A stretch of 63,284 nucleotides of DNA, filler included, from Folioceros fuciformis (taxonomy: Eukaryota), in assembly GCA_049999805.1 (NCBI GenBank). It is 4 parts of 2 records of this genome, joined end to end, with 100 filler letters (N's around TTAATTAATTAA, not from the genome) between each part and the next. Parts side by side here need not be neighbours in the genome. Positions count along the whole stretch, not along the records: positions 1 to 23,010 come from JBNGIO010006379.1; 3 more parts are not named here. One strand, written 5' to 3'. A model generated the notes under the pieces. It saw only the letters and a program-made list of their open reading frames with translations, was not told the DNA's origin and made no database searches. The translations under genes were made by a program, and so were the position numbers. Positions 1-63,284 of the stretch are shown here, piece by piece. Positions within the stretch are counted from its first letter, which is position 1. Each line of letters starts with the position of its first letter.

Positions 1-75
1 TAGTTGTAGTTGTAGTTGTAGTTGTAGTTGTAGTTGTAGTTGTAGTTGTAGTTGTAGTTGTAGTTGTAGTTGTAG
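1..75. repeat. (TAGTTG)n microsatellite, truncated by window start
   Basis: About 12 perfect TAGTTG units. Confidence 0.97.
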
Positions 76-555
76 GTACTTACGGGGTTGATATCCTTGA
101 GTTTAGGGTAGTCCCCCTTTTTCTTGTGACTCTCTTGGAGCCTCTTCACCCTCTCCTTTAAGATAGATGGGATCTCCCATCTCTTTTGGAAAAACAAAGA
201 AGAATCAACTTGTTTTTTGAACTTAGCAACAACATTCTCTTTTATTATAAAGTACTTATGGCTATGTAGTACTTTTTGTACCATTGTACTTGATATGGTT
301 GTTGAGTACAATGCTTAGCTTAGCATTCCTATTCTTTTGTCGAAGCATTATTGCTGCTTAATATGGTTGTTGAGTACGATGCTTAGCATTTACATTCTTT
401 CATTATTGTTGCGCGGTTCTTATGTCTACTCATTGTAATTTTGTTTTGTTTTTTAGGGTTTTCACGACCAACTGTTGAAGATCCTTTTGAAGTGCAAAAG
501 CTTAGCTTTGTAACCCGCCCAAAGTATTGTCTTGTCGTAAAGACAAAGACTAAAA

Positions 556-1587
556 ATGGACGATTACATCATAAGACAAAGATTGGAAATGGACGAAAAT
601 ATTAGAAGACAAAGATTGAAAATGGACAAAATTATTGAAAGACAAAGACGTGAAATGGATATAATTATTCAAAGCCAAAGACGTGGAATGCAAGATATGA
701 TGGAAGCACAAAGACTTGATATGGCCCATCCTATGGGAGAATGGGAAAGGCACGTTATCTTTAGAGAACAAAGGCTCAAAATGGACAATATTATTAACGG
801 ACAAAGATTGGAAATGGACAATATCATCGAAAGTCAAAGATTGGAAATGTATTATTTTATGAAAAGGCAAATCCTAGAAATGGAAGATATTATCAACGCA
901 TCAAGACAAGAAATGAACATTACGATGGAAAGACAAAGACTTAAAATGCAAGATAAGATGGAAAGGCAAAGACTCGACATGATGGAAAGCCAAAGGCTCT
1001 ATATACCTGATAATGATATGACTCAAGTGGTAGATAATATTGATGCAAATGCAAATAGCAAGCTAGGTAATGACCCAATTAACTTAAATAAGGGAACCTA
1101 TTCAAATGAAGAGATGGGTTGCTGCCAATATGATTCAAATATGAAACATGATGTGAATGGAGAGATGCCATTGCATTCTGATCCACATGCTTTGCCGCAT
1201 GTGGCATTTGATCCAAATGAAAGAGCAAATAGATATCATGACCATGACGAGGGGGGTAATAGTAGATATCACGCCCATGACGAGATGGGTCATAGCACAT
1301 ATCATTCAAGTGGCGAGTATAATCTACTTCAAGTAGTACATAATGGCCACTATGGTTCAAATGCTTCATATGATCCACATGAAGAGGAAGAGGAACAAGA
1401 AGAGGAAGAAGATCAGGAAGAGGCTGCCACATACAATCAAAATGGAGAGGAACCTAAAAACCAAAAGCATTGGAATTATACGCACAAAGACCAATATGAT
1501 GCCCCACATAATCCAAATGGAGAGCCAGCTATTGACGAATCAATGCACCGTAATGACCAACACGATGAGATGGTTAATAACAACTAA
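556..1587 (+). CDS. Hypothetical 343-aa protein with 11-aa (33-bp) tandem repeat N-terminus and His/Asn/Glu-rich C-terminus; possibly a pseudogene or TE cargo
   Basis: Units such as MDDYIIRQRLE, MDENIRRQRLK, MDKIIERQRRE, MDNIIESQRLE. The frame reads on past TAA 1585-1587 (CSNNGHDPNPMRHNG) into the gap. Confidence 0.45.
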   Translation: MDDYIIRQRLEMDENIRRQRLKMDKIIERQRREMDIIIQSQRRGMQDMMEAQRLDMAHPMGEWERHVIFREQRLKMDNIINGQRLEMDNIIESQRLEMYYFMKRQILEMEDIINASRQEMNITMERQRLKMQDKMERQRLDMMESQRLYIPDNDMTQVVDNIDANANSKLGNDPINLNKGTYSNEEMGCCQYDSNMKHDVNGEMPLHSDPHALPHVAFDPNERANRYHDHDEGGNSRYHAHDEMGHSTYHSSGEYNLLQVVHNGHYGSNASYDPHEEEEEQEEEEDQEEAATYNQNGEEPKNQKHWNYTHKDQYDAPHNPNGEPAIDESMHRNDQHDEMVNNN

Positions 1588-1734
1588 TGCTCCAATAATG
1601 GCCATGATCCAAATCCAATGAGACATAATGGCCANNNNNNNNNNNNNNNNNNNNNNNNNNNNNNNNNNNNNNNNNNNNNNNNNNNNNNNNNNNNNNNNNN
1701 NNNNNNNNNNNNNNNNNNNNNNNNNNNNNNNNNN

Positions 1735-2012
1735 ACCAATATAACCAACATTATTCGAATTACGTGAATAGACACTAATATAACCAACATTATTTGAATT
1801 ACGTGGATAGACACCAATATAACCAACATTATTCAAATTACGTGGATAGACACCAATATAACCAACATTATTTGAATTACTTGGATAGACACCAATATAA
1901 CCAACATTATTCAAATTACGTGGAAAGACACCAATATAACCAACATTATTTGAATTACGTGGATAGGCACCAATGTAACCAACAATATTAAATATACGTG
2001 GATGGACACCAA
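1735..2012 (+). repeat. 39-bp minisatellite, about 7 copies, runs into an N gap
   Basis: Unit ACCAATATAACCAACATTATTYRAATTACGTGGATAGAC; translates as HQYNQHYSNYVDR. Confidence 0.95.
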
Positions 2013-2201
2013 TAGCACATCTCCTTTAGTCTAATGATTCCTGCTGCTCCTCCTCCGATCACTAGCTGTGAGCAACTTCATATCTTGTGCCAATTGGACT
2101 CCAGAGGTTGCAAGGCAATTAATTGTAGGCCCCTTGGACTCAGCGAGCTGTGGGGTGGCTATAGGCACGCGATTGTTTTAGTTTTTTAGTCGCATCATGT
2201 T

Positions 2202-2454
2202 TATAAATATAATAGAGTTAGGGTTAGGGTCGCATAATTATATAAATAGCTAGTGTTTATTTATTAAGTCCAAACGATGGATAGCTATAGACGCGTCCAA
2301 GGGCCGTGCCCTAAATATTAAACGCCACCCTGACGGGTCATCACAAACAGGTGCCCGCACGCCTTTTAAGGCCACACGGCCCTCAATCAAGCATTCTCTG
2401 TTTTTTTCTCTTCTTGCTTCCATCCCCTCTCGTTCGATCCTACAATCCGCTTCA
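2202..2454 (+). repeat. 5' LTR of copia element (253 bp)
   Basis: TATAAATATAATAGAG...CAATCCGCTTCA. Roughly 90% identical to the 3' LTR by manual count (about 23 substitutions, mostly transitions, and 2 indels). Confidence 0.95.
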
Positions 2455-2466
2455 TGGTATTAGAGC
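2455..2466 (+). promoter_or_regulatory. Primer-binding site, tRNA-iMet type
   Basis: TGGTATTAGAGC directly after the LTR, one C>T from canonical TGGTATCAGAGC. Confidence 0.9.
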
Positions 2467-2469
2467 AAG

Positions 2470-3576
2470 ATGGGCCCAGCCTCCCCTAGCGTTTGCGCGA
2501 TCTGCAGAAGCATAGACTGCATCAAAAACCTGCCTCACTTACATGTCTGGGCAGTGATCGCCGCACTCAAGAAATCGCTGAGCCGCTTTGGGGAGATGGC
2601 TGACTCCTTTCTTGCAAGCGCCGTTGAGCACTACTACAGCGAGTGCGCGTTGCTATGCCAAGATTCAGAGGAAGAGACAAACAGCAGTTCGTCGATCCAT
2701 TCGCGGGTGCGCCAGGAGACTCTGTCGAACTCCAACATCAAAGACTCACCCATTTCTTCAATTCACACTGCAAGAACCTGCACCATCATAGACGCACTGT
2801 CAATCTGTCCGTTCGTCACAAACCTGATGCACTGCATTCTTTACACACACAAATCCAGCAGGAAATTGCACAGGCACGTGAAATCTCTGCTTAGTCTGCA
2901 TGCAGGTTGGCAAGTAATCGCACCTTACTTTGTCAAGATTGCACAAATGATATGAATTCCTATCCCTCACCTGCAACACAAACTCCTGGTCGAGGTGTAT
3001 GAATTAGTAGTAATCTTGCGCAATCACATTGCAGAGTTAACCTCTAGATTCAGCAACACCAACCTCAAAATAGACACTCTAATCTCACAAGTATCTGCTC
3101 TATCCGTCCCTAAAACAATACAACCTGCTTGTGTGCACTGTGGGTCAAGTACCTTACAAGAATCAATCCCACCAGTGGTCAGGAACATGCTAAGTATGGA
3201 GAAAGTCTTCAAGAACGAACTGCAAAGGAAGGAAGCAATTGAACCCTCACAGGTTCACCCACAGTAAAAAGGGTACATGTCAGATGGAGGTCGTGGTGGT
3301 TGAGGCAGCAGACCACATAGAAACCCTCGAAGACCTGGTAGAGGTAGAGGAACTGAACGAAGTAGAAGAAGTGAAGACACAAATGATTCAAATTTAACCG
3401 AAGACTACTTCGACCCCCTCTCCCTTTCACACAATACTGGAGAGTCTAGCACGCGTCCAGCCTTGTCTGCAGCACAACTCACACAGGTTGCTCAGTTAGC
3501 ACAAGTAGATCAAGCCACAAGGGCTGCACTAGCTGCTAGGATAGTGCAAACATGGCAAATCCAGGCGGGGCTGTAA
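2470..3576 (+). pseudogene. Extra 5' reading frame of the copia element (about 365 codons, 3 internal stops)
   Basis: ORFs 2470-2955 and 2995-3267 share one frame that continues to TAA 3574-3576. Stops at 2953, 3265 and 3301 (RGG*GSR). Overlaps the gag ATG at 3552. Confidence 0.5.
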
Positions 3577-5527
3577 CAAATAACACAACAGTCCACAACC
3601 TGAAAATTGACTTTGAAGAAAAAGATTGGTTTTCAGGTTCTCACTTTGATATCTGGGCAATGAGAGTCAAAATAATGCGGGAGAATGGTCTTTGGGAGGT
3701 TGTAAGCGGGCAAGCTCCCAAACCTCCACAAACTGCTTGCCAAGTTGACTAGGATGCATGGGCTAAGCGTGACCTACAGGCACTAGTGGTTATTCAGTCT
3801 GCATTTGACATGTCAATGATGTTGCATACTCAAGATGCAGAATCCATGAAGGCAGTTTGGGACTCATTAACCCAGATATACCAAGTAACGAACGGCAGCT
3901 CCATTGTTCAGTCCACAAGAGCTTTCTACAATTGCCAAAAAAAAGAACATGAGACAGTGGAGCAGCACCTTGCTAAATTCAAGGCACTCACGGCGAGGCT
4001 TACTTCAAGTGGCACGAAAATTGATGAGCTGCAAGCATCGGTTGCCCTCCTTCTCTCTTTGCTAGAAAGCTACCGTACTTTTGTAAGCAATCATAGCTCG
4101 AACCTTCGAGCAACAACAACTGCAACAGCTGCAGGTCAGCCACCAGGAATCTCCTTGTCTGACATGATCGGAGCTCTTCTGGAAGAAAAGTCCACGCATA
4201 AGGCAAGCAGGGGTGGTTCCTCCCATCGAGGAGAGGCCTTAAATAGGGTGCTCTATGTTAAAAGAGGCCCTAGGAAGCCACCACCACGTCAGCCTTGGCC
4301 ATCAACCAACAACACTGCTTACAGAAGACGACCTGCAGCTCGTGGCTCAAAGAAAAAAGGCCCATGTAATTGGTGCATGATACCAGGCCACTTTGAAGCT
4401 GAGTGTAGAAAGAAAAAAATTGGGGAGCCCCGGAGGACTGCCTCACCTGCAGAGATGAACATCGCACAACGTAAGTCCAACACCTTGCTAGTTGTGTGTT
4501 TAGTGTCATCAAAATTAGACAGAGATGCATGGTTCCTAGATTCAGGAGCCTCCGCACACTGCTATCACACTAAGGAAGCCTTTAGTGAATACACAAAACT
4601 ACCACCTGGTCAGACTGTGCTTATGGGAGATGAGAGAGCATGCCCCATAGCTGGGATGGGAATAGTACTAGTGCTGCTGCAAGATAAAACTACCATACAG
4701 CTTCGGGACGTCCTTCATGTCCCATGTGTAGTGAAGAACTCAGTGGCTCTTCTCAAATTTTCCAAACACACACAGCTGAATACCTTCTTCAGTGGCGACA
4801 CCTGCATCATTACAGACCCTAAGTCAAACAACAAGGTCAAAGCTGTAGGAACACCTATTAATGACATCTATAAGCTAGACTTTGCCTCTAAGCTGTGTCA
4901 GCCACACGTCAATGTCAGTCAAGCTGCCCTCCAAAAACAAGATGCCATGCTTTGGCACTGCAGACTTGGTCATGTAAATTTTGACAAGCTAAAGGACATG
5001 GTGAATGCCAACAATCTGTACCGAGAAAAGTTTGTGCTGCGGTGTGCTGACAAACAGTTCTGTGAGGCCTGCATTTTCGGCAAACATCACAGGCAGCCTT
5101 CACAGATGCTAATCCTACAAGAGCTAACAAGATACTGGAGCTTGTGCACTCGGACATATGTGGTCCCATGTCCACAAACACCTTCGGCGGGGCTAAATAC
5201 ATTCTTACATTTATTGATGACTGGAGGAGGTATGTAGTCGTGTACCTTCTTAAGCTGAAGAGCCAGACTTTGGGCTGCTTCCAAGAGTATGTGAGCTTCG
5301 CCCAACGCCAGACTGGGGAGCTCATAAAAACCCTGCGCAGCGACAATGGAGGGGAGTACTATTCAGAGGCATTTATGGATTACTGCAAAGAGCTGGGGAT
5401 ATTAAGGCAACTTACCGTACCTTACACATCTTCACAGAATCCAATTGCTGAACTGACCAATCGACGCCTGCAGGAGATTGCACGCCTGCAGGAGATTGCA
5501 AAGTCCATGCTGAAATTGTCAGGCCTG
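3552..5527 (+). pseudogene. Copia gag-protease-integrase (5' part)
   Basis: CCHC knuckle CNWCMIPGHFEAEC; protease WFLDSGASAH; LWHCRLGH..CEAC..GKH; integrase VHSDICGPM and LRSDNGGEY. Stop at 3750, frameshift near 5100, in-frame 18-bp duplication RLQEIA x2 at 5465-5500. Confidence 0.95.
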
Positions 5528-5677
5528 TGTGGGCAAGCGGGCATGGTATCCCTACCAGGCACCCGCTCACATGTATCGTGGCCACATCAATCCCAAGATC
5601 GTTGTAGGTTTCCCCGGAATTGCTCCCCTCTGAGCCTGGTCAGCTACGTCTATCGCTCCCCTACACAACTCAACTCT

Positions 5678-5881
5678 CCCAACCACGTACCTACCAATTT
5701 GGCCACACGCCCCATCAATAGGTAGGCACCATTCCTTCACTTGGAAGGGCCCCAGTACCTCCCCTACCGATTTCTACCTTCCAATCACGTTCCTACCAAT
5801 CGTGCAACACGTCCCTTGAGTAGGTAGGCACCATTCCTTCACTTGGAAGGGCCCCAGTACCTCCCCTACCGATTTCTACCT
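5678..5881. repeat. 102-bp tandem duplication inside the nested element
   Basis: TAGGTAGGCACCATTCC...GATTTCTACCT identical at 5719-5779 and 5821-5881, with diverged 5' halves. Confidence 0.9.
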
Positions 5882-6147
5882 CCCTACACTCGATACCTTT
5901 TCCTCACAAGGCTCCCTACAACACCTTCCTCTACCCACAATGCCTTTGGCTCAAGTTCTTTGTTCTACTTATATAGGATGGCAGACGGCTTCCTACCTAC
6001 CACTAGCCGCGGCCAGCTTTAACTACGCACACCTACCAAGAGGCTAAGACCTACCAATAGTTGCTAAGGCAGTATGCGCCGATGAAGAGTAGGGCTGTCG
6101 GTGCCGCCATAGAAGATTCGTTGACCCCCTTTTTCAAAAAGGTATGG

Positions 6148-8622
6148 CTAGGATGGCTCTTGAAGGGAGGCAGAGTCTGAAGGTTGAGCCACTGGGCCCC
6201 CCTCCATTATTGGGATTCGTCTTCTTTTGGATCCACAAGCTTCCACCGTACCTTCCTCTGTGTGGATCTCTTGGGCTATCCCTTCACCACCACCTACAAG
6301 TTTGGTAGGGGAGGATTCCCCTTGTTCCTCAACTTGAGGCTCCTTCCCTACGTAGGGTGGGAGTGTTCCCTCCGTAGGTAGGGTACCTACCATTCCTACT
6401 CCTCCTCTCGTAGGTAGGTTCCCTACCCCTCCTCTCGTAGGTAGATTCCCTACGAGAGTAGGTACCTCTTGTTGCGTGCTCTTCCTTGCCCATAGCAGCT
6501 CCTCAGGTTTCCATTGCGAGCTCTCCAGGTCCATACTGTTGTCCTCTTGAAAGTTTGCAGGTAGAGGCATTGTCTCCAGGGCCTCACGATCGTCATCATG
6601 TGGCCCAAGATACCTTCGCCTTGCCAATGCTGCCAGTTCCTTGTGATGAGCGAATAGAAGTTGGTGTAGGTGGAGGTTGCGATTTTGTTGAGCTAGATCT
6701 ATGGTATCCATGTCAATAACCCAATCCCCACTCTCGCATCTACTCTTGTAGATATCCCGTTTAGCCTCCATCGCCCCTACCTTCAATTGTAGGTCAAGGT
6801 TTTCTTGATGAGTTGCATGAAGCTTGGTCATGCACCCCGCCAAGTAGGCATAGTCAGCATGAAACCTACGAGCTCGAACCACCAGCATCCTGTGAATCTT
6901 GGTCTGATGCTCAGCTTCTTGTTGTGCTTTCTCCTGCTGAAGGTCTTCTAATTGGATGGTCAATTGTTCCCTCTCCACTCGCTCTTGTTGCCCTGCTTCA
7001 AGTTGTTGCTGGAGTTCCTGGTTCGCTTTAGAATTCTGTGCCTTCAACTCATCTAGCTTGCCTTATAAATCCTTTGCAACGTAGACTTGTTCCCGTAGCT
7101 GTTCCTCCACCACCTTCCTAGTTTCCTCAGACTGGGCGAGGTCCCTTCGACATGCAATGATCTCATGTGATAAACCTTGTTGGGAAGTTTGCAACGTGGT
7201 CACCTGCTGGGTCAACTTCTCCAGTCCTTGCCTTTGCTCACCATCCTTGAGGAGACACTGTTCTCGCTCCTTTTCCAATTCCTGCACTTTGGATTCTAGT
7301 CGTGCCTGGTTTGCATCCCGACTTATGTCCTCCTGTAGTAGGGTTGCAATCATTGCACGGGCCTCTCCCCAGTTGATGTGTTGTAGCTGTTGGCTACACT
7401 GAATGATGTTGCTCCACACTCCCAACAAAGTATCGTTACCTTGGCTTGTGGCGTGTGCTCCTCAAGCTCCTTCCCAATTCACTGGGCTCCTTCTCCCCAA
7501 ATCTGGTGCTCCACTGTGTGCTTGCACTACTGGTGTCATCGCCAAATCCCCTACCTGGTACCCTACCTCAACTATTGGCTGGCTTGGTCCAGGATCCCTC
7601 ATTGTCTCCATCTCAGTTGGGGCGGAATTTAGGGCTGCGGGGGTGGTGACTGATGGTAGCCTTCGGTCCCTTTGCTGCTCCCTAGGTCTCCGTATCAACG
7701 GGGTGTCATCTTCATCAGAGTCATCATAGGCTGCCATGGCTGATTCGGAATCAAGTGGGGACTCCTCATCCGTAAGAGGGGTCGACACTCCACCGGAAAT
7801 AAAAGCCTCCCCCTGCAACGGGACAACTACAAAAGGTTGTTCCGCCTCCTCCAACTCCTCTTGTGTTAACAACCCTTCTGTCTTCCATAAGTGCACCAAG
7901 TAAGTCGAGAGGTAGCAAGGACTTGCACTCCCACCCTCCCTACCGTTCGGCTTGAGCAACTTCTCCCTGTGGTAGGTATACGCCTCATACATAATTAACC
8001 CCTAGTCTGGCTTGGCTCCTTAAGTCACTCTCCAAAGGAAGTGAAGGAAAGCATTGCTGAAATATGAGGTGCGTTGATAGTTCACCAATCCAAGAACCAC
8101 CTTAGTGAACAACCGCCATTTGAGCTCCTTGATCTTCTCAATCCTCCACCTGTTCTTGGTTCTTGCTAGCTCTCCTCCCAACAACAATTCTAGTGCCCCA
8201 TATGGTAGGGTGGTGCTGGGTGACCTCCGCCCATCTATGGTTTTATCCGGGATCCCAATACCATCGCTCTCCTCTTCCGACCTACCATACACCTGTCAAA
8301 TGCTCCGGACAGTCCAACACCGAGGGTCAGTCCTCGCGTTTCGTTCAGGTAGGGCTTCCAACTCCTCCTTCGATTGCTGTAGGTTGGTATAGCACTCCTT
8401 CACCAAGCCTTCATGAACATACGATCAGTGTCTGCCATATATCTAGTCAAGATGGATGTTTGCGTCACATGCTCAAGTCCGTAGGTCTATCAAATCCCTT
8501 GAGTTCAGTTAGCCCCCAAAGCAAGAAAAGGACGGAACATTGGTTTGGGGAGAGCTGGCTGCCCTCATGGGTCGTCCCCTACTACCGGAACCCACCTGAG
8601 TATTGTTGGAGGTCCGCGCCAT
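6148..8622 (-). pseudogene. About 825-codon decayed ORF of the nested element: globular N-terminal domain, acidic/Pro linker, long coiled coil
   Basis: Four listed ORFs (8020-8292, 7462-7992, 7063-7428, 6148-7047) share one frame, extendable to ATG 8622. Nine in-frame stops (8509, 8473, 8443, 8425, 8296, 8020, 8002, 7462, 7063), no frameshift. Confidence 0.85.
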
Positions 8623-9261
8623 AGTTGATAGAAGAAAACCCCAAGAATGTCGGTTGCCCTCCTTTACGCAAGGTTATACCCCTACCTCTGTAGGCAACTG
8701 CTCCCAGCTTCTGTGCAACTAATTTCATGTCCCTTCCACGTTTCTCCCTATGGCTCTCACCACAGCAAAGCCCTTTCTCTCTCTTTGAGTCCGCTTGGTC
8801 ACAACAAGTAGGTCCCCGGCGTAGGTGTCTTGTCCAACAACTACTTCCTTATTCCCCGCTATGTAGGTAGATGTAGTTCCCTATGTGGAGGTGAGCACCC
8901 TTCGTTGATGGGACACCTTAGGTAGGGACCCCTTTAAATACCCTCTTGTCGTAGGTATACTTCTATATGTAGTAACTGCCCTTAATAGATACCCTACATA
9001 GGTGTCCCCTTTTTTGTAGGTAACTTGCCCTTCACAACTATATTTCTTATTTGGGTACTACCTCCCACAGAGATATCCTCCCTACGTGAGCATACCTCCC
9101 TATAGGTAGCCATCCCAAAGAAGGTAACTTCTTTATAATACTACCCCTTATTATCGCCACTCATCTAACCTACCAAACCAAGACCAAACAAAACTGAAAA
9201 TGTTATTAGCCGCTCCCTACCTACTACGGGTATTTGCCAAAAACCCGCATTCCACAGCCTG

Positions 9262-11566
9262 TCACGTGGTTACTGGGGAGAGGCAGTCTCTACAGTAGTC
9301 TATGTGATCAACAGACTGCCCACAAGTGTGTTAAAGGGATCCACCCCATTTGAGAGATGGACATCACATAAACCAAGAATTAATGACCTTAGAATCTTCA
9401 GGTGCCCAGCATATGCACATCTCTCAGAAGATCAAAGGGTTAAACTAGACTATAAAGCCCGCAAGTTTGTCTTCATAGGGTATATTGAAGGTATAAAAGG
9501 CTACAAGTTGTTTGACCCAGACACTAGATTCATCACACATGCTCGTAGTGTCGTCTTCAATGAGCACATCCTTCTGCATCCCACTAACAAGTCAGTAGAA
9601 GAGACGTCCTCCAGTGAGACCTACAGTCAGCCATATGTAGAAGAACTTGGGTCACAGCCATACCTACCTGTAGCTTCTCATCCAGCTGTCCCTGTCACAC
9701 CACCTCCACCACCTGATGAGCTCAGCACTTTCCGAGGAGATGATCTGGATGGACAGCCAGCTGGGTCAGCAGAAACAGCTGAACAAATGCAAGAGGATCT
9801 GGACCGCGTTGACTCACCTGGTCCCTCCGATGTTTCACCACAAGAAGATGCTGCAGCTCCTTCATAAACCCTACGACGAGGGACAGACCTTGGCACAAGG
9901 AGGCGGAATGGCTGCAGCCACCACTCTCACCTGCCACCTTCATGGTTCAGGATGGGAACCACTTGACATGAGCGAGCCTCTTTCTTACCAAGAAGCAATC
10001 AGTCATCCAATAGAAGGCAAGTAGTGGATGGAAGGAATAAATTCAGAGTACAAGTCATTGGTTGACAACAAGACTTGGGTCCTTGAAGACCTACCTCCTG
10101 AAAGGAAAGCAATAATGTGCAAGTGGGTCTTCAAGAAAAAGTTGAACCCAGATGGATCAATAGCACGCTATAAAGCCAGATTGGTGGCGAAAGGCTACAG
10201 CCAAGTCGAAGGGCTGGACTACACGGAGACATTCTCCCCGGTAGTCCGAGCTACCTCCATCCGCACCTTGCTTGCTTTAGCTGCCCAGTATGACTACAAC
10301 CTGCAACACATGGACGTCAAGACAGCATTTCTTAATGGCAAGCTTGAGGAAACTATCTACATGAAACAGCCTGAGGGCTACATCGACACAAAACACCCCA
10401 ACAAGGTTTGCAGACTGGTAAAAACCATTTACGGTCTCAAAAAATCACCACGTGAGTGGTATAAACGCATAGACAACTATTTGAGAAGCTATGGCTTTGT
10501 TCAGAGTGAAGCCGGTAGCAATGTCTATATGCTACATGATAAAAGTGGGGTCGTTTACTTAGCTTTGTATGTGGACGATGCCATCATAGTCACTAGCAGC
10601 CCTTAGGTCATGGCTAGAGTAAAAGGTTTCCTGATTGCCAAGTTTGACATGTCCGATCTTGGACAGCTGACATTCTTCCTAGGCATACAGATTGTCCAGA
10701 ATCTGTCAAGACACAGCATTTTCCTGCACCAAGCTCAGTTTGTCAGGCAAGTGCTAGCAAGGTTTAGACTGGAAAATGCAAAACCTGCTGCAACTCCTAT
10801 GGCAGTGAGAGACAAGCTGTCCCTTGAGCAGTGTCCTAAAACAGAACAAGAAAGGCTGGAGATGGAGAAAATACCGTACAGGTCGGCAGTGGGAGTATGC
10901 ATATATTTCTGGAACTGGATGAGACCAGAGTTAGCACACTCTATCGGCATCACATCCTAGTTTCTCAGTAATTTTGGAATAGCTCACTGGCATGCTGTAC
11001 AACGTATTCTCCGCTATTTGGGAGGGACCCCAAACATGGGACTCATGTACACCAAGAGACCTGAAAGACTTTTGCTAACCTGTTTATGTGATGCCGACTG
11101 GGCATCAGACACGGCCAGCAGGAAATCCATTTTAGCACATTGTCTAATGCTAGGCAAGGATGAATATAATTCTACTATCATTGCCTGGCACAGCAAAAGA
11201 CAGCAGGTCGTGGCCCTCTCATCTACTGAAGCATAGTACAACTCCACAACAATAGATGCACAAGATATCCTCCATGCAAGACAGCTCCTTGCATCATTAG
11301 AGGAGTAGCAACCTGAACCCACACTTCTGCTTAGTGACAACCAGTTAGCGATTGCATTAGCACAAAATCCAGTAATGCATGCAAGGACAAAGCATATTGA
11401 AATTAAGCATCACTTTATTCGCCAAGTGGTAGCTGAGGGGCATGTAAATTTGCAGTATGTCCCCACTGAAGAGAATGTGGCTGATATTCTCACCAAGGCC
11501 CTGCCAAGAGAGAAGCATGACAAATTTGCTAGGGCAATGGGCCTCGTAATCAACCCAGATGCATAG
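9262..11566 (+). pseudogene. Copia integrase C-terminus, reverse transcriptase and RNase H
   Basis: YWGEAV..INRLP, KGYKLFDP, YKARLVAKGYSQ, HMDVKTAFLNG, LYVDD, DADWA, RTKHIEIKHHFIR, ADILTKALP. Several TAG stops and a frameshift near 9870-9950. Confidence 0.97.
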
Positions 11567-12337
11567 TGGATACAACCACTTGGACAACTAAAACAAAACG
11601 GGCTGCAGTTTCCTATCCAGGCAAGAAACGCCGAGTGGGCATCACCGACGAGCAGCGCCACCAGGGTTCTGTGCACAGTAGCAGAGGGTCAGCTATGGGT
11701 GCAAGGATTCAGCCTGAATGGACAGCAAATGAGCAGCAGGATCCTCACCATATCTGACAATCAGCCGCCCGTCCTCAATGAACTCGCTTCCGGCATACAT
11801 AAGTTTGTCCATGCAATTTGGCAGGTACTTGAACGGAGATCAGGAACAAGTTGGGGCAGTCCATGTGCAATTCGGAGCTTGGAGTACGCCATCTCGAGCT
11901 CCTCCTCCAAGGTAGCTTGCGTCGTAGCAGCATCGCCACCAACACCAGGCAAAGACCAAGGAGGACTGATGTCTCCAGCTCGAGGCCAGCCATCACCCGC
12001 AGCTCGGGGAAACCTAACAGGAGACTGTGGTAATCTTAATGTGATGAAACTTAAGGGTGGTTAGGTGAAGAGTGTTATCAACATATTAAGAAATATAATT
12101 AATTATGTTAAGTCCGCTTACCATTTCATTAGGGTTACGTCTTTTGGCGAATAGACATACCTTTTTATATTAGTTTAAGTTGGACTTACCTGAACATATA
12201 TAGTAATTGTACTTGAAGTTTCTTGACAAGATGTAATTATTTAATATTTTATTATCTAATTAACCTGCACTAAATGCTTGAGTTTATGATAATGGAATCA
12301 AAGTCAAACAATGAATAAACAACTGTCTAAGTGGGAG

Positions 12338-12592
12338 TATAAATATAATAGAGTTAGGGTTAGGGTCGCATAATTATATAAATAGCCAGTGTTTATTAAT
12401 TAAGTCCAAACGATGGATAGCTATGGATGCGTCTAAGAGTCGTGTCCTAAATATTAAATGCCATGCTCATGGGGTCACCACGAATAGGTGCCCGCACGCC
12501 TTTTAAGGCTACACGGCCCTCAATCAAGCATTCTTTCTTTTCTTCTCTTCTTGCTTCCATCCCCTCCTTGTTCCATCCTGCAATCCGCTTCA
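12338..12592 (+). repeat. 3' LTR of copia element (255 bp)
   Basis: Direct repeat of 2202-2454, preceded by the PPT and followed by TSD ATGTT. Confidence 0.95.
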
Positions 12593-12743
12593 ATGTTGCC
12601 ACTGTAAGCGCTTGGTTACCCTCCTCTCACTTTACAAATCTTAGTGGAGTATTGTTGTGTCCTTTCTTGCCTCACATTGACAGAAACAAAAACCTTTTAC
12701 GCAAAGTTTTCCTCTCACATTTCATGTAGATTCTACTGCTAAC

Positions 12744-12855
12744 ATAATGCACAAATTGCACCTCTCTCCCTCATTGAAGAAGGCCCGAGTGAACCCAATA
12801 ATGCACAAATTGCACCTCTCTCCCTCATTGAAGAAGGCCCGAGTGAACCCAATAA
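12744..12855. repeat. 54-bp perfect tandem duplication
   Basis: ATAATGCACAAATTGCACC...GAGTGAACCCA at 12744 and 12798. Confidence 0.92.
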
Positions 12856-15368
12856 AATTGTGAGAATTTGGACTTTGCTAAGTTATGAAGTTAAGTGGGT
12901 TTTTGTTTTGGTTTTAATTTTTTCTTCTATTTCAATTTTGGACTCCCATGAGGAAGATGAATGACAAGTAGTGGAATGGACCATATAGATTCATAGATAT
13001 GGCCTAACCGGACCTTTCACAACTAATTGATGCACAAGAACGTGACGAGGAAGAGAGTGACCCACAAAATTGACGTGCACGACTCACGACCCGACTGCCA
13101 CTCTATCATGGGTTGATAAGGGGCAACACTGTGAGTGTCACCGTCTCTGGGCAGTTGAGGCATAGGCCGTAGTAGGTGATGATGTGGGGTAGAGACAAAT
13201 TTGTGCGAAGCCTTCATCGTCCTGTACAAGAGGGCCAAACATTCTCGAGTGGAAGAGTCGTCTTTAGTACCTACCCAGCAAGTTAAGTGAAATGTAGGAA
13301 GTAGTAGCGAACGATTGGTGGGGAAGGAACAACGATGAGGATGATCAAGCATGCTAGTAGAAAATTTTGGGGCTGTTCCATGATTGGTTAGATTTTGAAG
13401 CCACTAGAGCCCATTACTCTAGACATCCTCCTAATAGGGCTTCCAGCATACATTTTTTTTGTAAAAAATGTTGTCTCTATCTTTAATGACGGCCTAAGGC
13501 AGCTCATAAGCTAGGAGTATGAGTAGGCGCTAAATGTTGGCCCTCAAAGTGGATTTCTAGTTCTATGTGCAAATCCTTTGTTTTCATCCCTCCTCACCAT
13601 AGGCTTAGCTTGTGAATTACTACCTCAATGTTGGGGAAGTTCTACAAGGTATTTAGTCACATGGGGTGTGTGGGGGCTCTCACCATCACCCAATAATTCC
13701 ACCAACTAGGGTTTGTATGAGCTAGCTACATATTGGTGCTTGACAACAACTGCACATGCTCTTGGAGATAGACACAAAGTTATATGCAACGACAATGGGT
13801 AAGTGTGGCCGCTACATAGTGGATCCCAAGCCTGTTGGATTTCCAAACCATTATGAACGTACCTCTATCCACCATGCTATCAAGACTTGTAGGCCATGGG
13901 TAAGGCATTCTCCAAGTTTTTTAAGGTTTGTGCCAAGGCATACTACAGTATAGAAAGAATGGAGTTGATCTCCCTCTATCCTATATTGTGATGTTCTTTT
14001 GGCTTGGTCACCTTTGCAAATAGTTTCCCTTGCCAAGACATACCACAAGTCTCCCTCTATCCTAGACTATCATGTTCTTTTGGCTTAGTCATCTTTGTGA
14101 ATAGTTTCCCCTCTATTAGGATAGATAAGTTTTTCTATCTTTTTTTTCAAGAATGGCTCCCATGCATCCTGTCCCATAAACTATCCTACCCTAAACATTG
14201 TTCCCTCCAAGCAACAATTCATGAGCTTCACCTTCGTGTAGTAAACCATTTGCCTCTTGTCTCTTGTTGGGAGTTGCACCCCTCATTCAAAAATAAATCC
14301 TTGCATGTCTCTACAAACTCAACTCCAAACACCGGGACGGATAATAGTTGGGTTAAGGGTTACAATTCCATGGACTAAGAAACCCAAAAGCTGAAACCCA
14401 TTGGTAAACACATCCGCTTTAATTGAGCTGTATGGCCCTAAGGAGCAGATGGGTGAAGGGGTGGGCGGAGAAGCAGGGCCAGAAACATCGGTGCCCTGCG
14501 CTGGGAATAACAAGCTTGAGGAGCGCTGACCGATGACGCCTGGAACAACCACAAACAGTACGGTAGGCGGAATTCCAGCGGCGAGGGCAGGCTCCCGACA
14601 AGGGAGATGGGAAGATGCCAGCCACACAGAGTTAGAGAACCAATGGAAGAAGGAGGCGAGGGCGGGGCCGGCAATGGCCAGAGGCAGGCCATGCTCCCGA
14701 TAACGCAAAGCGATGAGGAAGGCCGGCATCGCATTGCATTGCATTGCGCTGCATTACGCGGTGCGCGGGAGGCTGGAGGCAGTGACCCGTCTTTCCGGGT
14801 TTGATCCCCCCTTTTCCCATTCCCGCCACTGGTAGCGCCAAACTAGGCGCATAACAGGCGGGCCCCGCCAGCTTATCCTTGCCGTGCCAGGCTTCCTGCC
14901 TGCCACATTCCTTCCCCTCCCTCGTTTTCATCCACTCTATCCTCATCATCGTGGGCCGTGGCAGTCCCACCGTGGCCCCCCGGGGTCGGGGACCACCGGT
15001 CCGTCGGGCCGGTCGCCCAAGGAAACGAAAAACCTGGCATGCGGATAGGTCACGTTCACACGCGGTAGTCGTGGGAGGGCATGATTGCTGCGGGCGTCTG
15101 TTGGCTTCCGGTCGTGGTCGGTATCGTCACCTGCGACGCCGGGGAAAGTCACAGCGTCGCCGCAAATATGCTGTCCGCATACGTATGTATGTACGCGCTT
15201 GTATATTGTATGGTGTATGAGTATGGAACCTCGTCGGCAAGAAGTTGTGCCGTTACAGCCCCATGGGATACGCCGGGGTGTTCGGGACGGTGCGGGGAGT
15301 TCAGGCTCGGTCCCAGACCTAGGTAGCTTCTTGTTGCTATGCTCCAAGAAGTTGGGGCCGGTTGCAAC

Positions 15369-15504
15369 AAACCCTAATTAACAGCCTCGGGCCGAGGCGG
15401 AGTGGCAGCGTGGCGGTCCAGGTGGCACGCAGGCTGTGCTGCCCGCGCACGGCGGGCAGCGCAGGCTCAGGCGCAGAGGCAAGGAGGCGGGGACTTTTCC
15501 CGCG
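15369..15504 (+). promoter_or_regulatory. Telo-box and E2F consensus site upstream of the TCX gene
   Basis: AAACCCTAA at 15369-15377; TTTTCCCGCG at 15495-15504. Motif match only. Confidence 0.45.
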
Positions 15505-15996
15505 CCCTCCTGCTTCCAAACTTCCCTCGCTTTCCTGCCTCCCTGCTTGCCTGGCTGGCTTGCTGGCCGCCCTGCTTCTGCCATCTCGTCTCTCCCTCGC
15601 CGCTCTGGGCGGCCTCTTCCGCCATCGACCACACTACACTGCCCTGCTACTACTCCACGGGCTCGCTGGGACGCCGGGCATCGCATCGCACTGCATCGTA
15701 GCCGTGTTTGCAGCTCCACGGCTCCCGGCCTGCTGCATTCTTTCTCCTGCGTTGCAATTGCGCCACGGATCCTGCACCTGGATGTCAGCTGCGGGGATGC
15801 CCGGCGCGGCCGCATTTCGGCTCGCCAGGGTTGCGGAGGTTGCCTTGGAGCTCCAGCTGGCATTGGCCCTGCAGGCGTCCCGTGCCGGGTTGGATTTCGG
15901 AGCCTTCGTTGCTGCTGCGCTGCCGCCGAGTTGGCGCTGATCCTATCCCGCCGTGAACCGGACGCCGGGCTCGGCTTAAGCATGGGATACTGAGGC

Positions 15997-18900
15997 ATGG
16001 ACTCTCCGGATAAAAGCCAGCGCATCATAGTTAGCGATGTGCAGGTGATTGGCCTTGGCTCGGGCTTGCTGTCTTCTTGTCCGTTGGGTTGGCCTTCTTG
16101 GAGAATTGCGGCACTGTGGGCTGGGGTGGTCCTGTTTTGTGGGTTTCTGGCTGGAATTGGCGCTATGTGGGTTGCTGCTTTCCTATTGATTTGTGTCGTG
16201 TTGTGGAGCGATGCCTCTTGCGGATCTGACATTGGGAAGAGCTCCAATTCGTGCATTGGACTCCTCTGCTTTCTGCTCTTGCTACGCAGCAGGGAACCCT
16301 AGCGGATTTCATGGCTGCCTGCATTGCGCGTGAATACATGTCGTGCTTCTCTGGTTTCTTGACCTTGGTGTTCGTGGAAAGCAGCTTCTCATGGCTTGTG
16401 GGGCTTAACCGTCTTGTGGGTGCAGGAATCGCCCTTTTATAAGTATCTGTGCGACCTGTCTCCAATCAAGCCAGCCAGACGAGTCCATGTTGCACAAACT
16501 TATTCTGAGCTGAGCTTGCCCCCTCCTCCTGCCGTCTTCTCTTCGCCTCCTCCTAACTCTCGAAAGTCGGCCAGTAGGTTGCGCAGGTATGACCTCTCTG
16601 TCTCTCTCTCTCTGGTAACTGCTGCCGCCTGATCCCTTAACGATCTCTGAACATGCATGTGCTGGTAGGGATGCTCACTGTTACTTCTGCTGGATCTGCA
16701 GTGGCTACGGCTTGGCCAAGACATCAGGGGCCTCAGCAGCCGAGACTGGGTGGGATGATAAGAACCGGCCGCCGTCCCCAGGAACTTTCAACGGAAAGCC
16801 ATCTGATGCAAATGCTGATTCACTGTACACCCGCCATCCTCGGGGCTATGTGCCGTCAAGCAGACCCCCACCGGATCAGAGCCATGGACCTCTCAACAAT
16901 GGTGCTGGAGCCACTGGTTTTATGGGCTCGCCATCCAGGGCTGAGGCGGGAGATGTGGAGTTGTATCTGGCAGATCCAGCCGATGGAGGGCTATATGCGG
17001 TCAGATCGTCAGAAATGCGTAACAGGACTTCTTCTGCCTCGGCTCTCACCTCAACCCTTCCCATTGGCTCCTCCTCTGAGGACGGGGACAAGTGCAGGAG
17101 AAAGGGAATGGTGAGTGCAGCCACTGAGGGCCTTGAGAAGCAAGATGGGCACGATGATCTGCACAACGATGGTGCAAGTGAAGCTAACGATGACGCATGT
17201 GGCTCTCAACGTTTCCACGCAAGGACTTCGGAAGAGCTGTCTCTGATGCTGGACGAGTTGGCAGCACGTCATGCGGACGAAACCACCTCCAGTGAAGTAA
17301 TGACACTCGGGCAGTCACCAGGGCCAGGAGCTATTGTCTGCGCTGTTGCTGATTCTGGAGCCAGCGGTGCCGGGGTCTCCATGGCTGTGGGCGATGAGGC
17401 ATCGGACTTCAGCTTTTTGACTGGAGCACACGACGGGGAAAGTCGTACCAAGCTTGTGCACACTTGGAGCGAGGATGGAGCGGATATTGTCGTCTCCCGG
17501 CTGCCACAGCGTCGCACTTCGGTCTTCCCTAGCAATTCTTCGGATCCTGAAGCCACGCAGGAACATGAACAGAAAATGCAGATGCAGGTATCTGATTTTG
17601 TGGCCTCCAATTCCAAACTTCCTTTAGAAGCCTTCCAGGATGGTATGTCACACGAAGGTATGCGATATGGGAATCTGCCTCAAGATAAAGAGCAAGTCCA
17701 GCAGCAACAGGTGCAGACCAACTGCAGAGTAAGATCCCTACAGTCCGTTTGTTGTTTGCAGCTTTTCTAGGATAGCTGTAGGCGCTAGTGAGTCTTAGCT
17801 GTGTTGTGTTGTGTACCTCAGGTAGCCGTAACTGGGCAAAGAGGCATAAGGAGGAGATGTCTTGATTTCGAGGCAGCAGAAGCACGAAGGAAGAGTATGG
17901 GTAGCAGCGCTTCCAGGAAATGCATCAATTCCAGGGCCAGGGAAGTTGCCTCCGGGGCATCATATCTAGCTTCGGGTGCCAGCATTCCACCTCAAGTCCT
18001 AAGCGATCGAGCAGGTTCGCAGTCAGATGCTACCAATAGTGGCCTGTGTTCACCTCACGAGACCGACATCCAGGCACATGGACCGGGAGCAGGACGTATG
18101 GATCTGCAAGTGAGCAACAAGGTGACCTCCGGAATGATGCGCATGTCTCGGTGCTCTTCGAGCAAGAGCAAGGAAGAGAAGAGCATTGTTGAGCCGTTGA
18201 GGGATGCTCTCAACTCTCCTATGTCCATCAGCATCCCCTCGGGCATTGGGTTGCATCTCAACAGCCTGGCAGGCAGCAGCGTATCTTTCAGCCCCTCCAG
18301 AGGATTCAACTGCAGCATGGGCATGTCGACAGCCTCTCTTCTTGGGCTCACCCCAATGTCGTCTCTCAGGGAAGATTCCACAGATACGTACGATCAGAGC
18401 CTGACCACCCCTGGAGTTTCGGGAGGAAGCATGTCCCTGGTTTCATCCGCAGCGTTTGCGTCAGCTAGCTGTCTGTCCGTGGTCGAGATCACGAGAGAAG
18501 AACAGCAGGATCTCAAGGTGAACGAGGCCAGCATTGTTGGGAATCTCAAATCAACCACCTGCTTCCGATCCCTCACCTTGGGTGTCAAGTCTGTGCAATC
18601 ACGGTATTCGTTGGAGGAGGGTACTGAGAGGAGAGGGAGCCCCAAGCGACTCCTGCCTCACCAGGAGCTTTTGCGACCGGCTGATCTGGACTTGTCTGAC
18701 GAATTTTTCGAGAGCCCTCGAAGTCCTAAGAAACGACGGTAGTTCACTTGTCCTACGCTGAACCGACTATCACTCCTGCATCTGCACTCAGCTTCTCTCT
18801 AAATGCTATTCTCGTCTGAAGTGAATTGTGTGCAACATTAACTTGGTGTTGGTGTGCAGGAAGTCTGCTGCTGTTGGGGAGAAGGCCTCGGAGGGTTGCA

Positions 18901-20946
18901 GGCGCTGCAACTGCAAGAAGTCTAAATGCTTGAAACTGTAAGTGAATGTCACAGGTCACTGAGATTTTTCTTTGCCAGCCAGGCTGGAAGTGGAGTGAAG
19001 GGTTGTTGACACTCACCTGACCTGACCGTTTCATGCACTCGGTACTGGCAGATATTGTGAGTGCTTTGCGGCAGGCATATACTGCGTGGGATCTTGCACT
19101 TGTCAGGATTGCTTTAACAAACCAGAATACGGAGATAAGGTGCTGGAAACTCGGCAGCTGATTGAGTCGCGCAACCCGCTTGCCTTTGCGCCTAAAATAG
19201 TCCATGGAAAGGACACGTCTCCAACATCCGCGGTATGTCAGCTCATCCATGCGAGCATTCCAACCGTCTTGCCTTTTCAAGATCTATCGTTCGGTGATGT
19301 GTGCCGGGGATGGAGGTGCTGATGTGGTGAGGATGTGGCGACGTGCAGGAAGAATTTACAGATACACCAGCCTCCGCCAGGCACAAGCGTGGCTGCAATT
19401 GTAAAAAGTCCTTGTGCCTCAAGAAGTACTGCGAATGCTTTCAGGTAACGAAATGCTTGTTTTACGCAGCGGCTTGAGCGAGAGCTAGCGTACGGGTTGT
19501 AGATGCATGTTGCTCTAATGTCTGATTAAGGGATATGTGTTTGGTGCAGGCTGGTGTGGGGTGCTCAGAAGGGTGTCGATGTGAAGGCTGCCAAAATGTG
19601 TATGGGAAGAAGGAAGGTGGGAAAGCAGGTCTTCCTTTGGCCGTGATGTGTGTGTAGGTGTGATTGCTTGGTTTTTGTTTACGAAGGTGAGGAAGATTGT
19701 GTCTTCTTGTGACGAGAAGTGTTTGTATGTTTCGTGATGAAGCCTGCTCATTCGTAATCACAGTCAGGCTAACAAAGGAGGATGTGGCGATGATGTATCC
19801 ATTCCAGCCTTTTCAGAGGAGCAAGAGGAGCATATGTCGCAAGAGGGACGCGACGAGAGCGAGGTGCAGGAGAACCACAGTTTGGGCAGGCAGCCGAGGT
19901 CAAGCAGCAGGGTGCGAGCAGCAGCGGCCAAGAAAAAGGGCCTGAAGGAAGTGGCAGCAGCAGCAGCAGCAGCAGCAGCAGTGGGGACTCCTTTGCCACT
20001 TAAGTCACGGTCCCCAGTGAAGCCTCCTCGATTGTCCAGAAGCTCCAACCCAAGGTCGAGTGCCGGTAGCGTCCGAAGCCTGGGCCTGTGCCCTAGCCAG
20101 CAGCAGCAAATGTCAAGGCCATCTCCCCAGATGCCCATGAGCTCCCCGAGCCATGTGTCCACCCCCGTGGCCAAGTCTAGAATTGCTATGTTGTCACCCC
20201 GGTGGGATGGGCTAGATGACATCTGTACCCTGACACCCCTCCCCCAGCCTCCTCTCAGACCCACCCCGGCGTCGGTGTCGACCCTCGATAACCGATGTGG
20301 TGCTTCCCCGTCCTTCAACAGGCAATGTCCGGAGCTTGCGAGCAGCTACAGCGGCAGCGGGGCCTCGGGGATAGAGGAGTCGTCCCCAGCCTTGAAGCAC
20401 CCGGACTTCCAGTCCTCTCCTGCAGCCAGATGTGCGTCTAATGTCACCACTGCCAGTGCCAGCCACTTCCAGTCCCCTCATCCGCAAACAAGTCCGGTGA
20501 GCATCCACCCAACTCCCCCCACCCCGTCCCTCTCTTCGTCCCAAAACACCTCCCTGGCAGGCAAGACCTTCTCTGACGCGGGCGTGGTTCCCGCCTACCT
20601 GTCCTTCGACTCTACAGAGGACCTCGACACGCCCGAGATTCTGCGCTACTCGGACGTTCCCCAGTCGCCGCAGGTTCTGACCAAGACCAGCTCTCCCAAG
20701 CAGATCAAGAGAGTCTCCCCGCCCCACTACGACGGAATGGGCAAGCAGTCTGAGCGCGGGTCCGGGCCCGGCTCCGCGAGCAGGAATCGGGTGATGTCCC
20801 CGGGCCCCAGCAACACAGCTGGTGGTACAGGGAGTGGGTCCCCGGGGCTTAGCAGCGGCCGCAAGTACATCCTGCAAGCCCTGCCGTCCTTCCCTTCCAT
20901 GACGCCATTTTCGTCCATACGGGGGGGCCACTTCAACAGTGGCTGA
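15997..20946 (+). CDS. Tesmin/TSO1-like CXC (CPP/TCX, LIN54-like) transcription factor, 9 exons
   Basis: Exons about 15997-16044, 16426-16586, 16702-17728, 17822-18738, 18860-18937, 19052-19232, 19349-19444, 19550-19616, 19817-20946 with consistent phases. Motifs [40 protein letters not shown], hinge [38 protein letters not shown]. Confidence 0.95.
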
Positions 20947-23010
20947 TGCATTAGCGTTTGCATTTGCACTTGCAGGAATCCAGCAGCTTCCAATTCCGAG
21001 CTAGCTAATCTAATATCTAACAAGCCGATGATGACAAGGGCGCGAGCAGCAGCAGCAGTATGCCTCTGGTGTGGGCAACGTCCGGGCTGGCCTTGGGAAT
21101 TTCCAGCGTAGACTAACATGTGGCCACAACAGTAAACTGCGTGTTGAATCATGTCATGCATCCAGGCCTAGCCTGTCAGATTCTATTTATCACATCTGTG
21201 TTTATGCATGGGTAAGAGATACTGAGCAGCTATTGCTGCAGGAGCCGCATGCGGCAAGCCATGTTTGTCCCGACCAGGCCTCGCACGCGCGTCATCGCCG
21301 CTGTCGATGACTGCCGGTGAGGGGTTAATATTGATGGACGCTCGTGTCAGCATGTGGCGACAGCGCAAGCGAGCGAGGAGGCGGACTCAATACAGCAGGA
21401 GTACGTCACTCTGGGACACCTACTGGGACACGAATCCGTATCCACGGCAGCCGGGGCGGGGCTTGGCTGTGCGCAACTACAGTTGGCATGACACCAGCGC
21501 AGGTTCACAGGTACTGCCACAGCCCACTTCCTCGATTGGCTCGGCTGGCCATGGCCTTTTTGGCCCGTTACAGCGTGCTCTGAAGACCAGACCCCAACTT
21601 GGAGAACTGGGTCCGACTTCCTGCTCGGTGCTCGGACCCTGCACCCGAATCTGCCCCGCTTCTTCTCTTTCTGGTACCAATGTTGGCACCCAACAGGAGA
21701 GCACCACCTGCTTTTCTTTCTGTTTCGCTGTAAGGACTCCAGCGAAACAGCAGTCCTTCCTCGCTTACCGTCCTCGCCAGCCCCGCAAGCCTACAGCGGA
21801 GCGCAGCCTACGGGCCTCTACACCCGCTTCGCAGGGGCTTCCCGTGTTTGCCTGTTAGCAGCAGCAGCGGCAGGAGGGTTCGCTAGGAGTCCTCGGCTCT
21901 ACTGGTTTGGTCCGACCTGGGGCCGGGTCGGGTCCCCCGCCACCCTCGGAATCAGCAACCACCGCGATAAAACCCTACCACTTCCTCGTCGTCCGCCGTT
22001 CGTGCTGTCTGGTTGCTTCCGTCCATGAACCCTGCCTCCAAGCATCTTGATGAAGTAATGAAAGATGCAGTGTGCTCCGCTGCCTTGAAGCCAGCCCTCG
22101 CTCTCGGGTTTGCATGGCAACAAAAGTAAGACAATATCAAACACAACTCCGATCGTCGGTGCACGCGCAACAGGACATTCTGTTGTGGCGAGGTTGAGGT
22201 GGAGACGAGTCGAGTTGAGAGGAGATGCGGCGCGGCTCACGATTTCCGGCATAGGATCGTGTGTAGATTTGGAATTGCCTGGATGACCGGTCTGTACCTC
22301 CGACTGCTACAGTGTGAACGCAGATGAGCGCGGTTTTGTGAGTAATAAAAGCCTTGCGGGGCGGCCTTGGTGGACAAGTATGCGACATGGATCATACATG
22401 GCTTTGCCTTGCCTTGCGGCCGTCCTAGGCCCGTCAAGCCCTAACTAAGCTCAAGCACATGCATGCCTGAAGGTAAAAGGCAAGAGCGCGCGTGTGAAAG
22501 GGGGCCAGGTAGGCGGACCGACGACGGGCGAGTGGCATGTATGTACATAACATTCCTACCCTAGAAAACCACCATTTATGGCGGGAAGGGGAAGGGAGAT
22601 TAGCAAGGCCATGGAGCTATCCTGATGCAGCAGCAAAGCATGAAGGAGGAGGGAAGGATGTGATCGCGAAATGGCGGGCCGTCACGTGCCATCCTCGTCC
22701 CTCGATTTGCGTGCCAGCCTAGCTTGGGCTTCACATCCACCAGACTCCGCCTCTCCCCTCCCTGCGCTGTGGCAAATCTGCGGCCTGGAACTCGCGCGCA
22801 CCACAAAGTGCAACCTGTCTTTCCCGCAGCCAGCGCCAGTTCCAGCGCCAGAGGCTAAGAGGAAAGCGCCAGCGGTTAAGAGGAACGCGCCAGCGGCTGA
22901 AAGGAAAGCGCCAATTCCACACTTCACCACTCTGTGACCAGTGCACACCACGACTCATGACTGCAGCCGCAGTAGCAGCCAGTCTGCATCGCAACAGCAC
23001 GGCGCTGTAG

Positions 23011-23110
23011 NNNNNNNNNNNNNNNNNNNNNNNNNNNNNNNNNNNNNNNNNNNNTTAATTAATTAANNNNNNNNNNNNNNNNNNNNNNNNNNNNNNNNNN
23101 NNNNNNNNNN
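23011..23110. other. Scaffold gap with artificial TTAATTAATTAA linker (also at 41044-41055 and 60816-60827)
   Basis: Same six-frame-stop 12-mer centred in N runs three times. Confidence 0.95.
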
Positions 23111-25636
23111 ACCTGCTGCTCTCTCCTTTCGCTGTTGCTGCTTTTGCGTTCGTGCGCTGTGCTCTGCGCTTGCTGCGGCCTGCGCCGGGCTGGGCCGGCC
23201 TCGCTCTCCCCTGCCTCTCCCCCCCTGGCTTCACCCCTGGTCTGCATTTGCCTTCGCCTTTCATTGCCTTTCCTTGCCTTGCCTTGCCTGCCGTCCGCCG
23301 TCATGCCTTAGCCCGACCCTGCGACGTTGCTTGCTCAACACGGCTATGGCACCGCACCTGCTTCTGCCTTGACACCGCGCTCCTCTCTGCCGCCTTCAAG
23401 CCGTGTATCGTATTGTAGTGTAGCGTGGTGGAGAGCGCGTCCAGGTGAAAGAGAGGGAAAGGGCTCCCGGGAGCCACGCGCGCCCGTAATTGCGCTGCCA
23501 ATTTGGTTCGCGAATTGGCTCGCCGGCACGCGGCGGCATTTGGGAGCTGCGGACCCTGTTGCTCGCGGCGCCGGCCTGCTCCTGCTTGGGAGGGAGGGAG
23601 ACGCCAAAGTTTCGGTGAGCCTCTTCTGCGCGCCACTGCCGGCATTGTAACCATTTGTACGGCGCTCACTGCCCTCCACGCTCCTGGTTGATGGGTGTGA
23701 GTAGAGCCGTGTTGTTTCCCAATTCGCTTGCGTTTCTTGCCTCCGGAACATTTACATTCGCTGGACCTACTCTCTAATGCGTGTGGAATTGGCTACGAGA
23801 TTGTGCTCCCGTGTAGGCCCGGACTGCGCTGGCCTAGGCCTCCCCAATTTGTTCTCTCCGCTCCCTGTTTCATCCCCTCTGCCCCTCCCCTCCAACTCGC
23901 TCCTTTCAGTCTCTACGGAGGGGCACGGTCGGAAGGAAACGAACGCCTCTCGTCGTCGTGCGTCCCCCGTCTCGCTCTGTTTCCTTCTTACTGTGCTTGC
24001 TTTCTCTCTGCGTCCTCATGAATTAATTACCTCACCTCGGGTCACTCCGCTGTTTGAGATTGAGACACCGCATGCAGCGGACGCCTGTCATTGCCTTCCC
24101 GGGTGTCTCACCCCGGCTTTCACCACTTTGATTGCCTTGTCCTCGAGGGCCTTCCTCCTCCGCATCGTACTGCCACCGGGTCATGTTGTCTGATCGCGCG
24201 CCATCCTCCGGGTGTGCGCTTTTGGCGTGTTACGGGAGAACGTTTGTCGCACCACGTTTCTCACTCCTGGAGGAATGCTTTGAGAGCTACTTGTCTCACA
24301 ACGCCAGTTACGTTCAACTCGCCCGCGCTGAGAAATCTTTATTTGTGTGTGTGTCCAGCTTGTGCAGAGACCGCCGTGCTCCCCACCTCCTCTAGCGAAG
24401 CTGGAAGGAACTGATTTGGGTTCTCGAGGGACGGTAATTGGGTACATCAACAAGCTGGGCACATCTCTGCTGCGGGGAAGCCTCTTTTTCCGGTCCCGGT
24501 GTCGTGGCAGGAGTGTCGGCATGGAAATGTCAGGCTGCGGCTCGTCTTGCGTTTATCTTCGGGACAGCAGTAGATGAGAGGCCCCGAGGACCTTTGTCTC
24601 AACGTTTCTAACAGGAAGCCAGGCAGGAATGGATCAGAGAGAGAAGTGAAGTGGGGCATTAGGGAGGAAAGGAGGAAGAAGACGTCTGGATTAAGAGGAA
24701 AGGACCATCAAAGTGGCGCCAGTTTCGGTAGCGAGCTTGAACCGCCAGATGCATCGGCACGGGAGGGGTGGAGTATAACCTCCTCTTTACAGAACCTTGA
24801 TGTAGCTGCTATTGGCAGAGAGTTGGTGTTGTGCTCTTTGGCTCCACTTTCACAAGTTGAAGCTGCTTCACCAGTTCAAGGCACCGCTGTCCATCCTCAC
24901 GCTTCTTCTGTCAGTCGTAAGAGCTGCCAGGAGGCCTTGACTAGCTTGTCAGATTGCACTTTCTTAACTCAAAGGCCAGAGCTGTGGCAGATTTTGCTTA
25001 CAAGGCAAAGGGAGCATATTTGGGGAGCTCGCTGCCACTTCCAGAAGCACGGGAGAAGGCTGCTGCAAGCGTGGTATGAGACACTTAACTTACATTGCCA
25101 TGGGGAGGGGAGGTTAGGAAGGGAGGCCGGTTGGCAGATGATAACGGACAGGTCTAAAGTATTTGTGTTGCTTTTGGCTGTTGCGTGGAAAGTTCTTCCT
25201 CTTTTGCCGAGGCAGGGCATTTCAGTTGTGAGCTGATGCCCATGTGAGTGGGGCATCGGAAAGGGGGTCTATGGCATTTGCCACCCTCGGTCTTCTGATA
25301 CTGTAGACTATCTATTCAAGCTAACCTGGATTTTGATATCGACTACTGTTCTGTGAGAATTGGTGGCTCTAAAGGGTGAGGCCAGAGAGGCTGAAGCTTG
25401 TGGGAGGAGGGAGAGCTTCCAGGGAGAACGTGTCTGCCCTACGAGGTATGAGAGTGCCCAAGCATAGCTTCTTCATGAGGTGGACCAGACATATCCCCAG
25501 CATAGTGTTCTTTTGGTCCACTCAGCCAACGGGCCGGAGCAGCAGCAGTTCAACCCTTTCCACTTCAGCTCAGGCGGAGGCTCTCGCAGATTTCGTATCC
25601 TTCGTCATCGAGGATTTGCACCAGGATAACGTTGTC

Positions 25637-26734
25637 ATGGATGAGAGGCTGTGGTCGAACTTGCCAGCTGACCTGGTTGAGAAGGTTGTGGCCCGCCTGC
25701 CCATCCCGGCTCTTTTCCGCATGCGGGCAGTTTGCAGGAGGTGGAACCGCCTCATTTTTTCCGGTGGTTTCTTAGCTCTGCGAAAGGATGCCCCGCCCTC
25801 GGCTCCCTGGTTCCTGCTGTGCACCAGTGGTGGTGCAATGCCCGTGTACAATCCAGGAGTTGAGAAGTGGCACTCTCTTCCAGTTCCAGAAGCTTCTTCT
25901 GGCATGAGTGTGATCGCAGCTTCCGGTGGTCTCATCTGCTTCGGGGATCAGATCAGGGATTGCTCGTACCTCATAGTGTGCAATCCCCTTACAAAGGCTA
26001 TGAGGCGACTCCCTTGCATGCCTCGTGTGCGCTTGATTCATAAGGTTGCCATGCTCGCAGATCCTTCTTCCAAAGGTTATCAGATTCTGGTGGTGGGCGA
26101 ACACGCGATGGATCTGGACCAGGCGGCTCAGAACCATGTCTACAACCTTGTTGCTGAGGTCTATGACTCCAGCACGAACTCTTGGTCTACAGGTGGGGTC
26201 CCCCTGCAGTCTGCCAAGTTTGGAACGGACCCAGGAGCATGGGTGAACGGAGTTGTTTATTGCATCACAGAGCTGCCGTACGGTGTTGTGTTTTACGATC
26301 TCAAGCTGTCTGTCTGGCGAGACTTGCCTGCACCCATGCCAGCCCACTTGGTATGTCCTAGTCTTGTAGAGTGCGGCGGACGTTTGCTGATGGTGGCTAA
26401 AGCTTTGGACCCGGCATTCCAACTCCCGAGAGTCGAAGGCATTGTTATTTGGGAGCACATGGAGCATCAGAGAGAGTGGGTGGAGGTCACTAGAGTGCCT
26501 CGTATGATATGTGCACAGTTTTTCGAGGGTCTGGCTTATTACAGGACCCAATTTGTGTGCGCAGTGCTTGGAAGTGTCCTGTGCGTGACGACGCACCTGA
26601 GCCCGCATTGCTTAACTTACGACCTTGACAAGAGATTGTGGAAGTGGCTTCCCCGAGACCCAATGTTCCCGGGTTTGAGGGACTTGCATCTTACGGGATT
26701 TTCGGTGGAGCCTCGCCTGGATTCGTCCCCATAG
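25637..26734 (+). CDS. F-box protein with kelch-like beta-propeller (UFO/LCR/HWS-type group); may extend upstream
   Basis: MDERLWSNLPADLVEKVVARLP..FRMRAVCRRWN; AASGGLIC; VCNPLTK..RRLP; EVYDS..W; LVECGGRLLMV; C-terminal EPRLD. Frame is open upstream to 25376. Confidence 0.93.
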   Translation: MDERLWSNLPADLVEKVVARLPIPALFRMRAVCRRWNRLIFSGGFLALRKDAPPSAPWFLLCTSGGAMPVYNPGVEKWHSLPVPEASSGMSVIAASGGLICFGDQIRDCSYLIVCNPLTKAMRRLPCMPRVRLIHKVAMLADPSSKGYQILVVGEHAMDLDQAAQNHVYNLVAEVYDSSTNSWSTGGVPLQSAKFGTDPGAWVNGVVYCITELPYGVVFYDLKLSVWRDLPAPMPAHLVCPSLVECGGRLLMVAKALDPAFQLPRVEGIVIWEHMEHQREWVEVTRVPRMICAQFFEGLAYYRTQFVCAVLGSVLCVTTHLSPHCLTYDLDKRLWKWLPRDPMFPGLRDLHLTGFSVEPRLDSSP

Positions 26735-27147
26735 AAGTCTGTCTGTGCTATGAAACGTGCATTATCAGGTGGTGGTGAAGGGAATGCAGAGAATGACGGC
26801 CCTGTTTGATTTGCGCGGCTCGATTTGCGAGCAAGCAGGACCCGATCTCGTGTTTGTGACATAATTAAGACACTAGTCACGAACTGCGGAAGAAGCCATC
26901 ATGGTGCGTCTGAGGATGTGCTTCCCTCCCTCTCCTTGGACCTTGTGAATTGCGGGGTCCGTCTGAGATGTTTTAAGATCTGCGAACACTGGACCTTGGA
27001 GTAGCAGTGTCGTGGCTGTGTTTAGTGTACCTTGCCTAGCCTAACTAAGATTATGAGAAGGTTTTGGGAAATCGGGTTTGAGCAGTGGATGCATGAGTGC
27101 CGAATCCGCCTGTCCTAAATAACGTCCGTGTCTTCGCCTTACAGGCC

Positions 27148-28156
27148 TTACGGGTGGTGTGACCACCCTCTGGGATGAGGAACGTCATTGACCTGAAGTG
27201 CGGGGTGATTCTTTCGTTCTAGCCTGACTGCGTTGAGAACCTGAGACTTAGAATTTGATTGTTCCCAGTTCCCCTTCTCAGACGGGTTATTATTTCCTGT
27301 ACTCTGATATTGCCCACCACGAAAGCAACCTACGCTGACATCACGAGCTACTAGACCCACGATAGGAAATGTTACACGTGTTGCATACATTACTCGATTC
27401 AGTCCGACGTACACAATTACGTCTGAGATCAAAAAAAGACATTTCCATCCCCGTCCTTTCAAACTTCGGACTCTTTGCCCCTTGATCAATGTCCACTACT
27501 TCGGGAGGGCGGCATACCATGCACAGGTGCAAGTACTTACCCTACATAACTACATGATGGGATATCAGAAATAGTGCACTGCCTTCGATCCAAAGGAATA
27601 TTTTTGAGAAGCTGCAGTGTCGGCCGGTGGAAAGCACTCAACCGTCCCGACACAGGACAAGGCGTTTGAAAACGGTTCCACTCTCCCAAAACATTTTGCA
27701 TCAGTAAATGCCCTCCTGTGAACTGCTGCAATTCAAAGCTCACGAGTACAAGGATTCGCGGGTACAAGTTTGAGCAAAGTCCGCAGTCAGTTGGCCTTCG
27801 GGCATTAGCCTGTCTGTGAGCAAGACAAACATCAGCAAATCCAGGTGACAAATTTAGATAATTGGGGAACAACCACTGACCAACAACTGCCTCTACCTAT
27901 TCCCTGGAGGGCAAGGCAAGCCTTTAGTCGGCCGGTGTTCAGAACTCCAAGTCGCGGAGAACGACAGCAACCAGTTTGGTGGATGAGAGACCATGGAGTA
28001 CGCAGACAGCTTGCATTTTGGCTAGCAGCTAGACAGTACGCAGAACATCAACCTGGGATTGCTTCAGCCGCTTCGCAAATTTATAAAACAGCTTGCGTCA
28101 AGCTGTGCCTTCACAGCTACACAAGGGTCTAGCGTATTCCACAGTCCCTCATCCAT
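27148..28156 (-). pseudogene. Possible highly decayed F-box paralog
   Basis: MDEGLWNTL..FINLRS resembles MDERLWSNL..LFRMRA; NRVMYATRVTFPIVGLVARDV resembles NGVVYCITELPYGVVFYDL; collinear but broken by stops and frameshifts. Confidence 0.35.
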
Positions 28157-29321
28157 CAACTTGTTCTGCACTTGGAAAAATGCCACCCTCGTGCAACAGA
28201 CGCGCCACTGGGACAGCGCTCTTCCTGCATGGTGTTCACACCCACGCGTTGTTGTAGGAGACGCAAAATGTGGCCCCTCCCGATCCTGCAATAGATCGGA
28301 GAAGGCACAAAACAGGAGCCCTGCTCTGCACTGCTCGCGGCTGGGAACAAAAGATGAAGGCCAGCGACCACACGTGGGGTGCGGGAGCACAGAATGCAAA
28401 CGCAGAGCTCTGCCCGAGCGTCTCAAGATGTAAGCAGTAGGAGCTAGTGTGACTTCAGACTGGCCACGAACAGGTTGGCGCGCGGCGGAGAGCGAGGAGG
28501 AAACGGGCGATGCGGACAGCGGCGATGAGACAGGAAGGAACAGGAGAAGCAAGGGGAACAGAAGAGGGGAGTGGACGCGAGGCGCGGGGAAGGCGAGGCA
28601 GTCAGTGCTCGGGACGAGCGAGTCACGGGCATCCGCATCCGACGAGGTCGGAGGTGGCAACAGACAAAAGCAGGAGGGCTCCGACCATGGACATGACGGC
28701 CAAGCACAGATGCCTCCAAGAGCGTGCGTCTGCCTAGAGACGACAGGACGCGACAGCGGAAGGCCAGCTGTGGCTGGTGAAGACAGACAAAGAGGAAGGG
28801 CGAAGCGCGTTGGAGGCGAAAGCGGGATCGAAGGGTGCACCGACGGGTGCTTCGTGAGCACACGGGTGTCGCCACAGCGCAAACGGGGAGAGCAGAGTGT
28901 GAGCGGGGAAATCACGAGACGGGGGCACGAGGAGGAGAAAAGAAGCCACCAGAACGACAGAGTGCATTGGTGCACTGCAAGAGTGGTGTAAGAGTGAGCT
29001 GCGACAAAAGCCAGCACAAGACAGATTCATTCAGGGAAACCGACAAAGGGGACGCAACGTTCGTGCAGGAGGGAGATTGCTGCTTGGATGGAGGAGGAGG
29101 CGGCTGGGCCACATGTGGGCCACGCTCCATTTCGCAAAATTCAAATACATACACAAGCAACGTACAGTACATGCCCTCAGGCTCACACGCATTCCTACCG
29201 CATACATGGGGGGATGCATCTCCATGTGCCTGGCCATGGAAGACTCAGGAAGCAAAAGCCTTGGGTGAGAGCCAGATCTGATGAAAGCAATTGCAGACAT
29301 GGACTGCTGCTCCGCTCCTTT

Positions 29322-31242
29322 TCACACATCCAGGTAGAGCCTCACGAGCTTCGTGGCAGAAAAAGGAAGCTCCAGCCTCCACTCTTTTTGCTTCTTGTTC
29401 AGGGGTCTCCCTCTGCCAGCTACTTCTCTGTTGGCCCTTACGTTGGCCAGTTTCCACACAGCCATATCTGCTTCTACCTTGTCTACCTGGAGAATACTGT
29501 CCTTTTCAGAAGCTTCGCCATTTCCGCCCACATCCCAATATCGGACAAACATTGGAAGATCCTTGAAACGCAGGAGATCATGGGGAACCTTCACGACCCG
29601 CTCGGCTCCAGGAGATGACACCTGCCAGAGCTGAACCAATTAGAAAAGGGCGAAGTTCAAGCTACATCCGACACAGAACAACCAGGTGGCACAGCTACCT
29701 CCAGGGCTAGGTTATCAGGTATCGTGCCGGCCAGTCCTTCCTCTTCCAGCCTCTTCCCATACACAGACGAGAACTTCTCAATTTCGGTGAGGGAAGGAGA
29801 CCCGTACCTACAGGGCAGACAATGAGCAGCCATCAAACACAAGGAATGGGAGGATCCGTGGCCACTTGCCTCACTCTGGTGGGACAACCATATTGAAAGG
29901 GGAGTCATACTTGTCAGTGAGCTTGTCCAGTCGAACACGAATTACGCCTGCATCTTTCGAAAGCTTGAATGCGTATAGAGCGAAGGTACTACTGAAGGTG
30001 CTTTCTAGGGTCTCCGTAGCCAAACTCAGCGCCCTTTGCCCCCATTCCGCGTCTCCCAGCACCGTCCCACCTCCATCTTCACCATCACCTGCCTGAGATA
30101 TCCGATTTAACACTTGGAATGCTTAGCACAAGGAAGATTCGAGCAAGAGGAAATGCATGTCCGATGAATACGGTCCGGATACAAGACCTGCAGATCCGCA
30201 GGTTTATCATCTTCCCAGAAGTCCTCCACCTCATCATAATTGGCCTCACCTTCCTCGATGCCGTCGTCCTCAAGCTCTTCCGCCCGCTCATTCTCTGTCA
30301 CTTCAGTCCACGACAACATCAAGCAGAAAGTCAGTCAGTCGGGATGGCTCACATCACGTGCTAGAAGATTAAAGGATGCGCTAGAGCACGCCACGAAACT
30401 GCTGCTTGCTCACATGCCCTACCCAAGGTTCCCTTTCCAACCCCCTCCCTTTCATCTTATGCCTCAATAGTTAGCATTCAGAATCTCGTACTTTCTATGG
30501 TTAAAGTAGCCTCCACCACCTCCTTCTCCAACCTTATCTCCTCCACCTCCACAAGAAGCTCAGAGTCATCCTCTTCAACTTCTGATTCAATGCCATCCTG
30601 GGCTTCTGCGAGCCTCTTCCTCATCTCTTTCTTCACCTCCTTTTTCACCTCCTTTCTCACAAGTTTCTTCATTCTCTTCAACAACTTCTTTCCCTCCTTC
30701 TTCCCCTGTTTCTCCTCCTCCTCGTCACTGGCACTAAAATCTTCATCAGTTACATCATCCACTACAGAAGAAGTACCTGCAACATCGCTTAACGACGGTC
30801 TTCTTCCCTGCGTTCTTCCACCATAACCCGTGGTAGAAAAGGAGCCGTTCGACACATTCTGCGTGCCCCGACCCGTCCCTTTGAAATTGCAAACCTCAAA
30901 TCCATGCAAGACAGTGTACCCACACCTCTGCTTGCCACTCGCTCTTCTGTTCACCAGCACTGCTGTCGCCGTACATTTCGAACTAGAATGAAACAGCTGC
31001 CTGTGAGCGATTCCCACAACGCCACTTTCCCCACCTCCATTACTGCTGTCAGCTAATCCCAGACCAACGGATTGAAGATGAGGCCGGAGCTGCTGACCAC
31101 CACCATAAGCAGGAGGAAGCAGAGCCTTCATGGGCCTACCTTTCTCTTGATTCACGTATCTCCTCAAATTGAATAACGGACAGTATGCACCAAACCCAAA
31201 GACTCGGACAGCTCTGAAACCAGTACCACAGCCAGAGGGCAT
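29322..31242 (-). CDS. Plastid ribosome maturation factor RimP-like (UPF0090) protein, about 5 exons
   Basis: Exons about 31242-30492, 30294-30188, 30092-29911, 29807-29699, 29621-29322. Motifs GDGEDGGG..WGQRAL, VRLDKLTDKYGSP, LALEVSSPGAERVVKVP..LLRFKDLPM, WKLANV..GRPLNKKQ. Joining of the first exon is less certain. Confidence 0.88.
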
Positions 31243-32120
31243 GGCCAAGATCTCCTCCGAACCACGAAGTCAGGGTACCTACCTACAGACGCTCAAGTCA
31301 CCTCCCACCAAACCCGCTGATAAACCCTGCATAAACCCTACATTCCTAACAACCCCGATAGATACAGCCACACTGCAGTCCCACTCACTCGTATGCACTA
31401 AGGCTTTTGATCTGGCTTCATACAGACCACAGCTCACGAATTTAGTGCATGGGAATTTCCTTGCAATTTTTGAATTTTCCGTCAACACCCACCTCTGGAC
31501 TGTACGCTAAATCTTCAGCGAGATAAAAATTAAAGCGTCGGCTGAGCTGACGCACGAAGAATTCACTCGCACTATCGACCATGTCGGTTGGGAAGTTACC
31601 ACGTCAAATGAACACTGGCAGGAATCTTCTGGAGTGTGGAGATGAAACGCTTCGAAACGTCACTTAGCTCCGATGAATGAACGGTGCGAAAGCATCAAGT
31701 CGAACTCACGACGGTAGAGTATTCTTACTCAGCCGCGTGGGGGGCACGCGCACAATATCTTCGTCCCTCTCCACGTCGGACGGCCTTCCTCCTTACTCGC
31801 TTCCGGACGGCTCGGAGACAGTCACCGGCGACTTGCTTGAGGTGGAGAGGGCGCGCTCGGTGCCGCACGCCCCTGCGTCTTCGCAGTGTCTTTCAGGTTC
31901 GCCTCCTTCGTCATCCTCAAGCGCGGGGGTCTAACCAGCTGGTGGAGGTGATGTTAGGCTTGCTAGAACTCTGTTCGTGATGCGCAGGCATCCTTTCAGT
32001 TGTCTGTCTCGGCAACAGCATCAAAAGGGGATGGGAGTGGAATAGTGTCTACCATTTTGCCAGGCAAATGCGGCTTCTTATTCTTGATTTCCTGCTTCAG
32101 GTGCTGTTCTGCTCTTTGTT

Positions 32121-32867
32121 ATGGAGGCAATTAAAGTTGTTGACCGACATGTCGCAGCAAGTCTGGCTTGTCCTTCCAGAGTCTGGAGGCTTGCTTCAGG
32201 GCCTGTGGTGTTTCTCCGGACTGCACAAGTCAGTGTGAGAGTGAACGCCACGGATGGCTTTTCTTTGAGACTCCGAGCTTCGGGTCGGAAGGCGAGGAGG
32301 TTTGTTGTTTGTAGAGCCAGCGCCGCGGTGTGTACGGAGGAGGGGAAACAGGGAAACTTGATCTATGATTCTGAAGACAGCGACAGCGACAGCGACAGCA
32401 GTGAGGCTGAGAACGAAGGTCGTCGGGGCGAGAATAGATATGCGGAGGCGGCTAAGGAGAAGAAATACAAGCTGCGAAAGTTGAGAGTGAAGAGTGACTC
32501 AAGTGAAAGTGATTCTAATGACCAAAGCAAGGGATCTTCTGACAGCAGCAGTGACAGTAGTGAAGATGATTCTAGTGACGAAGAGAAGGTAAGCACTGGC
32601 CGGGTAGGGAAGAATGCCGTGTGTGCTGTTGATTCCAGCGATGATGAAGATGAGAAGGAGAAGGAGGAGAAGAAGGAGAAGAAGGAGAAGAAGGAGAAGG
32701 AGGAGCTGAAGAAGAAGATGAAGAAGATGGAGATGAAGGTGAAGAAGGTAAAAGCTATTGTGGACAGCGAGTCCTTTGAGAAGGATGAGAAGAAGAAGAA
32801 CAGTGTGAAACTGGCGAAGGCCACTCTTTCCAAGTTGGAGTCCTCTTCTGATTCTGACAGTGACTGA
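32121..32867 (+). CDS. Hypothetical plastid-targeted Ser/Asp- and Lys/Glu-rich low-complexity protein
   Basis: Transit-peptide-like N-terminus ending RRFVVCRA/SAAV; strong AAG/GAG codon periodicity; similar composition continues in a shifted frame after 32867. Confidence 0.6.
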   Translation: MEAIKVVDRHVAASLACPSRVWRLASGPVVFLRTAQVSVRVNATDGFSLRLRASGRKARRFVVCRASAAVCTEEGKQGNLIYDSEDSDSDSDSSEAENEGRRGENRYAEAAKEKKYKLRKLRVKSDSSESDSNDQSKGSSDSSSDSSEDDSSDEEKVSTGRVGKNAVCAVDSSDDEDEKEKEEKKEKKEKKEKEELKKKMKKMEMKVKKVKAIVDSESFEKDEKKKNSVKLAKATLSKLESSSDSDSD

Positions 32868-33441
32868 CTCAAGTGGCGACGAGGAGCCTAAGAAGAGAAG
32901 GAGAGCTGAGGAGCCCCAATCAAGTAGTGTCCAAAAAGAGGAAAAAGAAGGAAGTGAAGACTGATTGCCAGGGACAATTGCTACGAATCTGAGTCCTCAA
33001 ACTTATCCGATGACAGGGAAGGGACGAAGCGGAAATGAAAATTGTCGGGCAGACTGAAGGTCAAAGCCTGAGTGCCATCAGTGACCAGACGCAATTAGAG
33101 CTGCTCAGAAGTTCGTGGCATCCTTTGTATATACTAACACTCCTACTGTTGTAAAAGATGTGTTATGAACTACAGCCTGCACAATTGAGAAACAATGAGC
33201 GTACGTTGTTCTTGGTTGTCCCAATCAACTGTGATTATAAAATGTCGGCAGCGAGCTCGATAAGTGCATGAACAATCTTGGAGATGGAGGCAGTCCCGTC
33301 AAGATTGCAAATAAGCTAATACGTAAACTGTGAGACTGGAATATGTGAACTGACACTATATGGCTTCTTAGTCAATTACTCTATCTCGTGTCTCGGAACA
33401 GAGCTTCAAAAGCCCTTCGCATCATTGACCACGCCAGCGAT

Positions 33442-33519
33442 CTCTAAGGGTCGCTCATCCACGTTCAAATACAGTCAGACCTCTAAGGGTTGCTCATCCA
33501 CGTTCAAATACAGTCAGAC
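33442..33519. repeat. 39-bp tandem duplication
   Basis: CTCTAAGGGTYGCTCATCCACGTTCAAATACAGTCAGAC x2. Confidence 0.9.
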
Positions 33520-33809
33520 CCCTTTCCCAATTAGGAGTAGTAGCAAAAAACGTCCCATTTAAGGGGTTCCATTTAGGCATTTTCATCTTTTTTTTGAAAA
33601 TAAAAATATATTAAAAATTCAAAAAAAATCCTTAAAATCAGAAATTCGAAAGAGTTTAAAAGCTTTCAAAAAGCCCAAAATGCTCCATAATGATTATAAT
33701 AATTAATCATCAATCAGTTCAGTTACTTTCATCCAATGACTAGCAATATATTTTTCCAAATGAGAATGCAACTTCAAAGTGTATGCATCTCTTCCAAAAA
33801 CATCTTCGC

Positions 33810-34185
33810 TATCCTCATAGCATTATCTATAACATCTTTTGTCTATAGCATCCTTTGTCTATAGTAGCATTATCTATAGCATCTTTTGTCTATAACATCC
33901 TTTGTCTATAGCATCCTTTGTCTATAGCATCCTTTGTCGTTCGCAGTCTTGGTGCTATGGTCTCATCCGGCGCTATGGTCTCATCCGGCGCTATGGTCTC
34001 ATCCGGCGCTATGGTCTCATCAGGCGCCATGGTCTCATCAGGTCCCCTGACTGTACTGGCCACACCCTTGCCATCTTCATTCTCAGTAATTGCTCGCTAT
34101 GGTCTCATCAGGCGCTATGGTCTCATCAGGTCCCCTGACTGTAGTGGCCACACCCTTGCCATCTTCATTCTCAGTAATTGCTCGT
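33810..34185. repeat. Cluster of 16-bp, 18-bp and about 87-bp tandem repeats
   Basis: CTATAGCATCCTTTGT units at 33810-33937; GCTATGGTCTCATCCGGC x5 at 33954-34042 (APDETI on minus strand); larger duplication at about 34030-34185. Confidence 0.88.
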
Positions 34186-34562
34186 AGTCTCTGTACCTCC
34201 ACAACCGGTGCCAGACTATCTACCAGGGCACCATTGTGTGCAGTCTGGATGTCACCATGAGAGGGCAAAGAATTCTGGCTATCATCCTCAACATTCTCAA
34301 CCACAATCTTCGCCTCCTCCTCCTCCACCTCCCCTTTCACGACTCACAACGGACACCGTGATTTGGATCCCTGGCGGAGGCACAAATTTCGACCTCAGCT
34401 AGGTTTTCAATAACAAGATCATCAAAATATGTATGTACGGATATAGCGCAGTAGCGAATCACTGCGACGTACATATTCCTTTCTCTCGGACGGGCGCACA
34501 TACATACAGGAATGGACACCGTGAGTTGGATCCCTAGCTGCGGAGGCACAAATTTCGACCTC

Positions 34563-37325
34563 AGCTAGGGATTCATGTAGTCGGAATGGTGGACAATATC
34601 AGAGTCCACGAGATGCCCCAGATTCGCCATGTGCTGATTCCTTCTGCAGGATAGCAACCAAGCCAGATTGACAAGGTCAGGAAAGTGTCGACTGTGCGCG
34701 TTAGGAAAATCACTCACCAGGAAAGGAAAGTAGAGCCAAACTTGTTGTAGGTGATAACCTGTCCAGCAATTTTTGCTGCAGTCGCCTCCTCATTTGTTTT
34801 CTTGTTCGTCTTGCCTCAACCACCTCGCCTTCCAGAGTCTTTTCTTCCGCGGTCCACTCCTTCACTAGAGCCTGGCCATCGACCTCAGTCTGGAAAAACG
34901 TAGATTGTCAGCCCACAGAGCGTTGAGAAGGCCTAGGGCTCCGGTTGCCCAGCACTTGGCTATTAAGGTGTGAAGGATGGGTTGCTAGGCGACTACCTCT
35001 GCCCTTTTCTTGTTCTGTAAGAACAGTAAGTCTCGGTCAAATCTCTCTGCATTCTGTCTATCAACTTCGTCTGCCTTTGCCTGATATTGCTGCTCGTATT
35101 CATGTTCTTGTTGCATAGCTCTTATTTCTCTGTTAAGCTCGCTGTTTGACCTGCAAAACACGCAGGTGATTTTTAACCTCGCCCTNNNNNNNNNNNNNNN
35201 NNNNNNNNNNNNNNNNNNNNNNNNNNNNNNNNNNNNNNNNNNNNNNNNNNNNNNNNNNNNNNNNNNNNNNNNNNNNNNNNNNNNNGTTTCATCCAGAGTT
35301 GCGGTTCCCTACTCGTGATGCTTCATGTCGTCTGCCATGTCTGCAAATCGATTCCTTACGGCCTTTAGTTCCTGCAGCCACAAGAGCTTGTCCCGTCTCA
35401 TTTCGTGCTCGATGGCTTTCAGTTCAACCGCTAGCTTCTTTCTGCTTGATGCGCTTTGCCGTCTTGTTTGCTGCAACTGTTCTTTAAATCTAAGGTCTGC
35501 TTGCCTTTGCTGAATCAGCCATATTGGAACTGAAGCTTCGGTGAGGAGGAGAAGAATCAAGATGGCATGTCTACATGCGGAGATAGTACCTTGAGATTTT
35601 GCCTAGGTTTACGTGGAAAGCAATGCAGCTGACCATATCCACCAATGCCGCTGTCGGCAAATAGGTCATGCCTAGACGATCCTCATCGACACCATTAGAG
35701 CATTTCTGCAGACCTCTACTGAATGCAGACACCACATGTGTAGCAGCTGGATTTGCTTGTGGATGTTCACATGCTTTGATCTACGCTGTTTACAGAATCT
35801 TGTACGGAAACTGGCAGTGAACTTGATGGAGACATAGAGAGGAAGTGGAAGACCTTGTCAGTCAACTTCCAGGGATGCGTCTCCACAGGAGGAGGGTCTT
35901 GACTAAGCGTGAATGTATTCGACCATTTCTCACATAATCCATTCACTGGATCAACATCTACCCACTCTTGTGGATTTTTCAGCCTCCAGTGTAAGTTCTT
36001 CCCATCTCCTCCTTTCCTCTTTATCAACCTGACACTAGTCTCGTGGCATTTCTTACTCCGGTTACCTGGGAGCTCTGCTTCACGCCTGCTATATGCGGAG
36101 TCATCACTAGAGCTGAGGCCATCATCCTCATGGGGATCAACCAGTGTGCGATACCTTCGGTGATCTACCCGTATTAATTTCTCAGGATCTTCATGACAGG
36201 CCTCCAGCTTCTTACTCAAACGGAGAGCATCCACATAACCCACTTCTGTGGCAGGATACACCACCACATTCTGTTGGTTGTGCTTCCCAGTAAAGACGGC
36301 CCGCACCTCCGTCAGCGTCCCCGTAGTCTCTCTTTCATCCTCAACCTTGTGAGCAGCTGCGTTGTTCACAAGCAACACGGGAGGCCAGAGGAACGAGGAT
36401 TCCGCGTCCACCTCCTCCTCGCCGTCCAGCCCAGGTTCACCGTAAATTGCCCTTCTCTCCTGCGATCCAGGTTGATCAGCCCTGAGCGCGTAGTAGAGCT
36501 CGCGGTAATAGCCATGGTCAGGTTCGTGCTTGCAGTGAAGGACCTTCTCGGCATGCACCATTCTGTCTTTCCACCCTTTGAAACGTTTAGGTTCAGGCAC
36601 TCTAGCAGCCGTGCTTCTTTCCTCCCTCTCGGAAAGGTCTCTCAGTCTCTTAAAATCCAACAGCTCCCGCATAGCTTCCCTCCTCCGCTTCATCATCCGG
36701 TACTCCCTTGTTGTCTCCAGACGTTCCTCATCCGACGAGTCATAATGGAAGAGCCGTTCCACTACACCGTGCTGCAGCATGGCCCCGGATCATTAGCTTG
36801 GGCTGGGCGCCTCCGTGCACACGTGAATCAGATCGCAAAAGTGTCGCACTACCATGACACGCAAACCAGAAACAAACAGACAGACAGTCAGAATTGCAAT
36901 ACCACAGGCTCCTGAGGATCGACCACATTTCTCGCCTCCTCCGCGGCGGATGGCCCCGCAATTCTGCCCGTGGGATGCCATATGCTGCGCCGTAGGTGCC
37001 TGCGGTGATCCTGCCGCTTGTGCTTCGATTCCCACTTCCTCTGAGTGCTGGCGTGGAAAGGATCGGGGTCCTCTGTGTCACCGCTCGCTCGTTTACGGCA
37101 GTTCCTGGCTACCAGCACATCCAGCCTCTTCCGCTGCTCCCTCTTGTCGAAATGCTCGTTATCCGAGTGATGCTCTTTCTCGTGGTCCGCCGCCAAGTGA
37201 TCCGCATCCCAGCTCTTGGCCTTGTGATGGCCCAGCGAGTAGCCTTGAACACGCTTTTCTTGCTCTTGCTCTTGCTCTTGCTCTTGCTCTTGCTCGTGTT
37301 CATCGGGGCTCATCGAATGGTCCAT
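34563..37325 (-). CDS. Divergent XS-domain plus coiled-coil protein (SGS3/IDN2-like); 3' end uncertain, spans an N gap
   Basis: FLWPPVLLVNN and VRAVFTGKHNQQNVVVYPATEVGYVDALRLSKKL resemble XS-domain motifs. Phase-compatible coiled-coil exons at about 35509-35313, 35150-34997, 34889-34759. First exon MDHSMSPDEH(EQ)n. Confidence 0.65.
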
Positions 37326-38199
37326 TGAGCGCTCACCCCATGCACGGGAAAAGCTACGGCTGAATAGGGGGGCTGGAACCACCCCGTTCCCTACCTGTCA
37401 GTTCCAATGACAGGGCACAGTTATCCTGCCCGCATCTCCAGAAGCTGCCCTACCGGTGCCAAAGCACGAGCGACAGAAGCCCAGCCTGTGCACATTTCTC
37501 TGCCTCGAATGCCCTTCCCTCCCAATTAAGGTGGTGTTCTTGAAGGAATGCGTCGGTTGGTCTCGTATATCTCCTGTCCCTGAGACGCGCGCTCCATGAC
37601 CGCTGTCCCAGTTCCGCCGCCGCAGAAACTTCCCTTGAGCGCTAGACTTGGAGTGCGAGTGCAGCGTGCGGCACGTTGCGCTCTACTCTTTCCATTCACC
37701 CACTCTTCACTGAAATATACATACCTGGGAGCCGGCGCGTCCATGCATGAGGCCGAGGTCGAGGTACGCAGCACGTGCGTATCACTACAAACTGGACGTG
37801 TTGTCTGATGTCATGTCAGTGAAGCGGACAAACGCAAATGCACACGCCAGTGACCTGTTGTGGCGTACCAAGCTGCCCTTATCAAAATGGACTCCACAGT
37901 GCAAACGTAGATATTAGGCCCGAGGCCGTGTATAGCTTGCACAAGACGGAGCGGTAGCGCGACCTGCGCGGAACCATTAAAGGCGACTAGCTTGATACGT
38001 ATGGGAAGAGTTTTTATTTGTTAATTTTAGGGTTCACTTAAACTTGATCTATTATATTTTTCGTTTTATACTTCCTTCTCTCATGCCTGTGATGATGGGT
38101 TGGGTCGTTTTGTTCATTGGAATCTAGTTGTGTCCCTTTATGTGATGTTCTTGTAAAGGTAGAGAAAATGTATGCTTGCAATTGGTGAGAGGTATCATC

Positions 38200-38760
38200 C
38201 ATAATAGAACTTTGGGAAGAACTTCATATGAAAGCTTGGCACTTGGAGGATCAATATTGGTGAAGAAGTTTAGGAGATATCAATATTGGCGAAGAAAGCA
38301 TTAAATGTCCTACCCTACTTTTGTGATCCTTGTTCATTAGTTGTAGCCCTTGCCAATACACACATCACCCAGAACACCTTACCATATAAAAAGTTGTTTC
38401 TTTGGTGTTGCATAGTTTGGAATAAGGTCTACCTTCATCCCTTCAGCGACTGTGGTCTCCCAAGTATGGAGTTGGTGATGCCATAGCTGTTTAGTATACA
38501 AAACTCATTGTTTCCATCTTAAGTGATCCTACAAAGTTATATTATGCATTTATAGTCATTCCATTAGCTCTACAAAGTAGTATTATGCATTTACAGTCAT
38601 TCCATTAGCTCTACAAAGTTATATTATGCATTTATAGCCATTCCATTAGCTCAAAGGCAAATTGACATATATATCGCATGCTTTTGAGGAGTGGACCTTA
38701 TTACCTAACATTATTGGTCCTATGGATGGATCTCTCATCAAGTTCGTAGTCCAAGTCTTG
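38200..38760 (+). mobile_element. PIF/Harbinger transposase relic
   Basis: QYWRRKH*MSYPTF (38281-38322) resembles W...FRMS..TF; LPNIIGPMDGSLIK (38701-38742) resembles P.CIGAIDGTHI. Confidence 0.65.
38529..38652. repeat. 41-bp tandem repeat x3 within the Harbinger relic
   Basis: CTACAAAGTTATATTATGCATTTATAGTCATTCCATTAGCT at 38529, 38570 and 38611. Confidence 0.92.
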
Positions 38761-39051
38761 AGTAGTACACTCTTATAGCCTATCACTACAAGTAATAAAG
38801 TCAAGTCTCAAGTTATACACTCTTTAATCCTATCACTACAAATATAACATGCATTATATTGTATAGTGCCAAAATACTGGCCAAGGCTGCTTGCCCAGCA
38901 CAAGCACGTGGGCTCACATAGCTCATGTAAAGCAACTTGGTGATGATCACCAAACATGGAGCCAACATGGCGATGGAGAAAACCAGTTGTCCAAGTTTCT
39001 CGTTAGAGGAACTACAGGAAAACGTAATTCCCTTTGTTGTGCACTGGCCTT

Positions 39052-40815
39052 GGCCTTCTGTGAAAGCAAGAGTTGTTTTCTATGTTTGGTGCAAGATTGT
39101 GAGTGTAAGGGTGATGGTGGCATTCTGCAAGTGACTTACCAACTCCGAGTAGCCCGGCAAGAGTAGCCTCTTTTTTGCAGTTTTATGACATGGAGTGGGC
39201 TCTAGGCATGTGAGTAGCCTAGCATCTTACTTCAACAACTACTTCAATTTGGTGATAAGGGCACGGACGAGGAGCTCTTAGAGCGTAGTCAAGCAACTAC
39301 AACGAGGCAATATTCGTGGAGCATTCATTTAGACACATTAATGTGACGTCTACCATTTTCCCTTTTGCATTTCTAGGGATTTTGGGTTTGTAGGGACTCT
39401 GGGGGTGCAACCAAACATGTGCATGCAGGCAACAGCCCTGGAGAATCCCTGCCGCAATTCAGCTCGGCTACCTTTGATCTACATACCAACATATTTGTCT
39501 CATAGAGGCAACATTTTGGTATGCTTTGCGCTCACTTTTAAGCCAATTCCAAGGACTGACCTTACATTTTCAGTGTGGATCAGATTATTACAACAGGTGA
39601 GACATGGCTGATTGTGGGTGCTTTGGAGAGGGACAAATTTCTGTTCTCTCATGACTCAAGAACCATTGTGTTTTCTTGCTTTCTAATAACAGCTACAACT
39701 GCCCAAAGGCTTAGGGGACTGAGATTTCCTGGGGTTGAGATTTTCACAAAACTGAGATTATTTAGGTAGGGAGTAGCTGAGCTTTGCTCATAGTCATTCC
39801 GGCTGGGGGGCAGCTTACAACTAAGACCTGTTGTAGCATAAAGGGAGGCCACCACCAGGAATTTGGTGAGAGGAACTAACCCTCGTTTCTTGGTGACATT
39901 TGCTAGGTGATGCACTCGTGTTTGGTTGGAGACCACACACTTAGGGGCCTCATTCCATCTTTGAGAGCAGGGGTTTCATTTAGCGACTAGTAGCAGCTAG
40001 TGGAAGGAGCCTGTGGGTCCAGCTGAAGCAGTGCATAGCTTCCCAGTGAGAGTCATTTCTCTAGGCCCGGTGCTATCAATCGCAGCACAACACCTCACTT
40101 TCTTTGCCAAGTAGCAATTGTAGGTTTAATAGGTGTGCAAGCTGATGCAATTCAGTTCGGTGTGCATGGGGCATGCAACCAGACCAGCCCACATTATTGA
40201 TTGAGAAGTCGAGACGTTCCTTTTAGGGCATCACTAGAGTGTGCACAACGTAGGCAAAGGTGGGCAGCTTGACTGTGCCAACTTGCAAGTGAAGAAGACG
40301 CAAGAGAGGAGCTAGAGCCAGCAACTTTAGTTGGGCAACCCAGCTAGTCACCCCTCTTAGATCTGTGCAGGATTGTTGTGCTAACCAACTCAAATTCAGA
40401 GGGTCCGCCAGATTGTCACGAGGGACTTGGACAACAAAGGTCTCTCAATTCACAGCCATCATTCGTGGGGTCATAGGAGGCACATCTACGGTTTGCTGGG
40501 CCTGTCCTCGGTGCATGGCAAGGCTAGCCAGGATGGAGAGTGGTTCATCAGGGCTAAGGCAGGAGAAATTCTTAGGCAGGCTGCTTGAGAATTCGCTTGA
40601 AGTCGCTCATTAGAGGAACTTCTGGGAAACCTAAACCCCTTTCTTATACACCGGCCTTTTATGAAAGCAAGAGTTGTTTTCAATGTCTGGTGCAAGATCA
40701 TGAGTACAAGGGTGATGGTGACATTCTGCAAGTGACTTACCAACTTTGGGCAAACCGACGAGTGCAGCCCCTTCTTTTGTAGTTATACGGCGTGCGTGGA
40801 GTGGGCTGAGGAATG
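39052..40815. repeat. Dispersed diverged direct repeat (about 39052-39210 and 40653-40815), probably TE-derived
   Basis: TGAAAGCAAGAGTTGTTTT..GGTGCAAGAT..AAGGGTGATGGTG.CATTCTGCAAGTGACTTACCAACT in both copies. Confidence 0.85.
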
Positions 40816-41134
40816 GGCAGGCTTTTTATTTTCTTTTTTTTAGTGCATAAGCCATTAGCCTTGCCAATTGATGGGCTGAAGCACTTACAACAAGTGATGC
40901 CGAAAGCACAACATATAGGACAATTGCAACTATCACTACAAGTAATACAACATGCATTGTACTATATGGTGCTTCAAGTTTTATATGACAATGAATAGAN
41001 NNNNNNNNNNNNNNNNNNNNNNNNNNNNNNNNNNNNNNNNNNNTTAATTAATTAANNNNNNNNNNNNNNNNNNNNNNNNNNNNNNNNNNNNNNNNNNNNC
41101 TGGGTCCGCTGCGCTCCTTGTTCGGCCGCAGTAC

Positions 41135-43483
41135 ATGCCTCGGGAGCGAGATCGAGGGCGAGGCCAGGAGCGGGAGCCGTCTCGAAGTCGCGTGCGAGAA
41201 AGGGAGAGGGAGAGGGAGAGAGAGCGGCATCGTGAACGCGAGCCTCGGCAGGTGGAGGTGAGAAGTCGTTGCAATTTGCGTTTTCGTTGTCGCAGCCGCA
41301 GTCGCAGTATGTCAAGACGCTCACTGAGGCTGCGTCGTGGGTGGTTTGTTCATCAGAAGTTTCGTAGCAAGAAGGGAAGGATGAGACAAGCGTCACCTCC
41401 ACCGGCCGCGTTGTTGAGGCAGGGTGCTGCTGCCGGAAAGTCTAAGAGGAAGCAACCATTGACGCTCGGACCAGGAGGGCCGGGCTGGTGCAAACTGTGT
41501 CAAGTTGAGTGCAACACGGAAGATATGCTGCAACAGCACATCGCTGGAAAGAGGCATAAGAGGCATCTGCAAAAGCTGGACGGCGATTTGGACGGGAGCA
41601 AAGGAAGAGCATCTTCTGCCTCGGACCGGCAGGGGATGGAGGAAGTGAGTGGATCTGATTTTGCAGGCCTCGATGGATCAGACCTGGGCAAGAAAAGTAG
41701 CAGCAATGAGTTGGAGATAGAAGAACAAAAATCAAAAAAGCCGCGGCTGGATGACAGCGGTTCTGAAATAGGCACGTTAGATTTCAGTACTAGCATTGGA
41801 ATGGAGCTGTCAGCCAAACCAATGGAAGTATCTTCTAGACTTGATGAGGGTGAGCAGGAGGTAGAGGGGAAAGAGCAGGGCACGGGTAGTCCTGCTAATG
41901 TACAAGTATTGCGGGATAATGAAGACTGTACAGCTCCAAACTGCGGAAAGGAAGACTCAGTACGTTCCCTTGGACATAGTGACAGTGAAGGTGCAAAGAC
42001 GGAAGAATTGGTTGCATGTTCTTCATTGCAGCCCAAGATTGTGGAGGAGACAACACAAGCCAGTCAGCAAGGAGACGCAAACATAAGTAAGGACCCCATA
42101 GAGCAAGGTGTATGCGCTAGCGTGCAGCGTGCTGATGTTGGAACGTCACCACATGAGCAAGTCATAGATAGTGAGGATGAATGGAATGATGAAGAGGTGG
42201 ATTCGTGTGAGAAGCTAGTAGTTGTTCAGAATGTTTTAACGCGTGAGGTCCCTATAGGTATAGTAAATGCTTCAGCCAATGACAAGGTCACTGACTGTGA
42301 AGACTGTTTGGAGCTACTAGATTATGAGGACCTTTTGACTGATGAGGAGGGTTTGCATGTGATGGGACATGTTGAGGATGATACTGCGTATGAAGGTGAG
42401 AGAATTCAAAACTGTGATCCGGATTTGCTTGTGAAATTCCCCTGTGGGCTTGAACAAGATGTGAAAGAGGATGGCAGTGCAGAGCGTCTACAATTATGCT
42501 TAAGGGCAGTCCTAGACAAGAGTGTTGCTACTTCTAGTGGTGATTCTAAAGATGTAGTTAAGTCGCCTAGTGGACTATCCCTCCAGGGTGAGGTGATAGC
42601 AGGTGGTGGAGGGTCCATAGAAGCTGACACGTCTCTGGATGGTGAGGTTCCTATGGATGTTGAAGAGTTTGTAGTCAAAGGAAATGCGGTAAGTATTTGG
42701 GCAGAACCTGTTGGAATTAGTTCTGGTGGAACGAGACACTTGCATGAGGATCTGATCGGTGGAATCATTTCTGAGAACGAAAGTGCATCCTCTGGCGACA
42801 CAATCCTTCTTGATGAAGCCTCTAGTGAGAGTGAGCAACCTATAGATGACGAAATGACGCTGATATGTAAGGAAATGTGCCGTTGTGATAGTCTCTTTGA
42901 TGAGGATGAGGAGCTGCATGATCTGTGTGAGGAACGGTCAGACATGAACCATGACGTGGCAGGTCCTGGAGACTGTGTGGACTTGGGAGTCAGTGTGCAT
43001 GGTGAGCAGGAGGCTGGGCCTGCTACTTACATTGATGTTGCAAAGAAAGATGAAGTTCTAAAAGCTTTTGGCAACGGTCTGAGTGATGGCAAAGGGGTGA
43101 CTGGCCTGATAGTTGACAAGATGTATGTGGTTGAGAGTTCAGAAGAGACTATGATAGGTGGCAGTTCAGGGAATGTTTCAAGATATGGTGAAGAGACAAG
43201 GAATGTAGAGATTTTGACCGATAATGAGAACCTAGTTGCAGCTGGTGAACACTTGAGGACAGATGTAGATGCTGATAAGGCCTCGGATGCAGGAAGTTCT
43301 GCAGATCATTTGTCCAAGGGGGATTGTTTTGACAATACAGAAAGTGACGACAGTGATGGTTACCTGCCACTGGTGGAAGATGAGGTACCTGTTGAGGTCC
43401 TTGAGGATGATGTATCAGGTGGCGCCTTTGGAGAGAATGCCAGACTCTTGAATTTTGGTAAGGCTGGTCCAGATGCTTTTTAG
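41135..43483 (+). CDS. U1/matrin-type C2H2 zinc-finger protein with RE/RS-rich N-terminus and long acidic tail; 5' end probably lost in gap
   Basis: 782-aa ORF; WCKLCQVECNTEDMLQQHIAGKRHKR; RERERE and RSRSRS tracts. Confidence 0.8.
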   Translation: MPRERDRGRGQEREPSRSRVRERERERERERHREREPRQVEVRSRCNLRFRCRSRSRSMSRRSLRLRRGWFVHQKFRSKKGRMRQASPPPAALLRQGAAAGKSKRKQPLTLGPGGPGWCKLCQVECNTEDMLQQHIAGKRHKRHLQKLDGDLDGSKGRASSASDRQGMEEVSGSDFAGLDGSDLGKKSSSNELEIEEQKSKKPRLDDSGSEIGTLDFSTSIGMELSAKPMEVSSRLDEGEQEVEGKEQGTGSPANVQVLRDNEDCTAPNCGKEDSVRSLGHSDSEGAKTEELVACSSLQPKIVEETTQASQQGDANISKDPIEQGVCASVQRADVGTSPHEQVIDSEDEWNDEEVDSCEKLVVVQNVLTREVPIGIVNASANDKVTDCEDCLELLDYEDLLTDEEGLHVMGHVEDDTAYEGERIQNCDPDLLVKFPCGLEQDVKEDGSAERLQLCLRAVLDKSVATSSGDSKDVVKSPSGLSLQGEVIAGGGGSIEADTSLDGEVPMDVEEFVVKGNAVSIWAEPVGISSGGTRHLHEDLIGGIISENESASSGDTILLDEASSESEQPIDDEMTLICKEMCRCDSLFDEDEELHDLCEERSDMNHDVAGPGDCVDLGVSVHGEQEAGPATYIDVAKKDEVLKAFGNGLSDGKGVTGLIVDKMYVVESSEETMIGGSSGNVSRYGEETRNVEILTDNENLVAAGEHLRTDVDADKASDAGSSADHLSKGDCFDNTESDDSDGYLPLVEDEVPVEVLEDDVSGGAFGENARLLNFGKAGPDAF

Positions 43484-46400
43484 CTTCCGGAAATGATCTG
43501 TTCATTGGCTGGATTGACGTGATCCTTTGTTATTGGAACGTGGTGCAAAGTGGACAGCAGCTGTGGATGATGATGATATTCTGGAGATGAGTCTCTAAGC
43601 TGTGGCTGGTTCAGCAGGTGTTGGTGTGGATATCACACAGAGCTCTCAAGATCCTACAGATGTCAACTCACCTGTGACAGTTCAGAAACTGGAAATGCCC
43701 TTACTGGGAATCGGGATAGATGGAGGCTTGCTGCAGACTGCATGACGTCTGCATCCAATTACACACCACGGTGACATGTAAGTGGGGAAGTGGGATTACG
43801 GTAATGGTCAATGTGTCATTGAATTTGACGATCACTTCAAGTGATTGGCCTTTGCTTCAGACGGGCAGATCAGTATGCTGTCTGGTGCCCACCATCCTTT
43901 CTGAGTCAGCTTCCATGTGTGGATTGCAGTATGGTGAAACTGCCTCACGAGGATTGAAAGAGCCATCAAGGCTATGGCTCAGTGTTGGAGGTGAGATAGA
44001 AGCACGGTTACGTCTCATGTTCTGTGACAAGTTTCCTCCGATTAGCTCTGGTATTGAATGGCCACCCAGTTGTTTCGTGAGCCGGGAGAGATTTCAGTTT
44101 ATGGTCTGCACAGGAAGCAGAAGGTTGAACCACTGATTGATCAGTGTTGAATTCAGATCTCTGCTAACATCTTAAGGTGGCAAGCTTAGTTTGTGAGGCA
44201 CCTGAGAAGATGGGATCAAGTAGGGGAGTAGATAGGTTTTTCTTGTATGTAGTAATTGACAACATGTGGATCATTGGATTTGAACAATTTACTGGAAACA
44301 TAACCCTAAGGCCCTGTAAGTCTCGCTCATCAGGTTTCGCTGTTGGAATATCTAGCTTGCTAACGTGTGCCCCAAATTCGGTTGCCTGCACATCTGCATT
44401 CGATATCTATGCAGCTGATGCCGCCAGCCCTTTTGAGCCATGATGCCTGAGCCACACCCTTCCCTTGAAGCTGGAAGGCAGCTTTGGTCAGGGCAACATA
44501 AAGTTTGTTCTTTCTGATTTGGTTTGCAGGGAACTCTCTCTGGTCAGAGCTTTGCTTGAGGATAGCATTTGCAGAAGCAGTGGCAATAGTCCTGCCAGTT
44601 GAACATTTCAAGGAGGAAGAGGGGCACTTCAATAGGGAATCTCCTTTTACACATCATGGAATTTCCGAAGCCCTTCCTCCCTTGGGAACAACAAGTCTCA
44701 ATGGAGAGGTGATTGTTGTTTACAAGAGAAGTGTGTTGTCAGTGAGTTCTGATGAAGTATGACAGTTGTGTGGTCACATGGTGAAGTCCGCTGTGCAAAG
44801 ATGAGTATGCTGCCTGTTATGTGTGATTGGATCAGTTTCTTAACATTTAGAGCCTTTGACTTTATCTATCTTGCCTGCTTGTTGTTGCGATCATCCTTAA
44901 TTGGTTAAAGTTCACAGTCCGTGTGTTCGATCTCTAAATCTTGAGCTGTTTCGTCTGTTAGTAAAGACTTCACTCCAGGATGGCAGTTTTTCTGTTAACT
45001 GCCGAGCAGAAAGTTTCGCTACTGAGCTGAGGTTGTCATGTGCGCAGCTGTTTGACCTGCAGAATTACCTGTCACACTGTGACGGTTTGAAGGGTGGATC
45101 CAGAGACACTGGAACTCCGCTGTTACTTACAAGCGGCCTGCTGGAGGCGGGGGTGTCAGGTGAGGGCACGGATGCCGGTTCTCCTCAGGGTGTGGAAACC
45201 GGGTTCCTGGGACAGCACGCATGTCTAGATTCCTTTGCAGCCTCGGTTACTAACGGCGTGCCTGTGCTTTCAGAGCGGTTTGGGCTTTGGATGATTCGAG
45301 CGGTATGCCGTTGGCGACGAAGGCATCTTTAGCGACAGCAATCTTACATGATGGTGATGGAGCTTCCAATAGTCATTGACGACGTATTATTGATTACTTG
45401 GGCGCTGCCCCTGATATGAGAACATGGCGTCTCGTGTCCAGGATGTCGGACAAGCCACAGGGCCACATGGATCATGATGGTGCATTGGCACTACCAACGT
45501 ACTAGGTCGCCCATTTCTATGATACACACATACACCTGCAAATGGGATGCTACTATGGTTCACAGTCTGGGAGTGGTTGTGGCCAGTGGCCAGTGGCCAG
45601 CGAGACGGGTAGGTGCAGCGGAGCAGGCCACAGAAAGAGCGAACGGAACTGTCGCTTGTGGTTTCAAACTTTCTTCACCCATGGACTGGCCTGTTTTCAG
45701 TCAGTCACAGGAGAAGCGTGTATTGACCAAGGGCCTCGTGGACCGCAGAAGACTGGTTTCTGACAGTTCAACACAACAGCACACGCATGTCGTTCACAGT
45801 ACATGTATGTATGTACATAGGTACATAAGTACACGGGATGAGGCTCTGGCACCACACCACCCGCGACAGCCAGGCAGGCAGGAGACGGAAATGGCATCTG
45901 TGTATAGGGATGGACTTCTGGAGAGGCAGGTACTGTGCGCTATTCCCATCAATCCTGGAGTCACTCTGTGGTAGAAAGCTGATGATGGGCCCTATCTTGT
46001 CCCTGCATATGCCCCCGTCTGTGACCTTTGCTGGGGCCCCGGTCTCTTAGCTTCTGAGGAGGAAAAAAGTACACATGAGAGCGTCCATGTGCTCCGCAAT
46101 GAAAGGCTCAATGCGGAGGTTTAATTGCCCTCAGGTTTGCAGGCGGCGTCCCGTGCACTCATCAGTAATGAACGGTGCACGGTTGCGGGTTACAGGCAGG
46201 GAGGTCCCCCGTGCAAGGAAGTGATGGATGCAGAGCTTGGCGAAGTTGTACTGTGTAGTGTGCAATGTGAAAAGGGCAGTGCGCAATGTGAAAAGGGCAG
46301 TGCGGGCAGCTTGTCCTTGCCATAAGGCCCTGGAGGCTGGGCCCCGGCGCCAACAGACGCATGCAAGGACAGCAAGTGGCCGGAACATGATGGCAACTGC

Positions 46401-47041
46401 AAGGGCATGAAGATGCGGACGAGCTGCTCCAGCGGCCTGCGCTCTCTCTTCTCTCTGTATCTACAGTACACAACAGAAGCGATCTGAGGCATTAATAAGT
46501 CGAGATGATTGAACGAGAGGGGCCGCCCACGCTAGTTACCATCCTGGAACAACTCGAGTTTACCTTCCAACCTGTTCTGAGGGACTTGATGACGTCGGGA
46601 TCAGTTCATTTTGTTCCTGCGCACCACATTTTCTCTAGAAAGAGTGTGTGGGCCATGAGATCTGCAGCTCGGACAGCGCCAGCCGGCGTGGAGGCAGATA
46701 GCAGGGCGGCCTGCCCCCTGGATGCGCCTGGCTTGACCGGTCCATGTCTTCTTGGATGCGATCGGGAGAGCCTCGGGACTGGCACTCCTGCATCGTCCCT
46801 GCAGATCGCTTTGGGCTGAGTAGGAGCGTAGTCGCGGCGTCTCTTAAGTCTTGGGCTGCGGATTGCGTAATTGTGTTGGATATGAGGCGATGAGGGGAGG
46901 GGGATGCGGGCAGGAACTTGTGGGTTTGTATTTGGTTCACGGGTGGATGAATCTGGCAGAAGGAAGCTACGGTAGGAGAGCAGGCAGCAGAGGAGTCGCG
47001 TAGCTGGACATTTATGGAACTCCGAGCACCGGCCAGCCAAG

Positions 47042-48638
47042 ATGATCAGCAGCACCATGAACTTAGTCATGACAATTCTGGGGTTTGCGATGAGCGCCAC
47101 CTTTGTTGTGTTCGTGTGCGCCCGCCTTCTGTGTGTGCGCATGCAACAGAGGCACCATCCGCGGAGGAACTTCGACTCAACCGAAGATGATGTCAGTCAC
47201 CAAGTGGAACCCGTGTGTTACTTCGTTGCGAGCCTCCGTTTGTGGATTGGAGATGCATGAATATGGTGTTGGGATTGGGAGATACGCTGATGGGTTTTGG
47301 AGGTTGCGTCCAGAGATAGGATTTTGGTTTTGGGGTTTTAATCCTCTTCAGTCCGCGTTGAGGTTGTCCTTGGGTGCCTGCGCTGCTTTTCCTCCTATGC
47401 TTCTAATTTTTAGGATTCGGGTGCAAGCAGGTGGAAGAGCGGAGTCCCAGGGGAATGGAGCCGTCAGTGGTGGCCTCGTTTCCTACTGTCAAGTACAGTC
47501 AAGATGTCTTTTCGTCCAAAGATGATGCATTGTAAGTATTGTTGCGTCTATAGCATATAGCATGAGCAGTGGAAATAAAGCAAGTTGTTGGACGTTCTGG
47601 TTGACGTTGTCTGAAAGAGTTTGAAGCAACTCTGAAGGCCGGGCTGTATGTCTGTATCCTTGGTCTCGCAGATGCACAGTCTGTCTGGGTGAGTACGAAG
47701 AGAAAGACGTACTTCGGGTGCTGCCCAGATGTGGACATGCTTTTCATATTGACTGCATTGATGCCTGGCTCCGGCACCACTCCACATGCCCTATCTGTCG
47801 CATTTCTCTCTGCTCAGGTCCAGATGGTAGTAGGTGCATACCTTCTCCCCTAATCACCCAGGCGGCTCGGTCACGCTTCTCCCATGAAGCTGTCCCTGAC
47901 AACATGTTTGAGCAGCAGCAGCAGGATTCCTGTGAAGTTAGGCTACAGGCAAATGATATGTCCGCCCAAGAAGTTGAGGGCTCGTCTCACTCCCACTCCC
48001 GACGGTGGGCTGGGGTTGGTGAAGCCACTGAAATCTTCTGGCACAGGTCACGTCGACAACGGCACGCTGGGGACCTGGAAAGTGCTATCAGGGCAGACGA
48101 ATCGTCGTCTGACAGGGACTCGCCCAACTCCCTCTCTCAGGGCTATCGTGATGAGGTGCCATTGGGTGGCGAGGTTTTCCTGGTAGAACGCAGGCGCGAA
48201 GCATTTCTCAGATATCCCAGGTCGGGGAAGTGGAGTTTATGGCTGTGGCGGAGGTGGGAGCGCGGTGAACTAGGTCCTTCTCCCCTGGCACAGGAGGATC
48301 AGACTGTAGAGTCAGCGAACTGGGCTTCCACCTCTGCTGGTGCAGGAGCAGCGTTTGCCCCGGCCGCGCATGTTCCTTCCAATACCACGCTCAGGCACAA
48401 TGCCATGTTTGGGCAAGATGGCGTTGAATGTGCAACCTATTCTCCTGACCATGTTTTGCCCGTGGCGCAGGTGGTAACAGCGTCACACTCCGAGTCTCGT
48501 GTCTTAGCGATGCCTGCACAGGCTCCTACTCCCCATTCCACTGCAACATCCAATCCCATGGAGGATCCCCAGCGCCATGTGGCTCCCTCCGGATCAGGAG
48601 GGCGTGATGGTGGCTGGCCGACGAGAGCGCTAGCTTAG
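47042..48638 (+). CDS. ATL-family RING-H2 E3 ubiquitin ligase, 3 exons
   Basis: Exons about 47042-47191, 47431-47531, 47672-48638. N-terminal [29 protein letters not shown]-like [44 protein letters not shown]. Confidence 0.93.
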
Positions 48639-49054
48639 AAGAAGTAGGGTACAAGTCGCGAGGGACGCACATTGTACATGACATCCTGCCACTTCCAATT
48701 TTTGGTTCTCGATTAAATTATGTCACTGGAGCATGTTGGTTCCAAACGAATCCAATGTGATGTACATGGGCTCTTGTGCTGACGCAATGGCAGTAGTCTG
48801 TCTAGTTTACAACGTTGCCAAACAAATATTTGGTCCGCCACCGCCAGCAAATGGAGAGCACCAAGTCGTGTCTAACTCGGCATCCGAGGTAGCATAGCAA
48901 ATGTGGTGTGGCTTCGAGAAAGCCAGCACCAAGTCATCAACAAGAAACGGACGAAGGATAGCACTCATGCGAAGGCAGATAAGGCCGAACTCACCTGCTG
49001 CTTGGTGCCAGCCCTGTACATGTACAAATGAAGCCCGGCGTGAGCAAGGCAACG

Positions 49055-49891
49055 TCACACGTTCTCCGGCAGGCTTTTGAATGTGCCGTCGTGCGAAATG
49101 GAAAGGTTGTCATGTGCCCACCTTAACCACACGCAGACAGCCGCAAAGCTAACGACGAAGCTCAGCAGCCCGCTAGCGAGTCCGATGAAAACGATGGAAA
49201 GCGCCGACAGCTGGGCGCCCCCGGGCTGCGGTAACGGAGCTCCATGCAGCAGCGGGTTGCCCGGCCGGAAGGAGGAGAGGTTGAAGCGCGTCCGACCCGA
49301 CGGTGTCTTGGCCAGGTATTTGGGAATCTGGCCCGACAGAGAGTTGCCCACCACGCTGAAGAAATTGAGCTTGTCGAGCGATCCTAGGTCCGGGGGAATG
49401 GAGCCGGTCAAATTGTTTCCACTCAGATCCAGCGCCTCCAGAGCCGTCAGGCCAGCGAGCTCGGTCGGGATGGATCCCACCAGCGAGTTTTCGGACAGGA
49501 TGAGACTCACCAGAGCTGTGAGGCGGCCCAGGTCGGACGGAATTGTGCCGGAGAAGAGATTCGCCGACAGATCCAGCTCCGTCAGGACAGAACAATCGGC
49601 AAGCCCCGGGGACAGAGTTCCCGCCAGCCCGAAGTTTCCCATGCGCAGCGCCCACACGCGCTGGCTCGCTGGCTCGCACTTGATTCCAAGAAAAGGAGAG
49701 GCGCACGGGAAACTGGAACCCGTCCAGTTCCCAGCCAGGAGCCCAGGATTCCTCAAGCTCGACAGCAGCGCGTTGAGGCAGTTGCGATCATTACCCAGCT
49801 GCGCCTCCACCCCCACCCCGAGTCCGACCTCCAGACTGACCAGCACCAGCATTATGGTAATGCATGGCCACGCTCCAGTTCGCATCACCAT
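49055..49891 (-). CDS. LRR receptor-like protein, RLP44/RLP57-like, intronless
   Basis: Signal peptide, LRRNT, 4 LxxLDLSxNxLxGxIP repeats, RFNLSSF..GN, TM SIVFIGLASGLLSFVVSFAAVCVWLR, short tail. Confidence 0.9.
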   Translation of the reverse strand: MVMRTGAWPCITIMLVLVSLEVGLGVGVEAQLGNDRNCLNALLSSLRNPGLLAGNWTGSSFPCASPFLGIKCEPASQRVWALRMGNFGLAGTLSPGLADCSVLTELDLSANLFSGTIPSDLGRLTALVSLILSENSLVGSIPTELAGLTALEALDLSGNNLTGSIPPDLGSLDKLNFFSVVGNSLSGQIPKYLAKTPSGRTRFNLSSFRPGNPLLHGAPLPQPGGAQLSALSIVFIGLASGLLSFVVSFAAVCVWLRWAHDNLSISHDGTFKSLPENV

Positions 49892-50475
49892 CAGATTCAG
49901 TACTACAACATCGGCTCACTCTCTCCAACGCCGACGCCGACGCCAAGTTTTGCAAGTGTAGTCTAAATCGCGAATACCATGTGGCACGCCCTTTTCATCC
50001 CTTTTATGTAGATACATAAATCAGAAGCAGGCTTACGTGCCCCATCACAGCCTGCAGTCACCCACCCGTGCGGCCTGACCTTTTCCCTCCAGCCCCCAAA
50101 AATAGGGGGATAAACTGCACGAGTGGGCGATCCAACATGACGTGCCAGTCACTCGCCCACAACTCCAACAACTTGGGCGACAGTAACCCACGAATAGTGC
50201 CCACAGTGCGTCACAACAAGGCACAGCGTCCAAACTTTGCCTCCAATCATAAAATTATTTGAAGTACAACATCAAGCCAACGCGTGTATGATCGTAACAT
50301 CGGCATCAGGGACCGCTAGCGAGGTCAAGGAACCCAAATTTCCGCGCTTCGTTCCTCCAGCTGTGCATACTCGACTTATCCGATGCCTGCCCTGCACTAC
50401 AGCAGGTAGCAGCTACCTGGAGCTTGGCTCCTCGCGGCTGACGGATCGTGATTGCTGCTAACATTCACTACCATA

Positions 50476-53400
50476 TTAGCCATCCTCCTTAGCAGCCTCC
50501 TCCCGTCGTATTCTCTCCTCCTCCTCCTTGTTGTAGATAGCATTCAATTGCCTCTCAAGCTGCACAGCAAAGCAAAGCAAGGCAAACACACAGCAAAGAC
50601 CATCGTCAACCACCACATACGCAGGTCCGCCGCGGAACCAGACACGAAGCAATAAGTTACCTGCCCGTTCCTTGACTTCAAGTTGTGCATCTCAACCAAC
50701 GCATTACTATATCTACAATGGCAAGAAATAAGACGCCTCAGTTACCTGTACATTCCTTAATTTTTGGTTGTGCATCTCATCCGACAACATTTGCAACCTG
50801 TGAGGCAAGGAACTCGTAAATGCAATGCAACACTCTTGCCCTCAACAGTACTGGACCCCTTCAGGTCGGCTCTCGACACCCTCCCGTTGACTTACTTGTT
50901 TTGAAGCTCTGTGAGCTGGTGCCAAAGATCCCGCTCCCTTTCCGTAGCCAATTCCATCTGACGTAACGCAGATGATTCCCTCAGAAGTGTTCACCACAGA
51001 CCACATAAAAAGCTACCATAAAACATCAAGTCCCAGCGGCACACCTGTGTTAAGTGACACCTTAACGCAAAGCACAAGAACGAAAAGAGCCACTTACAGA
51101 ATATTCACCAGCGCTAATACTCGAACTTCGAGGCAAGTGTTTAGAACTCGAGTGGTTTAGGCGTTGACCTAAAAATGGCCAACAACACGCAACCGTCAAC
51201 TTGTCTCATTACCTCAAATGCTCCCTTACATACCAGATGCCGGGAACACTCACCAGCAGCTGCATCACCCGTGCTGAGGCTATTTATCGCATTCAATAGC
51301 AAATCCTGGAGGGCCAGAAGGGGGCATTACATTCCAATTCACCACCACAGACATAACAAAGCAAACAATACAGAATCTTGGACTCACCTGCTGCACTGCC
51401 CCTTGGTTGTAGATGTTCTGTAGCTGTAAAATCATGGCCGTGACTGGTACTGTACTTGAATTGGAGGGAATTGAAGGTTGTGGCTGAGAAAAGGATGAGT
51501 TTTGTGCAAGTTGCTGCACCATAGCATGAGAAAACATGATCATTACATAATAACACGGTTGAAAAGCCCTGCAACCATTCACCCAAACCAACTTCCTTTC
51601 AGGAAGTGCTCAAACCGTAAGATCTTAAGGGAACTGCGCGCTCAAAAACGTGCCCAACTAGCAAACGGTAACCAAACCATCAAACCCTACAACTTTGCTT
51701 TGGACAGCAGTTCTTCAGCACAGATAGGGCGAAACGACCCTTGACATCAACATCGCGTACTGCACCTGCCTCTCAAAGAAGCCAGACCCAGTGCCTGTAT
51801 CTCGTATAGCCACCCAGTTGCTAGACAAACAATAGAAAAACACATAACTCTCACTCCTACCCTTTAGACCCTTCCCCAGCAAGAAATCACCCGACAAGGA
51901 AAACCAGCGCAATAGTTCCCAAGACAAGAGTTCACAAGGGAGGACCTGGAACACTTCCCCTCTTCCCCTCCAAAGAGGGGAATTGACACCCATAGACATA
52001 GAGAACATTACAGGGGCTGGTAGCATACAAAGAGCCTTCGTTCTGATGACCAGTCACCAACACTGGCAGACTTGTGAAGCGACCCGGTCTGCAAAAGCAG
52101 TTAATGTGCACTGACTTATTATCCAAAAAGAACGGCAGGGCACTACAGCCCCTCCCGGGACCTCTGATCCGACTGCCGCAGAATCAGCCCCCGTTACCCG
52201 AAGCCCCCTCACCGAAACAAAACAAAACAAACAAACAAACAAACAAACAAAAAAGTAAATGGGCTGCCCCATCAAACATAAAACTGAATCACCACCGACC
52301 TGAGCGCTCCCCTTTGATCGGTTACTTGAATGATGGACTTCCTGAAAGGTATGAACCATTTTGAATATCACTGCCTCAGACCGGATCAAGAACCAGCTCA
52401 CCTAACATACCTCACCCAACCCTACGAGGGATCCGAAGTGTTGTTACCTCAGCCATCACCACATCATCTGAAACAACAGAAAAACGTCCCTTCTTCTGTA
52501 TCACAGGCCCCTTCGGCTTCTCGTCAGGACCTTCCTTGCTGGCTACCGCTACACACAAGGTACCAGGACACACAAAATTGTGACACCGCGTACACACAAC
52601 TCGTTCCAATCATGCTTCAGGGTACCAAAACTGGTGAGCATGCTCCAGGTGCAATCCTCGCTAGCAGGCACATACTAGGAGGAGGTCTTGAAGACCCGTT
52701 TGTTGCAGGCCTGGAGTCTGGTATGGGAGCACCTGATGACGTCAAAGGCCCACTATGCGAGCCCCGTTCACGATGATGAGCATTTCTAACCTCATCACCT
52801 GGTCGACTTGACGGCCGGTGGTCCCTATCCCTGTTAGAATTAGCACACCAAACACTCATTCCTCGACACCGCATTGCTTGCCTACAAGAACCAGAAACCA
52901 ACCATACTGGGAATGCGAAAAAGACTCAATCGTGATATCGCTTGAGATACTAACCTGTCCTTTTCATCTTCGCGGCCCCTATACGAGGCCACCACATGAT
53001 CGGGTATCAAAGGGCCACTTGCTGGCCTGCGATGCTCGTCCCTGTCATCACGTTTCAGATCATCCCGTCTATCCTTGTCCGACAGGCTTCGAAGCTCACT
53101 TGCATCTCGAACATCCCTCGATGATTCTGTCCTACGAAGCTCCTGCGTTTTCGCGGATTCGTGCCAGCCTGGGCTTCCATCATCCTCGAATACATCAAAT
53201 CGCCCACTGCACCACCGAGTACATGACGACAGGCAACATAAAGACAAGGTAATAATGAATCACAGATATGGAACCTCATCTATCATACCGACAGTAAAAG
53301 TTCCTAATGAAAATTAAGATAAGTTGTCAGCTGCACAAGGGATGTCATAACTACAAGGATGCTGCTAGAACCTTGCCACAACAAGAACTCAGCTGACAAC

Positions 53401-56400
53401 ATGACACAGCAATCCTACATAACATCTCCAAGATAAGAACTCACATATGCTTGGGCTCTTTCCTCCCCAAAAGCTGCGGTCCAGACCTATAAGTAGACAC
53501 AACAGCGCCACAATTACCTTCAAAAAGGAGGAGGATCCTAGGCCTCCCCTACATTATCGATTTCTAAACTGAGTACGGGAAACCATGCCCCTTATGTCAC
53601 CGCTACACGACATGTCTGGCTTGAACGAGGACCAGCCTCCTTGGACGAGGCCCACCAAAAAATCGGGTAGGAGACAACCACCGGAAAAAACAAAACTGAA
53701 ATCATTTCGCCTTGCTCACTTCCTCACGACCGACAGCCTTACCATCTCCTTACCACGGGACCTAACTTGCCCAAAGTGCCGACAAACTTGGGTAAAGGAA
53801 AACTGATGATACCTAGAAAATGACTTGGACTGCGGTGCTGTTGACAATTGTCCAGTGCGATTCCTTGAAGCACGATCTCCACCCTGGAACAAACTGCCAA
53901 GCTTTAGGATTGAACAACTCAAGTACATTTACCATAGCTCAAACATAACTCACGGCATACTCACTTCGGTCGCGGACTCAGGCTTAAGGGTGCTAGCAGA
54001 TGTTGTCATCTGAGAATCCCTTGTCACAGACGGCTGTGGGGAAGAACTCGCGGCTTGCGAGGCAACTTCTAGTGAGTCATCACTCTCTCTACTTGATCGT
54101 GGCTTCGACTGCTCTTCTTCTTCAGGCACCTTCGAAATTGCTGGTTCGTCATCATCTTGTATCTGTTTATAAAGGTGTCAGAGCGTACTCAAAGGCAGGC
54201 ACTTGGGTGTAGATCCTGTATGAAAGCAATCACCAAGCACAGCCGGAATACCAGAGCTGCCTGAGCCTTCAAATCTTCCACATTGAAGTTCCAACTACTC
54301 ACGCCTCTCTGGTACTCTTGCTGGTCAAATATAATGCATTGTTAGAGAACACAAACTTCATTCCAGATGGCTACGATAATAAGAACACATGGAGCATCTG
54401 CACTCCAGAACCAGCAGGCAGCCTGCATCAATTAACCTGCTACACCATCAATTGATACATGCTGCACTCTGATACATTGCATTCTGTGACTCAAAAGCCC
54501 CAGGACGACGATAGCCTCTTCCCTGAGGGTTTCTAGCCACTTGGACCACCGTAGGCACAGGGAACCATCACCAGGCTTGAAAATGCATCGTAGGTGCGGA
54601 TATGGGAATCTAATGCAGTAGAGTGCACCCATTATCCCGTTTAGCGGAGAAACTGCAGAATCACCTGAGATTTTTCCTCCTGCTCTCCATAAGGCATCTT
54701 CTTCTGAGCCAGCCGAGCTGCATCTTTATCCTGAATGCACAGGACAGTCACAATTCAGAGAGTCTTGAGCCGACATGTAAGTTCAGTCAGACAATCCTCT
54801 GGCAATGTATACCAACCTTCAGGGTTTTCACACGCTCTCCAAGAGGAGGAAGTCCTTCCAAAAGATGTCTGGCAATGTAGTCGGCAGAACGTGCATGCTT
54901 GAAAAATGAGTGTTTTAACAGCTTTTCAGCGGATGGTCTCCTAGTTGGGTCCTTGACGAGGCACATTGCTATCATCTCTTTAAACGACTGCACACAAGTA
55001 ATTGCCAAACATAAGTTGCAGATGCAAGCCCCCAATGCCATATCATTCAGAACTCACTTTTAGATCTCAAAATTCCCACAGCTCCCATCCAAACTGCACA
55101 GAACTACGAGTGTGCGAAAAAGTAAACAATTAACCTTCGAAAACCGCTTATCCCGTTCGTAATCAAGCCCAGGAGGAGCATTTTGCAGGGTCATCAACAG
55201 CACCTATCAAAATGAAGCGAACATACATAGAGATCTTATGCTTGAGAGAAGAGGATCGTACACACGTATCAGGACTAAGATCATGACAGTTTGCAGACAC
55301 CATACTATAAAGCATACCATGGAAAAGAACCTACCTTCATTGGAGGATACTTGGAGAAGGGAGCGTGACCATGAGCAAGCTCCAGTGCAGTTATTCCAAA
55401 AGACCAAATGTCTGCCCTGCAGCACAACACATCTAACACTCAAGTAAGCAGACATGGAGATGCAGGGACACCACATGAAACAGATATACTTTGCAGGCCC
55501 CCCTTGATGATGACACAGTATCTGGCCCGTAAAGTCTTAGGGGGGTGATCTGATCTCAAACTTCAGCGATGTAAACACGCATGAGTCCAGTACAAAACAA
55601 CTTGACTTACTTGAAGTCGTAGCCATGAAGCTGCTCCATAACTTCAGGTGCCATCCTGACATGTCATACTACCATCAGTCTAAACACCCTGAACCCTCCC
55701 ATATACATCACTAGTTTAGTTAGAGAACAGCATCCTGACAAGTTTTACAGCAGCATTTGACGAGAGTAAGCCCCCAAGACACACCAGCAGGGAGTTCCCA
55801 CAAAGGTATTCCGTGATCGTTGTCTGTCACCAGTGTCAAACATGCAAGCTGATACACCAAAGTCTCCAAGCTTGACTGATCCATTTGAGTCAACCAAGAT
55901 ATTCCCAGCCTAACAAGAGAGAAACCCGTGAATGATGGTACTACAAGTCGTTTACCCGATAGCTCAATGATTCGTGACCTTACAATACAAGGGAAGTGAA
56001 CTCTGAGGCAATCTTAGGCTGACAGAATACCTTGACATCTCGATGGATGTGGCCATGGCGATGAAGATACTCAAGGGCCTTCAGTGTCTCCCTCAACACT
56101 GTTGCAATAACAGCCTCCTCAAAGCCGTCAGGATATGCCGCCTTCATGATGTGCAGACAGGAACCCCCAGACATGTAAGGCATGACGACCCATAGACTCT
56201 GATCCACCACGAACGAGCAATGAGCCTTTACAACGTTTGCATGGCTTATCAAGCTCATGGTCTGGGCTTCTCTTCGGATCTCATCCTGCGTCACGTCATA
56301 ATATATGCACAATTCAGCATAGTTACGCACTCAAAGAGTACCCAGGATGCTATTGCTCCCCGAGAAAGTGTCTCCTTCGTCGCTTAAGGAGGCATATACT

Positions 56401-57228
56401 TTGGTACAGGTAAATGTGAACACTGGGAACTTGCCCCGCCTGTCAAACCCTACCCCTATCCAACACCCTAGCTAGAACCTGCCCGGATATCCAATCCAGC
56501 ATAGTTACGCAGTCAAAGATTACCGAAAAGACTGTAGTTCCCTAACACAGTGTTCGCTCACGCAAACAAAGTTGAGATACAGGCAATCGTGAAAAGTGGG
56601 AACTTATTTCAGAGGAGAAATGTAGGGCCAGAATTGCAGTCTACCAGACCCCCGCTGCCCCGCCTGTCCACCCCTACCCCTCTGCCACCCCCTAGCTAGA
56701 ACCTGCCCGGGAATCGTTTAAAAAGAAACACAATCTGGATGTCTCAAATATCCAATTGCATCGCTGAATGAGCGAAGGTGATAGCAATTTGGTTGATAAG
56801 CCTGCATGCCAAACAGCAGGAAGCAGGACGTCTGGTAGCTCGGCAGCCAGCTGACTGCTTCTAAGAAGCCAAATTTGCCCTAATCCTTGAGGACTCAATC
56901 TAATTGACCTTGTGGGAGCTATGCAAAATCATACACACACGCAAAACAGAAAGCACATGTTGAGTGACAAGCACTGTCGTTGACGTGACATTTGCACTCA
57001 CACGCTGTTCAAGCAAGGGCTTGTAGAAAATCGGTGAGCGCGGGATCTCAGCCATAGCAAGCCTACCAGGTTACTGTTGCACTTCTCCAGATCCAAGCTC
57101 TTGATCGCCACAATTTCAGAGAAAGGAAGGCACATCGCGCGATACACAGTTGCGCTCACGCCCTGCCCTACTTCCTCCAAAATCTTGTAGCCCGAGGCCA
57201 CGACAGGGTAGGTTTTCTTCTCCTCCAT
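50476..57228 (-). CDS. STE20-family Ser/Thr kinase (plant MAP4K, BLUS1/TOT3 group, OSR1/fray-like), about 20 exons
   Basis: ATG 57228; [101 protein letters not shown]; final exon [27 protein letters not shown] (50559-50476). Confidence 0.96.
50661..50797 (-). other. Tandem duplicated 52-nt cassette exons (50797-50746 and 50712-50661), putative mutually exclusive pair
   Basis: Both flanked by AG and GTAACT, same phase, paralogous peptides, 33 nt apart. Confidence 0.75.
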
Positions 57229-58519
57229 GAGACGAGGTGCGACGACAGAAGAAAACACGAACCCTGGGTAGATCAGAGCATCACCAGGATAGACAATCTG
57301 TTGCAGAGCCCACGGGCCCAACCTGAATGTCGGCTCCACTCTGAGGACTCAGCTTCCATGCTTGACTTAGATATAGCTAACAGGTGGCAAGCAGAGCTGG
57401 TGCGCTAGCAGAGTGCATTTCTCCCGAAATCCAGCCAAAACAGTGAGCTAGCAGCAAAGCAGCACCCCACGCCCACACAACACAATTCCCGTTTCCCCAC
57501 CGGAGCCAAAGCGCATTCCTGCTCTCGACCAAATGAGGCGGTTAAGCACAAGATCGCATCCGGAGGCGGAAGCAGGTAGACCCGCTTATTTCCACTCAAC
57601 TCTCACCAGCGGGAGCTTCCGGCTGCTGATTCCAGCCGAGCGAGGCTACGCAGAGCCTGCGTGCGCGGCCCGGCAACCAGACCCCGCCCTGGCCTTGCGG
57701 CCGCACATGCGCCGGGCGCAGAAGCCAGTAGGCCCCGCACAGCATCCTAGCCAGCAGGGAAGGCCATCGCGCCCCGGCCCAGACGGCACCCAGCTACCTG
57801 CGTCTAGACGATCCCCACAGCACAATCCAGGAAATCCAATCCTCAAGTCAAAGGGCGAGGGGCTCCATGAGCAGCGGCTCTAGAGCGGAGGGGAGGGCTG
57901 CAAGCATTCAAGGCTGTGGCAATCCCCGCCCAGAAAAACAGTTCCCTTGCAGGCTCAGGCGGGGGAGGTGAACGCAGGATCCCTAGTTGCCTGGCTCGCA
58001 CAGTGGTGCTGCTCCTGCTCCTGCTGCTGCTGCTGCTGACGCTGCTGCACAGTTTTCCACTGCTCTTGTGCTGCACCGCCGAGACCCAGGACAGACGCAG
58101 GAAGGGACGAGGAGGAGAGAGCGCCCTGCGGGTCCAACTCACCCGCCCCTAACCCTGGGTTCGAACCGCGGTGGATGTGGAGTCCTGTGTCTTCATCCTG
58201 GCCGGTGCCGCCCTGGGCCCGCAGGAGCTGATGCCTGCCCGGGTGATACCGGGACTGCCCTGGTCACATTCCGCCAGGCCGACATTTTCTGCCTTCTTCT
58301 GCACAGCATTCAATTGGATGCAGGGCTCGGCTTGCTTCTGTGTTCAATGTCAACTCGCCTGTCCACCCTAAACTCTCTGATTCTACCCACTTTTTTATCT
58401 TCCGTTTTCCTTTACGGCGTAAACTGCTTTGCTTTTAATTTTACATTAATCATATGCATTTAAAACTATTTTAAATGTATATACTGCTTTAGCAGTTGTT
58501 GTTTTGAAAGGAGAGATCT

Positions 58520-59700
58520 ATGAGATGTTGGGAGTTAGCAAGTTACTAGCTTTTGAGAAATAGCGTTTGAAGGTGCATCCTCTTGTTATTGATTGAGGAG
58601 GCATTTTTGTGCCTCATTAAATACTTAATATTTTGATGCAACTTCAAGAGCAATTCCAAGCACATCTTTGTCCCTATCACTTTGGGATTGCCATTCCATG
58701 GGGTTTTGAGTTTGTTGTGTTCAATGCTCACCCACATTGGGTGGCTTTTTGAAATTGCTTTCAGCATAGATTCTAGAGCTACCATTTTCTTAGAACTCAA
58801 GGACGTGGGGGAATTGGTATGTTTCATCCGCTTTATTCACTCCTACAGTTCTCCATCTAAGTTCATGCTTATCATGAAGGCGATCTTGCTTATGAATTAG
58901 ATGGTACTTTTTTGCAAGGATTGTGAGTTTTATTGGGTCCTAATGTGACCTTTGAACTTTATCCAAGAATTTGTTGATGTAGCCTTAGCTCATGTCATGG
59001 ACCTCTCGCAAATGAAGAACCCTTCCCAGTTGGTATTCTATCTTCTTACTTTGTGCATCACCTAAGTTATCTCATGAGGATGGTTGCTCCATTTTCAGCT
59101 TTCTTATCATGTTTGAGGAGTCATTTAAGTAGTCAAGTTATGCAAGCATTTGAGGCCATAATGATCCCCAATACTTTTGAATGTGCTTCTAGAGAACAAG
59201 CCAAGAAACATCCAACTTTGCTAGTCACCTTGGAGGGCATCGGTGGCCTATTGGGCATGAAGGCCTGAACTTCGTTGTCTGCCTCTGCTCAAAGTATGGC
59301 TTCTCAGTTTTTAATCCAAGGTTCCCTTGCTACATGCCTTCATCTTAGGGGTTGAGGAGAGGGCTTTCCCCTTATAGGTTTCTCTAAGGCAAGCTATGGA
59401 CTCCTTGTCTTTGGATGCTTGAGAGCCCATGCCTTCATTTTACCCGCTTCCTTGTGGAAGGGATGTATGGCCTCCAAGCCTCTCTTTAAGACGAGTAGTT
59501 TGGTCTTAAAGTAGTTTGTGTAGGTGCTAAGGGCCCTCCTCTTAGACTCATTCATTCGTTCCCAAGCCCTCTCATGTGCACATTCGTTCTTGTTTAGGTG
59601 AGGGAGCTTGCTCTTAGCTTCCGACTAAGCCTTGCATTTAAGCTTGCGTTCCAAATCTTGTTATGGGTTACCATTGACCATTATGAGGCATCTAATATAG
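58520..59700 (+). mobile_element. Decayed non-LTR retrotransposon RT, CRE-like clade; boundaries approximate
   Basis: LGVSKLLAFEK*RLKVHPLVI resembles LGASRLLAL.K..GGVRPIAV; AFSIDSRATIFLEL..GELVCFIRFIHS resembles NAFN..SR..I..EL; HLSYLMRMVAP and TLLVTLEGIG resemble L.YLLR.VPP and QA.LP...GG.G. Confidence 0.55.
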
Positions 59701-60871
59701 GTGGGTACTACATACCAAGGCTAAGTAAATTTTCATCACGTCGGGTGCATATAGGAGATGTTGCATGGTATGTACGTACTACCTACCCCTGTGCAGAGTG
59801 TAGAGAAAGACATTGTCTCCATCCTCCTCCACGACGTGTGGGATCCTTGAGGATAAGGAGGAGGTTCTCCACTTGAGGAGCAAACGCTTCCAAGTTCTGC
59901 AAATCTTTGGCCCATTGCATGGCAATCTTTGTGGCCCCCACAGCCTCTTGTGCGATAGCTGAGCAAGGTGCAGGAGCTCACAGGTTGGGACTCGGCATGT
60001 TCGTTCCGCAACCTCAGACGAAGGCAGTTGGTTCAGTTTAGGAGACTGGCACTGAAACGGCCGGAAAGGAACGTCCCGCCTCTGGACGAGACATACAGTA
60101 CCTCGTGGACTGTGTGCTTTGTGTTGCCTAGACAAGTGTCCAGGTCCAGGTCGAAGAGGAGATGGCACGGCTGGATGGAGGAGTGCGAGATCGCACGGCA
60201 CTGGACGGCATCCGCACGGAAGCATGGCACGGGACAGCGGGGTGTGTGTGAGTTCCCGCCGTCTCGTACTGCAGAGTAATGCAGAGGAGTCTGTGAGCCT
60301 AGGGTGCCGCCGTGTAATAGGCTTTGGAAAAGAAGGGAGCTGAGCTGACCTGAACTGAGCTGTGAGCCTCGTGGAGGCGACAGGCACCTGGGAGTCTGCA
60401 TGTGTCCATCGTGGAACACTGGAACGCTGAACTCCGGTTATGCTCAACTTGCCAGCCTCTAGTGTATGTCGTCGTGATTTGAAAACCAGGATGGAGGTGG
60501 TAGACGAAGGGGAAGCGCGCACGCCAGTGGAGACAGGCAGCCATGACGAGGACCCAGGTCAGCCTCGGGTGCCGGGCCCCTGGCTCTGGATGGGCCGGAA
60601 GTTGGCACAGCCTAATTACAGCCGGTGTCGATAGAGCCTCCCCCTCTGCGAGACAAAACAGGTGATGAGATGCAAACACACAGCCTCGCAGCACCGGAGG
60701 TGGCAACTCTGCCGCGGATGCACTTTTGGCTCTTCTTTTCTACCGATCTTCCCGCATCAAGTACATTCGCTNNNNNNNNNNNNNNNNNNNNNNNNNNNNN
60801 NNNNNNNNNNNNNNNTTAATTAATTAANNNNNNNNNNNNNNNNNNNNNNNNNNNNNNNNNNNNNNNNNNNN

Positions 60872-63284
60872 TGGCAGCCCAAGGTTACATTGTTATCACA
60901 AATCCTCAACCCCCTCGCAAAAAGCACATATCCTCAACCCCCTCTAAGAAAGGGGAGGAGAGACAACAAGGTCTAAATAGGGCTTTCTACTTCCACTGCA
61001 ACCGAACCTCCCTCCCTCTGCGAGAAGTGGTCTAGTGTGAGTACTTAAGTAGGAGTTTATGGACCATGCAAAAGAGCCTGTTTAGTAGTAACATGGGTAA
61101 GCATGCAGCCCCTAGAGAGTGAGGAGTAGTTAGCTTAGAGTTTAACTAAGTAGTGGCTAAGATTGTAACTAGAGCCCAAGTATAAAAAGAAACCTAGCCT
61201 ACAGCTAAGCCAAGACTTGTGTGTAGACTTGTGAGCCCTTGTTCAAGAAGTGTGTCTTGTACACAAGGTTCACTGATTAGATCGAAGTTGAGTTAGGGTG
61301 CTACTGGTGCGTCCTGTGATGAATCTGTCTTATGGCCTTGTCGAGTGTGCTGGTCTCTCCTATGGCCGTGTCTAACTTGTGTGTTGGGTCTGCAAGTGGC
61401 AGGGACGCAATACTTGAAAGCTGGGGGCTTGATAAGGGTTGTAGTTGTGCTTCTATCATCATCTTGATTTGAAACTGACTGAGGTGCATGCCCATGAATA
61501 GACGTAGACACTGGTGGCAGCATATTGTGGCTAGATATGGCATGGAGATGAGACTTCAAAATGTAGGTCTCATTGAAACTTACACTTCTGGCAATCGTCA
61601 ATTCTTTTGTTAAAGGGTTATATAGTTTGTATCCCTTAACAATATTTGAGTATCCTACAAAGATATGCTTGGTGGCCTTGTTGTCCATTTTGCATCTTTT
61701 GTCCTCAGGTACAAAAGCATAGGTTGAGGCGCCAAACGTCCTAAGATGGCTGATCCGGGGCTTGTTGCCAGTCTACCTTTGATAGGGAGTGGTATCATAG
61801 AGTGGTTTCAGAGGCAATTTGTTGGCCATATAATTGACTGAATCTATTGCTTCAGCCCAATATCCTGCAGCTGTAAGAGTTGCCCTTGTCCTTTCCTGAA
61901 TTGTCCTCTTATATCTTTCAGCGTAGGGATTTGTGGTGGATGGTAGGGGACAGTGAGCTGATGTATGATCCCCTTTTGTTTGCAGAAAGTTGTGAATTCT
62001 GCACTCATCCTTGGCGTTGTCACTACGCAGCCGTTTAATAACATGTCTTGTTTGTGCTTTTGCCATAGCTCCATGTTTAGTAAACTTGGAAAAAGTCTGC
62101 TGGCGACTATGTAGGAAATATAGGTGGTAGTAGTGACTCCATTCATCTAGGAAGGAGAGAAAATAGATTGCTCCGCCAAAGAGTCAGTTGACATTGGTCC
62201 ACATATATCTGAATCGACTACTTCCAACAATTGTGTAGCCCTAGTAGGAGATGGATCATTATAAGGTTATTGAGAGAGCTTGCGGAATTGGCAGCTCTCA
62301 CAAAACAAGTTGGCATCAGCTTTAAAAGTAAGTCCATCCTTATATAGGTTTGGATGCCNNNNNNNNNNGGCATCAGCTTTAAAAGTAAGTCCATCCTTAT
62401 ATAGGTTTGGATGCCTAAGAACTTGCTGTAGGTATCCATGGCTAGGATATCATGGAAAGTTGTGCTAACTCCAGGTTTAGCGTCCGAAACAAAGGCATGT
62501 TTCTTCACCATGTGTGTTAGTGGTTGGTGTGATTTGGAGACTGTATAGGTCATGGTAGGGGACTCCTGAAGCTTTGGAGACTGTATAGGTCATGGTAGGG
62601 GACTCCTAAAGCTAAGACTTTAGCTTATTGTCATGAGCAGGAGTCACAAAACATGACTTAGGTGTAAAGGTAATTTGCAAATTGTGATATGAAGCTGGCT
62701 TGTGAATCAAAAGTAAATTTTTGGTCATCTTTGGGACATGTAGAACACCTTGTAAAGTGATCTTGTGACCATGATTGAGTTGCAATCTAACATCTCCAGC
62801 CCCATAGATAGCAAGTCCATTATCATCCCCTAAGAGGACAAATTGACTGGTAGTTGTTGTACTGTAGGTGATAAACATATCGCGGGACTGACAAATATGG
62901 TTAGTAGCCCCAAAATCCAGAAACCACACCTACCTGCCTTGGTTAGTGAGAGGCAGATGGTTAGTGAGAGGCAGACAGCCAAAATGGCTGGTGTTTTTGA
63001 ATTGCTGTTATTTGGTGTTTTTGAATTGCTGTTATNNNNNNNNNNTTTTTGAATTGCTGTTATTTGGTGTTTTTGAATTGCTGTTATTTGGTCTAACAAC
63101 AACATTTGTTTCTGCTGCAGGGCGTCTAGGTTCCCCTACAAGTTTCTTCCGGCACTCATATTCAAAATGACCCGGAATACGACACAAGTTGCAAGGGCCC
63201 TTAACCTTACGTGGTGCGGTTGAGGTACTGCCAGGTCCTGAATAAGGACGTCATGGATTAGGATAAGGTTTGTATCCTCCACGG
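60872..63284 (-). mobile_element. Second decayed Ty1/copia element (gag knuckle, protease, integrase), continues beyond window
   Basis: KGPCNLCRIPGHFEYECRKK..GEPRR, WFLDFGATNHIC, VLHVPKMTKNLL, IKRLRSDNA, YWAEA, FVGYSNIVKGYKLYNP; many stops and frameshifts; 18-, 24- and 39-bp tandem duplications. Confidence 0.92.

Follow-up and report, generated by a model that had tools for sequence, protein, structure and literature searches.

A 3729-bp TG..CA insertion in a copia element of Folioceros fuciformis, read as a probable solo LTR with the relic of a large gene

Host element and features of the locus

The window (the whole stretch of DNA that was analysed, 63,284 nucleotides with filler included) was found to contain a Ty1/copia element with an insertion nested in it. 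The two LTRs of the copia element (2202-2454 and 12338-12592) were 90% alike with a K2P distance of 0.099, and the 5′ LTR was followed by the presence of the PBS-like motif TGGTATTAGAGC. The gag, protease-barrel, pre-integrase, rve, SH3, and RVT_2 domains were found in the host copia element with Pfam. The features of the locus were found to be as follows.

2202-12592, plus strand: host Ty1/copia element, recognised by its LTR pair, PBS-like motif, and Pfam domains
5523-5527, no strand: left copy of the target-site duplication (TSD) GCCTG, from direct reading of the sequence and the empty-site joint
9257-9261, no strand: right copy of the TSD GCCTG, from direct reading of the sequence and the empty-site joint
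5528-9256, probable sense strand minus: inserted element, read as a solo LTR from its TG..CA ends, the lack of end repeats, PBS, Pfam, and Rfam matches, and contig depth
5528-5541, plus strand: left terminal inverted repeat (TIR), TGTGG-N4-GCGGG, read directly and unique in the window
9244-9256, minus strand: right TIR, TGTGG-N3-GCGGG in reverse complement, read directly and unique in the window
5679-5881, no strand: two tandem copies, 90% alike, of a 102-bp unit, from blastn/repeat analysis
5969-5975, minus strand: canonical TATA (TATATAA), some 440 bp away from the end at 5528, from a pattern scan; candidate LTR core promoter
6151-8001, minus strand: well-supported part of a decayed ORF, codons 209-825, from stop deficit, codon-position composition, and helices in the AF2 model
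6395-6453, no strand: 27-bp unit repeated 2.2 times within the C-terminal part of the ORF, from repeat analysis
8002-8622, minus strand: possible N-terminal extension of the ORF from the ATG at 8622, comprising codons 2-208, which show no statistical sign of coding in this copy
8933-8940, minus strand: TATA-like box TATTTAAA, lying some 310 bp before the ATG at 8622, from a pattern scan, with a putative promoter function

Limits of the insertion

The inserted element was found to contain 3729 bp, beginning with TGTGG and finishing with CCACA. The original prediction of a clean TG..CA insertion with a 5-bp TSD was borne out, as the ends, both GCCTG copies, and the empty site were all found to be present. 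The imperfect TIRs (TGTGG..GCGGG) that it described were also seen, and they contained 5 perfect bases followed by an offset 5-mer (inner blocks GCGGG/CCCGC), with an N4 spacer on the left versus an N3 spacer on the right. The empty site was found as a joint from 5522 to 9257 in contigs of the same organism, one each in runs X1, X2, and X5, and is thus present in further copies of the copia element. These contigs skip 3734 bases (3729 + 5), which is exactly the element and one TSD. The insertion interrupts the copia integrase, the frame of which was found to be continuous once one GCCTG was removed. The limits of the insertion are beyond chance, because the contigs join 5522 to 9257 and the integrase frame is restored.

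Decayed reading frame

The minus-strand frame at 8622-6148, predicted as one gene of about 825 codons, was found not to be open. It contained nine internal stops at codons 39, 51, 61, 67, 110, 202, 208, 388, and 521, and codons 209-825 alone were found to be clearly coding-like. Ten stops were found in the long frame versus 25-45 in each of the other five frames. Codons 209-825 have their first Met at 7992, and the frame is closed by the stop codon 6150-6148. This part contained 2 stops versus 30.3 expected, a number reached in none of 3000 shuffles, and its codons were found to be G-rich in position 1 and A-rich in position 2. A chance frame arising from strand composition is ruled out by this deficit for codons 209-825 but not for codons 1-208, which contained 7 stops versus 10.7 expected and were indistinguishable from non-coding sequence (p about 0.15). 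No sign of a frame change was found in the single frame of 617-825 codons.

The comparison with other contigs covered two of the nine stop positions, codons 39 and 110, and both were found to be occupied by a sense codon in all or nearly all of the other contigs (6 and 6 contigs, respectively, in X1; 4 and 3 in X2). The gene in this copy is a decayed relic, dead, and the unit is inert, with about 617 of the 825 codons being statistically supported. Because the protein has no detectable relative, it is the frame statistics that suggest a functional gene in the family.

Predicted product

The product is predicted to be an orphan protein with long helices and with disordered acidic and C-terminal parts. 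The single-sequence AF2 model of residues 389-825 contained long helices only (pLDDT 60-80) and a disordered tail, with a mean pLDDT of 56.7, and the model of residues 111-388 was unusable (mean pLDDT 41.5). A basic KRRR cluster was found near the C-terminus of the predicted product.

The HMMER search with the N-terminal 400 residues returned no match in 1.84 billion representatives. No relative of near-equal length was found among 7998 scored candidates, no shorter relative was found among 3450 candidates, and the atlas search with an unbroken 179-residue piece gave no usable match. The metagenome protein-pattern scan matched 261 stretches and the viral-contig scan matched nine, none of which was confirmed in either scan, and the search of public collections for an exact 26-mer returned no match. 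The control search with the gag-protease-preintegrase of the host copia element returned 13 proteins, the best at 38% identity over 77% of the query and at 64% over 34%. These poor identities indicate that the libraries cover the relatives of this plant poorly, so the blank protein searches are weak evidence.

Copy number and variation among copies

The copies were followed in Logan contigs of the same organism, 150-1100 bp long, from runs X1, X2, and X5. The summed contig depth in X1 was found to be 625-6104 within the element versus 48-246 in the copia flanks. A total of 1354 X1 contigs matched the element, and 324, 390, 409, and 231 of them were 99% or more, 95-99%, 90-95%, and less than 90% alike, respectively. 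The element belongs to a high-copy family. The depth of the left 900 bp (5528-6440) was 3-5 times that of the rest of the element, and the depth over 8574-9155 was the same as that of the ORF region. The extra depth of the left 900 bp may also stem from tandem repeats or from sharing with unrelated repeats.

The sequence order through each end of the ORF was found to be preserved in the diverged copies (85-93% alike). Record 9 spans 5947-6192 with 18 differing letters, and records 7 and 14 span 8593-8948 and 8593-8962, respectively, with 45 differing letters. The same order in such diverged copies indicates that the arrangement is old and propagated rather than peculiar to this copy. Contig joints from 5594 to 6395 and from 7269 to 8859 showed that deleted variants exist in the family. 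The 102-bp tandem unit varied in copy number among the copies (joints 5698 to 5862 and 5930 to 5808), and joints in other copies were found to cluster at the 27-bp repeat (6448 to 6395 and 5594 to 6395), with loose ends at 6395 and 6453.

Absence of paired LTRs, PBS, and retro-element genes

The predicted lack of paired LTRs held, as no direct repeat of either end was found in the window with blastn. No second copy of the element was found in the window with blastn (word sizes 11 and 7) or tblastn, which returned only the element itself and the internal tandem duplication, and the first and last 19 nt of the element had no other occurrence in the window when as many as 3 mismatches were allowed. 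The TGTGG/CCACA 5-mers inside the element, for example near 6234 and 8884, were considered as the hidden internal start of a short LTR and rejected; they occur at chance level, and such isolated 5-mers do not match the depth step near 6440. No Met-tRNA PBS motif was found within the element by pattern scan, and AATAAA was found to be absent from both candidate R-U5 regions by the same means.

The long frame contained no Pfam family above the cut-off, with no gag, RT, integrase, or transposase, and none of the 13 other element ORFs of at least 70 aa contained a Pfam family, in agreement with the lack of RT, integrase, and gag noted before. No Rfam match was found in the element, which therefore lacks a 5S, tRNA, or ribozyme of the kind seen in Cassandra or retrozymes.

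Inverted termini, which here comprise 5 + 5 bases, together with a TSD of 5 bp would also be shown by a cut-and-paste (class II) transposon that is non-autonomous and has short TIRs. This origin is very improbable, as neither the long frame nor any of the 13 other ORFs contained a transposase domain and the inverted repeat extends over the 5 perfect bases and the offset 5-mer only. To our knowledge, no plant class II superfamily pairs 5-bp TSDs with TG..CA ends. The combination of a 5-bp TSD and TG..CA ends is the standard LTR footprint.

The element could also be a full LTR retrotransposon that was rearranged or deleted inside, with LTR pieces around an internal accessory ORF. The deleted variants of the family (5594 to 6395 and 7269 to 8859) are in keeping with such an origin, as is the 3-5 times deeper left 900 bp, which would be LTR versus interior, and plant accessory ORFs are normally internal according to a review (PMC7264820). 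However, if one deletion had run from the 5′ LTR into the interior, a whole 3′ LTR repeating the retained 5′ piece would be left, and neither word-7 blastn nor a search down to 19 nt that allowed 3 mismatches revealed such a repeat. This origin would require either a retained piece of less than about 15 bp or two matched deletions. The right end was not deeper than the ORF region, and the copies that are 85-93% alike keep their order across both ORF ends, which leaves the rearranged element with little probability.

The original prediction had also suggested an LTR-less non-autonomous unit mobilised by an integrase. A retro-element integrase supplied in trans would act on the TG..CA ends of such a unit and move it whole, and the single ends, the self-contained TATA-ATG-ORF-stop layout, and the high copy number would suit it. 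Nevertheless, no evidence for it was found. No replication route is known that would supply linear integrase-ready DNA, and we know of no mechanism that copies an LTR-less unit without R repeats, PBS, and PPT into such DNA. Solo LTRs are common and leave an identical footprint, and no observation here separates the LTR-less unit from a solo LTR. The rye Revolver is a described precedent (PMC2851119), but the similarity of its ends to LARD LTRs fits an LTR origin, and the LTR-less unit is considered improbable.

Promoter-like signals and orientation

The two minus-strand TATA-like boxes of the original prediction were located by pattern scan at 8940-8933 and 5975-5969. The link of the upstream box to the ORF is weak, because codons 1-208 are not coding-like. 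The TATA at 5975-5969, taken as the LTR core promoter, would set the U3/R border near 5945. Loose contig ends were found to diverge at 5941 (4 contigs in X1 and 3 in X2), about 30 bp downstream of this TATA. The sense strand of the LTR is most likely minus, about twice as probable as plus, because of the canonical TATA 440 bp from the end, the contig divergence at 5941, and the deeper 5528-6440 region. A deeper promoter-proximal region of 900 bp is expected if the subfamilies share the promoter, R, and U5 but differ in the distal U3.

A solo LTR of plus sense is the main alternative for the orientation, in which the ancestral LTR would be the right 600 bp or so (about 8650-9256). An antisense accessory gene from between pol and the 3′ LTR, of the kind found in Retand, Grande, and RIRE2, would then have been taken into the LTR along with the adjoining tandem repeats and would now form the ORF. 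Read in this direction, the tandem repeats are followed by the presence of the backward ORF and about 630 bp ending in CA, which mirrors the region between POL and the 3′ LTR of Retand together with the LTR. Retand is described with LTRs of 315-1194 bp and with 2.9-6.6 kb containing antisense ORFs and tandem arrays, and some of the antisense ORFs have Smc-like coiled coils (PMC11963269). The long helices predicted in the ORF product and the TATA-like TTTAAATA on the plus strand at 8933-8940 would also suit the plus sense. However, TRP28 (Transposase_28, PF04195), present in 61 of 63 Retand clusters, was not detected when the whole frame was searched at E ≤ 1 or when its N-terminal 260 residues, in which decay cuts the sensitivity, were searched at E ≤ 10. 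The equal depth of 8574-9155 and the ORF region gave no sign of a separate, commoner short LTR, and the extra depth was found at the opposite end, which would then be the distal U3, usually the most variable part. The plus sense is unlikely on these grounds.

Proposed origin of the element

The insertion is probably a solo LTR from an abundant family whose LTR is very long, with a gene relic in U3. This reading is favoured because of the TG..CA ends, the 5-bp TSD, the short TIRs, the lack of an internal LTR, PBS, and pol, the high copy number, and the TATA. The gene-carrying solo LTR of the original prediction thus stands in part; the solo LTR is most likely, as judged from ends, TSD, TIRs, and the lack of pol, and the gene is found as a decayed relic here.

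From these features we infer the LTR identity, the orientation, the promoter roles, and the origin through a shift of the PPT. A full element would have integrated with a 5-bp duplication, followed by recombination of its two LTRs, which would have left the solo LTR of 3729 bp. In the minus reading, U3 would extend from 9256 to about 5945 and would carry the relic of a large gene, starting at 8622 or 7992 and ending at 6148, whose product would have long coiled-coil helices. The TATA at 5975-5969 would come after the gene relic, followed by an R-U5 of about 415 bp down to 5528. The gene copy of the 3′ LTR in the full element would sit at the 3′ end of the genomic RNA, and the U3 gene could be expressed via a subgenomic message or its own upstream promoter. 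The gene may have entered U3 when the PPT (the primer site of the plus strand) moved upstream, which would have brought an accessory ORF lying between pol and the 3′ LTR into U3 and copied it into both LTRs.

It is conceivable, although doubtful, that a plant LTR family exists whose LTR holds a complete accessory gene, brought into U3 by such an upstream shift of the plus-strand priming site. The tentative reading of a coding LTR would include an LTR-borne accessory protein of 600-800 residues with a coiled coil, an acidic linker, and a basic C-terminal cluster. It would also include a family with two gene copies per element and one per solo LTR, a possible plant counterpart of the U3-encoded retroviral genes. 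The coding frames of MMTV sag and HIV nef lie in or overlap U3, so that each of the two LTRs contains them, as does the 3′ end of the genomic RNA. The likeness of the element to sag and nef would be one of layout only, as these belong to animal retroviruses with unrelated proteins, and no homology was found or is claimed.

Comparison with known plant elements

A gene relic inside an LTR is atypical for plant LTRs. Plants have LTRs of about 5 kb, the first of which was noticed as a solo LTR inside the copia element BARE-1, and a gene-encoding LTR had never been identified according to the 2010 review in question (PMC2851119). The additional ORFs of plants are placed in the internal region and not in the LTRs by a further review (PMC7264820). 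The prior for a coding LTR is low, because the reviews place the additional ORFs of plants internally and report no gene-encoding LTR. The literature searches returned no plant description of a protein gene within an LTR, which does not disprove its existence.

The LARD LTR of barley, about 5 kb long and first seen nested in BARE-1, differs between copies in its central region (PMC2851119). Both the LARD LTR and the element have several kb, LTR-type ends, a lone copy nested in copia, a high copy number, and neither gag nor pol (PMC2851119). By description, LARD LTRs are non-coding, whereas the element contains the relic of a frame of 617-825 codons. Revolver of rye and other Triticeae was described with 2.9-3.0 kb, inverted repeats at the ends, and one transcribed gene, and both of its ends are about 60% like LARD LTRs (PMC2851119). 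It resembles the element in its size of about 3 kb, inverted ends, one gene, and high copy number, and its structural variants without the 5′ part and its LTR-related ends are counted as a further likeness (PMC2851119). The Revolver gene is described with three exons and 139 residues, whereas the element has one frame, uninterrupted over more than 600 codons and dead in the present copy.

The antisense ORFs of Retand, Grande, and RIRE2 and the env-like sense ORFs are, like the ORF of the element, large orphans adjoining the 3′ LTR with tandem repeats nearby (PMC7264820, PMC11963269). Smc-like coiled coils are described for some of the additional ORFs of plants, for which a role in the nucleus is suspected (PMC7264820, PMC11963269), and the ORF of the element is likewise predicted to contain long helices and the basic KRRR cluster. 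The additional ORFs lie between pol and the 3′ LTR, whereas the ORF of the element lies inside a unit bounded by TG..CA ends and TSDs and TRP28 was not detected in it.

The element would be an ordinary rearranged copy if its full-length relatives carry the ORF between short LTRs. If the reading of a coding LTR is true, the accessory genes of plant retrotransposons would not be restricted to the interior of the element. The gene would be doubled in each element and kept in every solo LTR, giving thousands of scattered copies equipped with a promoter. The shift of the primer site would be a concrete route for the growth of LTRs to several kb, and it would give a natural origin for puzzling single-gene repeats or 'transposon-like genes' such as Revolver.

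Insertion site and host element

The inserted element was read directly as 3729 bp (5528-9256), starting with TGTGG and ending with CCACA, and was found to lie inside the integrase of a plus-strand Ty1/copia element (2202-12592). When one GCCTG was taken out, the copia integrase frame was continuous across the site. The insertion site and the host contained the following features.

Features of the insertion site and of the host copia element
5523-5527 and 9257-9261, target-site duplication GCCTG flanking the element (read directly)
2202-2454 and 12338-12592, host copia LTRs, 90% alike
3753-5237, plus strand, copia gag, Pol beta-barrel and pre-integrase domain (Pfam)
5066-5527, plus strand, integrase core (Pfam)
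9259-9867, plus strand, SH3-like domain (Pfam)
10025-10606, plus strand, RVT_2 (Pfam)

Logan contigs from this organism were aligned to 4500-10300 at a likeness of at least 80%, the sequencing runs X1 and X2 being from the same sample and X5 from another. One contig each in X1, X2 and X5 contained a joint from 5522 to 9257 that skips 3734 bases (3729 + 5), so other copia copies have an uninterrupted site with a single GCCTG. The TG..CA insertion with a 5-bp duplication of the original prediction was thus borne out by direct reading and by the empty site in three runs, and the limits of the element are beyond chance.

A PBS-like TGGTATTAGAGC was found directly after the host 5′ LTR, and the host LTRs differed by a K2P of 0.099 over 252 sites. 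Dated at the grass substitution rate of 1.3e-8 per site per year, this divergence bounds the nested insertion to less than roughly 4 million years. The copia integrase also contained a perfect 18-bp tandem duplication (5464-5499), 24 bp left of the insertion site, which is in frame, doubles six residues and was missing from at least one other copia contig (place 5466; X5 record 25, 18 gaps). A short distance before the copia 5′ LTR, a tandem repeat with a period of about 78 bp and units 91-93% alike (1735-2014) adjoins the N run at 1635-1734, with a weaker tandem repeat at 542-981. Elsewhere in the window, ORFs for an F-box/KIB1-4 propeller, a RING-H2 finger and a C2H2 finger were taken as signs of a flowering plant.

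Other features of the window
25373-26734, F-box and KIB1-4 beta-propeller open frame, 453 aa, host-gene-like (Pfam)
41048-43483, C2H2 zinc-finger open frame, 811 aa, beginning right after an N run, host-gene-like (Pfam)
47625-48638, RING-H2 finger open frame, 337 aa, host-gene-like (Pfam)
38993-39201 and 40600-40807, direct repeats of about 210 bp, 77% alike, 1.6 kb apart, which may be LTRs of a small old element
15378-21000, several 300-400-aa frames without a Pfam family, in DNA of 54-60% GC
1635-1734 and 35186-35285, 100-N runs, masked or gap stretches
23011-23110, 41000-41099 and 60772-60871, same pattern of two 44-N runs with 12 bases between, likewise masked or gap stretches

Anatomy and nature of the element

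No inner copy of the element ends was found by blastn, which matched the element to itself and otherwise gave just a 102-bp tandem unit; with up to 3 mismatches allowed, the first and last 19 nt had no second occurrence in the window, in agreement with the predicted absence of paired LTRs. The predicted lack of RT, integrase and gag also held, as Pfam assigned no family to the long minus-strand frame or to any of the 13 other ORFs of at least 70 aa. The motif scan found no methionine-tRNA PBS motif in the element and no AATAAA near either end, the Rfam search of the element gave no family, and both minus-strand TATA-like boxes of the original prediction were located.

Features inside the element
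8940-8933, minus strand, TATA-like TATTTAAA (motif scan)
5975-5969, minus strand, TATATAA (motif scan)
5679-5881, 102-bp unit, two copies (blastn)
6395-6453, 27-bp unit, 2.2 copies (TRF)

The hexamer CCTACC/GGTAGG was strongly enriched in the element, which makes up 6% of the window but contained 28 of its 61 occurrences, often as (C)GTAGGTAGG; the hexamer may serve as a binding site or be a by-product of the repeats. The CpG observed/expected ratio was 0.46 in the element and 0.61 in the window.

The element is probably a solo LTR containing an ORF relic: its TG..CA ends, 5-bp duplication and missing interior match the footprint that a solo LTR leaves. Passages of PMC2851119 describe LTRs of about 5 kb and state that the LARD LTR was originally encountered as a lone LTR inserted in the copia element BARE-1. 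A unit without LTRs moved by an integrase would leave the same footprint, but it has no known copying route and is improbable. A class II element is very improbable, as no transposase was found in the element by Pfam.

Copy number, depth and orientation

The summed contig depth in X1, which is not a copy number, was 625-6104 in the element bins against 48-246 in the copia flanks. The 1354 aligned X1 contigs comprised 324 at 99% likeness or more, 390 at 95-99%, 409 at 90-95% and 231 below 90%; the element family is abundant and of mixed age. The contig differences were mostly transitions, as expected for methylated repeats. In a further run, X3, G>A changes at 259 places and C>T changes at 106 made up most of the differences on 4500-10300. 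This run resembles a bisulfite-converted library made from the same sample, and the methylation state of the element could be read from it.

A full LTR element that was later rearranged is also improbable. With neither end repeated inside, such an element must have kept less than about 15 bp of its 5′ LTR or undergone a pair of matched deletions; moreover, copies 85-93% alike share the order across both ORF ends (records 7, 9 and 14), and the right end was no deeper than the ORF region. The left 900 bp (5528-6440) had a summed contig depth 3-5 times that of the other 2.8 kb, with variant joints and loose contig ends at 5941, 6395 and 6453. The two tandem arrays or unrelated repeats may be other sources of this excess, which is partly unexplained.

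For the solo LTR, the minus strand is somewhat favoured as the sense strand, by hints rather than proofs. The canonical TATA sits 440 bp from the 5528 end, and the contig ends diverging at 5941 (four in X1, three in X2) lie about 30 bp downstream of it, at the expected U3/R border. The deep 5528-6440 also fits subfamilies that share promoter, R and U5 but differ in the distal U3. In plus sense, the element would be a Retand POL-3′LTR region and a 600-bp LTR absorbed into one long LTR; its layout does resemble that order in the Retand description in parts of PMC11963269, and this reading is unlikely, though less so than the rearranged element.

The decayed reading frame and its product

The original prediction of a minus-strand frame of about 825 codons (8622-6148) stood in part. 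The frame (8625-6148) contained nine internal stops, ten in all, against 25-45 in the remaining five frames and a mean of 41 (minimum 20) in 2000 shuffles. Codons 209-825 were coding-like, with two stops against 30.3 expected (0 of 3000 shuffles as low), a G-rich first and an A-rich second codon position; codons 1-208 contained seven stops against 10.7 expected, which is not significant, and no codon-position pattern. As both signals were confined to codons 209-825, the solid coding relic is 8001-6151 (minus strand, about 617 codons, first Met at 7992), with a possible extension back to the ATG at 8622.

The alignment-free model of residues 389-825 contained helices of about 100, 110 and 34 residues (pLDDT 60-80), followed by about 150 disordered residues that include a KRRR cluster. 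The model of residues 111-388 was unusable (pLDDT 41.5), and residues 260-390 were acidic and proline/serine-rich. Pfam gave only sub-threshold coiled-coil families, and the TRP28 domain that marks accessory ORFs of the Retand type was not detected. No relatives were found in any protein library searched; these libraries barely cover the kin of this plant, as the host copia protein used as a control had closest matches of only 38-64% identity.

The gene in the present copy is dead. Among the 40 of 771 differing places listed, the stop places were codons 39 and 110 (two of the nine), where all or nearly all non-bisulfite contigs contained a sense letter (6 and 6 in X1, 4 and 3 in X2); therefore the family frame was more open than that of the present copy.

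Relation to known elements

Plant additional ORFs are placed in the internal region in a review (PMC7264820). According to the Revolver review (PMC2851119), no LTR encoding a gene had ever been identified; Revolver itself is described there as a single-gene repeat of 3 kb with ends similar to LARD LTRs. In literature searches at listing level, no work on plants was found to describe a protein gene located within an LTR. A simple route to such an LTR, in either orientation, would be for the plus-strand primer site to move upstream, which would make an ORF between pol and the 3′ LTR part of U3.

Follow-up and report, generated by a model that had tools for sequence, protein, structure and literature searches.

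Does a hornwort kinase gene choose between two neighbouring exons, one per mRNA, and what would that choice change in the protein? The question is raised by a pair of short exons, here called cassettes A and B, near the 3′ end of a gene on the minus strand of the window, i.e. the whole stretch of DNA that was analysed (63,284 nucleotides, filler included). A first reading, made from the DNA alone (hereafter the sequence-only reading), had assigned the pair to the coiled-coil tail of a MAP4K and proposed mutually exclusive splicing into two isoforms. We confronted this proposal with a gene model, homologous proteins, transcript contigs and published work.

The exon chain of the gene was built from the joints in transcript contigs, together with GT-AG intron ends and the reading frame. 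It runs from an ATG at 57228 to a stop codon at 50478-50476 on the minus strand, and comprises 24 exon slots. The protein kinase domain (Pkinase, PF00069) was recognised on an 85-aa exon at 56031-56285 (E 1.8e-16), and more weakly on two further exons. The translation contains the three kinase motifs GxGxx(G/A), HRD and DFG, the first of them as GQGVSA. Furthermore, the motif GTPyWMAPEv, described as the signature of plant MAP4Ks in the available part of PMC8415026, reads GTPCWMAPEV in the hornwort protein, and the C-terminal motif 15 of clade III (LQQRMISLTEELQKEKLKNVQ) is present in the tail encoded by the cassettes. In place of S(G/A)WNF, the protein reads SSWNF. According to the sections of PMC8415026 at hand, S(G/A)WNF occurs in 64% of clade III, of which it is not an obligatory feature, and the Anthoceros orthologue is marked there as 'x (SSWNF)'.

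A protein search returned 2,479 proteins at E <= 1e-20, and the best 120 of these were all plant BLUS1/OSR1/Fray-like kinases, among which the top match was 91% identical and none was identical. A quick tree built from 40 sequences placed the protein in neither the moss clade nor the group of vascular plants, but at a poorly resolved base together with liverworts; the highest identity within this set was 68%, to a Sphagnum protein. The table in PMC8415026 gives four putative MAP4Ks for the hornwort Anthoceros angustus, including AANG002657 with a length of 847 aa and MAP4K4 (TOT3) as its best match in Arabidopsis. Compared by eye, AANG002657 and our translation show about 13 differences in the first 400 residues (~97% identical). 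Over their first 400 residues, the other three A. angustus proteins are SIK1-like, MAP4K1/2-like, and short without a long tail, respectively, which leaves one model alone among the four with both a MAP4K4 best match and a long tail. As judged from its predicted protein, the gene thus represents the canonical MAP4K of clade III in a hornwort closely related to A. angustus. The label MAP4K, chosen in the sequence-only reading, was the right one in plant nomenclature.

The features at the 3′ end of the gene are listed in Table 1. Cassettes A and B share the same length and the same phase (2 to 0). Both are preceded by AG acceptors (...CTCACAG| at cassette A and ...ATTGTAG| at cassette B) and followed by donors that begin with GTAACT (|GTAACTGA and |GTAACTTA). 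The final codon of the upstream exon is incomplete, with two of its bases present, and the last exon, the coding part of which is almost unchanged across land plants, opens at 50559 in phase 0. If cassette A is used, the intron removed behind it extends over 50560-50745 (186 nt). The spacer between the cassettes contrasts with the remaining 22 introns of the gene, which measure 81-781 nt, and it ends in an in-frame TAG when read on from cassette A. Hence, the coordinates, lengths, phases, acceptors, donors and translations of both cassettes were all recovered as first described, and so were the exceptional shortness of the spacer and the stop codon at its end.

Table 1. Features of the hornwort MAP4K gene around the two cassettes, with positions counted from the first letter of the window.
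Feature	Position	Strand	Basis
Predicted coding region, clade III plant MAP4K (OSR1/Fray-like STE20 kinase)	50476..57228	-	Contig joints, GT-AG ends, frame
Upstream constitutive exon, 62 nt, ends in phase 2, encodes start of heptad tail	50896..50957	-	Joined to A or B in contigs
Intron, 98 nt, upstream exon to cassette A	50798..50895	-	Contig joint in X2, X3, X7
Cassette A, 52 nt, 17 codons + one base	50746..50797	-	Spliced alone in X2, X3, X7
Spacer, 33 nt, A donor to B acceptor	50713..50745	-	Sequence
Cassette B, 52 nt, diverged copy	50661..50712	-	Direct joint to upstream exon in X3, X7; in X1 contig
Intron, 101 nt, cassette B to last exon	50560..50660	-	GT-AG ends, contigs
Last exon, coding part, 27 codons + stop	50476..50559	-	Sequence, translation, homologue alignment

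The reading frame tolerates one cassette at a time. Any one mRNA consists of 23 exons, and with A alone or B alone the coding sequence is 2412 nt long, encodes 803 aa and contains a single terminal stop. If both cassettes are included, the frame runs into two stops immediately behind A, where B begins. If both are skipped, it closes after five residues in the last exon. Since 52 is not divisible by three, double inclusion and double skipping both truncate the protein, which bears out the earlier claim that exactly one cassette keeps the frame. Nonsense-mediated decay (NMD) can clear transcripts with the wrong number of such exons when their lengths are not multiples of three (available text of PMC6071210). 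In the hornwort gene, the stop lies in the last exon after double skipping and about 46 nt ahead of the last junction after double inclusion, so decay may be weak. The penalty for wrong combinations may therefore be a truncated tail rather than NMD.

Exclusivity could be imposed before the frame comes into play. An intron that is too short blocks the splicing of two exons to each other, as set out in the accessible part of PMC6071210. The 33-nt spacer would be too short for removal, so that A could not be spliced to B. It contains a single branch-like motif of the yUnAy type, CTTAT, the A of which is located 17 nt from the A donor and 16 nt from the B acceptor. If this motif is the branch site of B, U1 bound to the donor of A and U2 engaged for B would clash. 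The frame would act as a second line of enforcement, because the wrong number of exons truncates the protein. We infer that exclusivity is enforced by this steric block and the frame together; the steric argument draws on the intron lengths in one gene and on a branch site located by a motif scan.

Competing RNA base-pairing offers another explanation of how the choice, or the exclusivity itself, might be brought about in a pair of exclusive exons, with the short spacer playing a minor part. A stretch of 17 nt at the A acceptor (50792-50808) can pair with 82% complementarity with the acceptor of the last exon (50548-50564), and this pairing appears in both the minimum free energy and the centroid fold. 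The helix, if formed, would mask A and favour B. However, the 311-nt region as a whole folds no better than shuffled sequence (z +1.72; 96 of 100 shuffles fold at least as well), eight of 200 shuffles reach an equal 14/17 pairing, and an intron of 33 nt is far below the 81-nt minimum of the gene whether or not the helix exists. The predicted helix between the two acceptors could influence which cassette is chosen, and we regard base-pairing as the main source of choice or exclusivity as rather improbable.

The two cassettes resemble each other as duplicates would. A direct repeat of 46 nt with 78% identity runs across the pair at a spacing of 85. At an offset of 85, 37 positions match in the best 52-nt window, whereas 200 mononucleotide shuffles of the 901-nt region reached 27.8 on average and 31 at most. 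The likeness between A and B exceeds every shuffle, and the duplication is thus real. Over the whole exons, A and B are identical at 32 of 52 nt and at eight of 17 residues. Their intron flanks are barely similar: upstream, 10 of 25 nt agree, and downstream the likeness is confined to the six donor bases. A short pyrimidine stretch (TTCCTTGCC / TTTCTTGCC) is common to both flanks with a shift of one base. By this evidence, the pair arose by tandem duplication of a putative 85-nt unit consisting of the exon and short intron flanks.

The homologues give an indication of when this happened. Of 121 proteins, 54 have the pattern LE.[QK]L[NS] at their end, and these yielded 34 distinct cassettes of 17 residues at the place taken by A and B. 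Cassettes A and B have M8 and H9 in common, neither of which occurs in any of the 34 homologue cassettes, in which position 8 is L in 31 and position 9 is Q in 29. These shared derived residues suggest that the duplication took place inside the hornwort lineage, or that the two copies have exchanged sequence. The duplication is probably lineage-specific. None of the 54 proteins that carry the tail pattern (of 121) has a B-like cassette, in a protein set that makes one isoform visible per cluster. A metagenome search with an alignment of seven homologue tails retrieved two loci. The first is a transcript, already spliced, in which a single cassette of the usual kind is present; the second, which is genomic, extends 374 nt upstream of the last exon, and no cassette was found in this stretch.

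What, then, do the cassettes encode? By alignment with the homologues, the predicted cassette peptide is the centre of the clade's conserved C-terminal heptad motif, and the two predicted 803-aa kinases differ solely in these 17 residues. A typical homologue cassette reads V-A-S-L-V-D-E-L-Q-T-V-K-L-R-N-V-Q. Cassette A is identical to the 34 homologue cassettes at up to nine of 17 positions (mean 7.2), is closer to the family consensus, and keeps the K-L-R-N-V-Q of motif 15. Cassette B is identical at six of 17 positions at most (mean 4.7). It keeps E7, K12, R14, N15 and Q17, and lacks both L4, which is invariant in the homologues (34/34), and V/I16. Given the loss of these near-invariant residues, the B form of the protein may be impaired.

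A heptad count placed all tails in one register, which is unbroken in A as well as in B; one of its a positions is taken by the conserved Asn. At the five core positions of the cassette, A has L-L-M-Q-N and B has Y-A-M-L-N, compared with V-L-L-V-N in three homologues. Three of the five differ between A and B, so that the core is predicted to differ as well as the surface. The suggestion in the sequence-only reading that the isoforms have different coiled-coil surfaces is thus reasonable and probably understated. By the heptad count, the two tails would differ in their pairing, either with themselves or with partners. A two-copy structure prediction of the Marchantia tail reached a score of 0.30, against a mark of 0.32, which speaks neither for nor against pairing. 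The sections of PMC8415026 at hand, a survey of the whole family, flag motif 15 as the likely protein-interaction element of clade III MAP4Ks. In Arabidopsis, TOT3 was co-purified together with five clade III relatives, and in yeast it binds TOI4 and TOI5 (accessible text of PMC8121802).

Transcripts of two organisms were used to see which junctions are formed. Run X1 came from the window's own organism; it contained 0.46 of the words searched for and was 100% identical to the window. A second organism, a relative, was represented by eleven runs with small word shares, from which X2, X3 and X7 were used. These belong to three studies and are about 90-99% alike to the window. The evidence consists of transcript contigs rather than raw reads, in which isoform ratios are rough and rare forms are dropped. 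All four runs show GT-AG-bounded skips at the introns of the gene, which identifies them as spliced RNA; the library type is otherwise guessed.

In the relative, cassette A was found alone between the flanking exons in all three runs. The joint 50559>50746, which connects A to the last exon across B, had a depth of 489.7 in X2, 24.8 in X3 and 278.8 in X7. On the other side, the joint 50797>50896 (also placed at 50795>50894, cut +2) had depths of 489.7, 35.7 and 369.8, respectively. In two of the three runs, the upstream exon was also spliced directly to B, at the joint 50706>50896, with depths of 27.5 in X3 and 450.3 in X7. The joint includes six letters that stand in for the opening six bases of exon B, which have diverged. 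The contigs of the A branch in X3 and X7 extend just 26-32 nt into the flanks, as expected for the bubble that forms when two assembly paths share their flanks.

In the window's own organism, the relevant contig (X1, record 1) is 962 nt long and has a depth of 152.9. It contains 363 letters upstream of 50559. This number is the sum 52+62+71+52+126, made up of a single 52-nt cassette and the four exons beyond it; the contig thus includes exactly one of the two cassettes. Among the 15 joints listed of 31, none at the pair belongs to X1. The depths of two bins identify this cassette as B. For bin 50494-50740 the observed depth was 73, and 152.9 x 118/247 gives 73.0 if B is covered; for bin 50741-50987 the observed depth was 38.4, and 152.9 x 62/247 gives 38.4 if A is uncovered. 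The same arithmetic applied to the X2 bins (130.8 and 226) fits A only. Hence, the B form alone was seen in a contig of the window's own organism, and the A form is documented in the relative only.

The contigs show either cassette spliced in on its own, between the same flanks. Both have been retained in a related species and are expressed there, with contigs of A and of B in both X3 and X7. The sequence-only reading had foreseen the junctions 50896>50797 and 50746>50559 for the A form, and both are present in three runs of the relative. It had further foreseen two junctions for the B form. The first, from 50896 to B, was seen in two of these runs; the second, 50661>50559 from B to the last exon, was absent from the 15 joints listed of 31. 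Likewise, among these 15 of 31 joints none includes both cassettes or neither of them, in contigs that drop rare forms. Two mutually exclusive mRNA isoforms are thus supported, one with A alone (X2, X3 and X7) and one with B (X3, X7 and X1), and we consider it quite probable that the cassettes form a true pair of mutually exclusive exons.

The distribution of the two forms over the runs could be read differently. X1 shows the B form only and X2 the A form only, as might be expected if a single cassette matters in each species while its duplicate decays and is spliced in as noise, or if usage depends on the species, with B in that of the window and mainly A in the relative. The departures of B from the family consensus at invariant positions point in the same direction, and the codon differences between A and B, nine of 17 changing the residue and two being synonymous only, would also fit relaxed constraint. 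However, both forms occur at similar contig depth within X3 (24.8-35.7 for A vs 27.5 for B) and within X7 (278.8-369.8 for A vs 450.3 for B). Moreover, both exons have retained open frames, AG and GT sites and the heptad register in the window, and it is B, the less conserved copy, that sits in the main contig of the window's organism. That one cassette per species is idle seems to us improbable. Less probable still, and in our view highly improbable, is an origin of the relative's A and B transcripts in separate loci, strains or alleles rather than in alternative splicing: although contigs alone cannot assign a locus and the relative is known here from its transcripts, the window has both cassettes in one gene with intact sites, the A and B branches in X3 and X7 have about 30 nt of flank in common on either side, only one of the four A. 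angustus MAP4Ks has a MAP4K4 best match with a long tail, and hornwort gametophytes are haploid.

With A and B taken as mutually exclusive exons, a more far-reaching interpretation can be formulated. In flowering plants, TOT3 binds TOI4 and TOI5 within a set of paralogues (available text of PMC8121802). In the single canonical clade III MAP4K of hornworts, the choice between A and B might be under regulation and act as a switch that alters the core of the pairing helix, so that two pairing forms of one kinase would be the equivalent of the paralogue set in flowering plants. The series from A only (X2) via A and B (X3 and X7) to B only (X1) would then reflect regulation instead of sampling. We put this forward tentatively, as a possible but doubtful extension.

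Mutually exclusive exons that arose by tandem duplication are well known in animals (accessible parts of PMC9741552 and PMC8373072). In plants the splicing mode is rare, as the sequence-only reading had asserted: it accounts for 11 of 2,442 peptide-supported splicing events in Arabidopsis, and for 169 of 19,045 events in the liverwort Riccia. The mode itself is therefore known; what is new here is the cassette pair in the hornwort MAP4K. Among the papers listed on mutually exclusive splicing in Anthoceros and on exclusive exons in plant MAP4Ks, none reports the pair, as judged by title or abstract. The family survey of PMC8415026 contains neither the string 'splic' nor the string 'coiled', and no splice variation of C-terminal motif 15 was found in the literature searched.

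Mutually exclusive exons are the rarest class of alternative splicing in plants, and few cases have been linked to a defined protein motif. The hornwort pair falls in a conserved candidate for an interaction motif, in a lineage with few paralogues, and clade III members have been tied to thermomorphogenesis and blue-light stomatal opening in Arabidopsis. The two forms thus constitute a natural experiment on the role of the C-terminal motif. Furthermore, with two 52-nt exons and a 33-nt spacer the pair is compact and easily tested, and provides a small minigene system for the question whether the steric rule of animals holds for the plant spliceosome.

Exons 2 and 3 of alpha-tropomyosin represent the steric-hindrance type of mutually exclusive splicing. 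The hornwort pair is similar in being a two-exon cluster in which the intron, or the distance from donor to branch site, would be too short. Unlike alpha-tropomyosin, a muscle gene of animals, its steric case rests on geometry, namely the 33-nt spacer and a branch-like motif 17 nt from the donor. With exons IIIb and IIIc of FGFR2, as described in the available text of PMC6071210, it shares a length that is not a multiple of three, so that double inclusion or skipping leads to a premature stop; in contrast to FGFR2, the stops in the hornwort gene lie in the last exon or about 46 nt before the last junction, and decay may be weak. A plant parallel on record is FLM/MAF1 of Arabidopsis (accessible part of PMC3266260), in which one of two adjacent exons is likewise chosen and a protein-interaction region is changed. 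FLM, however, is a transcription factor of the MADS type, and its two exons encode 19 and 15 residues, whereas the hornwort exons are equal in length, homologous and 33 nt apart. As in the tandem duplicated exon substitutions of animals (sections of PMC9741552 and PMC8373072 at hand), homologous exons are swapped and the rest of the isoforms is identical; most of those substitutions are described as ancient, whereas the hornwort pair looks lineage-specific. Finally, the hornwort protein shares the kinase domain, the signature motif and C-terminal motif 15 with the clade III kinases TOT3/MAP4K4, TOI4/5 and BLUS1. According to the accessible text of PMC8415026 and PMC8121802, clade III comprises seven paralogues (MAP4K4-10) in Arabidopsis, and TOT3 co-purifies with several of them. 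In contrast to this set of paralogues, the hornwort would have one canonical clade III gene, with the motif diversified by splicing.

The transcript contigs of the organism itself (X1), which are 100% identical to the window, were spliced at introns of the kinase gene. One of them (X1 record 2; 572 nt, 51487-52058) was colinear with the genome and spanned the whole of the 515-nt intron at 51514-52028 on the minus strand. The depth of this contig was 32.6, compared with 136-153 for the spliced contigs. A colinear contig at lower depth implies that some transcripts may retain this intron. The end of intron 1 was covered by a second colinear contig (56708-57095), with a depth of 17.

Three further features of the kinase gene and its surroundings are listed in the table below. 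The pairing between the two arms of the inverted repeat was present in both the minimum free energy (MFE) fold and the centroid fold, but the same degree of pairing was reached in 8 of 200 shuffles. The kinase gene is followed directly, on its downstream side, by the open frame. The X1 contig of the kinase 3' end extends 39 letters beyond position 50000, and hence the two are very close to each other. GC content was 0.34 at positions 1-2000, compared with 0.41-0.60 elsewhere in the window.

Features in and near the kinase gene
Feature	Position	Strand	Description
Inverted repeat	50548-50564 and 50792-50808		17 nt, 82% complementary; cassette A acceptor pairs with last exon acceptor
Open frame, 286 aa	49055-49915	minus	Leucine-rich-repeat-like sequence; hydrophobic stretch close to its end
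(GTTT)n-type simple repeat	52204-52262		Within the 211-nt intron 52089-52299; transcript contigs stop there

Two homologous protein models of Physcomitrium patens (P0011 and P0012) carry a hydrophobic insertion of ~40 residues exactly at the junction preceding the cassette, which looks like an intron retained in the gene models. The Anthoceros angustus orthologue, AANG002657, has 847 aa in the published model, according to its entry in Table S3 of PMC8415026, whereas the kinase in the window has 803 aa. The 44 additional residues of AANG002657 could stem from the gene having been annotated differently at the two cassettes or close to them.
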